Below, piece by piece: positions 1 through 40,936 of a DNA stretch of 40,936 bases. A model generated the notes under the pieces. The model was given only the letters and a program-made list of their open reading frames with translations, made no database searches and had not been told where the DNA came from. Positions within the stretch are counted from its first letter, which is position 1, and each line of letters starts with the position of its first letter. The position numbers were made by a program, and so were the translations under genes. Origin of the DNA: a virus (taxonomy: Duplodnaviria; Caudoviricetes); IMG/VR virus record IMGVR_UViG_3300037440_000439, positions 1 to 40,936 of that record; one strand, 5' to 3'.

Positions 1-346
1 AATCGGCGATCAGGTCGGCCGCGTTGATTTCCGCCCGGTCAAATCGGGGCCCGCCGCTTTTGGAGTAGCAAATTTCGATGCCGATATGCTTGCGGTTGCC
101 GGCTCCGGTGCCACCATCCCCCGCATGCCATCCGTTGCGATCCGTTGGCAAGCCCTGCCAAATTTCCACATCATCGACGGCAAAATGAAATGAGGTGGCC
201 AGGCCGTTTGACACCATATAGGCGATTTCGTTTTTGGCGGAGGCGTCATTGGCGGTATTGTGGACGCAAATGCCCTCGGGCGTCATTTTGTAAGGTGATT
301 TAAGGGAATATTTGCTTGAGGGGACCAGGTTTTTTTTGATGGTCAT
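1..346 (-). CDS. 5' part of amidase endolysin, truncated by window edge (full copy 37771..38730)
   Basis: Identical to 38385..38730. Confidence 0.9.
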   Translation of the reverse strand, partial: MTIKKNLVPSSKYSLKSPYKMTPEGICVHNTANDASAKNEIAYMVSNGLATSFHFAVDDVEIWQGLPTDRNGWHAGDGGTGAGNRKHIGIEICYSKSGGPRFDRAEINAADLIAD

Positions 347-726
347 ATATCAATACTCACCCTTTTTGACTTGGGGCGTTTTTTGATAATGCTTGAGGTG
401 ATCATCGCCCCTATTATTAGCCCGAACAAATAAAATCCGGTGACAAACATAATCGTAGCATGCGATGCAAAAGCCATTGGCGTAATTTCAACACCGCTGA
501 GTTCTGAAACTCTATTCAGAGAAGTCAAAGCAATGGCGGTAGCGTAAAAGCCAATTGCCACAGTGGCCCGATATACCTGATTCAAATGGTCCCGGTAGAA
601 TGTGGCCCCAATAAATAATCCCGAAATAGTGGTATAGGCCATCGATTGCCAAAAATAATTGGCACCATAAACGTAAATGATGGCCGGCCACAAAAATGCC
701 AATAAAAGTTGCATATTAGTTGTCAA
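343..726 (-). CDS. Multi-pass membrane protein in lysis cassette (possible holin or accessory)
   Basis: About 4 hydrophobic segments, basic C-tail (KKRPKSKR), overlaps the amidase start. Confidence 0.6.
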   Translation of the reverse strand: MTTNMQLLLAFLWPAIIYVYGANYFWQSMAYTTISGLFIGATFYRDHLNQVYRATVAIGFYATAIALTSLNRVSELSGVEITPMAFASHATIMFVTGFYLFGLIIGAMITSSIIKKRPKSKRVSIDI

Positions 727-907
727 CGTGTCGATTGATTTTGTAATTGAGCTCGTTGACCTTTTCGGTTAATTTGTCCAATAGTACATTCCGGCGCTTG
801 ACTTCATCAGTCAAATTTTCCAATTTTTTTTGAAATGAGAAAAGCAAAAACGCGGCAACCGCCACCGGAAATCCAAAGTTGGCCAAAATATTGGTGAAAT
901 CCTGCAT
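716..907 (-). CDS. YvrJ-like small membrane protein / holin-like
   Basis: N-terminal NFGFPVAVAAFLL TM segment followed by a coiled coil; upstream of endolysin. Confidence 0.7.
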   Translation of the reverse strand: MQDFTNILANFGFPVAVAAFLLFSFQKKLENLTDEVKRRNVLLDKLTEKVNELNYKINRHVDN

Positions 908-923
908 TAGTATTTATCATAAC

Positions 924-1445
924 CTAAGTTGATAATAGATGCATTTCAAATCGGCTCTGTCTTGTATTTCCTGAAAGTACGCTATCATCATCGCTTGCAA
1001 TGGCCCTCACCGAAACGGTGTCGGTGGCTGATAAGTTGATCAAACAATTGCACGTCAAGTTTATTTGTCCCACTCCGCTTGATCGACCAAATGATCGGGC
1101 GGTGATGGTTGAATTTTTATATACTCTGGTTTCGATAGCTTCTTGATCGGACGATATCCCAAAATCAAGTGATGCCAACACAATATAGAATCCGTCATAG
1201 GGGGCCGTGAATATACCGGTGGATTGATTGTAATTTGATCCGGTGTCAAATAACTCGGTTTCAAAAACAATATCGCTTGATGCTACATTGGCGGTTAAGT
1301 TAAGGTCATTTCCGGTGTCCATCCAAGCCGAAAACTTGGCGCTCAATCCTTGTTGGGTATTAATAACATCGGTGCGCAAATCATTATATTCGCTGGCAAA
1401 AATATCGTTTCCAGGCGATACGGTTGATGATGTCATTTCGCTCAT
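924..1445 (-). CDS. Tail-tip protein with C1q-like domain (candidate receptor-binding protein)
   Basis: FSA...IVFETELFDTGSNYNQSTGIFTAPYDGFY matches the C1q/TNF-like pattern; last gene of the tail module. Confidence 0.7.
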   Translation of the reverse strand: MSEMTSSTVSPGNDIFASEYNDLRTDVINTQQGLSAKFSAWMDTGNDLNLTANVASSDIVFETELFDTGSNYNQSTGIFTAPYDGFYIVLASLDFGISSDQEAIETRVYKNSTITARSFGRSSGVGQINLTCNCLINLSATDTVSVRAIASDDDSVLSGNTRQSRFEMHLLST

Positions 1446-1457
1446 AATAGCCTCATT

Positions 1458-1934
1458 TTACCCGATTGTTACGGTCCACACCAAACTCAAGGTATCATTT
1501 GACGTTTTGGTGCGACTGATGGCGGTCCGGCAAAAAAGGGTGCCGGAATCGGCGGTGTCGGTGGCGGCATCACCAAAAAGACCGGCTTCCGCCAAAGCAC
1601 CGTTGCCCTCACTGGTGGTGAAAAAGGTTTCAAAGGTGGCCACATTGCCCGAAACCGACCGGACGCTGACCAATTTGCGCTCAATTTCGGTTTCCAAATC
1701 GGTGTCCGATAATGCCGGGGCCGTTGAGCCGGTGCCCAGGGCACAATAGGTGATGATGCCTTTGTTGTTGGTGATAGTGCCGCGCAAGGCATCGGCGATT
1801 GAATTTTTGCCGGCGGTGACCACCATGTTGACATAATCATCCACCGACTTGATCCGACCGGTTTTGGCGTCACGCAAAATCAACCTGACCGCGCCGGTTG
1901 GCTTGATGTATTCCGGTATATATATTTTGCTCAT
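1458..1934 (-). CDS. Tail/baseplate structural protein (fibre-attachment-like)
   Basis: ALGTGSTAPALSDTDLETEI...EAGLF motif common in tail-fibre base proteins. Start re-called at MSKIYIP, just after the upstream stop. Confidence 0.65.
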   Translation of the reverse strand: MSKIYIPEYIKPTGAVRLILRDAKTGRIKSVDDYVNMVVTAGKNSIADALRGTITNNKGIITYCALGTGSTAPALSDTDLETEIERKLVSVRSVSGNVATFETFFTTSEGNGALAEAGLFGDAATDTADSGTLFCRTAISRTKTSNDTLSLVWTVTIG

Positions 1935-1935
1935 A

Positions 1936-3372
1936 TTATCCCCATTGGGACAAATTCCACCTGCCCCGTGTGTTAATTGTACCCGATGGCGAATCCTCGA
2001 CCCAAGTGTGATATGGTCCGGTCGAATCAATGGTCAAATCGTCGGTCAAGCTATCCGACAAAAGGGAATCGCTCAAATTCAAAAGTTCATCCACCACCTC
2101 ATTGTCATCCAATTCAATCAAGTTTTTGTTGGCCTCCAAAAGCTCGATCAAAAATCGGATGATGCCCAAGGTTTTGGCGCTGGCGACTTTGATGGTATAG
2201 CGGAAATTGCCGGCTCCAAAGGATCGGGCGATGACATCCTGCACAATATAGTCGGCATTGACGCCATAATCACTCAGGTTGATGTTGATGTATTGTCCGG
2301 ACACAAATCCGGTGGTATAGGTATCAAATGAGCCCTCAACAATATTGGCCGCGTAGTCGGTGAGCTCCGCCGATGCCCGATCCCGGGCCGCTTGGGTGGT
2401 TTTAATTTGTTTGTCAAAAATGGCAAATTCCCTTTGGCCATTGGCTTCGATGCTGTCCGTATCCTCAACCGCCACTAAAATTGGAATGTCATATTTGTAC
2501 GTCACCTCAAGGGTGTCGGAGCCGGTCAAAACACTCCCACCGCTATCCTGATCGATGTATTTTTCATTGTAGTTGACATACCAATCATACCCGGAATCGT
2601 CGATGTGCTTGATGCCGACGGTTTCCTGTGAGCCGTTGACCTCAACCGATACATCATGGGGTTTGTCGGGTAACACAAATTTGGTTTTTTCGCCGTCGCC
2701 GACTTCCGAATAGGTAGTAAAATCCGACAATTTGGTGCCGCCCCGGACATATACCCGATTTTTCAATTGGCTCAAATCCTTGGACAATTGTAGGTTGATA
2801 TAGGCATTTTGGGTGGAATCGATGTCAAATGGGGCGGTATTAGTAGTGAGGGGAAAATAGTGTATGTCCTTGTCATAGTCGATATACCAATTTCGCCCGG
2901 TCAAATCGCAAATTTGCCGCATACATTGTGATGGTTGCAAATAATTGAAACTGATTTGGTCGATGGTCACCCCCTCAACCACATTGTCGGTGGTGATCAT
3001 TTGGCCGGCGGAGTAGGTGTTGACAATATTCTCAATAATGGCTTTGTCGGTCGTGTTTTCATAGGTTTTATGCACCAAATTTTGATCCAAAAGCCACACA
3101 TAGTCGATGCAGGAAACCTTGGCCACCAGGGCACCGGTTTTGAGTTTGTCAGTCAAATCAATCCGGATGATATAACCGCCAAAAAGGGTGGTGCCGGAGC
3201 TATCCACGATGATCACTTCATCGGAAGTTGACGGCAGGCCATTGCCCGACAAGTCGGTGATGGCAAAATTGAGGGTGTTTTGCTGATCGTTGATGATATC
3301 CCGAATTTTGACACTTCCGGAAATAACATCGCCGGTCCGGTCGGTGCCGTCGATTGAAATTGAATATGCCAT
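1936..3372 (-). CDS. Minor tail / baseplate hub-like protein
   Basis: 478 aa directly after the tape measure; pattern (ICDLTGRNWYIDYDKDIHYF, NRVYVRGG, SGQYININL) typical of hub/Tal-like proteins. Confidence 0.7.
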   Translation of the reverse strand: MAYSISIDGTDRTGDVISGSVKIRDIINDQQNTLNFAITDLSGNGLPSTSDEVIIVDSSGTTLFGGYIIRIDLTDKLKTGALVAKVSCIDYVWLLDQNLVHKTYENTTDKAIIENIVNTYSAGQMITTDNVVEGVTIDQISFNYLQPSQCMRQICDLTGRNWYIDYDKDIHYFPLTTNTAPFDIDSTQNAYINLQLSKDLSQLKNRVYVRGGTKLSDFTTYSEVGDGEKTKFVLPDKPHDVSVEVNGSQETVGIKHIDDSGYDWYVNYNEKYIDQDSGGSVLTGSDTLEVTYKYDIPILVAVEDTDSIEANGQREFAIFDKQIKTTQAARDRASAELTDYAANIVEGSFDTYTTGFVSGQYININLSDYGVNADYIVQDVIARSFGAGNFRYTIKVASAKTLGIIRFLIELLEANKNLIELDDNEVVDELLNLSDSLLSDSLTDDLTIDSTGPYHTWVEDSPSGTINTRGRWNLSQWG

Positions 3373-5237
3373 TATAACCTCACATTGGCTTTCAAGCGCC
3401 GCATGATCGAATCACCGATCCGCTCCCCAATTTCGTCGGCTTGTTGTAAATCGCCAACCATGGCCCCGCTCATATCCACATATACATTGCCCATGGCCGG
3501 TGAAGCGCCTTGATTGACCAAGGTCGCCCCGGCCATCCTTGGGGTGATGTCGGCGGACCAAGCCAAATCATCCAAAGCCCGGTTGACTTTGGAAACTCCC
3601 CTTTGGACAACATCCAAAATGCTCGGCGATTCCCGGTGGGTCATATCAAGTTTGTCCTTAATTTTATTGACAAGCTCCTGAACCTTGCCCCATGCCCGCT
3701 CAAACGGCTCGGTGATTTTTTTGAATATAATGCCGCCCCACCCACTCAAAAACTCGATGGCGCCGTTGAATATTTTTTTGATGCCGTCCCAAACGGTGCT
3801 GGCCGTTTCCTTGATTCCCTGCCATGCTTTGCCCCAATCCCCGGAAAGCAAGGCCAAACCAACCTTGAGGATGCCGGATACAATGCCCCATGCGACTTGA
3901 ATGACCCCCTTGATAATTTCCCAAGCTCCGCTCAGGATTGAAATAATGCTATCGGAATTTTCACTAAACCAATCGGCAAGTTTTTGAATGGCCGGGTGCA
4001 AATACTCATTCCAAAAATTGACAATCCAATTGACAACATTATTGACAATATCGCGGATGCCCATGAAGTTGGTTTGCCAGGCCGTATATAAGCCGGCAAT
4101 GGCTAAAGCAACCAGAGTGATTGGGTTTAATAGTGCCCCCAAAAGGGCGGTGATAGTGCCGACGATAACCAAAACACCAAGGGCGATACCCAGGCCCTTC
4201 AAAAAGGTCAATACCAATTCCTGATTTTCTGAAATCCACTTGGCAATTTTTGAAAATATATCCTGCAATGACCGGAATATTTCAATCATCGGCAGGAATT
4301 TTTGGTAATCCTCCTCTGAAAGCCATGCACCAATATCAAAATCGGTGAAAACCTCCGAAAATAGTGAAATGGCGGTGCCGATTGTGCGGAAAAATTCGGT
4401 GATCCTATCACCATTTGCTTCCAAAAATGATACTATCCCACCCACGGCGTTTTTGACGATTTCAAAAATGCCCGAATCCATAGCAATGTCTTTGAGGGTG
4501 ATGCCGATGACGTCTTGAAGGTTGGAAATCAAGCCCTGCAAAGACTTGCTTTGGGCCTCCATTGCGCCCTCAAAAACCCCGCCCTCCGCACTTGCTTGGG
4601 CAAATGATTCGGTCAACATGTCATAAGTAATGTCCATTTCCCGCACTTGCTCGACCGTTTTGCCGGTGGATTTTGCCAACATGTCATATACATTGATCCC
4701 GGCGAAAGCAAATTGTTTGATGTCCAAGGCCGACGCCTTGCCAACGGCCTTGATTTGTTGCAAGTTGACGGCCAACCGATTCAATTCGGCGGTGCCCCCG
4801 CCGGTGGCGGCGATGGCATTGCCTAAATCGCGGATTTGATCCCGGGCATCGGAAGTATTGACACCGGCGGAAATCAGCAATTGATTGGCTTTGATCAGGT
4901 CCGGCAAATTATATGGGGTGGCTTTGGCTTCCTTTTCAATTTCCTTGATTGCTTCAATGGCTTTTCCCCGATCCTTGAGCAAAGTTGTGAAGGCAATTTC
5001 GGATTGCTCAAACTCCCCCGCCATATCAATGGCCTTTTTGGTGGCCACGCCCAAACCGGCGGTCAATACTCCGGTGAAAATGGCGGCCTTTTTGCCAAAA
5101 TCGGCCACGCCGGAGCCGACGCGTTGGATGGTTTTTCCCACACCCTGCACCCGACCCTCCACCTCACCCATTCCCTTTTTGAAATTGGAAATATCGGCGG
5201 TAACTTCGGCTACTACTGCACCAACATTGAAAGCCAT
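3372..5237 (-). CDS. Tape measure protein
   Basis: Tape-measure N-terminal motif (EQSEIAFTTLL, AKATPYNL, LQGLISNLQD), Trp-periodic amphipathic C-half, position after tail chaperones. Confidence 0.93.
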   Translation of the reverse strand: MAFNVGAVVAEVTADISNFKKGMGEVEGRVQGVGKTIQRVGSGVADFGKKAAIFTGVLTAGLGVATKKAIDMAGEFEQSEIAFTTLLKDRGKAIEAIKEIEKEAKATPYNLPDLIKANQLLISAGVNTSDARDQIRDLGNAIAATGGGTAELNRLAVNLQQIKAVGKASALDIKQFAFAGINVYDMLAKSTGKTVEQVREMDITYDMLTESFAQASAEGGVFEGAMEAQSKSLQGLISNLQDVIGITLKDIAMDSGIFEIVKNAVGGIVSFLEANGDRITEFFRTIGTAISLFSEVFTDFDIGAWLSEEDYQKFLPMIEIFRSLQDIFSKIAKWISENQELVLTFLKGLGIALGVLVIVGTITALLGALLNPITLVALAIAGLYTAWQTNFMGIRDIVNNVVNWIVNFWNEYLHPAIQKLADWFSENSDSIISILSGAWEIIKGVIQVAWGIVSGILKVGLALLSGDWGKAWQGIKETASTVWDGIKKIFNGAIEFLSGWGGIIFKKITEPFERAWGKVQELVNKIKDKLDMTHRESPSILDVVQRGVSKVNRALDDLAWSADITPRMAGATLVNQGASPAMGNVYVDMSGAMVGDLQQADEIGERIGDSIMRRLKANVRL

Positions 5238-5241
5238 AGTT

Positions 5242-5601
5242 TCATTTTACAATTATTTTGTTGCTTCTGCCCAATTGAGCTTTGAAGCGGTCAAAGCCGG
5301 ATTTGTCCAAAACCTCCGACGCCGGGGCCTCATGGCGTTTTTGCTCCCGATCCAAAATCAGGAATAAATCCTTGGGCTTTTTGACGTGGGGATTGTGGGC
5401 GATGGCCAATTGCATTTTCCAGTCGGAAATTTTGCGGACATTGGCTTGCTCGATCAAGTTGACCAGTTGATCGAAATATAAGCGGTTGAGGATGTCATCC
5501 AAGGCCCAACCGTATTCGGCGGCGGTAAAGTCAACGGCCCACCAAAGCCAATCATCGGTATTTAATTTTCGACTTGATCCGGCCGGGCCAGGGCTTTTTT
5601 T
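5242..5601 (-). CDS. Tail assembly chaperone, -1 frame extension (G-T product)
   Basis: The -1 frame is open from the A-AAA-AAA site (5595..5601) through WLWWAVDFTAAEYGW into the 5242..5502 ORF. Confidence 0.8.
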   Translation of the reverse strand, partial: KKSPGPAGSSRKLNTDDWLWWAVDFTAAEYGWALDDILNRLYFDQLVNLIEQANVRKISDWKMQLAIAHNPHVKKPKDLFLILDREQKRHEAPASEVLDKSGFDRFKAQLGRSNKIIVK

Positions 5602-5921
5602 ATTCGGTCATACACTTTTTGATAATTGTTGACCTCAAAAACTGCCATGGCCAAATCAACGGCCTCATCCAAACCCAATTCCTCGATTTCCTCTTTTTTC
5701 AAGGGTGTGGCAATAGCCAGAATCCTGATCACATCCGGCAAGCCCTCGGCAATCAATTCCGGCAATGCTTCCAATACGGTTTCGTTTTCCAGTGATTCAA
5801 GCTTTTTTTGATGTTTGGGCAAATCCTGTATTGCCTTGATCAATTTGGCATACCTGCCCAAAGGCAATTTTTTGACGGTGACCTTTTGGCCACTCTCTAG
5901 GGTAACGGTTTTGCTTTTCAT
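5562..5921 (-). CDS. Tail assembly chaperone (G-like)
   Basis: Between tail tube and tape measure; slippery heptamer near the 3' end. Confidence 0.85.
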   Translation of the reverse strand: MKSKTVTLESGQKVTVKKLPLGRYAKLIKAIQDLPKHQKKLESLENETVLEALPELIAEGLPDVIRILAIATPLKKEEIEELGLDEAVDLAMAVFEVNNYQKVYDRIKKALARPDQVEN

Positions 5922-5959
5922 AATATGGCGGCGACTAAGCGCACAATGCCATATAGGTG

Positions 5960-6469
5960 TTAGGCCGTGGAATCACCAATCATGCCAAGGTAGTTTTGAT
6001 CCGATTTGGATTCATCCAAAAGGGCTTTGAAGGTCACTTCGATGATTTTTTCTTCATCAACGGCGTGATTCAACACTACTTCGGACATAATTGAAGCCTT
6101 GTAGAATACGATGTCATGGCGCCTGGTCCCTTCCGAAATCGGGTGGAGGACCAATTCATACGCTTCGTCGGTGGCCTTTTTGCCTGCCAGGGCACCAATG
6201 GTGGTGCGGGCGTCACCGGCTCCGGCTACTCCAGAATGCGGGATGGCTTTGTGTAGGTTGGCCACGGTATATTCCGCCAGTGGCACGGTGGCTTCCAAAT
6301 TTTCTCCGATCAAATAGGATTCCACCGGAGTATTGCCGTATTTGTCCACCGTCACGTCATGGTATTCTGGGGTGTAGGTCACTTCGACACCGCCTTTGGT
6401 GTGACCCAAATCGACATCATTGAATGTGACACTACAAACACCTAGTTCGACATTTGTTACGTCGCTCAC
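5960..6469 (-). CDS. Major tail tube protein
   Basis: DLGHTKGGVEVTY motif of siphophage tube proteins; GGAGGTG RBS before GTG at 6469. Confidence 0.85.
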   Translation of the reverse strand: MSDVTNVELGVCSVTFNDVDLGHTKGGVEVTYTPEYHDVTVDKYGNTPVESYLIGENLEATVPLAEYTVANLHKAIPHSGVAGAGDARTTIGALAGKKATDEAYELVLHPISEGTRRHDIVFYKASIMSEVVLNHAVDEEKIIEVTFKALLDESKSDQNYLGMIGDSTA

Positions 6470-6470
6470 G

Positions 6471-6680
6471 TTATTCACCTCCCTTTTTTGCGCTTACTTG
6501 GTATTGATCCATTGTATCCTTGACATTTTTCGTCTGCAAATGCTTGAAGGTGTGGGCGGTATATTCCCCACACCTTGGGCAATGATAGGCAATCCGGCCG
6601 GCATACACGTATTCATAGCATATGAGTTTTCGACATACCCGGCACCTAAGCTCGCGGAAAATTTTGCCATTGATTTGCAT
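6471..6680 (-). CDS. Mu Com-like zinc-ribbon protein
   Basis: ELRCRVCRKLI...HCPRCG, the Com-family spacing. Confidence 0.65.
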   Translation of the reverse strand: MQINGKIFRELRCRVCRKLICYEYVYAGRIAYHCPRCGEYTAHTFKHLQTKNVKDTMDQYQVSAKKGGE

Positions 6681-6683
6681 GTA

Positions 6684-7061
6684 TTAGCGGGTCCGGCACC
6701 TGAAATTGATCGAAAATTCGTCCAATCCCCGATCGTTTCGACCGATGTGCCCGCCCTCACTGATTGCCAAAATAAAATAGAAGTATGTATTTCCGACGGT
6801 CAGGTTGGCTTGACGGTGCAGGGCGCTCCGGACGGCCTCCAAAGCCGTTTTTCCTGCCGAATAGCTATTGGCCCTCACCAACACCTGAAAATGGGGCTCA
6901 TTGGTCGGCAAATACGGGTCGGGCTCCATCCCGCCGGTGTCCAATACCGCATACACGGTGCCATCGCCCTTGTCGGGTAAATAGGATTTGAAAATGTCGG
7001 TGCCGACGGTACCCACACCCTCATCCTCCAAATGAGTGGCCACGTCATCAATTAGCGCCAT
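6684..7061 (-). CDS. Tail terminator / completion protein
   Basis: DTGG..P, P.FQVLVRA.SY, FSINF motifs; synteny. Confidence 0.75.
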   Translation of the reverse strand: MALIDDVATHLEDEGVGTVGTDIFKSYLPDKGDGTVYAVLDTGGMEPDPYLPTNEPHFQVLVRANSYSAGKTALEAVRSALHRQANLTVGNTYFYFILAISEGGHIGRNDRGLDEFSINFRCRTR

Positions 7062-7062
7062 A

Positions 7063-7428
7063 TTAGGTCCCCAACACTATTTTGGTTTTTTCACCCATGA
7101 TTTTTTGAAATACCGACAAATTGTTTTTGATCGGATCGATCAAATATTTGCCCTTCCGACCCTTTTGGAATTTGTATTCGGGGTGTTCATGAAGCCGGGC
7201 CGCATACACCTTGTCATAGCCGACCTTGGCCCCGGTGGGCATCGGCTCCACCCGACCGGAATTTTGCAAAAGTCCTTTGTCGTGGGGCACCTCAAATTGT
7301 GAAAGCCGCATAATTTCCAAAGCCACATCCCGCACCGGTTGGATTTTGACTTTTTCGGCTTGTTGTTGCAATTTTTTCATATTGGCCAAAAATTCCTTTG
7401 AGTTCCACTTGATTTTCACTCCCGCCAT
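7063..7428 (-). CDS. HK97 gp10-like neck protein
   Basis: VPHDKGLLQNS and YAARLHE...KYL motifs. Confidence 0.8.
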   Translation of the reverse strand: MAGVKIKWNSKEFLANMKKLQQQAEKVKIQPVRDVALEIMRLSQFEVPHDKGLLQNSGRVEPMPTGAKVGYDKVYAARLHEHPEYKFQKGRKGKYLIDPIKNNLSVFQKIMGEKTKIVLGT

Positions 7429-7736
7429 TTCAAAAGCTCCAATTTGATGTGGTGGGTATTGCCCGCCCCATCGACGGCCTCATATTTGCCATATACTTTG
7501 TATTTGTCGGTCCCATAAGTCACCCGGTCGTCGGTATTGACGCTGGTATCGGCCGGTACGTAGGCAACTGCATCAATGGTGATCAGGTTGCCGGTGGCTT
7601 CCAATTTCCGCTTGGTGGTTTTTTGAAACCGGGATTTGACACTGGTTCCCGATCCGACCGTTTCGCGGCCATAGGCGTCATAGGATGCCTGATTGTATAG
7701 GGTGATGGTTTGATTCATAAGCCCGGCCAAGCTCAT
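7416..7736 (-). CDS. Head closure / head-tail joining protein
   Basis: 106 aa, DAYG near the N-terminus, beta-rich; synteny after the connector. Confidence 0.7.
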   Translation of the reverse strand: MSLAGLMNQTITLYNQASYDAYGRETVGSGTSVKSRFQKTTKRKLEATGNLITIDAVAYVPADTSVNTDDRVTYGTDKYKVYGKYEAVDGAGNTHHIKLELLKWRE

Positions 7737-8434
7737 CGCGTAATCCTCCCGGTCCGGTTGATATAGCCGCGCAACAACAATTTGGCCTTGGGGGCGATCA
7801 TTCTGGTTAGGCCCGATTGTTTTTCACCCAATGAATAGGAATAGTCGCCGATTGATTCCGACTGTTTGTCCGATTTGTCGGTACGAAAAAAGTCATCACC
7901 CATGTTGACGATGTATTCAACCTGGGCCGCAACGGCCCGCCGGACCGGCTCGGGGATGGTTTTGTATATAGTGGTCACCGAATTGTCGGTGTGACTGACC
8001 ACATCCCGGTTGCGGGGGAATTTGGCGACCTGCCGGATTTGGTAAAAGCTGGTTGAATCGGGTGTGGTGTCCCAAGCGCTTTCAACCGTGATCACTCCGG
8101 CTTTGGTACTGCCGGTGATTTTCCGGCGTTGCCCGGCTCCGGTGCCACCCATGATTTCAATTTCACAAAGCGCAAAATAGTCGGCGTCATACTGATTTTG
8201 GTGCTCCGATTTCAGGGTGATGGTAGCTGATCCCCCGGCGGTGGCCCGGCCTTCGATTTCGGCTTCCAAAAATTTGTCCTGATACCCGATAAAGGCATCA
8301 AGCATTTCCTCCGCTTGGGAAATAACATCATCGGCCTCATCAGTATCGTTGATGGTGATATTGGCAAATTGTGCCAATTCGCCTTGGCTCAAGTACCCCC
8401 GGCGACTGGTTGGTGACGTTGCATTGACGGCCAT
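7733..8434 (-). CDS. Head-tail connector (adaptor) with inserted beta-rich domain
   Basis: FPR...IPEPVRRAVAAQVEY...SESIGDYSYS...AKLLLRGY connector pattern; central GTGAGQRRKI insert. Confidence 0.75.
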   Translation of the reverse strand: MAVNATSPTSRRGYLSQGELAQFANITINDTDEADDVISQAEEMLDAFIGYQDKFLEAEIEGRATAGGSATITLKSEHQNQYDADYFALCEIEIMGGTGAGQRRKITGSTKAGVITVESAWDTTPDSTSFYQIRQVAKFPRNRDVVSHTDNSVTTIYKTIPEPVRRAVAAQVEYIVNMGDDFFRTDKSDKQSESIGDYSYSLGEKQSGLTRMIAPKAKLLLRGYINRTGRITR

Positions 8435-8461
8435 ATATTCCTCTTAGTAAATAATATCATT

Positions 8462-11400
8462 CTAATACTTCTTGTACCATTTGTTCGAGGCATCCGCCTG
8501 ATATGTTTGCGGGTCATCATCATACCAATCCTGGGCCGCCGGGTCCTGCCAATCGGGTTCACTTTCATCCTGCCAATCGGGTTCATTGGCCTGCTCCCAT
8601 CCGGTTCCAATCAGTTTGGCCGATCGCTCCGATGACACATTGCCGGTGATTTTGGCCGACCGCTCCGAATCGGCGGTCAATACACCGATGATCCTGGCCG
8701 ACCGATCCGATGTGACCGTTTCGGTGCCGTGGGTTTTGGCCGCCCGATCCGATGATGCGGCCAATTGACCGGCCGTTTTGGCGGAGCGCTGGTCATTGTC
8801 GGTGTCCTGCCCGGTGACCTTGGCCGATCGGTCATCGGTGTCGGCATCCTGACCGGTAAGTTTTGCCGCCCGCTCATCATCGGCCCCCAGGGCTCCGGTA
8901 GTTTTTGCCGGCCGATTTGAGGCGTCGGTTTGTTGCCCGGTGGTTTTCCCGGCCCGCTCACTTGAAGCCGACAATTGACCGGCCGTTTTGGCCGATCGGT
9001 CATCGGCAATGCCGCCAATGATTTTGGCGCCCCGCTCACTATTTTCGGTGGTACCGCCCGGATTTTCTTCGACATCGCCCACCGAATAGAAGCTGGCCGG
9101 GTCCATCAGGTTGTTGTATTCGTTATTGCGCCGATTGGCCCCACGATTGATTTTTGATACCCGGATTTCGTCAATGGTCCCATCAAGCGGCCTTGGGGTG
9201 CCGACGCCGGCTTCCGCCCGCCCGCCCATGTATAGTTTGAGGTTGTTAGTCTGAATTGTGGATGAAGTGGCGGTGGTTGTATCGGGTGTACCGTTATCAA
9301 TGCTTAGGATGAAGGTGTCGTCATTAGTGGTGCCGTCCCAATCGGCAAATGCGTGATACCATTGTTCATTCCAAGTGGTTTGGGTGGAGCCTAATGCGTT
9401 GAAATTGGTAGTGCCGTCGCCGGTTTGAAAATATAGTTTGCCGTCATTGAAAAGGCCCACGTCATATACTTTGGTGGCGTAGTTTGAAAAATGATTGTTT
9501 TGTTTGTGTAAAATTCCCCGCAATCCATCGACTGAAGCATGACCATTTTTGGGTTTGAAAATGACCGTGATTGAAATACCATTGGAGCCGTCAATATCAA
9601 GGGAAGCTGAATCCGGAAGCTTGGCCCCGTCCTCATTGGTGGGTTCATAATATTGCGCCTTCCCGACTTGCCCGGTGACTTGGGTGGGTTCCCGGCCGGC
9701 ATCGGCGGATCCGTCATTGCGGTATGAGCTTGAATCCTCCACCTCACTGGCGGTGCCGTCCCAATTGCCGTTGCCATGAATTACGGCCACATAATCATCG
9801 TCAAATACATTGTCCTGACCATACGTGTCGCCCCGGCCGTAATCAGTAGCGGATGATCGGCCATAGTACACATACACCGACACATCATCGGTGCCGTCAA
9901 AACTGCCGGAATACTTAGTGTGGACCTCACCGGTATCGGCGCCGGCGTCATAGTTGACAATTTCCCGAGGCAATTCGGTCAAACCGTCGTCCTTAGTGAT
10001 TCGGATGTCGCCGGCATCGGATCGTACATGAGTGTGGAAGTGGGCCGGCAAGCGGCTCAAATCAAGGTATATGGGGAAATCGGTGTCGGCTTCCAATTTT
10101 GAAGCCGGGATGGTGTAGGCGACGCGATAGGGCCAATTGTCATCGTACCAATTGGCACCGGTGCCGGTTAGTTTGGCGGAGCGCTCAGAATTGACGTTGG
10201 TGCCGCCGGTAAGTTTGGCCGCCCGATCCGAATTTGTGGTGGTGGTGCCCGTGACTTTCGCGGATCGATCGGATGCGGCGGTTTCCTGACCTGTTAGTTT
10301 GGCGGCGCGTTGTGACGTGTCGGTATCGGTACCGGCAATTTTGGCGCTTCGTTGATCATTGGCGCCGGTGATTCCCGTGACTTTGGCGGACCGCTCATTT
10401 GTTGCAGTATCCTGGCCGGTTATTTTTGCGGCTCGGGTGTCGGTAGCGGTGGTGGTACCGGTTATTTTTGCCGACCGGGAATCATTGGCCGTCAATTGCC
10501 CTGTGGTTTTGGCGGATCGAATATCGTTGGCCGTGTCGGTGCCGGTCAGTTTGGCCGGCCGGTCATCGGCGGTGCCGCCCAAACCGGTGATTTTGGCGGC
10601 TCGGGTATCGGCGGCGGTGTCGGTCCCGGTAACTTTTGCGGACCGTTGCGAATTTTCTGTATCAAACCCGGTCAGTTTGGCGGACCGGGTGTCATTTGCC
10701 GTACTACTACCAGAGGTTTTCGCATTCCTTTCATCCGAATCCGTACTTTTTCCGGTAACCTTGGCACTACGCTCCCCGGTGACAGTATCCTGGCCGGTTG
10801 CTTTGGCATTCCGATCGCTTGAATCACTACTTTGACCAGTAATTTTGGCGGATCGGGTGGAATTGGCGGTATCGGTCCCAATAGTTTTGGCGGACCGGGT
10901 GTCATTTGCCGAATCCTGCCCCGTTATTTTGGCCGATCGGGTCGAATTGGCCGAATCCTGGCCCGTGACCTTGGCCGACCGGGTATCGTTGGCGGTGGTT
11001 TTTCCGGTGGTTTTTGCCGGCCGCTCATCATTGGTTTCGGTACCACCACCCGGTGAATATCCTTGGACCGCCGGCCCGTTGGTTTCACGGAAAAAAGCAT
11101 TGGTGGCAGTATCAAGGGTGGATCGATCGGAAATGTCGGTGTTGCCGATGACCACATCACCATTGCCGTCCTCACCATTCAATGGGTAGGATCGGGCTTG
11201 GTTGCCGGTCCATGAAATAGTGTCATCGACATTTGGCTCCGCCGCTCCGGTTTTGTAATATGCCGTGTCACCGCCGGAGGTAAAAGGAATGCATCCGGTG
11301 TCATTGTCCCAATGACCGATATTCCACCCGATTTCGTATGAAACCGGGCTTGATGGGGTGTAGGCATAGGCTCCGGGCGTTGCCGATGGGGTTATGAGTG

Positions 11401-13873
11401 GCGATTTGTATTTGACCGTATCACCATCGAAAAGCAAAATTTTGAAACCTTTGGAGTTTCGTGAGTAATAATTAAACTCAAAAATCCTATTGTCGGCTCC
11501 CCCGCCTCCGCCCGTAATTTTAGCGGCCCGCTCATTATTGGTGGATGCCTTCCCGGTTATTTTGGCCGCGCGCTCACTGTTGGCCGAATCGGTTCCGGTG
11601 ATTTTAGCCGATCGAGTGTCATTGGTTAATTGTGAGCCGGTAGTTTTTGCCGGCCGCTCCGCATTTGAGGTTGATTTCCCTGTAATTTTGGCGCTTCTGG
11701 TTGAATTTGTTGTGTCCTGGCCAGTCAGTTTGGCGGACCGGGTGTCATTGGTGGCGGTGCCGGCTCCGGAGTATGTAGCCGTGAGAGTAACATCATGCAA
11801 TTCTGGTGTGGCGGTGCCATCACCCGAAAATGATGCCTTGTATTTGATCAGTCCATCGGCCGGCGTGGTGATGCTGGTGATGTCGGGAATTGACCCCCCA
11901 TTTGAAACCGACGACCACCCCTCCCATGTTGACCCGGAGTTTGTTGACACATTCGTTTCCATGGTGAGGGTTTGGGAATTGAGGGTGGCCGTCCAATCAA
12001 TTGTGCCGCCGCCAACCGCGTTGAGTTTGGTGGTGGAAAAGGTGGATGATTCATAGGTGCCGGAGGTTTCATAGCCCGATCCGGTATAAACTTTGACCAA
12101 ATCAAGGGCCACGTCGGCGGCCCATCCTCCGGCGGCTACATCGCGAAACCTTAGTTTGGAGTAATCGACAAAATTACTACTGCCGGTGGTAACGTGATTC
12201 CATTGATTGCCTTGGTCGCCGGTTGATGACCAAATTTCGGTCCAAGTTGAGCCATTCCACCCCTCAAGGTAAAGGGTGCCTTGATCGACCCCATATTGAT
12301 GGTAGTAGAAGTCAACATATCCGGATTCGGTGGAGCCGATGTCATACTCAATAACTGCTTCATTGCCGGAAGTATACATTGCGCTTGGCGATGAGGCTTC
12401 GATGTATATATAATAAGTGCCGTCCTGGGCCGATGATGGGCCGGTGTTTGATGATGGAGTGCCACTTGCGTCACGTATCCAATCCTGGTCATCATCGGTT
12501 CCCAAGGTCCAATCCCCCAAACTCGATTCAAATGATTCAGTGTCCTCCAAACTAACCGAAGCGCTCAAGGATATTTCGTCATTGGAAACGTAGGTGTTTG
12601 AGGTGGTGCCGTCAAAATCGGCATCAAGGGTGTCGGTGTCGGAAATTTCATCGGCCACAAAGACGACTTCATCCCCATATGAATACCCTTGATCATTTTT
12701 GGCATACGCTCGGACATAGTAGGTTTGTCCGGAAGTCAAACCCGAAATCGTAAGGGAAAATGTCCCGGTTGAGTAGGTGCCAGTTTCATTTTGTACGTTA
12801 GAATAATTCGACGAAGCCGGTGAAGTGTCACCGGGGTCGCTATAACTTGAAGTGTCATATACAAAACCGCGCTCGGTTGGGCTTGATTCCCCCTCGCTGA
12901 TAATATTTCCATTCCCATCGCCGGCGGTGTCTTTGATATTGTCAATTGCGGATGTGGTAACCACCGGGGTCACCACTCCGGTATAGCCGGCTTCATATAC
13001 CTTGACGCTTGACGTTTCCAACCTTGCTTCGATAATCCCCGACCCATCAGCCTCGATCAACCATCCGGCGGCTCGAAATAAGTCATTGCCATAATTGTCA
13101 GTAACACCATTTTTTCTCAAATCGCCATAATCGGCGACGCTAGTCCACATGAAATACAAACCACCCGACGACCCGCTCGGCAATGCCGTCATGTCGTAAT
13201 AACCGGACCCATATGAGCCGGTGTCACGATCAATCATGTTGGTGTGGGTTGTGATGTCGGTTGTTAGGTAGCCAAAAAGGTAGGTTTTTGAATTGTTCGA
13301 TGACGCATAGTGTTCAAAAATTTGATTCGCGTCTACGCCCACTATTCGGCCGGCGGCCCGCTCGCAATATGAGGATGACGGAATTTCGTCGGTACTGCCA
13401 TTTTTCCGCAATTTGTATGTATCGCTTACTGAAAAATTCGTAACCGATAATATTGCGGCGGTGGCCGTGTCCGGGGAAGTGTCGGAGGAAATATCGACAT
13501 CCGCCCATGACCCTGTTATACCCGGGTCCACATCGATCATGTTGACATAAAATGTCGCCTCGGTTGTAAAATAACCGATCAATTCTATGAAGCAGCTTGC
13601 GCCAACATATGCTTCAAAAACCCGGCTCCCATCCACCCCAACATACATGGTCCCATGTTGGTGACCAAAATAGTTAGTCGTCCACATCTGCGTGGTATCG
13701 GTGCTTCCGTTGTTGCGGATGCCCATGGTGTATGAAGCGTTCAGGGCGGTTTCACGTATGCGCAAAATCACACCAGTGGCGCCGGCGGGAATATATGAGC
13801 TTACATCAACATCCTGCCATGACTCCGTTGTGCCTGGAGTAACATCGACCTTAGTGATCCAAGTGACACTCAT
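8462..13873 (-). CDS. 1803-aa modular virion fibre/adhesin-like protein (N-terminal repeats, FN3, MAM, DUF2341-like, LamG; 14-aa repeat stalks)
   Basis: FN3: SGQTYYVRAYAKNDQGYSYG. MAM: GTPSSNTGPS...YIYIEAS...FYYHQYG...GNQW. DUF2341-like: WPYR...DIRIT...VYVYYG. LamG: WYH...LYMGG...GTIDEIRVS. Confidence 0.8.
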   Translation of the reverse strand: MSVTWITKVDVTPGTTESWQDVDVSSYIPAGATGVILRIRETALNASYTMGIRNNGSTDTTQMWTTNYFGHQHGTMYVGVDGSRVFEAYVGASCFIELIGYFTTEATFYVNMIDVDPGITGSWADVDISSDTSPDTATAAILSVTNFSVSDTYKLRKNGSTDEIPSSSYCERAAGRIVGVDANQIFEHYASSNNSKTYLFGYLTTDITTHTNMIDRDTGSYGSGYYDMTALPSGSSGGLYFMWTSVADYGDLRKNGVTDNYGNDLFRAAGWLIEADGSGIIEARLETSSVKVYEAGYTGVVTPVVTTSAIDNIKDTAGDGNGNIISEGESSPTERGFVYDTSSYSDPGDTSPASSNYSNVQNETGTYSTGTFSLTISGLTSGQTYYVRAYAKNDQGYSYGDEVVFVADEISDTDTLDADFDGTTSNTYVSNDEISLSASVSLEDTESFESSLGDWTLGTDDDQDWIRDASGTPSSNTGPSSAQDGTYYIYIEASSPSAMYTSGNEAVIEYDIGSTESGYVDFYYHQYGVDQGTLYLEGWNGSTWTEIWSSTGDQGNQWNHVTTGSSNFVDYSKLRFRDVAAGGWAADVALDLVKVYTGSGYETSGTYESSTFSTTKLNAVGGGTIDWTATLNSQTLTMETNVSTNSGSTWEGWSSVSNGGSIPDITSITTPADGLIKYKASFSGDGTATPELHDVTLTATYSGAGTATNDTRSAKLTGQDTTNSTRSAKITGKSTSNAERPAKTTGSQLTNDTRSAKITGTDSANSERAAKITGKASTNNERAAKITGGGGGADNRIFEFNYYSRNSKGFKILLFDGDTVKYKSPLITPSATPGAYAYTPSSPVSYEIGWNIGHWDNDTGCIPFTSGGDTAYYKTGAAEPNVDDTISWTGNQARSYPLNGEDGNGDVVIGNTDISDRSTLDTATNAFFRETNGPAVQGYSPGGGTETNDERPAKTTGKTTANDTRSAKVTGQDSANSTRSAKITGQDSANDTRSAKTIGTDTANSTRSAKITGQSSDSSDRNAKATGQDTVTGERSAKVTGKSTDSDERNAKTSGSSTANDTRSAKLTGFDTENSQRSAKVTGTDTAADTRAAKITGLGGTADDRPAKLTGTDTANDIRSAKTTGQLTANDSRSAKITGTTTATDTRAAKITGQDTATNERSAKVTGITGANDQRSAKIAGTDTDTSQRAAKLTGQETAASDRSAKVTGTTTTNSDRAAKLTGGTNVNSERSAKLTGTGANWYDDNWPYRVAYTIPASKLEADTDFPIYLDLSRLPAHFHTHVRSDAGDIRITKDDGLTELPREIVNYDAGADTGEVHTKYSGSFDGTDDVSVYVYYGRSSATDYGRGDTYGQDNVFDDDYVAVIHGNGNWDGTASEVEDSSSYRNDGSADAGREPTQVTGQVGKAQYYEPTNEDGAKLPDSASLDIDGSNGISITVIFKPKNGHASVDGLRGILHKQNNHFSNYATKVYDVGLFNDGKLYFQTGDGTTNFNALGSTQTTWNEQWYHAFADWDGTTNDDTFILSIDNGTPDTTTATSSTIQTNNLKLYMGGRAEAGVGTPRPLDGTIDEIRVSKINRGANRRNNEYNNLMDPASFYSVGDVEENPGGTTENSERGAKIIGGIADDRSAKTAGQLSASSERAGKTTGQQTDASNRPAKTTGALGADDERAAKLTGQDADTDDRSAKVTGQDTDNDQRSAKTAGQLAASSDRAAKTHGTETVTSDRSARIIGVLTADSERSAKITGNVSSERSAKLIGTGWEQANEPDWQDESEPDWQDPAAQDWYDDDPQTYQADASNKWYKKY
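8610..9045 (-). repeat. Block 3 of degenerate 42-bp/14-aa repeats (11 units)
   Basis: Units end in R[SAP]AK[ILVT]TG; boundaries approximate. Confidence 0.9.
10165..11035 (-). repeat. Block 2 of degenerate 42-bp/14-aa repeats (21 units)
   Basis: Counted in the translation from NDERPAKTTG to SERSAKLTG; boundaries approximate. Confidence 0.92.
11510..11755 (-). repeat. Block 1 of degenerate 42-bp/14-aa repeats (6 units)
   Basis: NDTRSAKLTG...NERAAKITG; boundaries approximate. Confidence 0.9.
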
Positions 13874-13876
13874 GCT

Positions 13877-14386
13877 TTACACCTCCGGATCATCCGCGTT
13901 TTCCTCACCATCAAGCTCAAATCCTTGTGCCTCTAAATTCTGAATGGCCGCTTGCGCTTGCTCATGGCGATAGGCCACCACCTCACCTTGCTCATTGACG
14001 TCGTTATATTCATTTTCCGGTACGCGGTTTTCCAGGGCTTCCACCATATTGGCTTGATGAAATTTGACGGCATACTTGTTCCAAATCATGCCATGAAGTT
14101 TGTCAAATACTTCCTTTGGGGTAGCATTGATTGGGGTCGGATTCCAATTCGACCCATCCCAAGTGGCTTTGGCCATAAATTCCGGATTGTTTGGTCTGAT
14201 ATCAAACACTAATAGTGCGTGGCGTGTATTCGGGTCGCGCCGGGCCACAAAGCGCTTGCTCTGACCTTTTTTCCAAAAATTGTAGTATGCATCCTCCAAT
14301 TTGTCATGTACTCGATTGAATCGTTCATCAATTTTTCGCCGCAAATACTCATGTTCAATACGGTCAAAATTTCGTTGATGTGTCAT
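13877..14386 (-). CDS. Hypothetical protein
   Basis: 169-aa ORF, coupled to neighbours, GGGGGTG RBS. Confidence 0.7.
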   Translation of the reverse strand: MTHQRNFDRIEHEYLRRKIDERFNRVHDKLEDAYYNFWKKGQSKRFVARRDPNTRHALLVFDIRPNNPEFMAKATWDGSNWNPTPINATPKEVFDKLHGMIWNKYAVKFHQANMVEALENRVPENEYNDVNEQGEVVAYRHEQAQAAIQNLEAQGFELDGEENADDPEV

Positions 14387-14823
14387 TTTTCACCCCCTTT
14401 GCTTTTCACTAATGTCCAACAATTCCTTGGGTCGGTTTCATCGACCCACAATTGCAATTCATAGGTGGGATATTCGGCAATGGCGATGGTGTACCAATCA
14501 CTGATTTTGATGGCTCCGGGTTTATCATCAATCATGGCCATTTCCCGGCTCATTTTCCGCTCACACCAAAAGTCGATTGGGGGCTCAAGGTTGGCAAATT
14601 CGGAAAATTTTGGGTTTTTACCGGCGGAGGGTAGGTTGAAAGTGCGGCCGTCCTTGGTGGTCAAGGCCAATGATGTGATGGCCGCGCCGGTTTCCTGCAA
14701 ATGCTTTTGCAGTTTTTGCCATGGCGACAAATCGCCCTCGATTTCCGTAAAATTTCCTTTGCCTTCAAAAAAGGTGTCGCCCTTGTTGGTTGACACCTGC
14801 CATCGTACCTGATGGGAGTTCAT
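14383..14823 (-). CDS. Hypothetical protein
   Basis: GGAGGT RBS before MNSHQ; stop overlaps the next start. Confidence 0.7.
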   Translation of the reverse strand: MNSHQVRWQVSTNKGDTFFEGKGNFTEIEGDLSPWQKLQKHLQETGAAITSLALTTKDGRTFNLPSAGKNPKFSEFANLEPPIDFWCERKMSREMAMIDDKPGAIKISDWYTIAIAEYPTYELQLWVDETDPRNCWTLVKSKGGEK

Positions 14824-14883
14824 TGTGACCTCCAAATATCACTACTTATTAAGTCCCAAAGGGCCTTGCCAAGTGAGTGGGGT

Positions 14884-15099
14884 TTATTCTGGTTGTGCTT
14901 CGTGCTCCACCGTGTAAGAGTATGAATCCTCACCAACCAGGATATCGGCTTCACTCACGCCGTCCTGAAAAGTGATTTTATGATTCGGGGTGTTGATCCC
15001 CCGGAGCCCGGCGATTCTGACCCGGACCGATCCAATTTTGGATTCGGGATCGGGGACGCCGGCTTTGGTGAGCACATCAAGTGCGGTTGTTCGTTGCAT
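14884..15099 (-). CDS. Hypothetical small protein
   Basis: 71-aa ORF starting 1 nt after the upstream stop. Confidence 0.65.
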   Translation of the reverse strand: MQRTTALDVLTKAGVPDPESKIGSVRVRIAGLRGINTPNHKITFQDGVSEADILVGEDSYSYTVEHEAQPE

Positions 15100-15100
15100 A

Positions 15101-15670
15101 TTAAGTGTAGGTTAATTCGTCACGTAAAGTGAATGCTGTTTTTTCGCCAACCGAATCGGGGGAAGCGGAAATGATGATGTAAAAGTCATGGGAGGTGGAT
15201 GATCCGGAATCGGTGATCGATAGGGCCGATCCGGAGCCCTCGGCGGCGGTGAAATTGGTGTCGCCGGATTCGGCGGCCACAAAAGTGACGCCGGTTGGGC
15301 CATTAGTGGTGACACTGTCATCATAAGCGTAAAAGGTATGGGAGGAAACGGCCACGGCCGATCCGTGGGCAAAATTGATTTTCAAAGCGCATTCGGAATC
15401 CAAAATGGCATCAATATCCTCGGTGCCGTCGCCCCAATCGGCTTGGGAATCGCCGCCGGCGCCACCTGATTGGGAAATGAATTTGTTGTTGCGGGGAGTA
15501 TTACCGGATGAATCATCGGCGCCGACACTTGATTCGACATGGGTAGTGTCATTGTATGCGCTTACGGTGATGGCGGTGTCAAACCCGCCGGAGCCGGCAA
15601 ATTGCACGATGTCGGTGGCTTCAATTGTGGTTGGAGCTGTGCCTTGTAGGGTCCAAGTATACGTTGCCAT
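15101..15670 (-). CDS. Putative virion structural protein (acidic, Ser/Thr/Gly-rich, beta-rich)
   Basis: Composition and position; own promoter-like element upstream. Confidence 0.6.
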   Translation of the reverse strand: MATYTWTLQGTAPTTIEATDIVQFAGSGGFDTAITVSAYNDTTHVESSVGADDSSGNTPRNNKFISQSGGAGGDSQADWGDGTEDIDAILDSECALKINFAHGSAVAVSSHTFYAYDDSVTTNGPTGVTFVAAESGDTNFTAAEGSGSALSITDSGSSTSHDFYIIISASPDSVGEKTAFTLRDELTYT

Positions 15671-15678
15671 TTGGAATC

Positions 15679-15709
15679 ATTATAGCAATTGAATCCGCTA
15701 TGGTGTCAA
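15679..15709 (-). promoter_or_regulatory. Sigma70-like promoter, near-leaderless
   Basis: TTGACA-N19-TATAAT with extended TGn; 8 nt to ATG 15670. Confidence 0.6.
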
Positions 15710-16762
15710 GCAATTGGCCAAAAATTGCCTCAAATTGGCTTCCTCCGCATCAAAATCCACTTTTTCCTTGAATTTGGCATATGCTTTTTGCCTCATTTCC
15801 CGGTATCGATCGGGATCATTGTAGTATGTAACCTTCTCAATAATTTGTTTTGGGGTCAAATCATCGATGTTGATGCAGGTCGCCCCATCAATCATCAAGT
15901 CGCCGGCCATTTTCCGCCGGTAGTAGGACATTTTGACGATTGGCGGGATGCCCATAGCAAATGCGTTGTGGATGATGTGGCCATAGCCGTCGCCGCCGGC
16001 CTTCACATGCCACACAAAACGTGCCCGGCTAATTTTTTCGGCCACTTGCTTCGTCCCATGCAAGGCCCCATCCCGACATGAGCCGCCAAATGATTTGAAA
16101 TCCCAATCGGGCATCAATTTTTCCAAAGTTTTGAACATGGCCCAATCGGATGAAAAATGGGCTTGATGGCCATAGGCATTGATGAAACTGAAAATAGTGT
16201 TGGTTTCCGTGGTGGCTTGTGGCCGGAAAATGTCCAAATCAAATTCCTGGTGGTAGGAAATAAAATTGATCCGATCGGGCACGTTGTCGATATAGGCCGA
16301 AGCCATAATGTTGTCGGCTTCACCGGCCGCAATGGTCCACGCGTTGCCGATTTGGTATATCAATTTAGCCTCCGGTGCATATTCGGCAATCAATTTTTTG
16401 AATGGCTCAATATGGGTGGGGATGGTGGCGATGACAAAATCAAAGCGCATTTTTTGGAAGTAATCGAGGGTGACGGCTCGGTTGAATGCTTCCGAATCAA
16501 TGTCAAAGCATTGATACACGCCGGATGGCTCATAATTGATCACCTCATTGAGTTTGCGGGACCCGTCGGGCGTGTTGCCGCCGATGCCCAAATATTGCTC
16601 AACCGTGGCCGGATGCTCAAATACATGCCAAAAGTTCTTGTTGTACCATTCCCGGCCGATCGGCCGGTACACCATGCCGCCCAAACGCCGCTCGAATAAC
16701 ATGATGAATGATTGAAGCAATGACGCGTGATGGAAATCACAAAATACATTGTATGTTTTCAT
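15698..16762 (-). CDS. Glycosyltransferase, GT-B/GT4-like
   Basis: GDGYGHIIHNAFAMGIPPI...LMIDGATCI C-terminal motif. Confidence 0.75.
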   Translation of the reverse strand: MKTYNVFCDFHHASLLQSFIMLFERRLGGMVYRPIGREWYNKNFWHVFEHPATVEQYLGIGGNTPDGSRKLNEVINYEPSGVYQCFDIDSEAFNRAVTLDYFQKMRFDFVIATIPTHIEPFKKLIAEYAPEAKLIYQIGNAWTIAAGEADNIMASAYIDNVPDRINFISYHQEFDLDIFRPQATTETNTIFSFINAYGHQAHFSSDWAMFKTLEKLMPDWDFKSFGGSCRDGALHGTKQVAEKISRARFVWHVKAGGDGYGHIIHNAFAMGIPPIVKMSYYRRKMAGDLMIDGATCINIDDLTPKQIIEKVTYYNDPDRYREMRQKAYAKFKEKVDFDAEEANLRQFLANCLTP

Positions 16763-16898
16763 ATTATTGCAATAGTATAGGGTACTACTCCCCTATCGCA
16801 TGGGTGTGTCATTTTTTTACTTTTTACCCAAGCGCGTCGGAGTAGGGGAGTGCGGTGGGGTAGGGGAGTGGATTGTTGCATATATTTCAATTATAGGT

Positions 16899-17591
16899 CT
16901 AAGCGTTTCTAAGGGCCTTTTTTGCCGTTTTTCTCCAGGTGGGGTGAATATATACTCCGGAATCAAGGACCTGCCTCAAATAGTCATAAAATTCGTCTTT
17001 GCAATAATTCGGCGGCTCATTTTCGGTGATCAAACGCCAATTGTGGGTCATGCCATTGTAATGTTTGAAGTATTGATCGGGGATATGGGCCGGCTCGATT
17101 TCCAAAAGCTCCAAATCCTTTTGGATTTGGCCGAAATGATCGTATTCGGGCGGCTTGGCGGAAAAGTCTTTGGACGTCAATTCGAGGGTATTGCGTTTGA
17201 TGAATAGGCAAGCCGGATGAAGCCGATCGCCTTGTTTGATGCCGATGACATCGTGATCCTCACCGGCTTTGTATACATGCTCCCAAAAGCCGTCCTTTGG
17301 GTAAAAGTCCTGCTCGGTAAACCATAACCAATCGGCATTGTAGGATTGCACCAAGGCCCGTTTGACGGCCGTATGCCGCCAGTCGATGCCGCCGGTCATA
17401 TACGGATCAATGAAAAGGATGTAATCGGGCGACATGATATTCATGACAAATTGCATATAATTGTCGCCCAATGGTGCCGGCGTCACTGAAATGATCACCC
17501 GATTGAATCGTTGCCGCTCCCGCTTGATCATTTCCCGCCATTGTGGAAAATCACAATTTTCCGGCCACGATACAATCACATCAAAAATCAT
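16899..17591 (-). CDS. Putative glycosyltransferase, GT-A-like
   Basis: ADWLWFTEQDF (ExD after a hydrophobic strand), LHPACLF; start re-called at MIFDVIV behind GAGGTG. Confidence 0.6.
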   Translation of the reverse strand: MIFDVIVSWPENCDFPQWREMIKRERQRFNRVIISVTPAPLGDNYMQFVMNIMSPDYILFIDPYMTGGIDWRHTAVKRALVQSYNADWLWFTEQDFYPKDGFWEHVYKAGEDHDVIGIKQGDRLHPACLFIKRNTLELTSKDFSAKPPEYDHFGQIQKDLELLEIEPAHIPDQYFKHYNGMTHNWRLITENEPPNYCKDEFYDYLRQVLDSGVYIHPTWRKTAKKALRNA

Positions 17592-18624
17592 GCAACACCT
17601 CCTCATATATTTTTTGTCGGCGCCGGATGCGCTTCATGCTTAGTTTGAATTGATTGATTATTTGCATAATCCCCAATTGATAGTAAGTGGCAAATTCATC
17701 CAAGCGGTCCGGCTCCCGACCTTCAAAAAAGGTCAACCACCATTGAACCCGGCGCTCATATTCCCGTTTTTCAAAATCGGTGGTAGGTTTGGGCTCCAAT
17801 TCGGTCGGTCCTTGCGGCTTTTCAAGGTGCATGCGGGCCAAGGGCCGGTTGTGATCATCGCGCAAAAGCCCGGAAATACCTGATGACAATGAGCCAATAT
17901 GGCACCATCCGGCTTTGCCGTCCCAAATGCTCCGCTTTTCCCGATAATGCTCTAAGTCATCCGGGTGGGTATGGTATTGACGCAATTCGGCGATTTTTTT
18001 CTTTGTGATTATAGCCCTTATTTGCAAACTGGCCTCCACAAAGGTGTCGCCGTGTTGATCGGTGTCAAAAGCCATGCCAATAGGCTCCACCACCTCACCG
18101 GCGTGCCAAAATTTGGAGCCGAAATTGTCGATTTGCTTCAAAAGCTTGGTTTCGGAGAAAAAATAGCAAGGCCAAAAATTGGGCCCCCGTTCACCATCAC
18201 CCACATCATTCAAAAGCCATTTGAACACGGCGGCTTTGTACAATTCCAAGCCGCATGATCCCCGGGGCGATCCTACTACCTCAAAACCGTGCTTTTCCAA
18301 CAACCGGAAGCCTGCCCCCACGGCCCCGGTTACAAACACAAAGGCATCATCCTCAATGAGCATGGTGTGGGTTTCCGTCACCTGGGGAAGTATGCGTTTG
18401 ATGGCTTCCCCGTGCTCTAATTGATGGTCGGTATATAGCAAGGTCACCTTGGGATCGTCGGCCACCAAATTTTTTTCATATTCCACCACCTCAGCGGCCA
18501 CCGGCGTGTTGAGGTGGATATATAACCGATCGATTTCATCACGCCAATACCATTTGAAAAGGGTGTACCAATAGTGAAGCAAAAAAGGATCGCCCGGAGT
18601 GGGTAAAATGGCGGCCCGGCTCAT
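17581..18624 (-). CDS. Putative glycosyltransferase, GT-A-like
   Basis: HGEAI...HTMLIEDDAFV (DxD-like), WPCYFF; context. Confidence 0.65.
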   Translation of the reverse strand: MSRAAILPTPGDPFLLHYWYTLFKWYWRDEIDRLYIHLNTPVAAEVVEYEKNLVADDPKVTLLYTDHQLEHGEAIKRILPQVTETHTMLIEDDAFVFVTGAVGAGFRLLEKHGFEVVGSPRGSCGLELYKAAVFKWLLNDVGDGERGPNFWPCYFFSETKLLKQIDNFGSKFWHAGEVVEPIGMAFDTDQHGDTFVEASLQIRAIITKKKIAELRQYHTHPDDLEHYREKRSIWDGKAGWCHIGSLSSGISGLLRDDHNRPLARMHLEKPQGPTELEPKPTTDFEKREYERRVQWWLTFFEGREPDRLDEFATYYQLGIMQIINQFKLSMKRIRRRQKIYEEVLHDF

Positions 18625-18806
18625 GCCCGCCCCCACTCAAATCCGCATGAGCGGCAAACATATTTGTCCGGTGGTTTGCGCTTGAAAAATATGGTGACCA
18701 AAAAAAGCATATACCACATATACCTCCGGGTCATTTGGAAAAAGCTTTCGCCGGCATATTTTTTGACGTTGCGACTTTTGCATCGCGGACACTTAGGCCC
18801 AAACAT
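18621..18806 (-). CDS. Small Zn-ribbon protein with central hydrophobic segment
   Basis: CPRC-S.NV...YMWYMLFLVTIFF...YVCRSCG; GGAGG RBS. Confidence 0.7.
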   Translation of the reverse strand: MFGPKCPRCKSRNVKKYAGESFFQMTRRYMWYMLFLVTIFFKRKPPDKYVCRSCGFEWGRA

Positions 18807-19464
18807 AATCCTCCGGGTGTATTTTGTAAAATCCGGCCAAGCCACGTGGGGTGGGGAAGTGGAAGGGCCGTAATCGGCTATGCTCGATCAATTCCCTGAT
18901 AGCGTGGGGAATTTCACCCCACGGCCAGGCAAAGCCGTGTTCGGTGTTATCAACCTGGCCCATGTGTCGGTGCAAATCATGAATGAAAATATACCCGCCG
19001 GGCTTGATGTAATCACAAAATCGGACCAATTCATTGAAGCGTAATTGCGGCTCGGTATCCAAAAGCGCCATGTCATACCGGGTACCGCGCGGCGGTTGCC
19101 ATTTGGTGGCATCGGCCTGAATGTTGTTAATTAAATGAAAAAGCTTGGCTTTTTGGAAATTTCTGGCGGCGGTGTTGTATAGCTCCGGCAAAAATTCAAG
19201 GGTGTCGATTTGAGTTTCGGCGGCAAAAGCATTGTGCGATACTGCCAAGGCCATATACACGGTGGAAATGCCCTTGTGGGTGCCGGTTTCCAAAATGCGC
19301 TTGGGCTTCAATAGCCGGACCATGGCATACAAAAATTCCCCCACCTCACATTCGACGCCGGCATCATCGAATGCTTGATAACCCAAGGCCCCGGAGCCGG
19401 AGTATTCCGATTCGGAATTGATAGCCAGTCCCAATCGGCGGGCGACTTCATCGGTGATCATCAT
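18793..19464 (-). CDS. Class I SAM-dependent (O-)methyltransferase
   Basis: KPKRILETGTHKGIS, YDMALLD, KPGGYIFIHD. Confidence 0.9.
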   Translation of the reverse strand: MMITDEVARRLGLAINSESEYSGSGALGYQAFDDAGVECEVGEFLYAMVRLLKPKRILETGTHKGISTVYMALAVSHNAFAAETQIDTLEFLPELYNTAARNFQKAKLFHLINNIQADATKWQPPRGTRYDMALLDTEPQLRFNELVRFCDYIKPGGYIFIHDLHRHMGQVDNTEHGFAWPWGEIPHAIRELIEHSRLRPFHFPTPRGLAGFYKIHPEDYVWA

Positions 19465-20452
19465 ACAAAAAATCCTCCCATTGTTTTTTTATATTGTCTT
19501 TGCCAAAAAATTCGATGGCGGTTTGGCGGCCGGTTTCGGAAATTCGGCGGGCCAATTTGATATTGGTTTTCAATTCCTGCATTTTTTGCCGTAAATATCC
19601 CAAATCATCGGAAATGAAGCCATTGTATTCATTTTGAATCAAATCGGGGATTTCGTATAGGTCCTGGGCCAAATTTAAGCTTTCGCCATGCTTGGGACCC
19701 AAGCAAATCATCGGAGCGCCGGTCATCATGGCTTCAATGAAAGTCAGGGTGTATGAGGCCGGTTGGGTGCCGGTGTATATATACCCCCGGCAATCACGAT
19801 ATTTTTGTTTCATAGCTTCATAAGTCAAAAAGCCGCCATTCAAGCTGTTGAGGGCTTCGTTTTTGGGTCCGTATACATGAGCATTGAAATCCTTGACCAA
19901 TTCCAAAAAGGCGTCCACCTGCAAAAACTCACCCCGGTGGTGCATGTCCTGGGCAAAGGTGACAAACTCCGTGCCTCCACCGATCCAATGGTTGTATTCG
20001 TTTGGGTCCTTGTAAAAGCGGATGACCGCATCGGCGCCTATATTGAAGGGGATGTTGATTTCGCGGGGCGAATAGCGGACCACCTGCAAGCCCTGATCCC
20101 GGTAGGGCCTCAGTTTTTGTTCAATTTTCCCCACCGATTGGCCAATGGTGCGCCATATGACCCGCTTGCCCTTGATAATATCCCAATTTTTGCTGATCCA
20201 ATCGGGCCGGTGCATCACCATCACCGTGTCAAACGGCTCGACCAATTCCGGGGTCAATTCATGTTGGGCGGGTAGGGGAGTGTTATATAGTTTTTTGTCG
20301 GGGGCATGTTTGAGCGGCGGCCGGATCGGATCGGCCGGCCGGGTGGGGATGACATAGGACCCCAGGGCAAAATAATCGATGCCCAATTCCTCAAACAATT
20401 TGAGTTCGTCATATTCGAGGGTGGCATGGCATGACAAATACAAAAGTTTCAT
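19448..20452 (-). CDS. Glycosyltransferase, GT-B/GT4-like
   Basis: TLTFIEAMMTGAPMI...LIQNEYNGFI...GRQTA..FF. Confidence 0.85.
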   Translation of the reverse strand: MKLLYLSCHATLEYDELKLFEELGIDYFALGSYVIPTRPADPIRPPLKHAPDKKLYNTPLPAQHELTPELVEPFDTVMVMHRPDWISKNWDIIKGKRVIWRTIGQSVGKIEQKLRPYRDQGLQVVRYSPREINIPFNIGADAVIRFYKDPNEYNHWIGGGTEFVTFAQDMHHRGEFLQVDAFLELVKDFNAHVYGPKNEALNSLNGGFLTYEAMKQKYRDCRGYIYTGTQPASYTLTFIEAMMTGAPMICLGPKHGESLNLAQDLYEIPDLIQNEYNGFISDDLGYLRQKMQELKTNIKLARRISETGRQTAIEFFGKDNIKKQWEDFLYDDHR

Positions 20453-21576
20453 ATATGCGGCTCGAGTTTTTTACTAATTTTTTTTAGTCTTTCCAACATT
20501 TTCCCACCCACAAACTCAAATGAAAATTTCGACTTTACCACTTTTTGACCTTCCAAGCCCATTTCCCGGGCCTGTTTTTGATTTTCAAATACCCACCGCA
20601 TGCCCTTGCGAATGTCATCGACTTTGACATCGGCCCATCGCTGGTCCAGGGTGTACCAAGCATCATTCCGACTATTTTTGACCGGGCAAAGGGAATAGGG
20701 GAGCAAATACGCGGTTTTTTTGTGCTCCAAATACTCATGAATACCGCCGCAATTGGTGGAAATCACCGGGTTGGCCATTAGTAATGCCTCCATTTGGGGA
20801 ATGCCCCACCCTTCGCCCCGGTGCGGCGATACATAGCAATCAAATGTGGCGTGGAAGCGGTACATTTGCCGCCGATCCATCAATTGGGTGAATAAATACA
20901 CCGGCGGATATGCTTTCACATCCACCCGGCGCTTGGCTTTTTTGATGAATGACTTGATTTCATCGAATTTGCTTGGTTGGAAATTGTCCACATAGGTTTT
21001 GATGGTCAAGGACACGCCCTTGGTGCCCTCAAATTCCCGCCAAAATGCCTCCAATAGTGCCATGGGGTTTTTGCGTTCGGTCCATTCAAAAATGGCGTAA
21101 AATTTGAAATCGTTTTGGTTGGGGATCAAATAGGGTTTTGGTTCGGGCGCGTTGGCGTCGATGGCCTCGGTGATGATGTGAATGGGTTTGGTAACGCCGG
21201 CGGCCCGGATGGCATCGGCATTGTATTGGGAGCCGGTCCAAATTTCGTCCAAAATCTCACATTTGCTGGCAAAGGCCAAGGGCAGTTTGTTGGTTTCCCA
21301 AAACACCCGGCCGACATGGTATTTGCCGGCTTCCAAATATTTCTGATAGACATTGGGAGTGACGTGCAAAATTTTGATTTTGTAGCCCAATTGCCGATTT
21401 TCGGCATCCCGTGCAATCGATCCCAATTTGCCAAAATCGGAAAGCTCAATGGTGTATTTGGGAATTTCGGTGGTGAGCACTACACCGGCGGCATGCAGGG
21501 CGCCGACATCATGCCGGCCGGCCTCACCATAGCCTGAATAGTCTGCCAAAGCGCCGGTGTATTTGACCTTCATCAA
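20449..21576 (-). CDS. Glycosyltransferase family 4
   Basis: SGYGEA, WET, RKNP, HRGEGWGIPQMEA...PVIST. Confidence 0.92.
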   Translation of the reverse strand: MMKVKYTGALADYSGYGEAGRHDVGALHAAGVVLTTEIPKYTIELSDFGKLGSIARDAENRQLGYKIKILHVTPNVYQKYLEAGKYHVGRVFWETNKLPLAFASKCEILDEIWTGSQYNADAIRAAGVTKPIHIITEAIDANAPEPKPYLIPNQNDFKFYAIFEWTERKNPMALLEAFWREFEGTKGVSLTIKTYVDNFQPSKFDEIKSFIKKAKRRVDVKAYPPVYLFTQLMDRRQMYRFHATFDCYVSPHRGEGWGIPQMEALLMANPVISTNCGGIHEYLEHKKTAYLLPYSLCPVKNSRNDAWYTLDQRWADVKVDDIRKGMRWVFENQKQAREMGLEGQKVVKSKFSFEFVGGKMLERLKKISKKLEPHI

Positions 21577-21589
21577 CGGTTGCTTTCAC

Positions 21590-21793
21590 TCAAATTTCGA
21601 TATAGTTTCCGGCATCATAGCGGATTTGTGTACCGCAATTTTGACACACCACACTTGAAAATTTTTCCTTTTTGTTGGAATAGAATGCCCGACCGGTGCA
21701 AGCGGGGCAAAAATAGCGGTATTTGGCATTTTTTTCATTCAACGGCTTGTCGGATGCCTCATTTTCGGTTTTTTTCTTGGCCACTGGTATCAC
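21590..21793 (-). CDS. Small zinc-ribbon protein
   Basis: CPAC...CQNCG. Confidence 0.65.
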   Translation of the reverse strand: MIPVAKKKTENEASDKPLNEKNAKYRYFCPACTGRAFYSNKKEKFSSVVCQNCGTQIRYDAGNYIEI

Positions 21794-21796
21794 CCC

Positions 21797-23011
21797 CTAT
21801 GTAATGCGCTTCAAATTTAATATGTTTTGTACCCGCGACTTGACGGGCAATGGTTTGCGGCGGATGTCATCAAAAATACTTTTCAATTGTTTGGCGGTGT
21901 TTTCGTAGGTGTATTTGGTGACGTATCCGGCCGCTTTTTTACCCATCGCGCGGGCTTGCTTTTCGTGTTCATACACGTGGCGCATTTGCTTTTGCAAATG
22001 CTTGGCGTCGCATACCACCATTCTACCAACATCCTGGCCCTTGTATCGCAAGTACAGGCCGGGGCATTCCTTTTCCACTTTGACTTCATACATATATTCC
22101 GGGTTGAAATATTCGGCGATCCCATGGGCATTGGGCACGATTGCCGGCATACCGGTGGCCATGGCCTCCAATGGAGGAATACCAAAACCTTCCCCACGGC
22201 TTGGAAATACAAAGCAATCCGATCGGGCCAATAGGTTTTGCATTTGTTTGGGTGAATATTTGCCGGTGATGACATCGATGTGTGGGTATTGGGTTTTGGT
22301 GATGGGAATGGGCGGCCGATCGAGGATGGTTTTGAATACCATTTTGACCGGCTCATCCGGTTCAAACTCCGACACAAAGGCATTGAAAGCTTCCATGAAT
22401 CCTTTGCGGGCATTGAAGGCGTTATAGTGCAAAAAAGTAAAATCCCGGCGGGTTTCCTTGACCGGTTGACGCTCCACTGGTTTGTAGGTGTCGGCGTCAT
22501 AACCCAAGGGCACCACCGTGGTGTCAAAGCCGGCCCGGGCAAAAGTATCCTGGCAAAATTTTGAAGGCACCAGGATCAAGTCGGCGGCCGCCAAATAGTC
22601 ATGCCATTCGTCGGGTATGCGGGTGGATTCAAACATGGTGTATATAATTCGGAAGGGTGCCTCAATTTGTAGGATGCCATAAGGTGCATGCAACAATACG
22701 GCAATATTTTGATCGTCATAGTAGGTTTTGACATCCTCACCCATTTCCTTCAAATGCCGCATGATGTGGTGGCTTGCTTCCGCGTAGCCGTTGGCCCCGG
22801 TTTGTGACACGGTGGCCATATATACCCCCATGGCCGGATCGCCCTTGGCCTGCTTTTTTTTGGCCAGGCGGTCATAGCGCTCTTGTTCATATTCCTTGAT
22901 TTCGGATTTTTTTGCTTTGCGGAAACCTTTTTGGTCAAGCCAATCGGTAAATTCCTTTTCGGTTTCGACGGCCACAATGCGGCCGAATGGGTTGACCAAG
23001 TAAAAGCTCAT
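21797..23011 (-). CDS. Glycosyltransferase family 4 with N-terminal extension
   Basis: RKG, FVFPSRGEGFGIPPLEAMATGMP. Confidence 0.93.
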   Translation of the reverse strand: MSFYLVNPFGRIVAVETEKEFTDWLDQKGFRKAKKSEIKEYEQERYDRLAKKKQAKGDPAMGVYMATVSQTGANGYAEASHHIMRHLKEMGEDVKTYYDDQNIAVLLHAPYGILQIEAPFRIIYTMFESTRIPDEWHDYLAAADLILVPSKFCQDTFARAGFDTTVVPLGYDADTYKPVERQPVKETRRDFTFLHYNAFNARKGFMEAFNAFVSEFEPDEPVKMVFKTILDRPPIPITKTQYPHIDVITGKYSPKQMQNLLARSDCFVFPSRGEGFGIPPLEAMATGMPAIVPNAHGIAEYFNPEYMYEVKVEKECPGLYLRYKGQDVGRMVVCDAKHLQKQMRHVYEHEKQARAMGKKAAGYVTKYTYENTAKQLKSIFDDIRRKPLPVKSRVQNILNLKRIT

Positions 23012-23017
23012 GCGACT

Positions 23018-23047
23018 AATATACTACATTAGGTGGAAATAGCACAA
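23018..23047 (-). promoter_or_regulatory. Putative leaderless promoter of the glycosyltransferase island
   Basis: TTGTGC-N18-TATATT, 6 nt to ATG, no RBS; contains TGTAGTAT. Confidence 0.5.
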
Positions 23048-23048
23048 T

Positions 23049-23078
23049 AGGGCGGAGCTTTTTCAAGCCGCCGCCCTG
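23049..23078 (-). terminator. GC hairpin after major capsid gene (possible weak terminator)
   Basis: GGGCGG...CCGCCC stem followed by TATTGT; poor U-tract. Confidence 0.4.
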
Positions 23079-23104
23079 ATTGTGGCGAAAGTCAACCGTT
23101 GATG

Positions 23105-24019
23105 TTATGAGCTTTCGACTTCGACAATGCGCCTTTGATCGGTGATAGCAACACCGAAAAGCAAATCAAGGGTCAATTGATGTGCTCCAAGGTCGCCGTT
23201 GTACCAGAATAGGGTCCGGAGTGATAACCCAACCGATGGGTCGAACACTTGGCCGGACAATACCCCGGTGCCTCTGGCCGGTTGTGGTAACGGGCGGGAG
23301 GCGATCACAAGCGCGTTTTTGGTGTAGGCCAAATTGTGGTAAGTCACCGGTGATCCGGAGGTTTGCACCATTTGACTTTCGTGGATTTCAAGCCCATATG
23401 TTCGGATCATTTGACCCTCGGTGATGGTTTTACCATCGCCCCGGGCGTCATACCGACTGTACTTGTCAGTGGCCAATAGGTCATTGTAAGCCGTGCCATC
23501 GACGTACAAATACCGTTGCTCGGGCATTGGTACTTTTTGATCGGTAAAGTATTTCCGGACATCCAAAAGGGAGGTGTCGATACTGGTTGCATCGGAATCA
23601 TCAAAAGTGACCGTGTTTTCAATGCTTGGATGCAATGAGGCCAGGGCGGTTTCAACCGCTTCGGCCAATGCAATTGCACCGTCATCGGCATACCCATCCT
23701 GGGTGTCCTGGTTTTCCAAAACCTTGGTCACGTCATCGATGGTAAGGGTGACTTCTTTGTGAGTGTCTAAAGTGACATACACATCGGTGGCCGTTGGGTT
23801 TTGCTTGGTGAAGTTTGATCCGGCCGTTTTGTCATTGGCCTGAACCGCACCGCGCACCGGTACTCGAATGGTGTCGCCTTCCTGGGCCGTGGCCCAATCG
23901 GAATCACGCGAAACCGTCCTCGCCAAATTCAAATAGGACGGAAACCGTCCAATCGCTTTTTGGGCAATAATCGTGGGAATAAATACCGCGTTTGTCGTAT
24001 TGTTCAATACGTCTGCCAT
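23105..24019 (-). CDS. Major capsid protein (P22-coat-like, HK97 fold)
   Basis: FIPTIIA, GDTIRVP, VP...RYLYV, LDLLFG; follows scaffold; GGAGGTG RBS. Confidence 0.9.
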   Translation of the reverse strand: MADVLNNTTNAVFIPTIIAQKAIGRFPSYLNLARTVSRDSDWATAQEGDTIRVPVRGAVQANDKTAGSNFTKQNPTATDVYVTLDTHKEVTLTIDDVTKVLENQDTQDGYADDGAIALAEAVETALASLHPSIENTVTFDDSDATSIDTSLLDVRKYFTDQKVPMPEQRYLYVDGTAYNDLLATDKYSRYDARGDGKTITEGQMIRTYGLEIHESQMVQTSGSPVTYHNLAYTKNALVIASRPLPQPARGTGVLSGQVFDPSVGLSLRTLFWYNGDLGAHQLTLDLLFGVAITDQRRIVEVESS

Positions 24020-24105
24020 ATAGTTTTTTCACCTCCAATCATAGTCAATTTGCACTACATAGTAATGCCAAAAGTATTCAATTGATCGGGATGGTGAAAA
24101 AACTG

Positions 24106-24822
24106 TTATTTTTGAGGGCCCGGCGTGGTGGTGCCGTACAAATCATCCTCAATGTTGCCGGTTTTCATGGCCTCCAAAATGTCTTGTTCATTTTCCCGGT
24201 AAAATACCGGGTCCTGAATTTGACTGTGTTTGAAGCGCTTGGGTTGGTCGGTTCCGCCCTTGCCTGGGTTTGTAGCACTACCAAGGGTGGTGCTCCCGGG
24301 GTCGCCAAATAGGTATTTGCGCGATTCCTTGAGCTCACCGATTGCTTCATCCACTCCGGCGACGTTGCCGTTGTCATCCAATGACACTTTGGACCGGTCA
24401 ATCAGTTTTACCACTGCATCCTGATCAACCGCGCCTTGCTTTGCGGCCGCTTGCATGATGTTCATGTCAATTACGCTCTGCCGGAATTTTTCCTGGGCTT
24501 CTTCGCGTTCTTTTTCAAGCTTTTCGACCAATTCTTCATATTTTTTTTCTTCCTTGAGCTTTTTTTCCTCAAGTTTTTTTTGTTCGGTTTCGTATTGGTC
24601 GGCCTTTTTGGCGCGTTGTGTCAGTTCTTTGAACCTTGAGTGTTGCCACAAACGCGGATCGTCAAAGACTTTTTGAAAGTCCTCATCCCCAAGTTTGCTG
24701 ACATCAAAGTTGGAATTATCGGTATCCGTTTTTTTCGCGTCCGACGCGTCCGACTTTTCCTTTTTGTTGTTAATATCGCCTGTTTTTGAATCGGAGGCAT
24801 CCGATTTTTTACCTTCTGCCAT
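24106..24822 (-). CDS. Capsid scaffolding protein
   Basis: Charged coiled coil, GAVDQDAVVKLID...KYLF; position before capsid. Confidence 0.85.
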   Translation of the reverse strand: MAEGKKSDASDSKTGDINNKKEKSDASDAKKTDTDNSNFDVSKLGDEDFQKVFDDPRLWQHSRFKELTQRAKKADQYETEQKKLEEKKLKEEKKYEELVEKLEKEREEAQEKFRQSVIDMNIMQAAAKQGAVDQDAVVKLIDRSKVSLDDNGNVAGVDEAIGELKESRKYLFGDPGSTTLGSATNPGKGGTDQPKRFKHSQIQDPVFYRENEQDILEAMKTGNIEDDLYGTTTPGPQK

Positions 24823-24880
24823 ATTTTCCCCTCAGTTGGTGTCGCGGCCTGCCCGCGCCGGGTAAATGTTATATACTGGC

Positions 24881-24910
24881 ATTATATACATTTGTCGGCG
24901 GCATGGTCAA
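24881..24910 (-). promoter_or_regulatory. Promoter for scaffold/capsid
   Basis: TTGACC-N18-TATAAT. Confidence 0.6.
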
Positions 24911-24915
24911 ACCAC

Positions 24916-24957
24916 TTGCAAATAATGTAGGATGATTGTAGTATATAGGTGGAGGTG
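24916..24957 (+). promoter_or_regulatory. Promoter and RBS of the plus-strand gene
   Basis: TTGCAA-N17-TAGTAT, then GGAGGTG 5 nt before ATG 24963. Confidence 0.7.
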
Positions 24958-24962
24958 CACAA

Positions 24963-25196
24963 ATGCCCGATTTGCCACAATACTTTGAAGTCGATTTTGA
25001 TGTTTTCGTCAAGGTTTTCAATACCGGGGTGGATGAAGTCACGGCCATCAATCATTGGGGCAATCCCTACCCCCCGATCAAAGCCATGGTCGAAGGCCGG
25101 CGAGTAGGCCGGGCAACATTTGAAAAGGCCGCCGAAAATCGTCAGGGTTTGCCCACGCCGGTGCGATCCAAGGCCGCGTCCCGGGCTTCCGAATAA
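24963..25196 (+). CDS. 77-aa protein, candidate immunity/antitoxin for the MuF-synthetase fusion
   Basis: Own promoter and strong RBS, globular-looking sequence, convergent overlap with 3' end of 25142..26566. Function is inferred. Confidence 0.7.
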   Translation: MPDLPQYFEVDFDVFVKVFNTGVDEVTAINHWGNPYPPIKAMVEGRRVGRATFEKAAENRQGLPTPVRSKAASRASE

Positions 25197-26566
25197 AGTT
25201 TCAACATTTGTTTTTCCGCTTTGCGCCATTCCGGGCCCTTGACCCGGACCACATCATATAATTTGTCGCCGCCAAGTTCGGTTTTGGCCGTCCACATTTC
25301 CTCATAAGTCACTTGCACCTCACCGATCCTGCCACCGGGCAATTTGATGTTGACCATGTTCATGGCATAGCCGGTTTCCTCATGCAATTTTTCTTTGACC
25401 CGGTGTATTTCATAGTGCTCCGATACCGATTCCACAATAGCGTCAAATTCCTTTTTGTCCCATGGGTTTCTGATAATGACGGCCCCCCGATTGGTGTCCT
25501 TGAGCTCAAAAGTTTCGGCGTTATAGTCATTGATCACTTTGTTGGTGGAGCGCTCCAATTTTTTGGGTGAGCCAATATGATGATCGACGTTGAGTTTTTT
25601 GCTGATTTTCTCAAAATTTTGCTTGAATTTTTCCTGGTGTTTTTTGGCCGGGTCGGTCATATTTTTTTTGACTTGTTCTTTGATCGGACCCCGCATCGAT
25701 TCGCCGGCGGGGTCATATGCTCCCTTCTCCGGATCGTATGCTCGGGTCATTTTGGCTATTTTGGGCACCAATACATTGATGGCATGCCGGCAATTGGGAT
25801 GAAATAAGCCGGCCCGCTCGGCATCAATCACGGTGTCATAACCTCTAGTAGCGCCGGTGGATGACAGGACCTTGCCTTGCCAGGGAAGGCACAAGGGGCA
25901 TGAGCTTTTACCATGATTTGATACCTGCACCAAATCATACCCATTTTCCACCAGTCGATTGGCGATTCCCCGATTGCGGGTTTCCACCACCTTGGTCCGG
26001 AAAAGCATTTCGGAATATCGATCGAGGGTCCATGACCGACCGCCCCGATCCACGATGGCGGCCAATCCATCCTCCATCAATCGGCCCTTCATTTCCCGCT
26101 TAACATTGCGCAAAGCCGCCCCGGAAACCATGCCGGAGGCCATTTTTTGGGTGAGGGCTTCCCGGGAAAAGCGGCCCAACAACAATTGGGCATTCCGGTC
26201 CACGCCCACCAAGCCCTCGGCGAATGCTTTGGCGGTTTCATCCACCAGGGCGGCGATGGCATCCTTGTGGATTTGGTTGAAACCGGTTTCCACCGCCACC
26301 GGTGCCCGGACATTCTTCAATTGCTTGACCGCATCGTCGGCGCCCAATTCGTAATACTCGGGAATTTCCTGTTTGATCCAATCGTTGGTATTTTCACCAA
26401 GCTCGGACAAAATGACCTCAATTTGTTTGAGGATTTTTTTGCGGTTTTGTACACCCCAATCGGTGGCGCCAGCGATTTCGCCCACAATATCCTTGTATGC
26501 GGCTTTATAGGTGCCGATAATTTTTTGGAGGTTTTTTTCGTTGACCTCGACTTCCAAAGGATACAT
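25142..26566 (-). CDS. Minor head (MuF-like/minor capsid) protein fused to C-terminal RelA/SpoT-like synthetase domain
   Basis: N-part: DRGGRSW, DLVQVSNH..CPLC.PWQGKV, GLFHPNCRH. C-part: K..ERS..KV..DY, LKD..R, GY, GEVQV, KLY...R. Confidence 0.85.
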   Translation of the reverse strand: MYPLEVEVNEKNLQKIIGTYKAAYKDIVGEIAGATDWGVQNRKKILKQIEVILSELGENTNDWIKQEIPEYYELGADDAVKQLKNVRAPVAVETGFNQIHKDAIAALVDETAKAFAEGLVGVDRNAQLLLGRFSREALTQKMASGMVSGAALRNVKREMKGRLMEDGLAAIVDRGGRSWTLDRYSEMLFRTKVVETRNRGIANRLVENGYDLVQVSNHGKSSCPLCLPWQGKVLSSTGATRGYDTVIDAERAGLFHPNCRHAINVLVPKIAKMTRAYDPEKGAYDPAGESMRGPIKEQVKKNMTDPAKKHQEKFKQNFEKISKKLNVDHHIGSPKKLERSTNKVINDYNAETFELKDTNRGAVIIRNPWDKKEFDAIVESVSEHYEIHRVKEKLHEETGYAMNMVNIKLPGGRIGEVQVTYEEMWTAKTELGGDKLYDVVRVKGPEWRKAEKQMLKLYSEARDAALDRTGVGKP

Positions 26567-26571
26567 ATTGG

Positions 26572-28095
26572 CTACTCATTTCCCTGATCCTGGTCATCAT
26601 TCTGGCCGGCCGGTTGAAAATTGGGCGTCAATTTCATGCCCTCAAATGCTTTTTTGGATTCGTCATCGGCTTCCTTGAGCATTTCCTTGGCCGATTCTTC
26701 ATCCACTTGGTTGATGGTCATAATGGCGGCCTTTTTGGATTTGAGGCCGGCATCGACCTGCATCACTTCATCGGTGATCATTTCGGTGCCATCGATCGGC
26801 AAGCCGTCGGACCATTCAAGCTCGGGCATCATGGGATCGCCTTGCAATGATTTGCCGTCGATTTTGATGTTGTATTGCTTGGCCAATACTTGGGCCTTGT
26901 ACAATACCCGCTTGATGGCGGTGTCATAATACAATTTTTTCCGGGCGACTTTGGCAATGGTTCGCATCAATTTGAATTTGAGGGCCCGGCCGGAATCGGA
27001 TTGGCCCTCACCCATGCCCAATACATCCGGTGACACTTCCCCGATCATGTAAATAAATTCGACCAATTTTTCAATTTCACTGAAAGCGTTTTCCAAGGAC
27101 GCGTCCCAAGTAATGTATGTCGGTTGGCCGGATTCGCCTTCCTCAATTTCAATCACTCCCAATGACTTTTTCTTGACCCGCCCTTTTTCATCCAATATGC
27201 CCGGCGGCACGGCCAGGATCGGGTCGGAGTGTTTGTCTAAAATGTTGTCAACCTTGCTCATGCGGTTGTTGATGGCAAAAAATAGGGAATCCAAATCATA
27301 GTAATCGGAAATGCCAAAATACAATGAGCCGGTTTTCCAATTGGGGACATGCTCCAATAAGTTGAAATTGACCTCGGTTTTTTCCAGGTTTTTCAAATCA
27401 TCGATGCCAAGCATGCCCAAATCCACTTCCTTGTCGATTTTTTCACCCTTCATCAAAAATAGTTTGTTTTCAATTTGGCCCCGGGTGTGGATTTCCTGCC
27501 GCAAGTAGTAATCCTTGCCAATTTTAATTTTCCAAGCCAAAGTTTCCACCGCCGGCCGCTCCCTGACATTGAAATTTGATACTTCGGGGAAATATATATT
27601 TGGGGTGATGTCCTCAATGATGACCGTCGATTGGTCCTGTTCAAAATCCTTTTTGCCGATCCGCAATTTGAAAATCCCGTCACCTTTGTATGAATTTGAC
27701 AAAGCCGATTCATATAGTTGGGTGTCGAGGTTGTTGGTTTTCCACAAGTTTTCCACAAATTCCTGGTCGCCCTCGGGCATGCGCACCTTCACAGGCTCCG
27801 AAAAAAGCATATCGGCCACAATTTTGGTGATCATGCCGGCGAAATTGACTTTGATATACCGCAAGTCGGCCCACCGGCGATTGAAATGTTCGTCATCGAT
27901 GGCCATGTTGAATGCGCTGAAATGTTGGCCCAAAAAAAGCTTTTCGTAGTATTCATACCCACCGATCCGGGCTTTGGATGCGTCATCGGGCCAGGCCGGT
28001 TTGGTTTTGGCCGTCAAATCAGCATCAACCTTTTCCGCTTCACTTTTTGTGGGTCCATCCATTCTGGGCTCTGTGTCGGAATAGTCATCAACCAT
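26572..28095 (-). CDS. Portal protein, SPP1 gp6-like
   Basis: VNFAGMI, HVPN...GISDY, YITWD, SGRALK; follows TerL. Confidence 0.92.
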   Translation of the reverse strand: MVDDYSDTEPRMDGPTKSEAEKVDADLTAKTKPAWPDDASKARIGGYEYYEKLFLGQHFSAFNMAIDDEHFNRRWADLRYIKVNFAGMITKIVADMLFSEPVKVRMPEGDQEFVENLWKTNNLDTQLYESALSNSYKGDGIFKLRIGKKDFEQDQSTVIIEDITPNIYFPEVSNFNVRERPAVETLAWKIKIGKDYYLRQEIHTRGQIENKLFLMKGEKIDKEVDLGMLGIDDLKNLEKTEVNFNLLEHVPNWKTGSLYFGISDYYDLDSLFFAINNRMSKVDNILDKHSDPILAVPPGILDEKGRVKKKSLGVIEIEEGESGQPTYITWDASLENAFSEIEKLVEFIYMIGEVSPDVLGMGEGQSDSGRALKFKLMRTIAKVARKKLYYDTAIKRVLYKAQVLAKQYNIKIDGKSLQGDPMMPELEWSDGLPIDGTEMITDEVMQVDAGLKSKKAAIMTINQVDEESAKEMLKEADDESKKAFEGMKLTPNFQPAGQNDDQDQGNE

Positions 28096-28101
28096 GTTTC
28101 A

Positions 28102-28110
28102 AGTATAGCA
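28102..28110 (-). promoter_or_regulatory. Extended -10 leaderless promoter of portal
   Basis: TGC-TATACT, 6 nt to ATG, no RBS. Confidence 0.55.
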
Positions 28111-28115
28111 AAAAA

Positions 28116-29681
28116 TCAAAGGGGATTTTTTTCAAACACCCGGCCGCCGCGCGGTTTGCGTCGGATCATTTGAATGGCGATCATGCCGGCAAATAACGCG
28201 TCATCGTGTTTGCCGTCGGCATGTTCCCGCTTGCCGTTGGGTTTTTTGACAAAGGTGCGCATTTCATTCAAGGTGATCGGGGAATTGATCCCCAATTCGC
28301 CTTGCTCAAATAAAATATTAAATTCGTCAATCATCACATCCCGGGTTTTCAAATTGGTATTCCACCCCAATTTTTTGGTCCGCTTCATGGTTTTTTGATC
28401 GATTTTGGTTTCAAAATAGTACCGGTCATATATTTTTGACAAAAATAGGATGGTGGTGAGCATGTTGTTTTCCACGCCGACATAGGCCCGTTGGTAAAAT
28501 TCGGCCATGTCCCGGGTGAGCTCCGACAATTCATCCGGCCGCAATTTGCCATAGTATTGGGCCACCTGCTCATATTTTTCGGTCCATACGTCAATACATG
28601 AAAAGTCGGCCCCGTCACCGTCGGATGGGTCCACGCCGATGTAGTATTTTTTGGCCGGCACCGGCAATTCCCAAAATTTGACCCGCATTTTGACCAATGA
28701 TTGCAGGGCCTTGTCCTGTTTAATTTTGTCCGGTGAGGCATGGTTGATGGCCGGATTTCGCAAGGGTATTTTGATTTTGACGGCATCCAAGCGCTCCGAA
28801 TCAAACACCGCCCCCACGCCGGATTGGAATGCTTCCGCTACGGTTGACGGATATTCCTGTTTGAATAATTGCTCCGGGCTCAAACCTTCCCCAATGATGT
28901 CGGCCTTCAATTCCTGCATTTTCCACCGGCGCCATACCAATTGGCCATCAGTCAAATCATGTTGGGTTTGCAGGTCGATTTCGGTTTTGGTTTTGTCATC
29001 GTCGGGAATTGCTCCCGGCAAGGCATAGTCGGGATTTTCAAACCAAGGGAAAAAATGGGTTTTATAATCGGTCGGGGCCAGGCTTTGTTTGTGATAGTAA
29101 CCCATGAAAAAGTCATAAAATTCATTGAAGCCGTTGCCGGTGGTTTCCTCGGTGATGCGGCCGGTTTTGGGCACCGCTTGTTTGGAGCCGGCCACCAATT
29201 CGGCCCGGTCCTTGATGTAAGCCGATTCGGACACGTGCAATCGTTGCACCGTACCGGATCGCAATTTGAGGGCCACATATATGCTTGAATCCAAGGGGAA
29301 GCCATCAAAGCGGTGGGTGAAGCGGTACATGCGAATGGTGTCGGTTTTGGTTTCCGGCTTGATTTCGTCGGGCATGTTGGTATATGCCCGTTTGACTATT
29401 TGGAAAATTTCATCGAGAGCCGCCCGCTCATGGGCAATGATGGCGCAAGCCGTACCGGGCACCCAGAGTGATTCGTCCAAAAGGTCGATGCAAGCATCGG
29501 TGGTGAAGCCGAATTGGCGGGCCTTCAAAATCGCATTGTATTGATGGCCGCCGCGTTGGGCCCAATAGCGGTATTGCATTTGGTTGGGCCGGAAGGTGAC
29601 TAATTCGCCCGCTTTATTCTTGATTTTGTATAGGTGGTGCATCCTCCACCACTTGTCCTTGAGCCTTTGATCCAATTTCAT
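28116..29681 (-). CDS. terL: Terminase large subunit
   Basis: Walker A ILKARQFGFTT, Walker B LHVSESA, ETTGNG, nuclease IGVD and HDDALFA; start re-called at MKLDQ. Confidence 0.96.
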   Translation of the reverse strand: MKLDQRLKDKWWRMHHLYKIKNKAGELVTFRPNQMQYRYWAQRGGHQYNAILKARQFGFTTDACIDLLDESLWVPGTACAIIAHERAALDEIFQIVKRAYTNMPDEIKPETKTDTIRMYRFTHRFDGFPLDSSIYVALKLRSGTVQRLHVSESAYIKDRAELVAGSKQAVPKTGRITEETTGNGFNEFYDFFMGYYHKQSLAPTDYKTHFFPWFENPDYALPGAIPDDDKTKTEIDLQTQHDLTDGQLVWRRWKMQELKADIIGEGLSPEQLFKQEYPSTVAEAFQSGVGAVFDSERLDAVKIKIPLRNPAINHASPDKIKQDKALQSLVKMRVKFWELPVPAKKYYIGVDPSDGDGADFSCIDVWTEKYEQVAQYYGKLRPDELSELTRDMAEFYQRAYVGVENNMLTTILFLSKIYDRYYFETKIDQKTMKRTKKLGWNTNLKTRDVMIDEFNILFEQGELGINSPITLNEMRTFVKKPNGKREHADGKHDDALFAGMIAIQMIRRKPRGGRVFEKNPL

Positions 29682-30060
29682 CGTATTTTGATTGTAAGGC
29701 ATCCAATACGTCGCCCACCTGTTCATCATCGATGCGGTGCTCGACCGTTTGTTCATCCTTGACACCTAGCAATTTTGCCTTTTCCCGGTGCATGCGCCAA
29801 TCATCATGGCCTGATTTTTCCATGCCTTCGATGGATTTGGCCAGGGCGGTTTTGATGGCCTGCCGGGCCAATGGGTGCCTTTTCCACCGCATGATCGTGT
29901 GGCGCGATACCCCCAAAGCTTGGGCCAGGATCGACCAATTTTCAATGTTTGATTCCCCGATCGCTTTCAAAAATTCCTCAAATTCCTCGGTATTGTATGG
30001 GTCCTTGGGCGGGTCCATTGATTTCGATTTCGGTGCATTTGTTGCGTTGGCCTCAGTCAT
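29614..30060 (-). CDS. terS: Terminase small subunit (HTH)
   Basis: LAQALGVSRHTIMRW helix-turn-helix; overlaps the terL start; TATAAT 6 nt upstream of the ATG. Confidence 0.7.
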   Translation of the reverse strand: MTEANATNAPKSKSMDPPKDPYNTEEFEEFLKAIGESNIENWSILAQALGVSRHTIMRWKRHPLARQAIKTALAKSIEGMEKSGHDDWRMHREKAKLLGVKDEQTVEHRIDDEQVGDVLDALQSKYDEIGSKAQGQVVEDAPPIQNQE

Positions 30061-30078
30061 ACTACAATTATACACAAT

Positions 30079-30288
30079 TTAATTGACGCCGTATTTTACC
30101 TGATAGCAATGTTCATGCACCACGCCCCTGGCCCACACATCAACGTCATAGGGCGATAGCGTCACCGATCGGCCGTCATTCAAACCTTCCAAATATGCTT
30201 CATCGACAATATATCGAAATCCATCATCCGGCCCGACCATCCGATGACAATGCAAGCAAATCCAAAAAGTGTCCACCAATTCCGCCAT
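30079..30288 (-). CDS. Small Cys/His metal-binding protein
   Basis: CLHC...VHEHCY; GAGG RBS. Confidence 0.6.
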   Translation of the reverse strand: MAELVDTFWICLHCHRMVGPDDGFRYIVDEAYLEGLNDGRSVTLSPYDVDVWARGVVHEHCYQVKYGVN

Positions 30289-30289
30289 G

Positions 30290-30847
30290 CTACATCCTCA
30301 AGCGGTTCAAATGCAATAAATAATCCCGAAACGGCCGCAAGTGCCGGGATTTGACAAAATGATAGGGGATTTCCTGGCCGGAGCGGCTGTTGAGGATTGC
30401 CGCTTCGCTTTGGTCCCAAAAATCATCGGCCTCAATAATGCCGTATATATGGGCACCGGTCCAATCCGGCTCGACGTAAGTGAATACATAGTGGCTTTCC
30501 TGTTTGACTTGGTGATGGTCGAATACCAACATGGTTTGATTGTAAAAGTATTCCGGTGAGTAGGTTTTGCGGTGGCTTTTGATTTCCAAAAAATCGTCCT
30601 CATATTGAATGTCGAAGGGGTCGCCGCCGTGGTATTTTTCCCGCAAAGTGCTGACATGTTCGAGGCCCAAATCGGCAATATATTGTTCGACTGCCAAATG
30701 GCCCAAAAAGCCGGTGACGTTTTTGGTGTTTGATAGGTTGACGGTGTTCTGGCCGTCATTTTTGATGTCCGAATATTCCGCCCATTGGTAAGCTTCACTG
30801 ACCTGCCCTTCTGTAAAGCTTAGGCGGATGACGTCATTTTCGCGCAC
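30290..30847 (-). CDS. Restriction-endonuclease-fold (PD-(D/E)xK-like) protein
   Basis: GFLGHLAV...GDPFDI....FLEIKS pattern. Confidence 0.55.
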   Translation of the reverse strand: MRENDVIRLSFTEGQVSEAYQWAEYSDIKNDGQNTVNLSNTKNVTGFLGHLAVEQYIADLGLEHVSTLREKYHGGDPFDIQYEDDFLEIKSHRKTYSPEYFYNQTMLVFDHHQVKQESHYVFTYVEPDWTGAHIYGIIEADDFWDQSEAAILNSRSGQEIPYHFVKSRHLRPFRDYLLHLNRLRM

Positions 30848-30995
30848 CCGCTTTGTTGCGGGCGAAAGCTTGCTTGCGTTTCACTCGGCACGGTTTGCAC
30901 CGTTTTGGCGGTACAAAGCCACGCTCGAAAAAAAACTCTTGCTCGCCGGTGGTCCACAAAAACTCATTGCCGCAATCGGTGCAGGTCAAATACAC
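30834..30995 (-). CDS. zf-trcl-type zinc-ribbon protein (not in ORF track)
   Basis: Manual translation: VYLTCTDCGNEFLWTTGEQEFFFERGFVPPKRCKPCRVKRK...; start uncertain. Confidence 0.8.
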   Translation of the reverse strand: MYLTCTDCGNEFLWTTGEQEFFFERGFVPPKRCKPCRVKRKQAFARNKAGARK

Positions 30996-31036
30996 GTCAT
31001 GATTTTTTGGCTCCTCCGGCTCTGGCTGTCCGGGTA

Positions 31037-31405
31037 TTATTGCCCCCCGTAATTACTAATTGATATTTCCACGCTCCAGTCATCACGATTGGGGTGTTTT
31101 TCGTATGATCCCCGCATCACCAATTCGTCATCGGTGAGGATGCCCACGTGTTGCAACACATCCAAAATTGAGGTGTGCAAATTGTCACCATCCACCCGGT
31201 ATTTGCCCTTGATGTATAGGTCGGTGTGGACGGACACTTGGCCGGTGAAGCGCTTGAGTTTGGCGTGTTGCATCAATTGATAGGTGGCTTCACTCAAAAA
31301 ATTTTCATAGCGCGCGGACGGGACCAGGAATTTTTTGCCGCCGCGTTTGATCCATCGCCGGGAATTTTTTTTGCTAATCGGCCGCAATTGCAAAATGTAT
31401 TTCAT
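31037..31405 (-). CDS. rusA: RusA-like Holliday junction resolvase
   Basis: SKKN, RVDGDNL...ILDVL...GILTDD. Confidence 0.85.
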   Translation of the reverse strand: MKYILQLRPISKKNSRRWIKRGGKKFLVPSARYENFLSEATYQLMQHAKLKRFTGQVSVHTDLYIKGKYRVDGDNLHTSILDVLQHVGILTDDELVMRGSYEKHPNRDDWSVEISISNYGGQ

Positions 31406-31569
31406 ATATAGTCAATCGGAGTATTTAATATTGGCGGGCATTGCTCCAAAATGAAGCGGTTTTGAGTTTCGGTGCGTCGATTCAATTCGCCGATGATCAC
31501 ATTTTGTATGATCCCGATGCCCACCAAAAAGGATACGGCAAAAATAATAAACCAATCGTAATTATTCAT
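31402..31569 (-). CDS. Small single-TM protein
   Basis: MNNYDWFIIFAVSFLVGIGII; ATGA overlap with rusA. Confidence 0.55.
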   Translation of the reverse strand: MNNYDWFIIFAVSFLVGIGIIQNVIIGELNRRTETQNRFILEQCPPILNTPIDYI

Positions 31570-31638
31570 GTGACATGAAAAAAAACTCAAACCACACCCG
31601 CAAAGATTGCCGGATGGCCTGCCACAAGGATTTTTGCC

Positions 31639-31851
31639 TCATGCTTCACCCCTATTTTCTAAATAATATGCAAGTAAATTGCCGCCGTCATCACTCATGG
31701 CGATTTGGGCCAGGGCCCGCAATTCATGCGATCCCCACCCGGTTTCCCGGCTCAATGCGTCGATCGCGTCGGAATTGGAAATACCTATGCGCTCCAATTG
31801 TCGGCGGGCCTCATCCGGGTCCAAATGCCGGTCCAAATGTTCAAGTCCCAT
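31639..31851 (-). CDS. Hypothetical protein
   Basis: Start re-called at MGLEHLD, overlapping the end of 31841..32035. Confidence 0.55.
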   Translation of the reverse strand: MGLEHLDRHLDPDEARRQLERIGISNSDAIDALSRETGWGSHELRALAQIAMSDDGGNLLAYYLENRGEA

Positions 31852-32035
31852 CGGTTTTTTCCTCAAGGTCGGATTCGGTTGGTTGATAGTCTGGCTCAAG
31901 CTCCACAAAACCATCCCGCTTGCCAATGGCGTTTTCGATTTCCCTGGCCGTGGGTCGCCGCCGGCCAAATACGTCACTTTCATTGGATTGGTCCTTGTAG
32001 GTTTCCTTGAGCCGCCGGTGAAATTCGGGGCCCAT
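31841..32035 (-). CDS. Hypothetical protein (leaderless)
   Basis: TTGACC-N18-TATCAT (32042..32071), 6 nt to ATG. Confidence 0.55.
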   Translation of the reverse strand: MGPEFHRRLKETYKDQSNESDVFGRRRPTAREIENAIGKRDGFVELEPDYQPTESDLEEKTDGT

Positions 32036-32067
32036 ATATACATGATATGCTTTTGCTCATTTGCCGG

Positions 32068-32349
32068 TCAATACTTTTTGATGAGGTTGAGGATGTCGTC
32101 GATTGCTTCGTCGTAACCTACTGCCCTAGCTATTTCTGGCAACCACAGTTTCCATTTTTCTCGTTCCCCTTTTCGCATCCCCTCCACCTCCCTCTCTAGT
32201 TGGGTGAGGAGGTCGGAAATGAAGTGTTTAACTTGTTCTCCTGCCTCAGTTTCAGTCAGATTTTTAGCGGGGGTATCCATCATCGTCCTCCAAAACTCAT
32301 CAAACCTTTTTTGCCAGTCTATTACGTCTTTTAACATAGGGGGTTTCAT
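32068..32349 (-). CDS. Hypothetical protein
   Basis: 93 aa, ATGA-coupled; ends GYDEAIDDILNLI. Confidence 0.65.
   Translation of the reverse strand: MKPPMLKDVIDWQKRFDEFWRTMMDTPAKNLTETEAGEQVKHFISDLLTQLEREVEGMRKGEREKWKLWLPEIARAVGYDEAIDDILNLIKKY
32321..32345. repeat. 25-bp direct repeat, copy 1
   Basis: ATTACGTCTTTTAACATAGGGGGTT, also at 32875..32899. Confidence 0.95.
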
Positions 32350-32525
32350 TTTTCTTCCTTTGGAAATAAGCCTTTAATTGCATCAATCATTTCGTCAAAC
32401 TCCTGTTGAGTGGCGTATTTACTTTTTCGAAAGTAAATGACTGGGTACGCTGATTTTTCACCATAAATACCCAAGTATTCGTTTTTACGCCCTAACTTGC
32501 TAAAGAATATCCTAATCGGTTTCAT
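32346..32525 (-). CDS. 59-aa hypothetical protein (not in ORF track)
   Basis: Manual translation MKPIRIFFSKLGRKNEYLGIY...GLFPKEEK; fills the gap exactly. Confidence 0.7.
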   Translation of the reverse strand: MKPIRIFFSKLGRKNEYLGIYGEKSAYPVIYFRKSKYATQQEFDEMIDAIKGLFPKEEK

Positions 32526-32777
32526 TTATTTACCAACATACTGTTCTTTATAAAATAAAGTCATAGACACAACTTGTTTAACGATTTGCCTAATCTCTGG
32601 CTTGAGTTTTTCATATTCATAAGAGCCAGCGTGTTTCTTATGAAAGAGGTCTTGTACCATTGAGTTTATCGTTGAGAACTCTGTCCATTGGGACTGGGTG
32701 AATATGCCACCAATCACGTGCTTCCTGCCCATCATTACATCAACCCACTCGTCATATAAATACTCGTCTTTGGTCAT
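32526..32777 (-). CDS. Hypothetical protein
   Basis: AGGAGG RBS, 83 aa. Confidence 0.7.
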   Translation of the reverse strand: MTKDEYLYDEWVDVMMGRKHVIGGIFTQSQWTEFSTINSMVQDLFHKKHAGSYEYEKLKPEIRQIVKQVVSMTLFYKEQYVGK

Positions 32778-32795
32778 ACTTCCTCCTATTTATTG

Positions 32796-33044
32796 CTAAT
32801 TACCTTTACCAATAACTTTACTAATCCTCCAGTTCATTACAAACTCCTCCTCAAATTCTCTATCAAGCTGGTCCATTACGTCTTTTAACATAGGGGGTTG
32901 TTGTCCTCTGGTAGCCATACCAACAATAACTGAAAATAGGTTTTCGGCCACGTTTTTCCATTCCCGCATAGGTTTGTCGTCGTCGCCAATCAATATATGC
33001 CTCATTTCGTTGATTTCCTCAAAATCGAATGGTTTTTTACTCAT
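32796..33044 (-). CDS. Hypothetical protein, possibly chimeric
   Basis: Carries internally the PPMLKDV peptide that begins 32068..32349. Confidence 0.6.
   Translation of the reverse strand: MSKKPFDFEEINEMRHILIGDDDKPMREWKNVAENLFSVIVGMATRGQQPPMLKDVMDQLDREFEEEFVMNWRISKVIGKGN
32875..32899. repeat. 25-bp direct repeat, copy 2
   Basis: Identical to 32321..32345. Confidence 0.95.
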
Positions 33045-33598
33045 ACTGCAAACCTTTCATATAATTTATTTTCGATTAAATAATTGTTCATGTCGGAAGC
33101 ATAGGACAAAATCCAATTGTGGGCAGTTTTCAATAATTCATCGGTCAACCAAATCAGGCTCATGTCGGTTTTTTTTGAATATTGATCATAGTGGTAAATA
33201 ATGGCTCGATCGGCATACATGCCGGAAAAAGTAGCCAAAACACCGTATATACCCGGTTGCATGCTTCCCGCGTATACCTCACTTGATGTTTTCCCGGTTT
33301 TCCAATCGTAAATCACCGGTTTGTCATACAAATCAATTACCCCGACCAAATCCAACCACGGCTCAAGCTCGACCACCTTTTTGATTTCGGCCTTTGGATG
33401 GTGGAGCGCTCCGGCGCCAAACACCGCCGGTAGTGTTTTGGTGTCATTGATGTGGTTTTCCCACTTTTCGTGCCATATTTTGCCATCGGCCATCGCCGGG
33501 GTAACAAATTTTTCCAGTTTGAAATAGGTTTTGATGGCTCGATCCCAATTGCCCGAGGCCCATTGATTCAAAACCGTATAAGATGCCCGGAATTTCAT
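33041..33598 (-). CDS. PD-(D/E)xK exonuclease (RecB/Cas4-like), likely recombinase partner
   Basis: SYT.L..W, G..WH, LVGVIDL...IYDWKTG, Q..IY; GGAGG RBS before MKFRASY. Confidence 0.8.
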   Translation of the reverse strand: MKFRASYTVLNQWASGNWDRAIKTYFKLEKFVTPAMADGKIWHEKWENHINDTKTLPAVFGAGALHHPKAEIKKVVELEPWLDLVGVIDLYDKPVIYDWKTGKTSSEVYAGSMQPGIYGVLATFSGMYADRAIIYHYDQYSKKTDMSLIWLTDELLKTAHNWILSYASDMNNYLIENKLYERFAV

Positions 33599-34005
33599 TT
33601 TTTCCTCCCGATGTGAATTTTTTTGGAGCGCTCGACTTCTTTGATCCCGGCCGGCATCCCCTTGTGGGTTTCGGTCCATTCGTCCACGGCCTTGGTGTTG
33701 ACCGAGTAGCGCTTGCTGATTTTGTATAATTCCGGGTCAAGCTGATCGACCATTTTTTCATCGACATAATACCGGGGGCCATATGCCCGGTAGGTGATTT
33801 TGATTTTGTCGCCTTGAATTGATGAAAAATTCGGATCGAGTTTCAAACCGGCGGCCTCGACCTTGGCTTTGGCATCCTCAACGGCTCGATCCACCTGATC
33901 CTGAATGTCCAACAATTGCTCCAAAACGTCCTCACCGGCCGGGGTCAAAAAAATGTCATCGGCCTTTTTGGTCAAGCTTTTGAGCTTTTCAATGTCAATG
34001 TTCAT
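33595..34005 (-). CDS. Hypothetical recombination-module protein (gp157/Gam-like)
   Basis: Coiled-coil N-half, ...GMPAGIKEVE...I.I C-terminal pattern. Confidence 0.55.
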   Translation of the reverse strand: MNIDIEKLKSLTKKADDIFLTPAGEDVLEQLLDIQDQVDRAVEDAKAKVEAAGLKLDPNFSSIQGDKIKITYRAYGPRYYVDEKMVDQLDPELYKISKRYSVNTKAVDEWTETHKGMPAGIKEVERSKKIHIGRKK

Positions 34006-34195
34006 TTTTCACCTCACAGGTGCATGCGGTCAAAATTTCCCCACATTGCTCACATTGTTGATGGTCGCACCGGTAGCATTCCGAATAATAGGTGTCGGCA
34101 CCGCAAATTCGGCACATGCCGGTGTAGCCGGGACCGTCAAAGTTTTCCGGATGGCCCCGGCGTTCAATTTCCTGGTCGTAATTATTTACTGGCAT
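33995..34195 (-). CDS. Small Cys-rich protein
   Basis: CRICG...CYRC...CEQCG...CTC. Confidence 0.6.
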   Translation of the reverse strand: MPVNNYDQEIERRGHPENFDGPGYTGMCRICGADTYYSECYRCDHQQCEQCGEILTACTCEVKNEH

Positions 34196-35000
34196 TTTGA
34201 CCCTCCAAATCCGCCCGTAATTGCTCCACCTTGGTATTGGTAGTGGGCTTGACCGTTTTGACCCGTTTTTGGGGCTCCTCGGTGCTCAGCTTGGCCTTTT
34301 TCGCCGGTGTAGTACCACCCGATTTGGGTTTTTCAAGCTTGGTAGGTTTGGGCAGGTCGGCCAATGGGTCCTTGGCCTGGGTCATTTCCTCATCGGCATA
34401 TATACCGGAAAGCTCATTGGGAAATGCTTTGCGCAATGCCAGCGCTTCCGCGCATTTGCCCAACATCAAATAGGGCATTTTGGTCCACAAACCCATCGGC
34501 TTGCCCTTTTTGTCCTTTTGGATATACTCCGACCATCGGGCCGATGCCGCAAATGACACCCGGGTGCCGCCGATTTGCTTGTAAACCGCGACGCTGGCTT
34601 TGGTCGGGTGTTCATCGGCTTCATCCTTGGGCATATATTCGACATCATCCTGGCCGGCATATTTGCCGGACCGTTGAGCCACCAAACGCATGCCGTCGAT
34701 GCCGGTTTGGATGGTCATGACTTCCTTGCCTTGGCGGCTATCCCACCGGTACACCGCATATATTTGTTTGGTCAACGGATCGAGGCCGGTGCGCTTGCAG
34801 GTGTACAAAAACAACAACAAATCCTCATCAGGCCGGGGATTGCCCTGCCGATCCACTCCAAGGACCTGGGTTTTGATCAGGTCCACGTACACCTTGGGGC
34901 TTTGCCCTTCCGGTACTAATGATAATAACCGGGCATTTTTGCCCTTTTTGATTGCCTGCACCGCTTGGGTGGCGGTGCTCACCTTTTGGGATTTGTTCAT
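34182..35000 (-). CDS. bet: Bet/RecT-family ssDNA-annealing recombinase
   Basis: CKRTGLDPLTKQIY, GIDGMRLVAQRSG, W.KMP..ML.KCAEALALRKAFP..LSGIY..EEM. Confidence 0.95.
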   Translation of the reverse strand: MNKSQKVSTATQAVQAIKKGKNARLLSLVPEGQSPKVYVDLIKTQVLGVDRQGNPRPDEDLLLFLYTCKRTGLDPLTKQIYAVYRWDSRQGKEVMTIQTGIDGMRLVAQRSGKYAGQDDVEYMPKDEADEHPTKASVAVYKQIGGTRVSFAASARWSEYIQKDKKGKPMGLWTKMPYLMLGKCAEALALRKAFPNELSGIYADEEMTQAKDPLADLPKPTKLEKPKSGGTTPAKKAKLSTEEPQKRVKTVKPTTNTKVEQLRADLEGQNASK

Positions 35001-35040
35001 TTGGTATTCCCCTTTTTGCCCGGGGCGCCGGACTTAATTT

Positions 35041-35232
35041 TTAGATGCGATCCGCTTGCCTCAAAATCCAATATATATGAGTGCGATGGTAGTGTTTGCC
35101 GGTTTGCGGGTTGCGGTAGCGCTTGGCGATGATCGGCACCGGGATGCCGGCATTGTAATCCTGAATAACTTGCATCCAAAATTGCTTGATGCGCTTTTCG
35201 CGGATGGTTTCTTTGGGTTTTTCGACTTTCAT
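35041..35232 (-). CDS. Small basic HTH-like DNA-binding protein, candidate regulator
   Basis: YNAGIPVPIIAKRY...HRTHIYWIL; consensus promoter 7 nt upstream. Confidence 0.65.
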   Translation of the reverse strand: MKVEKPKETIREKRIKQFWMQVIQDYNAGIPVPIIAKRYRNPQTGKHYHRTHIYWILRQADRI

Positions 35233-35239
35233 TATTATG

Positions 35240-35268
35240 ATTGTAGTGTATTTGTAGTATGGTGTCAA
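35240..35268 (-). promoter_or_regulatory. Leaderless sigma70 promoter with tandem TGTAGT(A/G)T boxes
   Basis: TTGACA-N17-TACAAT, 7 nt to ATG; boxes at 35242 and 35253. Confidence 0.75.
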
Positions 35269-35678
35269 TCATGCCAAAATACCGATTTGCGTTTGTATGC
35301 CGATCGGCGCCCGGGTGGCCATGGGTTCATGCGGCTTAGGTTGTGCATCCGATCGGCGAATTTGATCACCATAGCTTCGGTGGAGCGCAAATTGGGGAAA
35401 TTGCCTTTTTCATCCTTGGTCAATTCCACTACGTAGCCGGTGATGATGTCGCCGAAGTTTTGGCGCAAATTGACCTCATTGACCTCCGGGCAATCCTCAA
35501 GGATGTCATGCAAATATGCGGCGGCGATAGCGGCGTTGTGTTTGGGCCAAACCTGCATCACCAATTTGGCCACCGCATCACAATGGGCAAAATGTGGCTT
35601 GCCGTCATCATCCACCTGGGCCCGGTGGTAGTACCGGGCCCATTCAATGGCCTTGGCGACGGTTTTTTCGTCGGTCAT
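35265..35678 (-). CDS. HD-domain small alarmone hydrolase-like protein (Mesh1/SpoT HD type)
   Basis: H..Q....G.P...H...VA, AAYLHDILED, FG..I...V..LTK, IKFADRMHN; start re-called at MTDEK. Confidence 0.9.
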   Translation of the reverse strand: MTDEKTVAKAIEWARYYHRAQVDDDGKPHFAHCDAVAKLVMQVWPKHNAAIAAAYLHDILEDCPEVNEVNLRQNFGDIITGYVVELTKDEKGNFPNLRSTEAMVIKFADRMHNLSRMNPWPPGRRSAYKRKSVFWHD

Positions 35679-36031
35679 TGGCTCATACTTTCGTATTCGG
35701 TCCACGTTTCGGTGCGGTCGTGCAATGACAACGGGTATGAGTTGGGAAATCGCGAATCGTGCGAGTGGACGTAATCACCCCCGCTCATCCAACCGGTGTG
35801 GCCATCGGGTGTTTTGGCCACCGGCTCGGCGTGTTTGTAAGTCCGACCCCCGATGGTCCGGGTGACCAGTTTGAGTACCGGCCGTTCGTCTTTGGTGATG
35901 TCGTCCTCGGACCATGGCCCGGTTTCGCATTCCAAATATGCCTCGGTGGCCGGCCGGCATGCGTTCATGTCGTCGGACCCATACCGGCTATGTAATACTT
36001 CGACGGTCAAATACCGTTTTGCATTGGTCAT
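35675..36031 (-). CDS. Hypothetical protein
   Basis: 118 aa, WMSGGDYVHSHDSRF...PLSLHDR; tightly coupled. Confidence 0.75.
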   Translation of the reverse strand: MTNAKRYLTVEVLHSRYGSDDMNACRPATEAYLECETGPWSEDDITKDERPVLKLVTRTIGGRTYKHAEPVAKTPDGHTGWMSGGDYVHSHDSRFPNSYPLSLHDRTETWTEYESMSQ

Positions 36032-36032
36032 T

Positions 36033-36236
36033 TTAGTAATCCCCCATCATAATTTCGGTGTAAGTTTCGCCCGTTTCCTCACCCCATTGTGACCGGGGCG
36101 CGAGCAAATCGCCCTGGCCATCGTAATCGCGGCCACACCGCTCACACGTGTTGGTGAATTGGTCGGCCCAAATCCACAATTTCCGACCGCATTTGCATTT
36201 GATCGGGGTGGGTTCGGGACAATTTGGATTTTTCAT
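36033..36236 (-). CDS. Small zinc-ribbon protein
   Basis: CKCG...CERCG..Y...G..LAPRSQWGE; start re-called at MKNPN. Confidence 0.7.
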   Translation of the reverse strand: MKNPNCPEPTPIKCKCGRKLWIWADQFTNTCERCGRDYDGQGDLLAPRSQWGEETGETYTEIMMGDY

Positions 36237-36237
36237 A

Positions 36238-36441
36238 TTAGTTGCCTTTCTTAATTGCTTGATAATATTTGACCAGCCATTCCGCCAAATCATAGGCGAT
36301 TTTTTCTTTGGCCCTAAAAAATTCGCCGGCGGTGGATTCGTTGCGAAACCATGGCCCGGCGATGGTCAAAACCTCATCGAAAGTGTCTAATATTGCACCG
36401 GTGAGGATTCCGGTGTTTGGAGTGGCGTTTTTTGGGTTCAT
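36238..36441 (-). CDS. Hypothetical early protein
   Basis: GGGAGG RBS before MNPKN. Confidence 0.65.
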   Translation of the reverse strand: MNPKNATPNTGILTGAILDTFDEVLTIAGPWFRNESTAGEFFRAKEKIAYDLAEWLVKYYQAIKKGN

Positions 36442-36469
36442 GCGCCTCCCGTTTAATTGATACACTACC

Positions 36470-36498
36470 ATACTACAGTTATACTACACCAAAGTCAA
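36470..36498 (-). promoter_or_regulatory. Early promoter with tandem TGTAGTAT boxes
   Basis: TTGACT-N17-TAGTAT; boxes at 36470 and 36481. Confidence 0.7.
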
Positions 36499-36635
36499 GC
36501 GCCGAATTTTTTGCGCTTATTTACATACTTTTTTGCCCTGCACCGTAAACATTGCCTATTCACTACATTGACCCGATAAACAAAGCATGAATGACAAAGG
36601 TTCTTCTTTGTCCCTTGGTAGGTTTGTTTTTTCAT
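36495..36635 (-). CDS. 46-aa basic zinc-finger-like protein (not in ORF track)
   Basis: Manual translation MKKQTYQGTKKNLCHSCFVYRVNVVNRQCLRCRAKKYVNKRKKFGA. Confidence 0.5.
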   Translation of the reverse strand: MKKQTYQGTKKNLCHSCFVYRVNVVNRQCLRCRAKKYVNKRKKFGA

Positions 36636-36764
36636 GGGTTAATTCCTACAGCCGGATTCTTGATGTCCTTGCCTGGGTTTGTGTTTTTCAACGGCGCTCT
36701 GGCCATCAAAAATCGACCGACTGAATTTCGATCAAACGGTTCCCCTATCCTATTCACTTGTCAT

Positions 36765-36922
36765 GTATACATGTTGCGTCATTCCTGACGCCGGGCCACC
36801 CTTCCTCGCCGGGTGGTAGGCGATGATTGCGGTTTCACCGGTATCCCCGCTTGATTGCTCATGTCCCACCGGTCAGCCTTTTAAGGGCTGAATGCCGGTC
36901 CGGAGCTCGGACCAGCATTCAA
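36765..36922 (-). other. Hairpin-dense non-coding segment (ncRNA or origin candidate)
   Basis: At least four inverted repeats in series, one with a GGAA tetraloop on the minus strand. Confidence 0.5.
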
Positions 36923-36925
36923 GCC

Positions 36926-37096
36926 TCAAAACATCGTTTTTTCAATGTCCTTTTCGGTCATGGCAAGCTCGATCAAATCACAAAACCGCAACACGGCGCG
37001 GCGGTATATGAGGGAATCCGATTTTTTGGAAAATTGGCGGAAAAAGGCAATGGCGTTTTTGATTCGTTGGGTGGTTGATTCATCGCTTTTTGTCAT
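36926..37096 (-). CDS. 56-aa hypothetical protein
   Basis: AGGAG RBS before MTKSDES. Confidence 0.5.
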   Translation of the reverse strand: MTKSDESTTQRIKNAIAFFRQFSKKSDSLIYRRAVLRFCDLIELAMTEKDIEKTMF

Positions 37097-37099
37097 TAA

Positions 37100-37250
37100 A
37101 AAACTCCTGGGTAGCGAGGCCGAAGCCATTTGCGAAGCATGAACCTCGCTACTCAAGAGTTTTCATGACTTCGTGATACCCCCGCTTCGCATAGGGGTCG
37201 GGGTTTATACTCCCCGACTTGTCGTAGTATCGCCACCGAAAAAGTGGACG
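37100..37250 (-). other. Structured leader / ncRNA candidate
   Basis: Nested stems AAAACTC/GAGTTTT and GTAGCGAGG/CCTCGCTAC with a GGC-TTCG-GCC loop; GTCGGGG/CCCCGAC stem. Confidence 0.5.
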
Positions 37251-37282
37251 CGATTACTTTATCCCAAATTTTTCAAAGGATT

Positions 37283-37483
37283 TCAACCACCAAAAAGGGG
37301 CGGCCTGCCCTGACGCCCCTTTTGACGATCAGCATGCTCGGACATTTGGTCACATGCGTCATTTCCAGTATCGCCAAATTGGTTGAGTGTGTCAAGCCAT
37401 GCCAAATATTCAAGGTCGGTGAGGCCCTCGGCAACGTGCCGGGTGTACTCGGCCATCATGTGGCGGTGTTCTTCCGGATTCAT
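37283..37483 (-). CDS. Hypothetical protein
   Basis: MNPEEHRH start overlapping the holin-like stop. Confidence 0.45.
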   Translation of the reverse strand: MNPEEHRHMMAEYTRHVAEGLTDLEYLAWLDTLNQFGDTGNDACDQMSEHADRQKGRQGRPPLFGG

Positions 37484-37767
37484 TAGTTCATCATCCTTGC
37501 CCTGGTTTCCGATTTTTTCCACCAGGTATGATACACAATTTGAGCTTCGGCGAAAATAATCGCGGCCGATTCCAAAAATTGCTCCGGCGATCCGGCGACT
37601 AATTCACCGGCATGCAAAGCCATAGCCACCAAAAAAACGATAAGTATACTTACCCAAAATCGAATAGTTGAATTGGTGATGCGCCGATTGATCAAGTCAA
37701 TTAAGGGCGGCAATACCAAGCCGACATAGTTTTGCACTAAGGTCACAACAAATTCCACTAACCTCAC
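37483..37767 (-). CDS. Holin-like membrane protein
   Basis: 2-3 hydrophobic segments, directly after the endolysin. Confidence 0.65.
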   Translation of the reverse strand: MRLVEFVVTLVQNYVGLVLPPLIDLINRRITNSTIRFWVSILIVFLVAMALHAGELVAGSPEQFLESAAIIFAEAQIVYHTWWKKSETRARMMN

Positions 37768-37770
37768 CCC

Positions 37771-38730
37771 CTATTCATTTTTGGCTAGTTTGTCATATAG
37801 CCATTTGAAAAATAACTGAATGTAATTGGGCTCGGGCTCGGTTGGTAGGATCACGGTGCCTTCCTTGACCTTGGATTCCAAGTCGGCTATGAGCCGATTT
37901 TTTTCGCCAATTATGCGGGATTTTTCGTCGATCGTCCCCTGCATATCGACGATTTTATTTTCGTACACTTTTATTACCTCATCCGATTCGGAAAGCTTGG
38001 TGGCCAGGTCAATTCTTAATTTGCGCTCGGCTGACACTTCATCCTTGAGCCTGCCAATTTGCTCCAACCGGTTTTTGACTTCCTCAACCGCCTTGGCAAT
38101 ATTATCGACCCTGAGCAAGTTGAATAGGTCCTTGAGTTGATCGTTTTTGGTCCACAATTTGTCGATCATCACCTCATACCAAATATTCACCGCCGTTTTC
38201 ATCGATTCGCGGTTTGACAAATCGAGGCCCTTGTACATATCGGACATTCCACCACCCATCCTTGCTTCGACCATATTTTTGAAACGCTCCCACCCACGGT
38301 CGAGGGTGCGATGGGGGCAATATTTGCCGGAAAAGTCCTGGTGTTTTTTCACCCGGTCAATTCCCCAATTGTTTTGCTTCAATAAATCGGCGATCAGGTC
38401 GGCCGCGTTGATTTCCGCCCGGTCAAATCGGGGCCCGCCGCTTTTGGAGTAGCAAATTTCGATGCCGATATGCTTGCGGTTGCCGGCTCCGGTGCCACCA
38501 TCCCCCGCATGCCATCCGTTGCGATCCGTTGGCAAGCCCTGCCAAATTTCCACATCATCGACGGCAAAATGAAATGAGGTGGCCAGGCCGTTTGACACCA
38601 TATAGGCGATTTCGTTTTTGGCGGAGGCGTCATTGGCGGTATTGTGGACGCAAATGCCCTCGGGCGTCATTTTGTAAGGTGATTTAAGGGAATATTTGCT
38701 TGAGGGGACCAGGTTTTTTTTGATGGTCAT
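37771..38730 (-). CDS. Endolysin, N-acetylmuramoyl-L-alanine amidase (Amidase_2, CwlA/XlyA-like) with coiled-coil C-terminus
   Basis: ICVHNTANDASA.NE, SFHFAVDD, WHAGDG, IGIEIC, HQDFSGKYCP. Confidence 0.95.
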   Translation of the reverse strand: MTIKKNLVPSSKYSLKSPYKMTPEGICVHNTANDASAKNEIAYMVSNGLATSFHFAVDDVEIWQGLPTDRNGWHAGDGGTGAGNRKHIGIEICYSKSGGPRFDRAEINAADLIADLLKQNNWGIDRVKKHQDFSGKYCPHRTLDRGWERFKNMVEARMGGGMSDMYKGLDLSNRESMKTAVNIWYEVMIDKLWTKNDQLKDLFNLLRVDNIAKAVEEVKNRLEQIGRLKDEVSAERKLRIDLATKLSESDEVIKVYENKIVDMQGTIDEKSRIIGEKNRLIADLESKVKEGTVILPTEPEPNYIQLFFKWLYDKLAKNE

Positions 38731-39110
38731 ATATCAATACTCACCCTTTTTGACTTGGGGCGTTTTTTGATAATGCTTGAGGTGATCATCGCCCCTATTA
38801 TTAGCCCGAACAAATAAAATCCGGTGACAAACATAATCGTAGCATGCGATGCAAAAGCCATTGGCGTAATTTCAACACCGCTGAGTTCTGAAACTCTATT
38901 CAGAGAAGTCAAAGCAATGGCGGTAGCGTAAAAGCCAATTGCCACAGTGGCCCGATATACCTGATTCAAATGGTCCCGGTAGAATGTGGCCCCAATAAAT
39001 AATCCCGAAATAGTGGTATAGGCCATCGATTGCCAAAAATAATTGGCACCATAAACGTAAATGATGGCCGGCCACAAAAATGCCAATAAAAGTTGCATAT
39101 TAGTTGTCAA
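38727..39110 (-). CDS. Multi-pass membrane protein (repeat copy of 343..726)
   Basis: Identical translation. Confidence 0.6.
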   Translation of the reverse strand: MTTNMQLLLAFLWPAIIYVYGANYFWQSMAYTTISGLFIGATFYRDHLNQVYRATVAIGFYATAIALTSLNRVSELSGVEITPMAFASHATIMFVTGFYLFGLIIGAMITSSIIKKRPKSKRVSIDI

Positions 39111-39291
39111 CGTGTCGATTGATTTTGTAATTGAGCTCGTTGACCTTTTCGGTTAATTTGTCCAATAGTACATTCCGGCGCTTGACTTCATCAGTCAAAT
39201 TTTCCAATTTTTTTTGAAATGAGAAAAGCAAAAACGCGGCAACCGCCACCGGAAATCCAAAGTTGGCCAAAATATTGGTGAAATCCTGCAT
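39100..39291 (-). CDS. YvrJ-like/holin-like protein (repeat copy)
   Basis: Identical translation to 716..907. Confidence 0.7.
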   Translation of the reverse strand: MQDFTNILANFGFPVAVAAFLLFSFQKKLENLTDEVKRRNVLLDKLTEKVNELNYKINRHVDN

Positions 39292-39307
39292 TAGTATTTA
39301 TCATAAC

Positions 39308-39829
39308 CTAAGTTGATAATAGATGCATTTCAAATCGGCTCTGTCTTGTATTTCCTGAAAGTACGCTATCATCATCGCTTGCAATGGCCCTCACCGAAAC
39401 GGTGTCGGTGGCTGATAAGTTGATCAAACAATTGCACGTCAAGTTTATTTGTCCCACTCCGCTTGATCGACCAAATGATCGGGCGGTGATGGTTGAATTT
39501 TTATATACTCTGGTTTCGATAGCTTCTTGATCGGACGATATCCCAAAATCAAGTGATGCCAACACAATATAGAATCCGTCATAGGGGGCCGTGAATATAC
39601 CGGTGGATTGATTGTAATTTGATCCGGTGTCAAATAACTCGGTTTCAAAAACAATATCGCTTGATGCTACATTGGCGGTTAAGTTAAGGTCATTTCCGGT
39701 GTCCATCCAAGCCGAAAACTTGGCGCTCAATCCTTGTTGGGTATTAATAACATCGGTGCGCAAATCATTATATTCGCTGGCAAAAATATCGTTTCCAGGC
39801 GATACGGTTGATGATGTCATTTCGCTCAT
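39308..39829 (-). CDS. C1q-like tail-tip protein (repeat copy)
   Basis: Identical translation to 924..1445. Confidence 0.7.
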   Translation of the reverse strand: MSEMTSSTVSPGNDIFASEYNDLRTDVINTQQGLSAKFSAWMDTGNDLNLTANVASSDIVFETELFDTGSNYNQSTGIFTAPYDGFYIVLASLDFGISSDQEAIETRVYKNSTITARSFGRSSGVGQINLTCNCLINLSATDTVSVRAIASDDDSVLSGNTRQSRFEMHLLST

Positions 39830-39841
39830 AATAGCCTCATT

Positions 39842-40318
39842 TTACCCGATTGTTACGGTCCACACCAAACTCAAGGTATCATTTGACGTTTTGGTGCGAC
39901 TGATGGCGGTCCGGCAAAAAAGGGTGCCGGAATCGGCGGTGTCGGTGGCGGCATCACCAAAAAGACCGGCTTCCGCCAAAGCACCGTTGCCCTCACTGGT
40001 GGTGAAAAAGGTTTCAAAGGTGGCCACATTGCCCGAAACCGACCGGACGCTGACCAATTTGCGCTCAATTTCGGTTTCCAAATCGGTGTCCGATAATGCC
40101 GGGGCCGTTGAGCCGGTGCCCAGGGCACAATAGGTGATGATGCCTTTGTTGTTGGTGATAGTGCCGCGCAAGGCATCGGCGATTGAATTTTTGCCGGCGG
40201 TGACCACCATGTTGACATAATCATCCACCGACTTGATCCGACCGGTTTTGGCGTCACGCAAAATCAACCTGACCGCGCCGGTTGGCTTGATGTATTCCGG
40301 TATATATATTTTGCTCAT
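39842..40318 (-). CDS. Tail/baseplate protein (repeat copy)
   Basis: Identical to 1458..1934. Confidence 0.65.
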   Translation of the reverse strand: MSKIYIPEYIKPTGAVRLILRDAKTGRIKSVDDYVNMVVTAGKNSIADALRGTITNNKGIITYCALGTGSTAPALSDTDLETEIERKLVSVRSVSGNVATFETFFTTSEGNGALAEAGLFGDAATDTADSGTLFCRTAISRTKTSNDTLSLVWTVTIG

Positions 40319-40319
40319 A

Positions 40320-40936
40320 TTATCCCCATTGGGACAAATTCCACCTGCCCCGTGTGTTAATTGTACCCGATGGCGAATCCTCGACCCAAGTGTGATATGG
40401 TCCGGTCGAATCAATGGTCAAATCGTCGGTCAAGCTATCCGACAAAAGGGAATCGCTCAAATTCAAAAGTTCATCCACCACCTCATTGTCATCCAATTCA
40501 ATCAAGTTTTTGTTGGCCTCCAAAAGCTCGATCAAAAATCGGATGATGCCCAAGGTTTTGGCGCTGGCGACTTTGATGGTATAGCGGAAATTGCCGGCTC
40601 CAAAGGATCGGGCGATGACATCCTGCACAATATAGTCGGCATTGACGCCATAATCACTCAGGTTGATGTTGATGTATTGTCCGGACACAAATCCGGTGGT
40701 ATAGGTATCAAATGAGCCCTCAACAATATTGGCCGCGTAGTCGGTGAGCTCCGCCGATGCCCGATCCCGGGCCGCTTGGGTGGTTTTAATTTGTTTGTCA
40801 AAAATGGCAAATTCCCTTTGGCCATTGGCTTCGATGCTGTCCGTATCCTCAACCGCCACTAAAATTGGAATGTCATATTTATACGTCACCTCAAGGGTGT
40901 CGGAGCCGGTCAAAACACTCCCACCGCTATCCTGAT
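40320..40936 (-). CDS. 3' part of hub-like tail protein (repeat copy, 5' truncated by window edge)
   Basis: Matches the C-terminus of 1936..3372. Confidence 0.7.
   Translation of the reverse strand, partial: QDSGGSVLTGSDTLEVTYKYDIPILVAVEDTDSIEANGQREFAIFDKQIKTTQAARDRASAELTDYAANIVEGSFDTYTTGFVSGQYININLSDYGVNADYIVQDVIARSFGAGNFRYTIKVASAKTLGIIRFLIELLEANKNLIELDDNEVVDELLNLSDSLLSDSLTDDLTIDSTGPYHTWVEDSPSGTINTRGRWNLSQWG

Follow-up and report, generated by a model that had tools for sequence, protein, structure and literature searches.

The locus described here raises the question of why a tailed phage whose genes are nearly all carried by the minus strand should possess a small plus-strand gene facing the end of a head-protein gene, and what the product of that small gene does. 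The window, that is, the whole stretch of DNA analysed (40,936 nt), represents a near-complete tailed phage (completeness 99%) with a unit genome of approximately 38,384 bp, because its start recurs at position 38,385. Its minus strand specifies a terminase, an SPP1-like portal, a MuF2 fusion, scaffold and capsid proteins, glycosyltransferases, tail and lysis functions, and an early region encoding RecT, RusA and an HD protein. The terminal portion (38385-40936) repeats the start with an equal ORF pattern and is not letter-identical to it over all 2552 bases, which may reflect strain variation or an overlap created during assembly. Between the capsid and tail genes (15698-23011), genes for glycosyltransferases and methyltransferases form a run with unassigned genes; this run, kept in the complete relative G001, possibly functions in virion or host-surface glycosylation. 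The features of the locus are as follows.

24106..24822, minus strand: scaffold protein, divergent from the 77-aa gene
24881..24910, minus strand: predicted scaffold/capsid promoter TTGACC-18-TATAAT, facing the scaffold gene
24916..24944, plus strand: predicted promoter TTGCAA-17-TAGTAT of the 77-aa gene (-35 at 24916-24921, -10 at 24939-24944)
24951..24957, plus strand: Shine-Dalgarno sequence GGAGGTG, with purine-rich equivalents upstream of the gene in relatives
24963..25196, plus strand: 77-aa gene with an ATG start, encoding a likely Tis1/IapK-like immunity protein
25142..26566, minus strand: MuF2 minor head protein with a C-terminal synthetase domain, 474 aa (PF06152, residues 41-271)
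25142..25660, minus strand: Tas1/Apk-like synthetase domain, residues 303-474 (profile match and invariant residues)
26572..28095, minus strand: SPP1-like portal, 5 bp upstream of MuF

An earlier, sequence-only reading had taken the plus-strand ORF for an immunity gene, inverted for independent and early expression. The ORF, promoter hexamers, Shine-Dalgarno sequence, divergent scaffold promoter and 55-bp overlap with the MuF gene were all located where that reading had placed them. Its statement that this is the only plus-strand ORF with a clear promoter and ribosome-binding site (RBS) was nearly right: two plus-strand ORFs of the window pass a promoter-plus-RBS filter, the second being a 56-aa GTG frame at 14642-14812 inside a minus-strand gene, and the promoter agrees with the sigma-70 consensus at 8 of 12 positions and is absent from the consensus-scan list. 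As 30 shuffles returned a mean of 0.33 ORFs, with at least one in 7/30, the promoter-plus-RBS feature alone does not exceed chance, and the single-genome observation (8/12, and two filtered ORFs against 0.33) is no more than suggestive.

The 77-codon ORF at 24963-25196 is a real gene. Across six loci (15 pairs), it is under purifying selection (pN of 0.13-0.47 vs pS of 0.44-1.00), and over 54 codons the differences at the three codon positions number 266/270/520, third positions thus differing twice as often as first or second positions. Its frame is, furthermore, the only one open throughout all six loci. These data bear on a most improbable alternative, according to which the small protein has nothing to do with the toxin (a hitch-hiker or shadow ORF) and immunity is provided by a hydrolase alone or by a 115-aa frame at 24882-25229. 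Selection in the plus frame led us to reject a shadow ORF, and the co-directional 115-aa frame was rejected as an immunity gene since every MuF-strand frame is interrupted in at least one of the six loci and it has no Pfam or PHROG match, being a codon-register shadow of the plus ORF. The coding overlap with MuF measures 55, 37, 12, 12, 12 and 6 bp in the six loci and 4 bp in a seventh, L109; the 55-bp overlap is itself not conserved across relatives and, given this 4- to 55-bp range, was rejected as a conserved antisense element. The accompanying suggestion that the gene could exert antisense control met with no positive evidence, the overlap being 4-12 bp in 5/7 loci, and appears unlikely.

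The MuF fusion matches PF06152 with an E value of 1e-25, and its synthetase domain (residues 303-474) matches Tas1 (6ox6_A) with E values of 0.15 as a single sequence and 3.7e-7 as a three-sequence profile; at an E value of 1 or below, the profile matched no RSH other than Tas1. The Pfam RelA_SpoT family was matched in 2/5 relatives, at an E value of just 0.037. Residues K335, R339, K343, D357, R360, Y400, E416 and Q418 are invariant in 16 sequences, and D357, R360, Y400, E416 and Q418 among them are of catalytic type. Apk enzymes are described, in the accessible portion of PMC12226406, as having D-x-x-R (not AVR) in syn2, GxN in syn3 and a syn4 devoid of IR. Both syn2, where KDTNRGA of the window aligns with Tas1 KDLARNT, and syn4, where EVQVT aligns with EIQVN, are Apk-like. 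The syn3 GxN is absent, Tas1 GVN being aligned to MNM in the window and to MAM, NNM or HNM in relatives, although an Asn two residues on is invariant; the SxH of ppGpp enzymes is likewise missing. Judged by these motifs, the domain is classed as Apk-like with a syn3 that departs from the Apk2 signature, and (p)ppApp is its likely product, a prediction made less than certain by that departure. The same domain is also present in two very large proteins without MuF2 annotation, P0101 (1579 aa) and P0103 (1985 aa).

The locus displays three features of a MuF polymorphic toxin, namely an N-terminal MuF domain after the portal, variable C-terminal domains and a small ORF at the toxin end, the last of these occurring in 7/7 loci but on the opposite strand. 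The C termini of relatives' MuF proteins range from none to ART-PolyVal-like, HExxH peptidase-like and papain-fold domains, one example per kind having been scanned for domains. ART-PolyVal-like C termini (L032, L043, L068, L070 and L083) have no small ORF before the scaffold gene; downstream of HExxH peptidase-like C termini (L035, L040, L045, L072, L091, L092 and L095) are small acidic ORFs that carry a DPELG-like motif; L087 and L089 bear a domain containing NHP and L097 a papain-fold domain. In L059, an intein (PF14890; 4281-5159) lies inside the MuF gene.

Linkage among homologues, a check that the sequence-only reading had itself proposed, ties the inverted gene to the synthetase domain. 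A MuF-seeded scan of 45/64 parts of the collection gave 583 confirmed stretches, of which the best 80 were kept. A Tas1-like domain occurred in six of these 80 MuF loci, one of which (L018) is the window's own twin, and the small gene was present and inverted in 6/6; it occurred in 0/74 of the other MuF loci among the best 80 of 583. Sixty-four of those 74 domainless loci, with 60 distinct MuFs, continue for 400 nt or more after the MuF stop (0/64). Together with L109, which was recovered in a later toxin-seeded scan and again carries the gene inverted, the small gene accompanies the toxin domain, always inverted, in 7/7 loci vs 0/64, a distribution that argues against a small protein unrelated to the toxin. 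ORF-seeded viral scans gave toxin loci exclusively (5/5 and 4/4), and the gene was missing from 22/22 whole toxinless records, a search for which there was a positive control. A stricter DNA pattern returned the window's twin as its sole locus, while a 41,598-bp contig from the metagenome scan proved to be the same as L002 and was counted once. An L012 match in the genome collection spanned 13 residues and was dropped as a chance match. Members of the small-protein family adjoin an Apk-like domain in all loci whose DNA context was examined, and for three of 30 members looked up, the longest assembled piece equals that of MuF-toxin proteins in size (38679, 39853 and 9420).

Toxinless short MuFs proved to be close sisters of toxin-bearing MuFs at three starred forks (98, 99 and 95) of a quick tree, which comprised 53 MuF domains from L018-L076 and excluded short or duplicate rows. 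Given such sisters and the complete linkage, the synthetase domain and the small gene are gained or lost together; the seven toxin loci are not seven independent events, as the quick tree is compatible with a single origin. The MuF-scaffold gap is 70-115 bp in 46/52 toxinless loci, these 52 having been chosen by hand out of the 74 because their scaffold start could be located, vs 319-366 bp in six toxin loci.

A three-sequence profile of the ORF matched 83 proteins at an E value of 0.001 or below among 1.84 billion representatives; 64 of these (59-103 aa) were kept as the family of small homologues, the 19 dropped being 11 long repetitive proteins, seven fusions or duplications and one fragment. 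Alignment A7 combines the 64 with three locus ORFs (67 members), and the AlphaFold2 model based on it has a mean pLDDT of 83, with approximately 87-95 over residues 1-60 and 52-55 in a tail that is the portion overlapping MuF. The predicted folded core (approximately residues 4-60) consists of a three-stranded sheet, helix, strand and helix. Pfam Tis1_ImmP (PF24154) was matched by 4/67 family members at 16.5-21.3 bits (best E value, 3e-4), all below its 27-bit cut-off, while none of the seven toxin-linked ORFs searched singly, the window's included, matched it. In both VIA fold searches, 6ox6_B (Tis1) ranked first of 48,161 chains (Z of 3.9, rmsd of 3.9-4.0, 57 residues aligned), a Z score tied with unrelated chains. 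Foldseek ranked it first with the shallow model (E value, 0.56) and fourth with the better, deep model (E value, 1.5), so that Tis1 was the top match in 3/4 fold searches with non-significant scores. Identity to Tis1 is approximately 18% over the aligned part. Searches of PDB sequences in which the ORF, the L109 ORF and three profiles served as queries yielded chance matches and never Tis1; a word-index homologue search returned the ORF and no other sequence, and neither the toxin domain nor the ORF was matched among GenBank phages. A complex prediction with toxin domain residues 301-474 and small-protein residues 1-64 (score of 0.01, mark of 0.32) counts neither way.

The ORF family therefore weakly resembles, in its profile matches and predicted model, the inhibitor of the very toxin matched by the neighbouring domain, and it is because the searches name the partner of that matched chain that the likeness carries weight, although scores below significance leave some room for a small protein unrelated to the toxin. 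Several family members (P0033, P0050, P0056, P0051, P0034 and P0058) are tandem duplications and fusions, and one is fused to a Zeta-toxin domain; with members duplicated or joined to other domains, the family is not confined to an immunity role. Some members derive from bacterial assemblies (Microgenomates and Anaerolineae records). We consider it likely, on the strength of the linkage and of a Tis1 resemblance that is weak but specific, that the 77-aa gene encodes a Tis1/IapK-type immunity protein against the MuF toxin domain, as the sequence-only reading had proposed. That reading is here extended by the family identity (Tas1/Apk2 with Tis1/IapK), a remote hydrolase and the presence of the scaffold promoter in toxinless relatives.

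The closest described counterpart is the Apk2-IapK(BcTis1)-Aph1 system which, in the accessible text of PMC10083569 and PMC12226406, likewise has a MuF protein fused to a Tas1-like synthetase and adjoining the portal, a small Tis1-like gene alongside and an HD hydrolase in the same genome, and is assigned to temperate phages, with examples in Bacteroides caccae, Streptococcus pneumoniae, Mannheimia and Pasteurella prophages. There, iapK and aph1 come after the toxin gene within a single cluster of three genes (PMC10083569 and PMC12226406, as accessible), whereas in the present phage the small gene occupies the other strand and has its own predicted promoter, the hydrolase lies 10 kb off in the early region, the syn3 GxN is lacking and no integrase was detected. 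Tas1-Tis1 (Apk1) of Pseudomonas aeruginosa PA14 (PDB 6OX6) provides the best sequence match of the toxin domain and a weak fold match of the small protein that ranks first or close to first; that system relies on PAAR/type VI delivery in place of MuF, and the small protein described here is shorter than Tis1, with a core of approximately 57 residues. FaRel, a (pp)pApp-type toxSAS, is similarly paired with both kinds of antitoxin, AT2faRel (with a Tis1-like domain) and ATfaRel (a hydrolase), but in a chromosomal three-gene operon without MuF (PMC11782079, available portion). The verdict is that the locus is a rearranged form of the known Apk2-IapK-Aph1 module in phages without detectable integrase, with strict inversion, a displaced hydrolase and the missing integrase as the layout features that are new relative to that module. 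In the non-subscription literature searched, no inverted iapK or tis1 gene was found, though such cases could be present in the tables of neighbouring genes belonging to PMC5576092 and PMC10083569. The locus adds a divergent Tis1-like family below Pfam's cut-off, and it indicates that searches restricted to the co-directional downstream ORF overlook real immunity genes.

The hydrolase and the elements that bear on the timing of expression are listed below.

24926-24944, plus strand: 11-bp-period repeat TGTAGGAT-GAT-TGTAGTAT, in the 3' part of the 77-aa gene promoter
35041..35268, minus strand: 63-aa possible helix-turn-helix protein (ATG at 35232), candidate regulator
35265..35705, minus strand: stand-alone HD-domain small alarmone hydrolase of the RSH type in the early region, candidate second (enzymatic) immunity
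36470..36498, minus strand: predicted early promoter TTGACT-17-TAGTAT with the same 11-bp repeat, heading the gene run that includes the hydrolase

The hydrolase gene, approximately 10 kb from the toxin locus, is present in 2/2 complete toxin genomes, syntenic in G001, vs 0/22 toxinless records (0/16 among those at least 90% complete), a presence/absence pattern that amounts to one contrast since the two complete toxin genomes are sisters. It was not found in three toxin-bearing fragments, which are just 27-35% complete and so carry little weight. The signature of Aph1 is reported, in the accessible part of PMC10083569, as D24, R96, D116, R119, K133 and Y134. The window's protein has an Asp where TtRel has the guanine-stacking R43, as does Aph1 with D24, and the C-terminal Tyr is present; D116, R119 and K133 were not evident by eye, and the (p)ppApp hydrolase structure 7smg gave an E value of 0.2, below Rel hydrolase domains. 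The existence of a hydrolase in the genome is nonetheless what an account based on hydrolysis alone, with a small protein unrelated to the toxin, would draw upon.

Upstream of the small gene in six loci are a TTG-type -35 element, a 17- to 18-nt spacer and a TAnnAT -10 element, with TGT, G-TA and AT as invariant columns. Since the window's promoter matches the consensus at 8/12 positions, support for it lies in conservation rather than score (antisense promoters score 8-11 of 12, overlapping background), and such conservation in relatives is likewise what favours the earlier proposal of independent expression from a dedicated promoter. By eye, the -35 boxes of the divergent promoters are separated by 5 bp in the window and by 5, 8, 5, 8 and 12 bp in the other loci; in L109, the promoter pair (9 bp apart) is situated approximately 290 nt upstream of the gene and is separated from it by a 41-aa hydrophobic ORF. 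RNA polymerase occupies the region from roughly -55 to +20, and polymerases on two such back-to-back promoters would presumably clash. Extended -10 elements contain TGn; an extended -10-like element, TGCTATACT, just precedes the portal start and is likely the head of the toxin's transcript. Elsewhere, -10-like hexamers 6-10 nt before a start codon with no RBS (28096-28115, 23012-23031, 15671-15690 and 35233-35245) suggest leaderless transcripts for several window genes.

The repeat consensus TGTARNAT-N3-TGTARNAT occurs with at most one mismatch in 5/6 toxin loci and 1/52 others, a count that is circular because the motif was derived from those same loci; it was not found in the 100 nt before the L109 ORF, and at that stringency is missing in 2/7 loci. 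Independent of the motif-deriving loci are two further sites with at most one mismatch in the window (0.05 expected from 20 shuffles), at 36488 in the early promoter and at 35242, where the TTGACA-17-TACAAT element of the 63-aa protein gene holds the repeat inverted. Weaker sites lie at 23028 and 30077, and G001 has sites at matching places (32474, 20966, 22632-22643, 34351 and 27276), including those before the first glycosyltransferase gene and the small terminase gene. Five promoter regions that correspond between the two complete genomes thus contain an 11-bp-period direct repeat, in one orientation or the other. It may be an operator or merely tandem -10-like elements, and it is a candidate operator of the 63-aa protein, whose orthologue matched HTH_7 with an E value of 0.1 and whose window copy matched nothing. 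Whichever nature the repeat has, the promoter of the 77-aa gene looks like the early promoter, and in view of this common repeat it is plausible, as had been suggested, that the gene is expressed before the late operon.

It is proposed that the MuF fusion would be synthesised alongside the portal and, as SPP1 gp7 suggests by analogy, packed into heads in few copies, where its C-terminal domain, given its likeness to Tas1, would convert ATP into (p)ppApp. The 77-aa protein would bind and block this predicted (p)ppApp-synthetase domain, its gene being transcribed from its own predicted promoter and not from the toxin's transcript. Were the gene co-directional and placed last in the portal-MuF unit, it would switch on only along with the toxin, whereas an inverted gene with an early-like promoter could supply inhibitor soon after DNA entry, thereby neutralising both virion-delivered and late-made enzyme, with the early-region hydrolase clearing any (p)ppApp that escapes. 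The simplest account is that the inhibitor would be in place before portal and MuF are made. Antidotes that are inverted, separately promoted and, in the case of the hydrolase, placed among early genes suggest that protection is needed early, which favours virion delivery. The explanation as a whole, a tail-to-tail immunity gene with its own promoter that blocks a predicted (p)ppApp synthetase, is considered probable, while early timing as the reason for the inversion stands at about even chances.

An account of the inversion that dispenses with any timing purpose, and that is possible though the less expected, holds that the gene, as a self-contained, moron-like cassette, was acquired or inverted in a single event at a site permissive for antisense insertions, and is constitutively expressed. 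The MuF-domain tree is compatible with this, as are other small hydrophobic antisense ORFs in the same slot, one in L063 (4411-4602, minus strand, in the MuF-scaffold slot of a short MuF) and one in L109 (between 2461 and 2899, upstream of the immunity-like gene). So, too, is the finding that the other MuF C termini listed for the clade keep co-directional small ORFs or none; the inversion is accordingly a property of this module, and the idea that it is a rule followed by every MuF toxin of the clade was rejected on the same grounds. Orientation is, however, constant in 7/7 loci despite saturated synonymous sites, and the promoter repeat is common to the early promoter in both complete genomes.

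The geometry of the locus could also constitute a transcriptional switch, in which convergent read-through or polymerase collision, together with the adjacent -35 boxes, renders immunity and toxin/head expression mutually exclusive. It would resemble the tha-1/ith-1 noncontiguous operon of Staphylococcus aureus phage 80alpha, in which, according to the accessible text of PMC11087260, the protein inhibitor of a toxin is similarly encoded on the opposite strand with its own promoter. Across six loci, neither stop was followed by a terminator-like hairpin at a position common to the loci, so that overlapping RNAs from the convergent genes are possible, and the back-to-back -35 boxes 5-12 bp apart and the 80alpha precedent (PMC11087260, as accessible) point the same way. 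Against it, the coding overlap varies from 4 to 55 bp, and most inhibition in 80alpha is attributed to the protein (PMC11087260, accessible portion). A good scaffold-facing promoter (at least 10 of 12) is, moreover, present in 24/52 toxinless loci; as the scaffold gene has its own promoter in toxinless relatives too, the small gene interrupts no single obligatory operon. In tha-1/ith-1, the inhibitor is encoded within the lysogenic cI operon and has a HEPN defence RNase as its target (PMC11087260, as accessible), whereas here a convergent pair with a virion-type fusion toxin lies in the head module, with no shared sequence. Such a switch is judged rather unlikely, and could in any case hold on top of protein immunity.

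The phage lifestyle bears on a further alternative, namely that the locus is an anti-phage toxin-antitoxin module whose small protein is a labile or phage-sensing antitoxin and whose MuF fusion kills carriers on superinfection. Related toxSAS modules act in phage defence (PMC11782079, available portion), and the family members in bacterial assemblies would agree with this. The toxin is, however, fused to a head protein encoded between portal and scaffold, and neither PF00589 (tyrosine integrase) nor PF07508 (serine recombinase) was found in 2/2 complete toxin genomes (the window and G001), so that a stable carrier state is not evident; we regard this alternative as very unlikely. An integrase is present in 2/16 near-complete relatives, and the absence of the two families alone does not settle the phage lifestyle. 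How MuF toxins serve the phage during its cycle is described as unknown in the accessible parts of PMC10083569 and PMC12254948, and MuF toxins are reported absent from virulent phages (PMC5576092, as accessible), whereas a MuF-synthetase is found here in two complete phage genomes without detectable integrase.

A bolder and decidedly tentative extension is that non-integrating phages have split the Apk2-IapK-Aph1 operon, placing the antidotes in an early regulon marked by the 11-bp repeat and the toxin in the virion, with a promoter switch between them. Were this so, the first phage to enter a cell would be immune within minutes, and the injected enzyme would be a phage-against-phage or host-stunning weapon. 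The back-to-back -35 boxes would shift expression away from immunity and towards the head genes, leaving new virions to package toxin free of its inhibitor, and the contribution of MuF toxins to the phage cycle could then be tested in a lytic setting.

The scaffold leader contains a small GC-rich hairpin (24823-24870, minus strand, in the window and in L019-L023), and CCGCGA(C/T)A stands just before the scaffold RBS in four of six loci; the hairpin possibly contributes to translational control of the scaffold gene.

Follow-up and report, generated by a model that had tools for sequence, protein, structure and literature searches.

How an alarmone-synthesizing enzyme joined to a phage head protein is used, and how the phage avoids poisoning its own infection, is the question raised by a gene in the viral record IMGVR_UViG_3300037440_000439. 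Fusions of MuF proteins with RelA/SpoT domains, and the hypothesis that they are injected, are already in print (PMC5576092, PMC5512222, PMC10083569, PMC12226406), and the homolog list of PMC12691689 names entries as minor capsid protein in at least two places. What MuF alarmone toxins do physiologically is stated to be unknown (PMC12226406). We analysed the whole stretch of 40,936 nucleotides, referred to as the window; statements taken from cited articles refer to the available parts of their texts.

The phage genome and its setting

The window comprises a complete phage genome, in which a terminal repeat runs from offset 38,384 to the end with one mismatch (arms 1-2552 and 38385-40936), which gives a unit genome of 38,384 bases; the record is nonetheless classed as linear, and a 37,829-base contig, possibly the window's own source, bridges the repeat. 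The 10 metagenome runs listed as carrying the sequence are from sediment; none of them is an RNA run, and five are marked as possible sources of the window. A contig from a run without that mark covers 24234-26538 with 0 differences. Nearly all genes are on the minus strand, including those for terminase, portal, the MuF fusion, scaffold, capsid, a glycosyltransferase cluster, tail and lysis (Table 1). Searches against cultured phages returned no match to the toxin domain, and their matches to the MuF and capsid proteins were all below 60% identity (24-36% among the matches listed), so that no host was found.

Table 1 Features of the window discussed in the text
Feature	Position	Strand	Basis or remark
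Scaffold protein	24106..24822	-	Pfam and PHROG
Candidate sigma-70-type promoter (TTGCAA-17-TAGTAT, 8/12) and GGAGG of the antisense gene	24916..24955	+	read from the sequence
77-aa gene convergent with the fusion gene; likely immunity protein of the Tis1/IapK kind	24963..25196	+	co-occurrence, position, weak fold match
MuF2 minor head protein fused to alarmone-synthetase domain, 474 aa	25142..26566	-	Pfam, PHROG, PDB profile, structure model
Tas1-like synthetase domain, residues 301-474	25145..25666	-	PDB profile, model, residue conservation
MuF2 / Phage_min_cap2 domain, residues 41-271	25754..26446	-	PF06152, E 1e-25
SPP1-type portal	26572..28095	-	Pfam and PHROG; directly upstream of muf
HD_4 small alarmone hydrolase, likely second immunity gene	35265..35705	-	Pfam HD_4; likely start ATG 35678, 137 aa
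Sigma-70-like site TTGACT-17-TAGTAT	36470..36498	-	heads the small-gene run containing the hydrolase; 4 sites found versus 3.0 expected in the region

Several other regions deserve description. RecT, a PD-(D/E)XK nuclease and RusA are encoded in 29614-37767; a polymerase, helicase, primase or initiator was not recognised there, nor was a replication enzyme in the genome, with Pfam and PHROG. Between the capsid and head-tail genes (15698-23011, minus strand) lies a cluster conserved in G001, a related complete genome, which encodes at least two glycosyltransferases (a third is weak), a methyltransferase and three unassigned proteins of 235-354 aa, and which is possibly involved in capsid glycosylation. 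Inside the head module, 8462-13873 (minus strand) encodes a repetitive 1803-aa protein with a MAM domain; its G001 counterpart has 984 aa, and one run shows a 42-base deletion at 10884-10927. The genes starting at 15670, 16762, 23011 and 28095 have a TATAAT-like word a few bases 5' of the start codon and no ribosome site, and may be leaderless, possibly a clue to the host. The small-gene patch at 32071-32821 contains short pieces common to other contigs and differs at 9 places in one strain.

A minor head protein carrying a synthetase domain

The gene had originally been predicted to encode a minor head protein fused to a RelA/SpoT-type alarmone synthetase, and the two domains were indeed recovered, a PF06152 domain followed after a linker of about 30 residues by an alarmone-synthetase domain. 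PF06152 corresponds to the MuF2 domain of PMC5576092, and PHROG minor head families also match the protein. Every synthetase motif quoted in the prediction is present in the order claimed. The extension beyond the HPNCRH motif is a tail of 213 aa, whose final 174 residues make up the synthetase domain. Its key residues are K335, R339, K343, D357, R360, Y400, E416 and Q418.

Pfam made no RelA_SpoT call in the fusion protein itself, and 23 of 72 aligned homologs match this family. The best PDB sequence match of the domain is Tas1 (6ox6_A), with E 0.16 for the single sequence and 2e-5 for a 4-sequence profile, which agrees with the proposed relation to Apk2/Tas1 in that Tas1 is the closest solved sequence. 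The fold of the C-terminal domain had been named as the point to check, and the model (pLDDT 94.6, 72-row alignment) led to small alarmone synthetases, Tas1 included, by both Foldseek and VIA. Foldseek placed SaEAS first (E 6e-7) and Tas1 second (E 1.2e-6, with the highest identity, 20%), and each of the best 26 matches listed, to E 1e-3, belongs to the RelA/SpoT family. By VIA the top 12 entries were all small synthetases with Z of 13.4-15.5, against at most 7.6 for polymerase-beta folds; the alignment with Tas1 gave Z 14.4 and rmsd 3.5 over 157 aligned residues with 22% identity, compared with 11-18% for the other top small alarmone synthetase (SAS) entries.

Relatives of the domain were taken as the best 150 of 181 from a representative search, and conservation was counted over 165 aligned rows. 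K335 is kept in 163 of these, K343 in 162, D357 in 163, R360 in 161, Y400 in 155 and E416 in all 165. The domain could instead be a catalytically dead appendage that binds nucleotides or DNA, a reading to which the departures at position 404 (see below) and at position 434 (Asp in the window protein, His in 102 of 165 rows) would lend themselves. Against it, each core catalytic residue is present in 17 or in all 18 of the other MuF2 members and a partner gene is strictly retained, and we consider a dead domain very improbable. Because the fold is that of a synthetase and the near-invariant catalytic positions are all kept, we regard the domain as real and, judging from sequence and model, very probably active.

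A convergent gene at the end of the toxin gene

A small gene on the opposite strand, preceded by a GGAGG ribosome site, overlaps the end of the toxin gene by 55 bp. Homologs of it were found in all eight distinct fusion loci with downstream DNA (the window, L002, L004, L005, L084, L085, L087 and L100, with duplicate fetches of one contig merged), where they are convergent with the toxin gene and overlap its stop by 4-55 bp; locus L099 is outside this count since its contig stops less than 50 bases past the toxin stop. No homolog was found in the 76 synthetase-less MuF loci among L001-L081, some of which end near the MuF gene. The protein collection contains 25 proteins of this family.

The model of the 77-aa protein (pLDDT 84) has Tis1 (6ox6_B) as its first but weak Foldseek match (E 0.97, TM 0.41). 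Against 48,161 chains Tis1 was again first, with Z 4.0, tied with unrelated entries at 3.5. The Pfam Tis1 model matched none of 24 family members, PDB sequence searches with the antisense family did not find Tis1, and a structure search of the Atlas returned a cluster with 25% Tis1_ImmP at row 6, below the naming bar. The argument for immunity is therefore built on position and co-occurrence, because the Tis1 fold scores are too weak alone, and we consider the protein likely to be a Tis1/IapK-like immunity protein.

The candidate promoter of this gene was at chance level when taken alone (34% of shuffles) and was not listed by the promoter scan. Summed over the regions upstream of the eight convergent genes, sigma-70 scores reached 71 compared with 59.9 for base-shuffled sequence (1 in 2000), a sum over loci that are related to each other and of which L005 is the only one clear alone. 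Two minus-strand open reading frames (ORFs) were also tried as immunity genes and rejected: 24882-25229 has no family match (Pfam, PHROG) and no G001 counterpart, and 24869-25051 has no G001 counterpart. A different arrangement was observed in L093, where 7535-10874 (plus strand) encodes a 1012-aa protein with the synthetase domain at its end, followed by a same-strand 96-aa ORF whose likeness to the antisense family is weak (18 columns, probability 12%, E 0.0023); this contig is binned in a bacterial MAG, and its neighbourhood is phage-like in look.

An unlinked gene for a likely alarmone hydrolase

The second candidate antidote gene is located 8.7 kb upstream of the fusion gene, among non-structural genes, and its product is a stand-alone RelA/SpoT hydrolase domain with the HD motif. 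HD_4 is present in both complete fusion genomes (G000 and G001) and in none of the four synthetase-less relatives whose genomes are at least 90% complete. G001 is syntenic with the window genome and 33-79% identical over shared genes, and this pattern may reflect a single gain because G000 and G001 are close kin. Another 15 records, four of them fusion-bearing, had no HD_4 match, and being fragmentary they are uninformative.

In both hydrolase homologs, an Asp is aligned to TtRel R43 and matches Aph1 D24. Aph1 D116 and R119 are not matched, Ser and Asn/Gln being found at these positions, which were located by counting from the Asn that aligns with TtRel N150 and not by direct alignment to Aph1. 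The hydrolase thus holds one of three mappable base-specificity residues of Aph1, and it scores better against Rel/SpoT domains (1.7e-15) than against Aph1 (3.9e-6). Lytic phages are described as carrying such hydrolases for other reasons (PMC12846349). The HD_4 protein is likely an alarmone hydrolase, and its gene likely a second immunity gene.

Which nucleotide the enzyme uses

The GxN signature is absent from the window protein, in which M404 is aligned with the Asn of Tas1 (N370); Asn occupies this column in none of the 18 other MuF2 members and in 6 of 165 rows. In place of the RYT, GxN and YH of the Streptococcus pneumoniae Apk2 signature, the protein has RGA, MNM and VT. Tas1 itself shows only GxN of these three, and the guanine motif of RSH enzymes, SxH, is also absent (M402-N403-M404). 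A neighbouring residue, N406, is Asn in 128 of 165 rows and 17 of the 18 other MuF2 members, and our guess from the alignment is that it might stand in for the missing Tas1-type Asn.

Adenine is favoured as the acceptor base because of the closeness to Tas1, the Tis1-like partner, the Asp of the hydrolase and the lack of SxH, given that Tis1-type antitoxins accompany (pp)pApp makers (PMC11782079). The original prediction had left the product open, and the two partner genes, which it did not mention, speak for (p)ppApp. The substrate is uncertain since GxN, RYT and YH are missing and the fold scores are tied with those of (p)ppGpp enzymes. The alternative is that delivery and immunity are unchanged and the acceptor is GTP/GDP, a mixture or the tRNA end, with a stringent-like response or a translation block as the outcome. 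It draws on the missing signature (PMC12226406), on VIA Z values to (p)ppGpp SAS enzymes (15.5-14.8) that are as high as or slightly above the 14.4 to Tas1, on a hydrolase nearer Rel/SpoT than Aph1 and on the (p)ppGpp made by some exported Apk1 relatives (PMC12691689). It has to contend with the absence of SxH as well, with Tas1 as the closest sequence, and with a partner that looks Tis1-like and whose listed fold matches include no antitoxin of the zinc-finger type that goes with tRNA-modifying toxins. We find a non-adenine acceptor doubtful, and on the features above the fusion enzyme probably uses adenine nucleotides.

Relatives and origin of the fusion

The synthetase is present on 5 of the 81 MuF loci L001-L081 (four distinct contigs), and the other MuF loci shown have short tails or unrelated C-terminal extensions on the same MuF. 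Other extensions on related MuF proteins were observed in L017, L018, L021, L059, L060, L067, L070 and L075. By eye, we take these eight to be metallopeptidase-, ADP-ribosyltransferase-, kinase- and nuclease-like. The same synthetase domain is also found in proteins of at least 700 aa, which make up 87 of 164 rows; in a large-protein group (P0021-P0077, 700-4500 aa), the 30 scanned included four with PHROG internal virion protein, three with LPD38 and one with ART-PolyVal matches.

A quick tree built from 164 domains separates the 19 MuF2 fusions from the rest by one branch (SH-aLRT 98); their surroundings in it are mostly large proteins, and they lie apart from the GYSG-type group. In a subset of 39 rows, a single group of 10 MuF2 rows with P0153, P0095 and P0083 was rejected (p-AU 1e-6), a grouping picked after the first tree; these three proteins were judged by eye to be MuF-fused and to stand in for Bacteroides-type Apk2, and neither tree includes a characterised Apk2. 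The trees suggest that the MuF2 fusions likely arose by a separate fusion event.

Comparison with known systems

By analogy, the system most likely works like Apk2, in which a MuF-fused (p)ppApp synthetase is accompanied by IapK and Aph1. Apk2 with IapK/BcTis1 and Aph1 likewise joins MuF to a Tas1-like synthetase beside the portal and has an HD hydrolase in the same phage; its small neighbour is Tis1-like, as the 77-aa protein may be (PMC10083569, PMC12226406). In Apk2, however, the toxin gene is followed by iapK and aph1 within a single operon, whereas here the immunity gene is on the opposite strand and the hydrolase 8.7 kb away; the hydrolase is sometimes missing from Apk2 loci (PMC10083569). 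The window hydrolase is moreover not Aph1-like, the GxN/RYT/YH signature and an integrase are lacking, and in the trees the domain of the window clade stands apart from three other Tas1-like proteins fused to MuF. We did not file the system as a member of Apk2, because its activity is predicted only and both the signature and the operon layout differ.

Tas1 (Apk1)-Tis1 of P. aeruginosa (PDB 6OX6) provides the closest solved toxin sequence and the top fold match of the partner, and the equivalents of Tas1 R330, E382 and Q384 are kept as R360, E416 and Q418. Tas1 differs in its PAAR/T6SS delivery, in N370 where Met is found here, and by an identity of only 20-22%. The MuF polymorphic toxins likewise have muf directly downstream of the portal, variable C-termini among relatives and a small ORF at the toxin end, but are reported in temperate phages only (PMC5576092). 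Most of the nearest neighbours in the tree are large proteins with several domains, LPD38 or ART-PolyVal among them in some cases, and resemble the phage polyvalent proteins with RelA/SpoT domains, whereas the window protein has two domains and dedicated partner genes (PMC5512222). FaRel with AT2faRel and ATfaRel resembles the proposed system in that a (pp)pApp toxin has two antidotes, one binding and the other hydrolysing, but forms a three-gene operon and has no virion carrier (PMC11782079).

What appears to be new relative to Apk2 is a seemingly separate fusion, an immunity gene in antisense orientation, a hydrolase encoded elsewhere in the genome and, in both complete genomes, no integrase. 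Our literature searches gave no earlier report of an immunity gene convergent with the toxin gene, of a hydrolase unlinked to it or of a carrier phage free of integrase; supplements, figures or further papers may hold one.

Lifestyle of the carrier

The original prediction had also noted the lack of a visible lysogeny module, which agrees with our searches: the complete genomes G000 and G001 have no match to PF00589, PF00239, PF07508 or PF01381 (tyrosine integrase, resolvase, serine recombinase, HTH_3), with positive controls for these families in 14, 12, 2 and 14 of 14 genomes. The missing integrase and repressor families do not prove a lytic life. In PMC5576092, no MuF with a known toxin domain was found in virulent phages, and MuF toxins were reported from temperate phages only.

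An unrecognised mode of persistence, plasmid-like or as a carrier, would make the system an ordinary weapon of the Apk2 type for lysogens, in which the antisense promoter would simply protect carrier cells as long as the head operon is not expressed. The reported restriction to temperate phages (PMC5576092) and a separately transcribed immunity gene fit such a carrier, many small genes of the window genome have no family match, and G006, a complete relative with a short MuF and no synthetase, encodes a 235-aa tyrosine recombinase (G006:C1:26001-26381). Arguing the other way, besides the four absent families, no partition gene was found among 50 ORFs scanned with Pfam and PHROGs, and a GTDB scan gave one locus only, a distant non-MuF protein; we judge persistence unlikely. 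In contigs of 4 of the 10 runs, with partial coverage in three, no long phage piece entering other DNA was seen among the pieces listed.

A proposed course of infection

The explanation that we consider best, and about which our judgement is evenly balanced, is that a capsid-borne synthetase enters with the DNA, makes (p)ppApp from ATP/ADP and is stopped by the antisense immunity protein and the hydrolase. The fusion would be produced late, from the head operon of terminase, portal and muf, and the 77-aa protein would hold the new toxin inactive by plugging its acceptor site, as Tis1 does. One to three copies might then be packaged at the portal and later ejected, as with SPP1 gp7, which is portal-bound in one to two copies (PMC5576092), and 80alpha gp44, described as an ejection protein. 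Arriving before any antidote, the toxin would cause a pulse of (p)ppApp and a dip in ATP, which the antisense gene, with its own promoter outside the head operon, and the hydrolase would end once expressed from the incoming DNA. The likely use would lie in holding up host responses during entry, or in poisoning cells that fail to allow phage gene expression.

The adenylate pool amounts to a few million molecules. The turnover of Apk1 is 180,000 per minute (PMC12691689), and at a similar rate a few copies could drain the pool within minutes. A phage that treats its own host in this way has to be able to stop the toxin quickly, which the two genes at separate places would allow. The weakest step is the early expression of the antidotes, because the late scaffold gene beats both antidotes in its sigma-70 match. 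Its site, at 24881-24910 and divergent from the antisense gene, matches at 11/12 positions compared with 8/12 for the antisense gene, and sigma-70-like sites are thus no marker of early genes here.

Packaging and delivery are what we infer by analogy. The enzyme could also work only in the producing cell, late, being cleaved off or left behind at packaging; the linker of about 30 residues between the domains would allow for this, and Apk2 protein in virions was not found reported in the available parts of the literature. The swapping of C-terminal domains on MuF and the occurrence of the same domain in internal-virion and polyvalent proteins both point to selection for delivery, which makes action in the producing cell alone quite improbable.

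Implications for MuF toxins

Published models of MuF toxins rest on lysogeny (PMC5576092), and an integrase-free version with antidotes on separate transcription units would distinguish these models from an action of the toxin during entry. The clade of 19 proteins also offers a test of the sequence rules for (p)ppApp versus (p)ppGpp synthesis because neither motif fits, and screens restricted to a co-oriented downstream ORF would miss a convergent immunity gene. Our boldest reading, which is tentative and on the doubtful side, is that a non-integrating phage clade injects a timed pulse of alarmone toxin and cancels it with two antidotes encoded outside the head operon, and that the acceptor pocket may yield a nucleotide other than (p)ppApp. 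If true, this would break the reported temperate-only rule for MuF toxins and implicate these toxins in lytic takeover.
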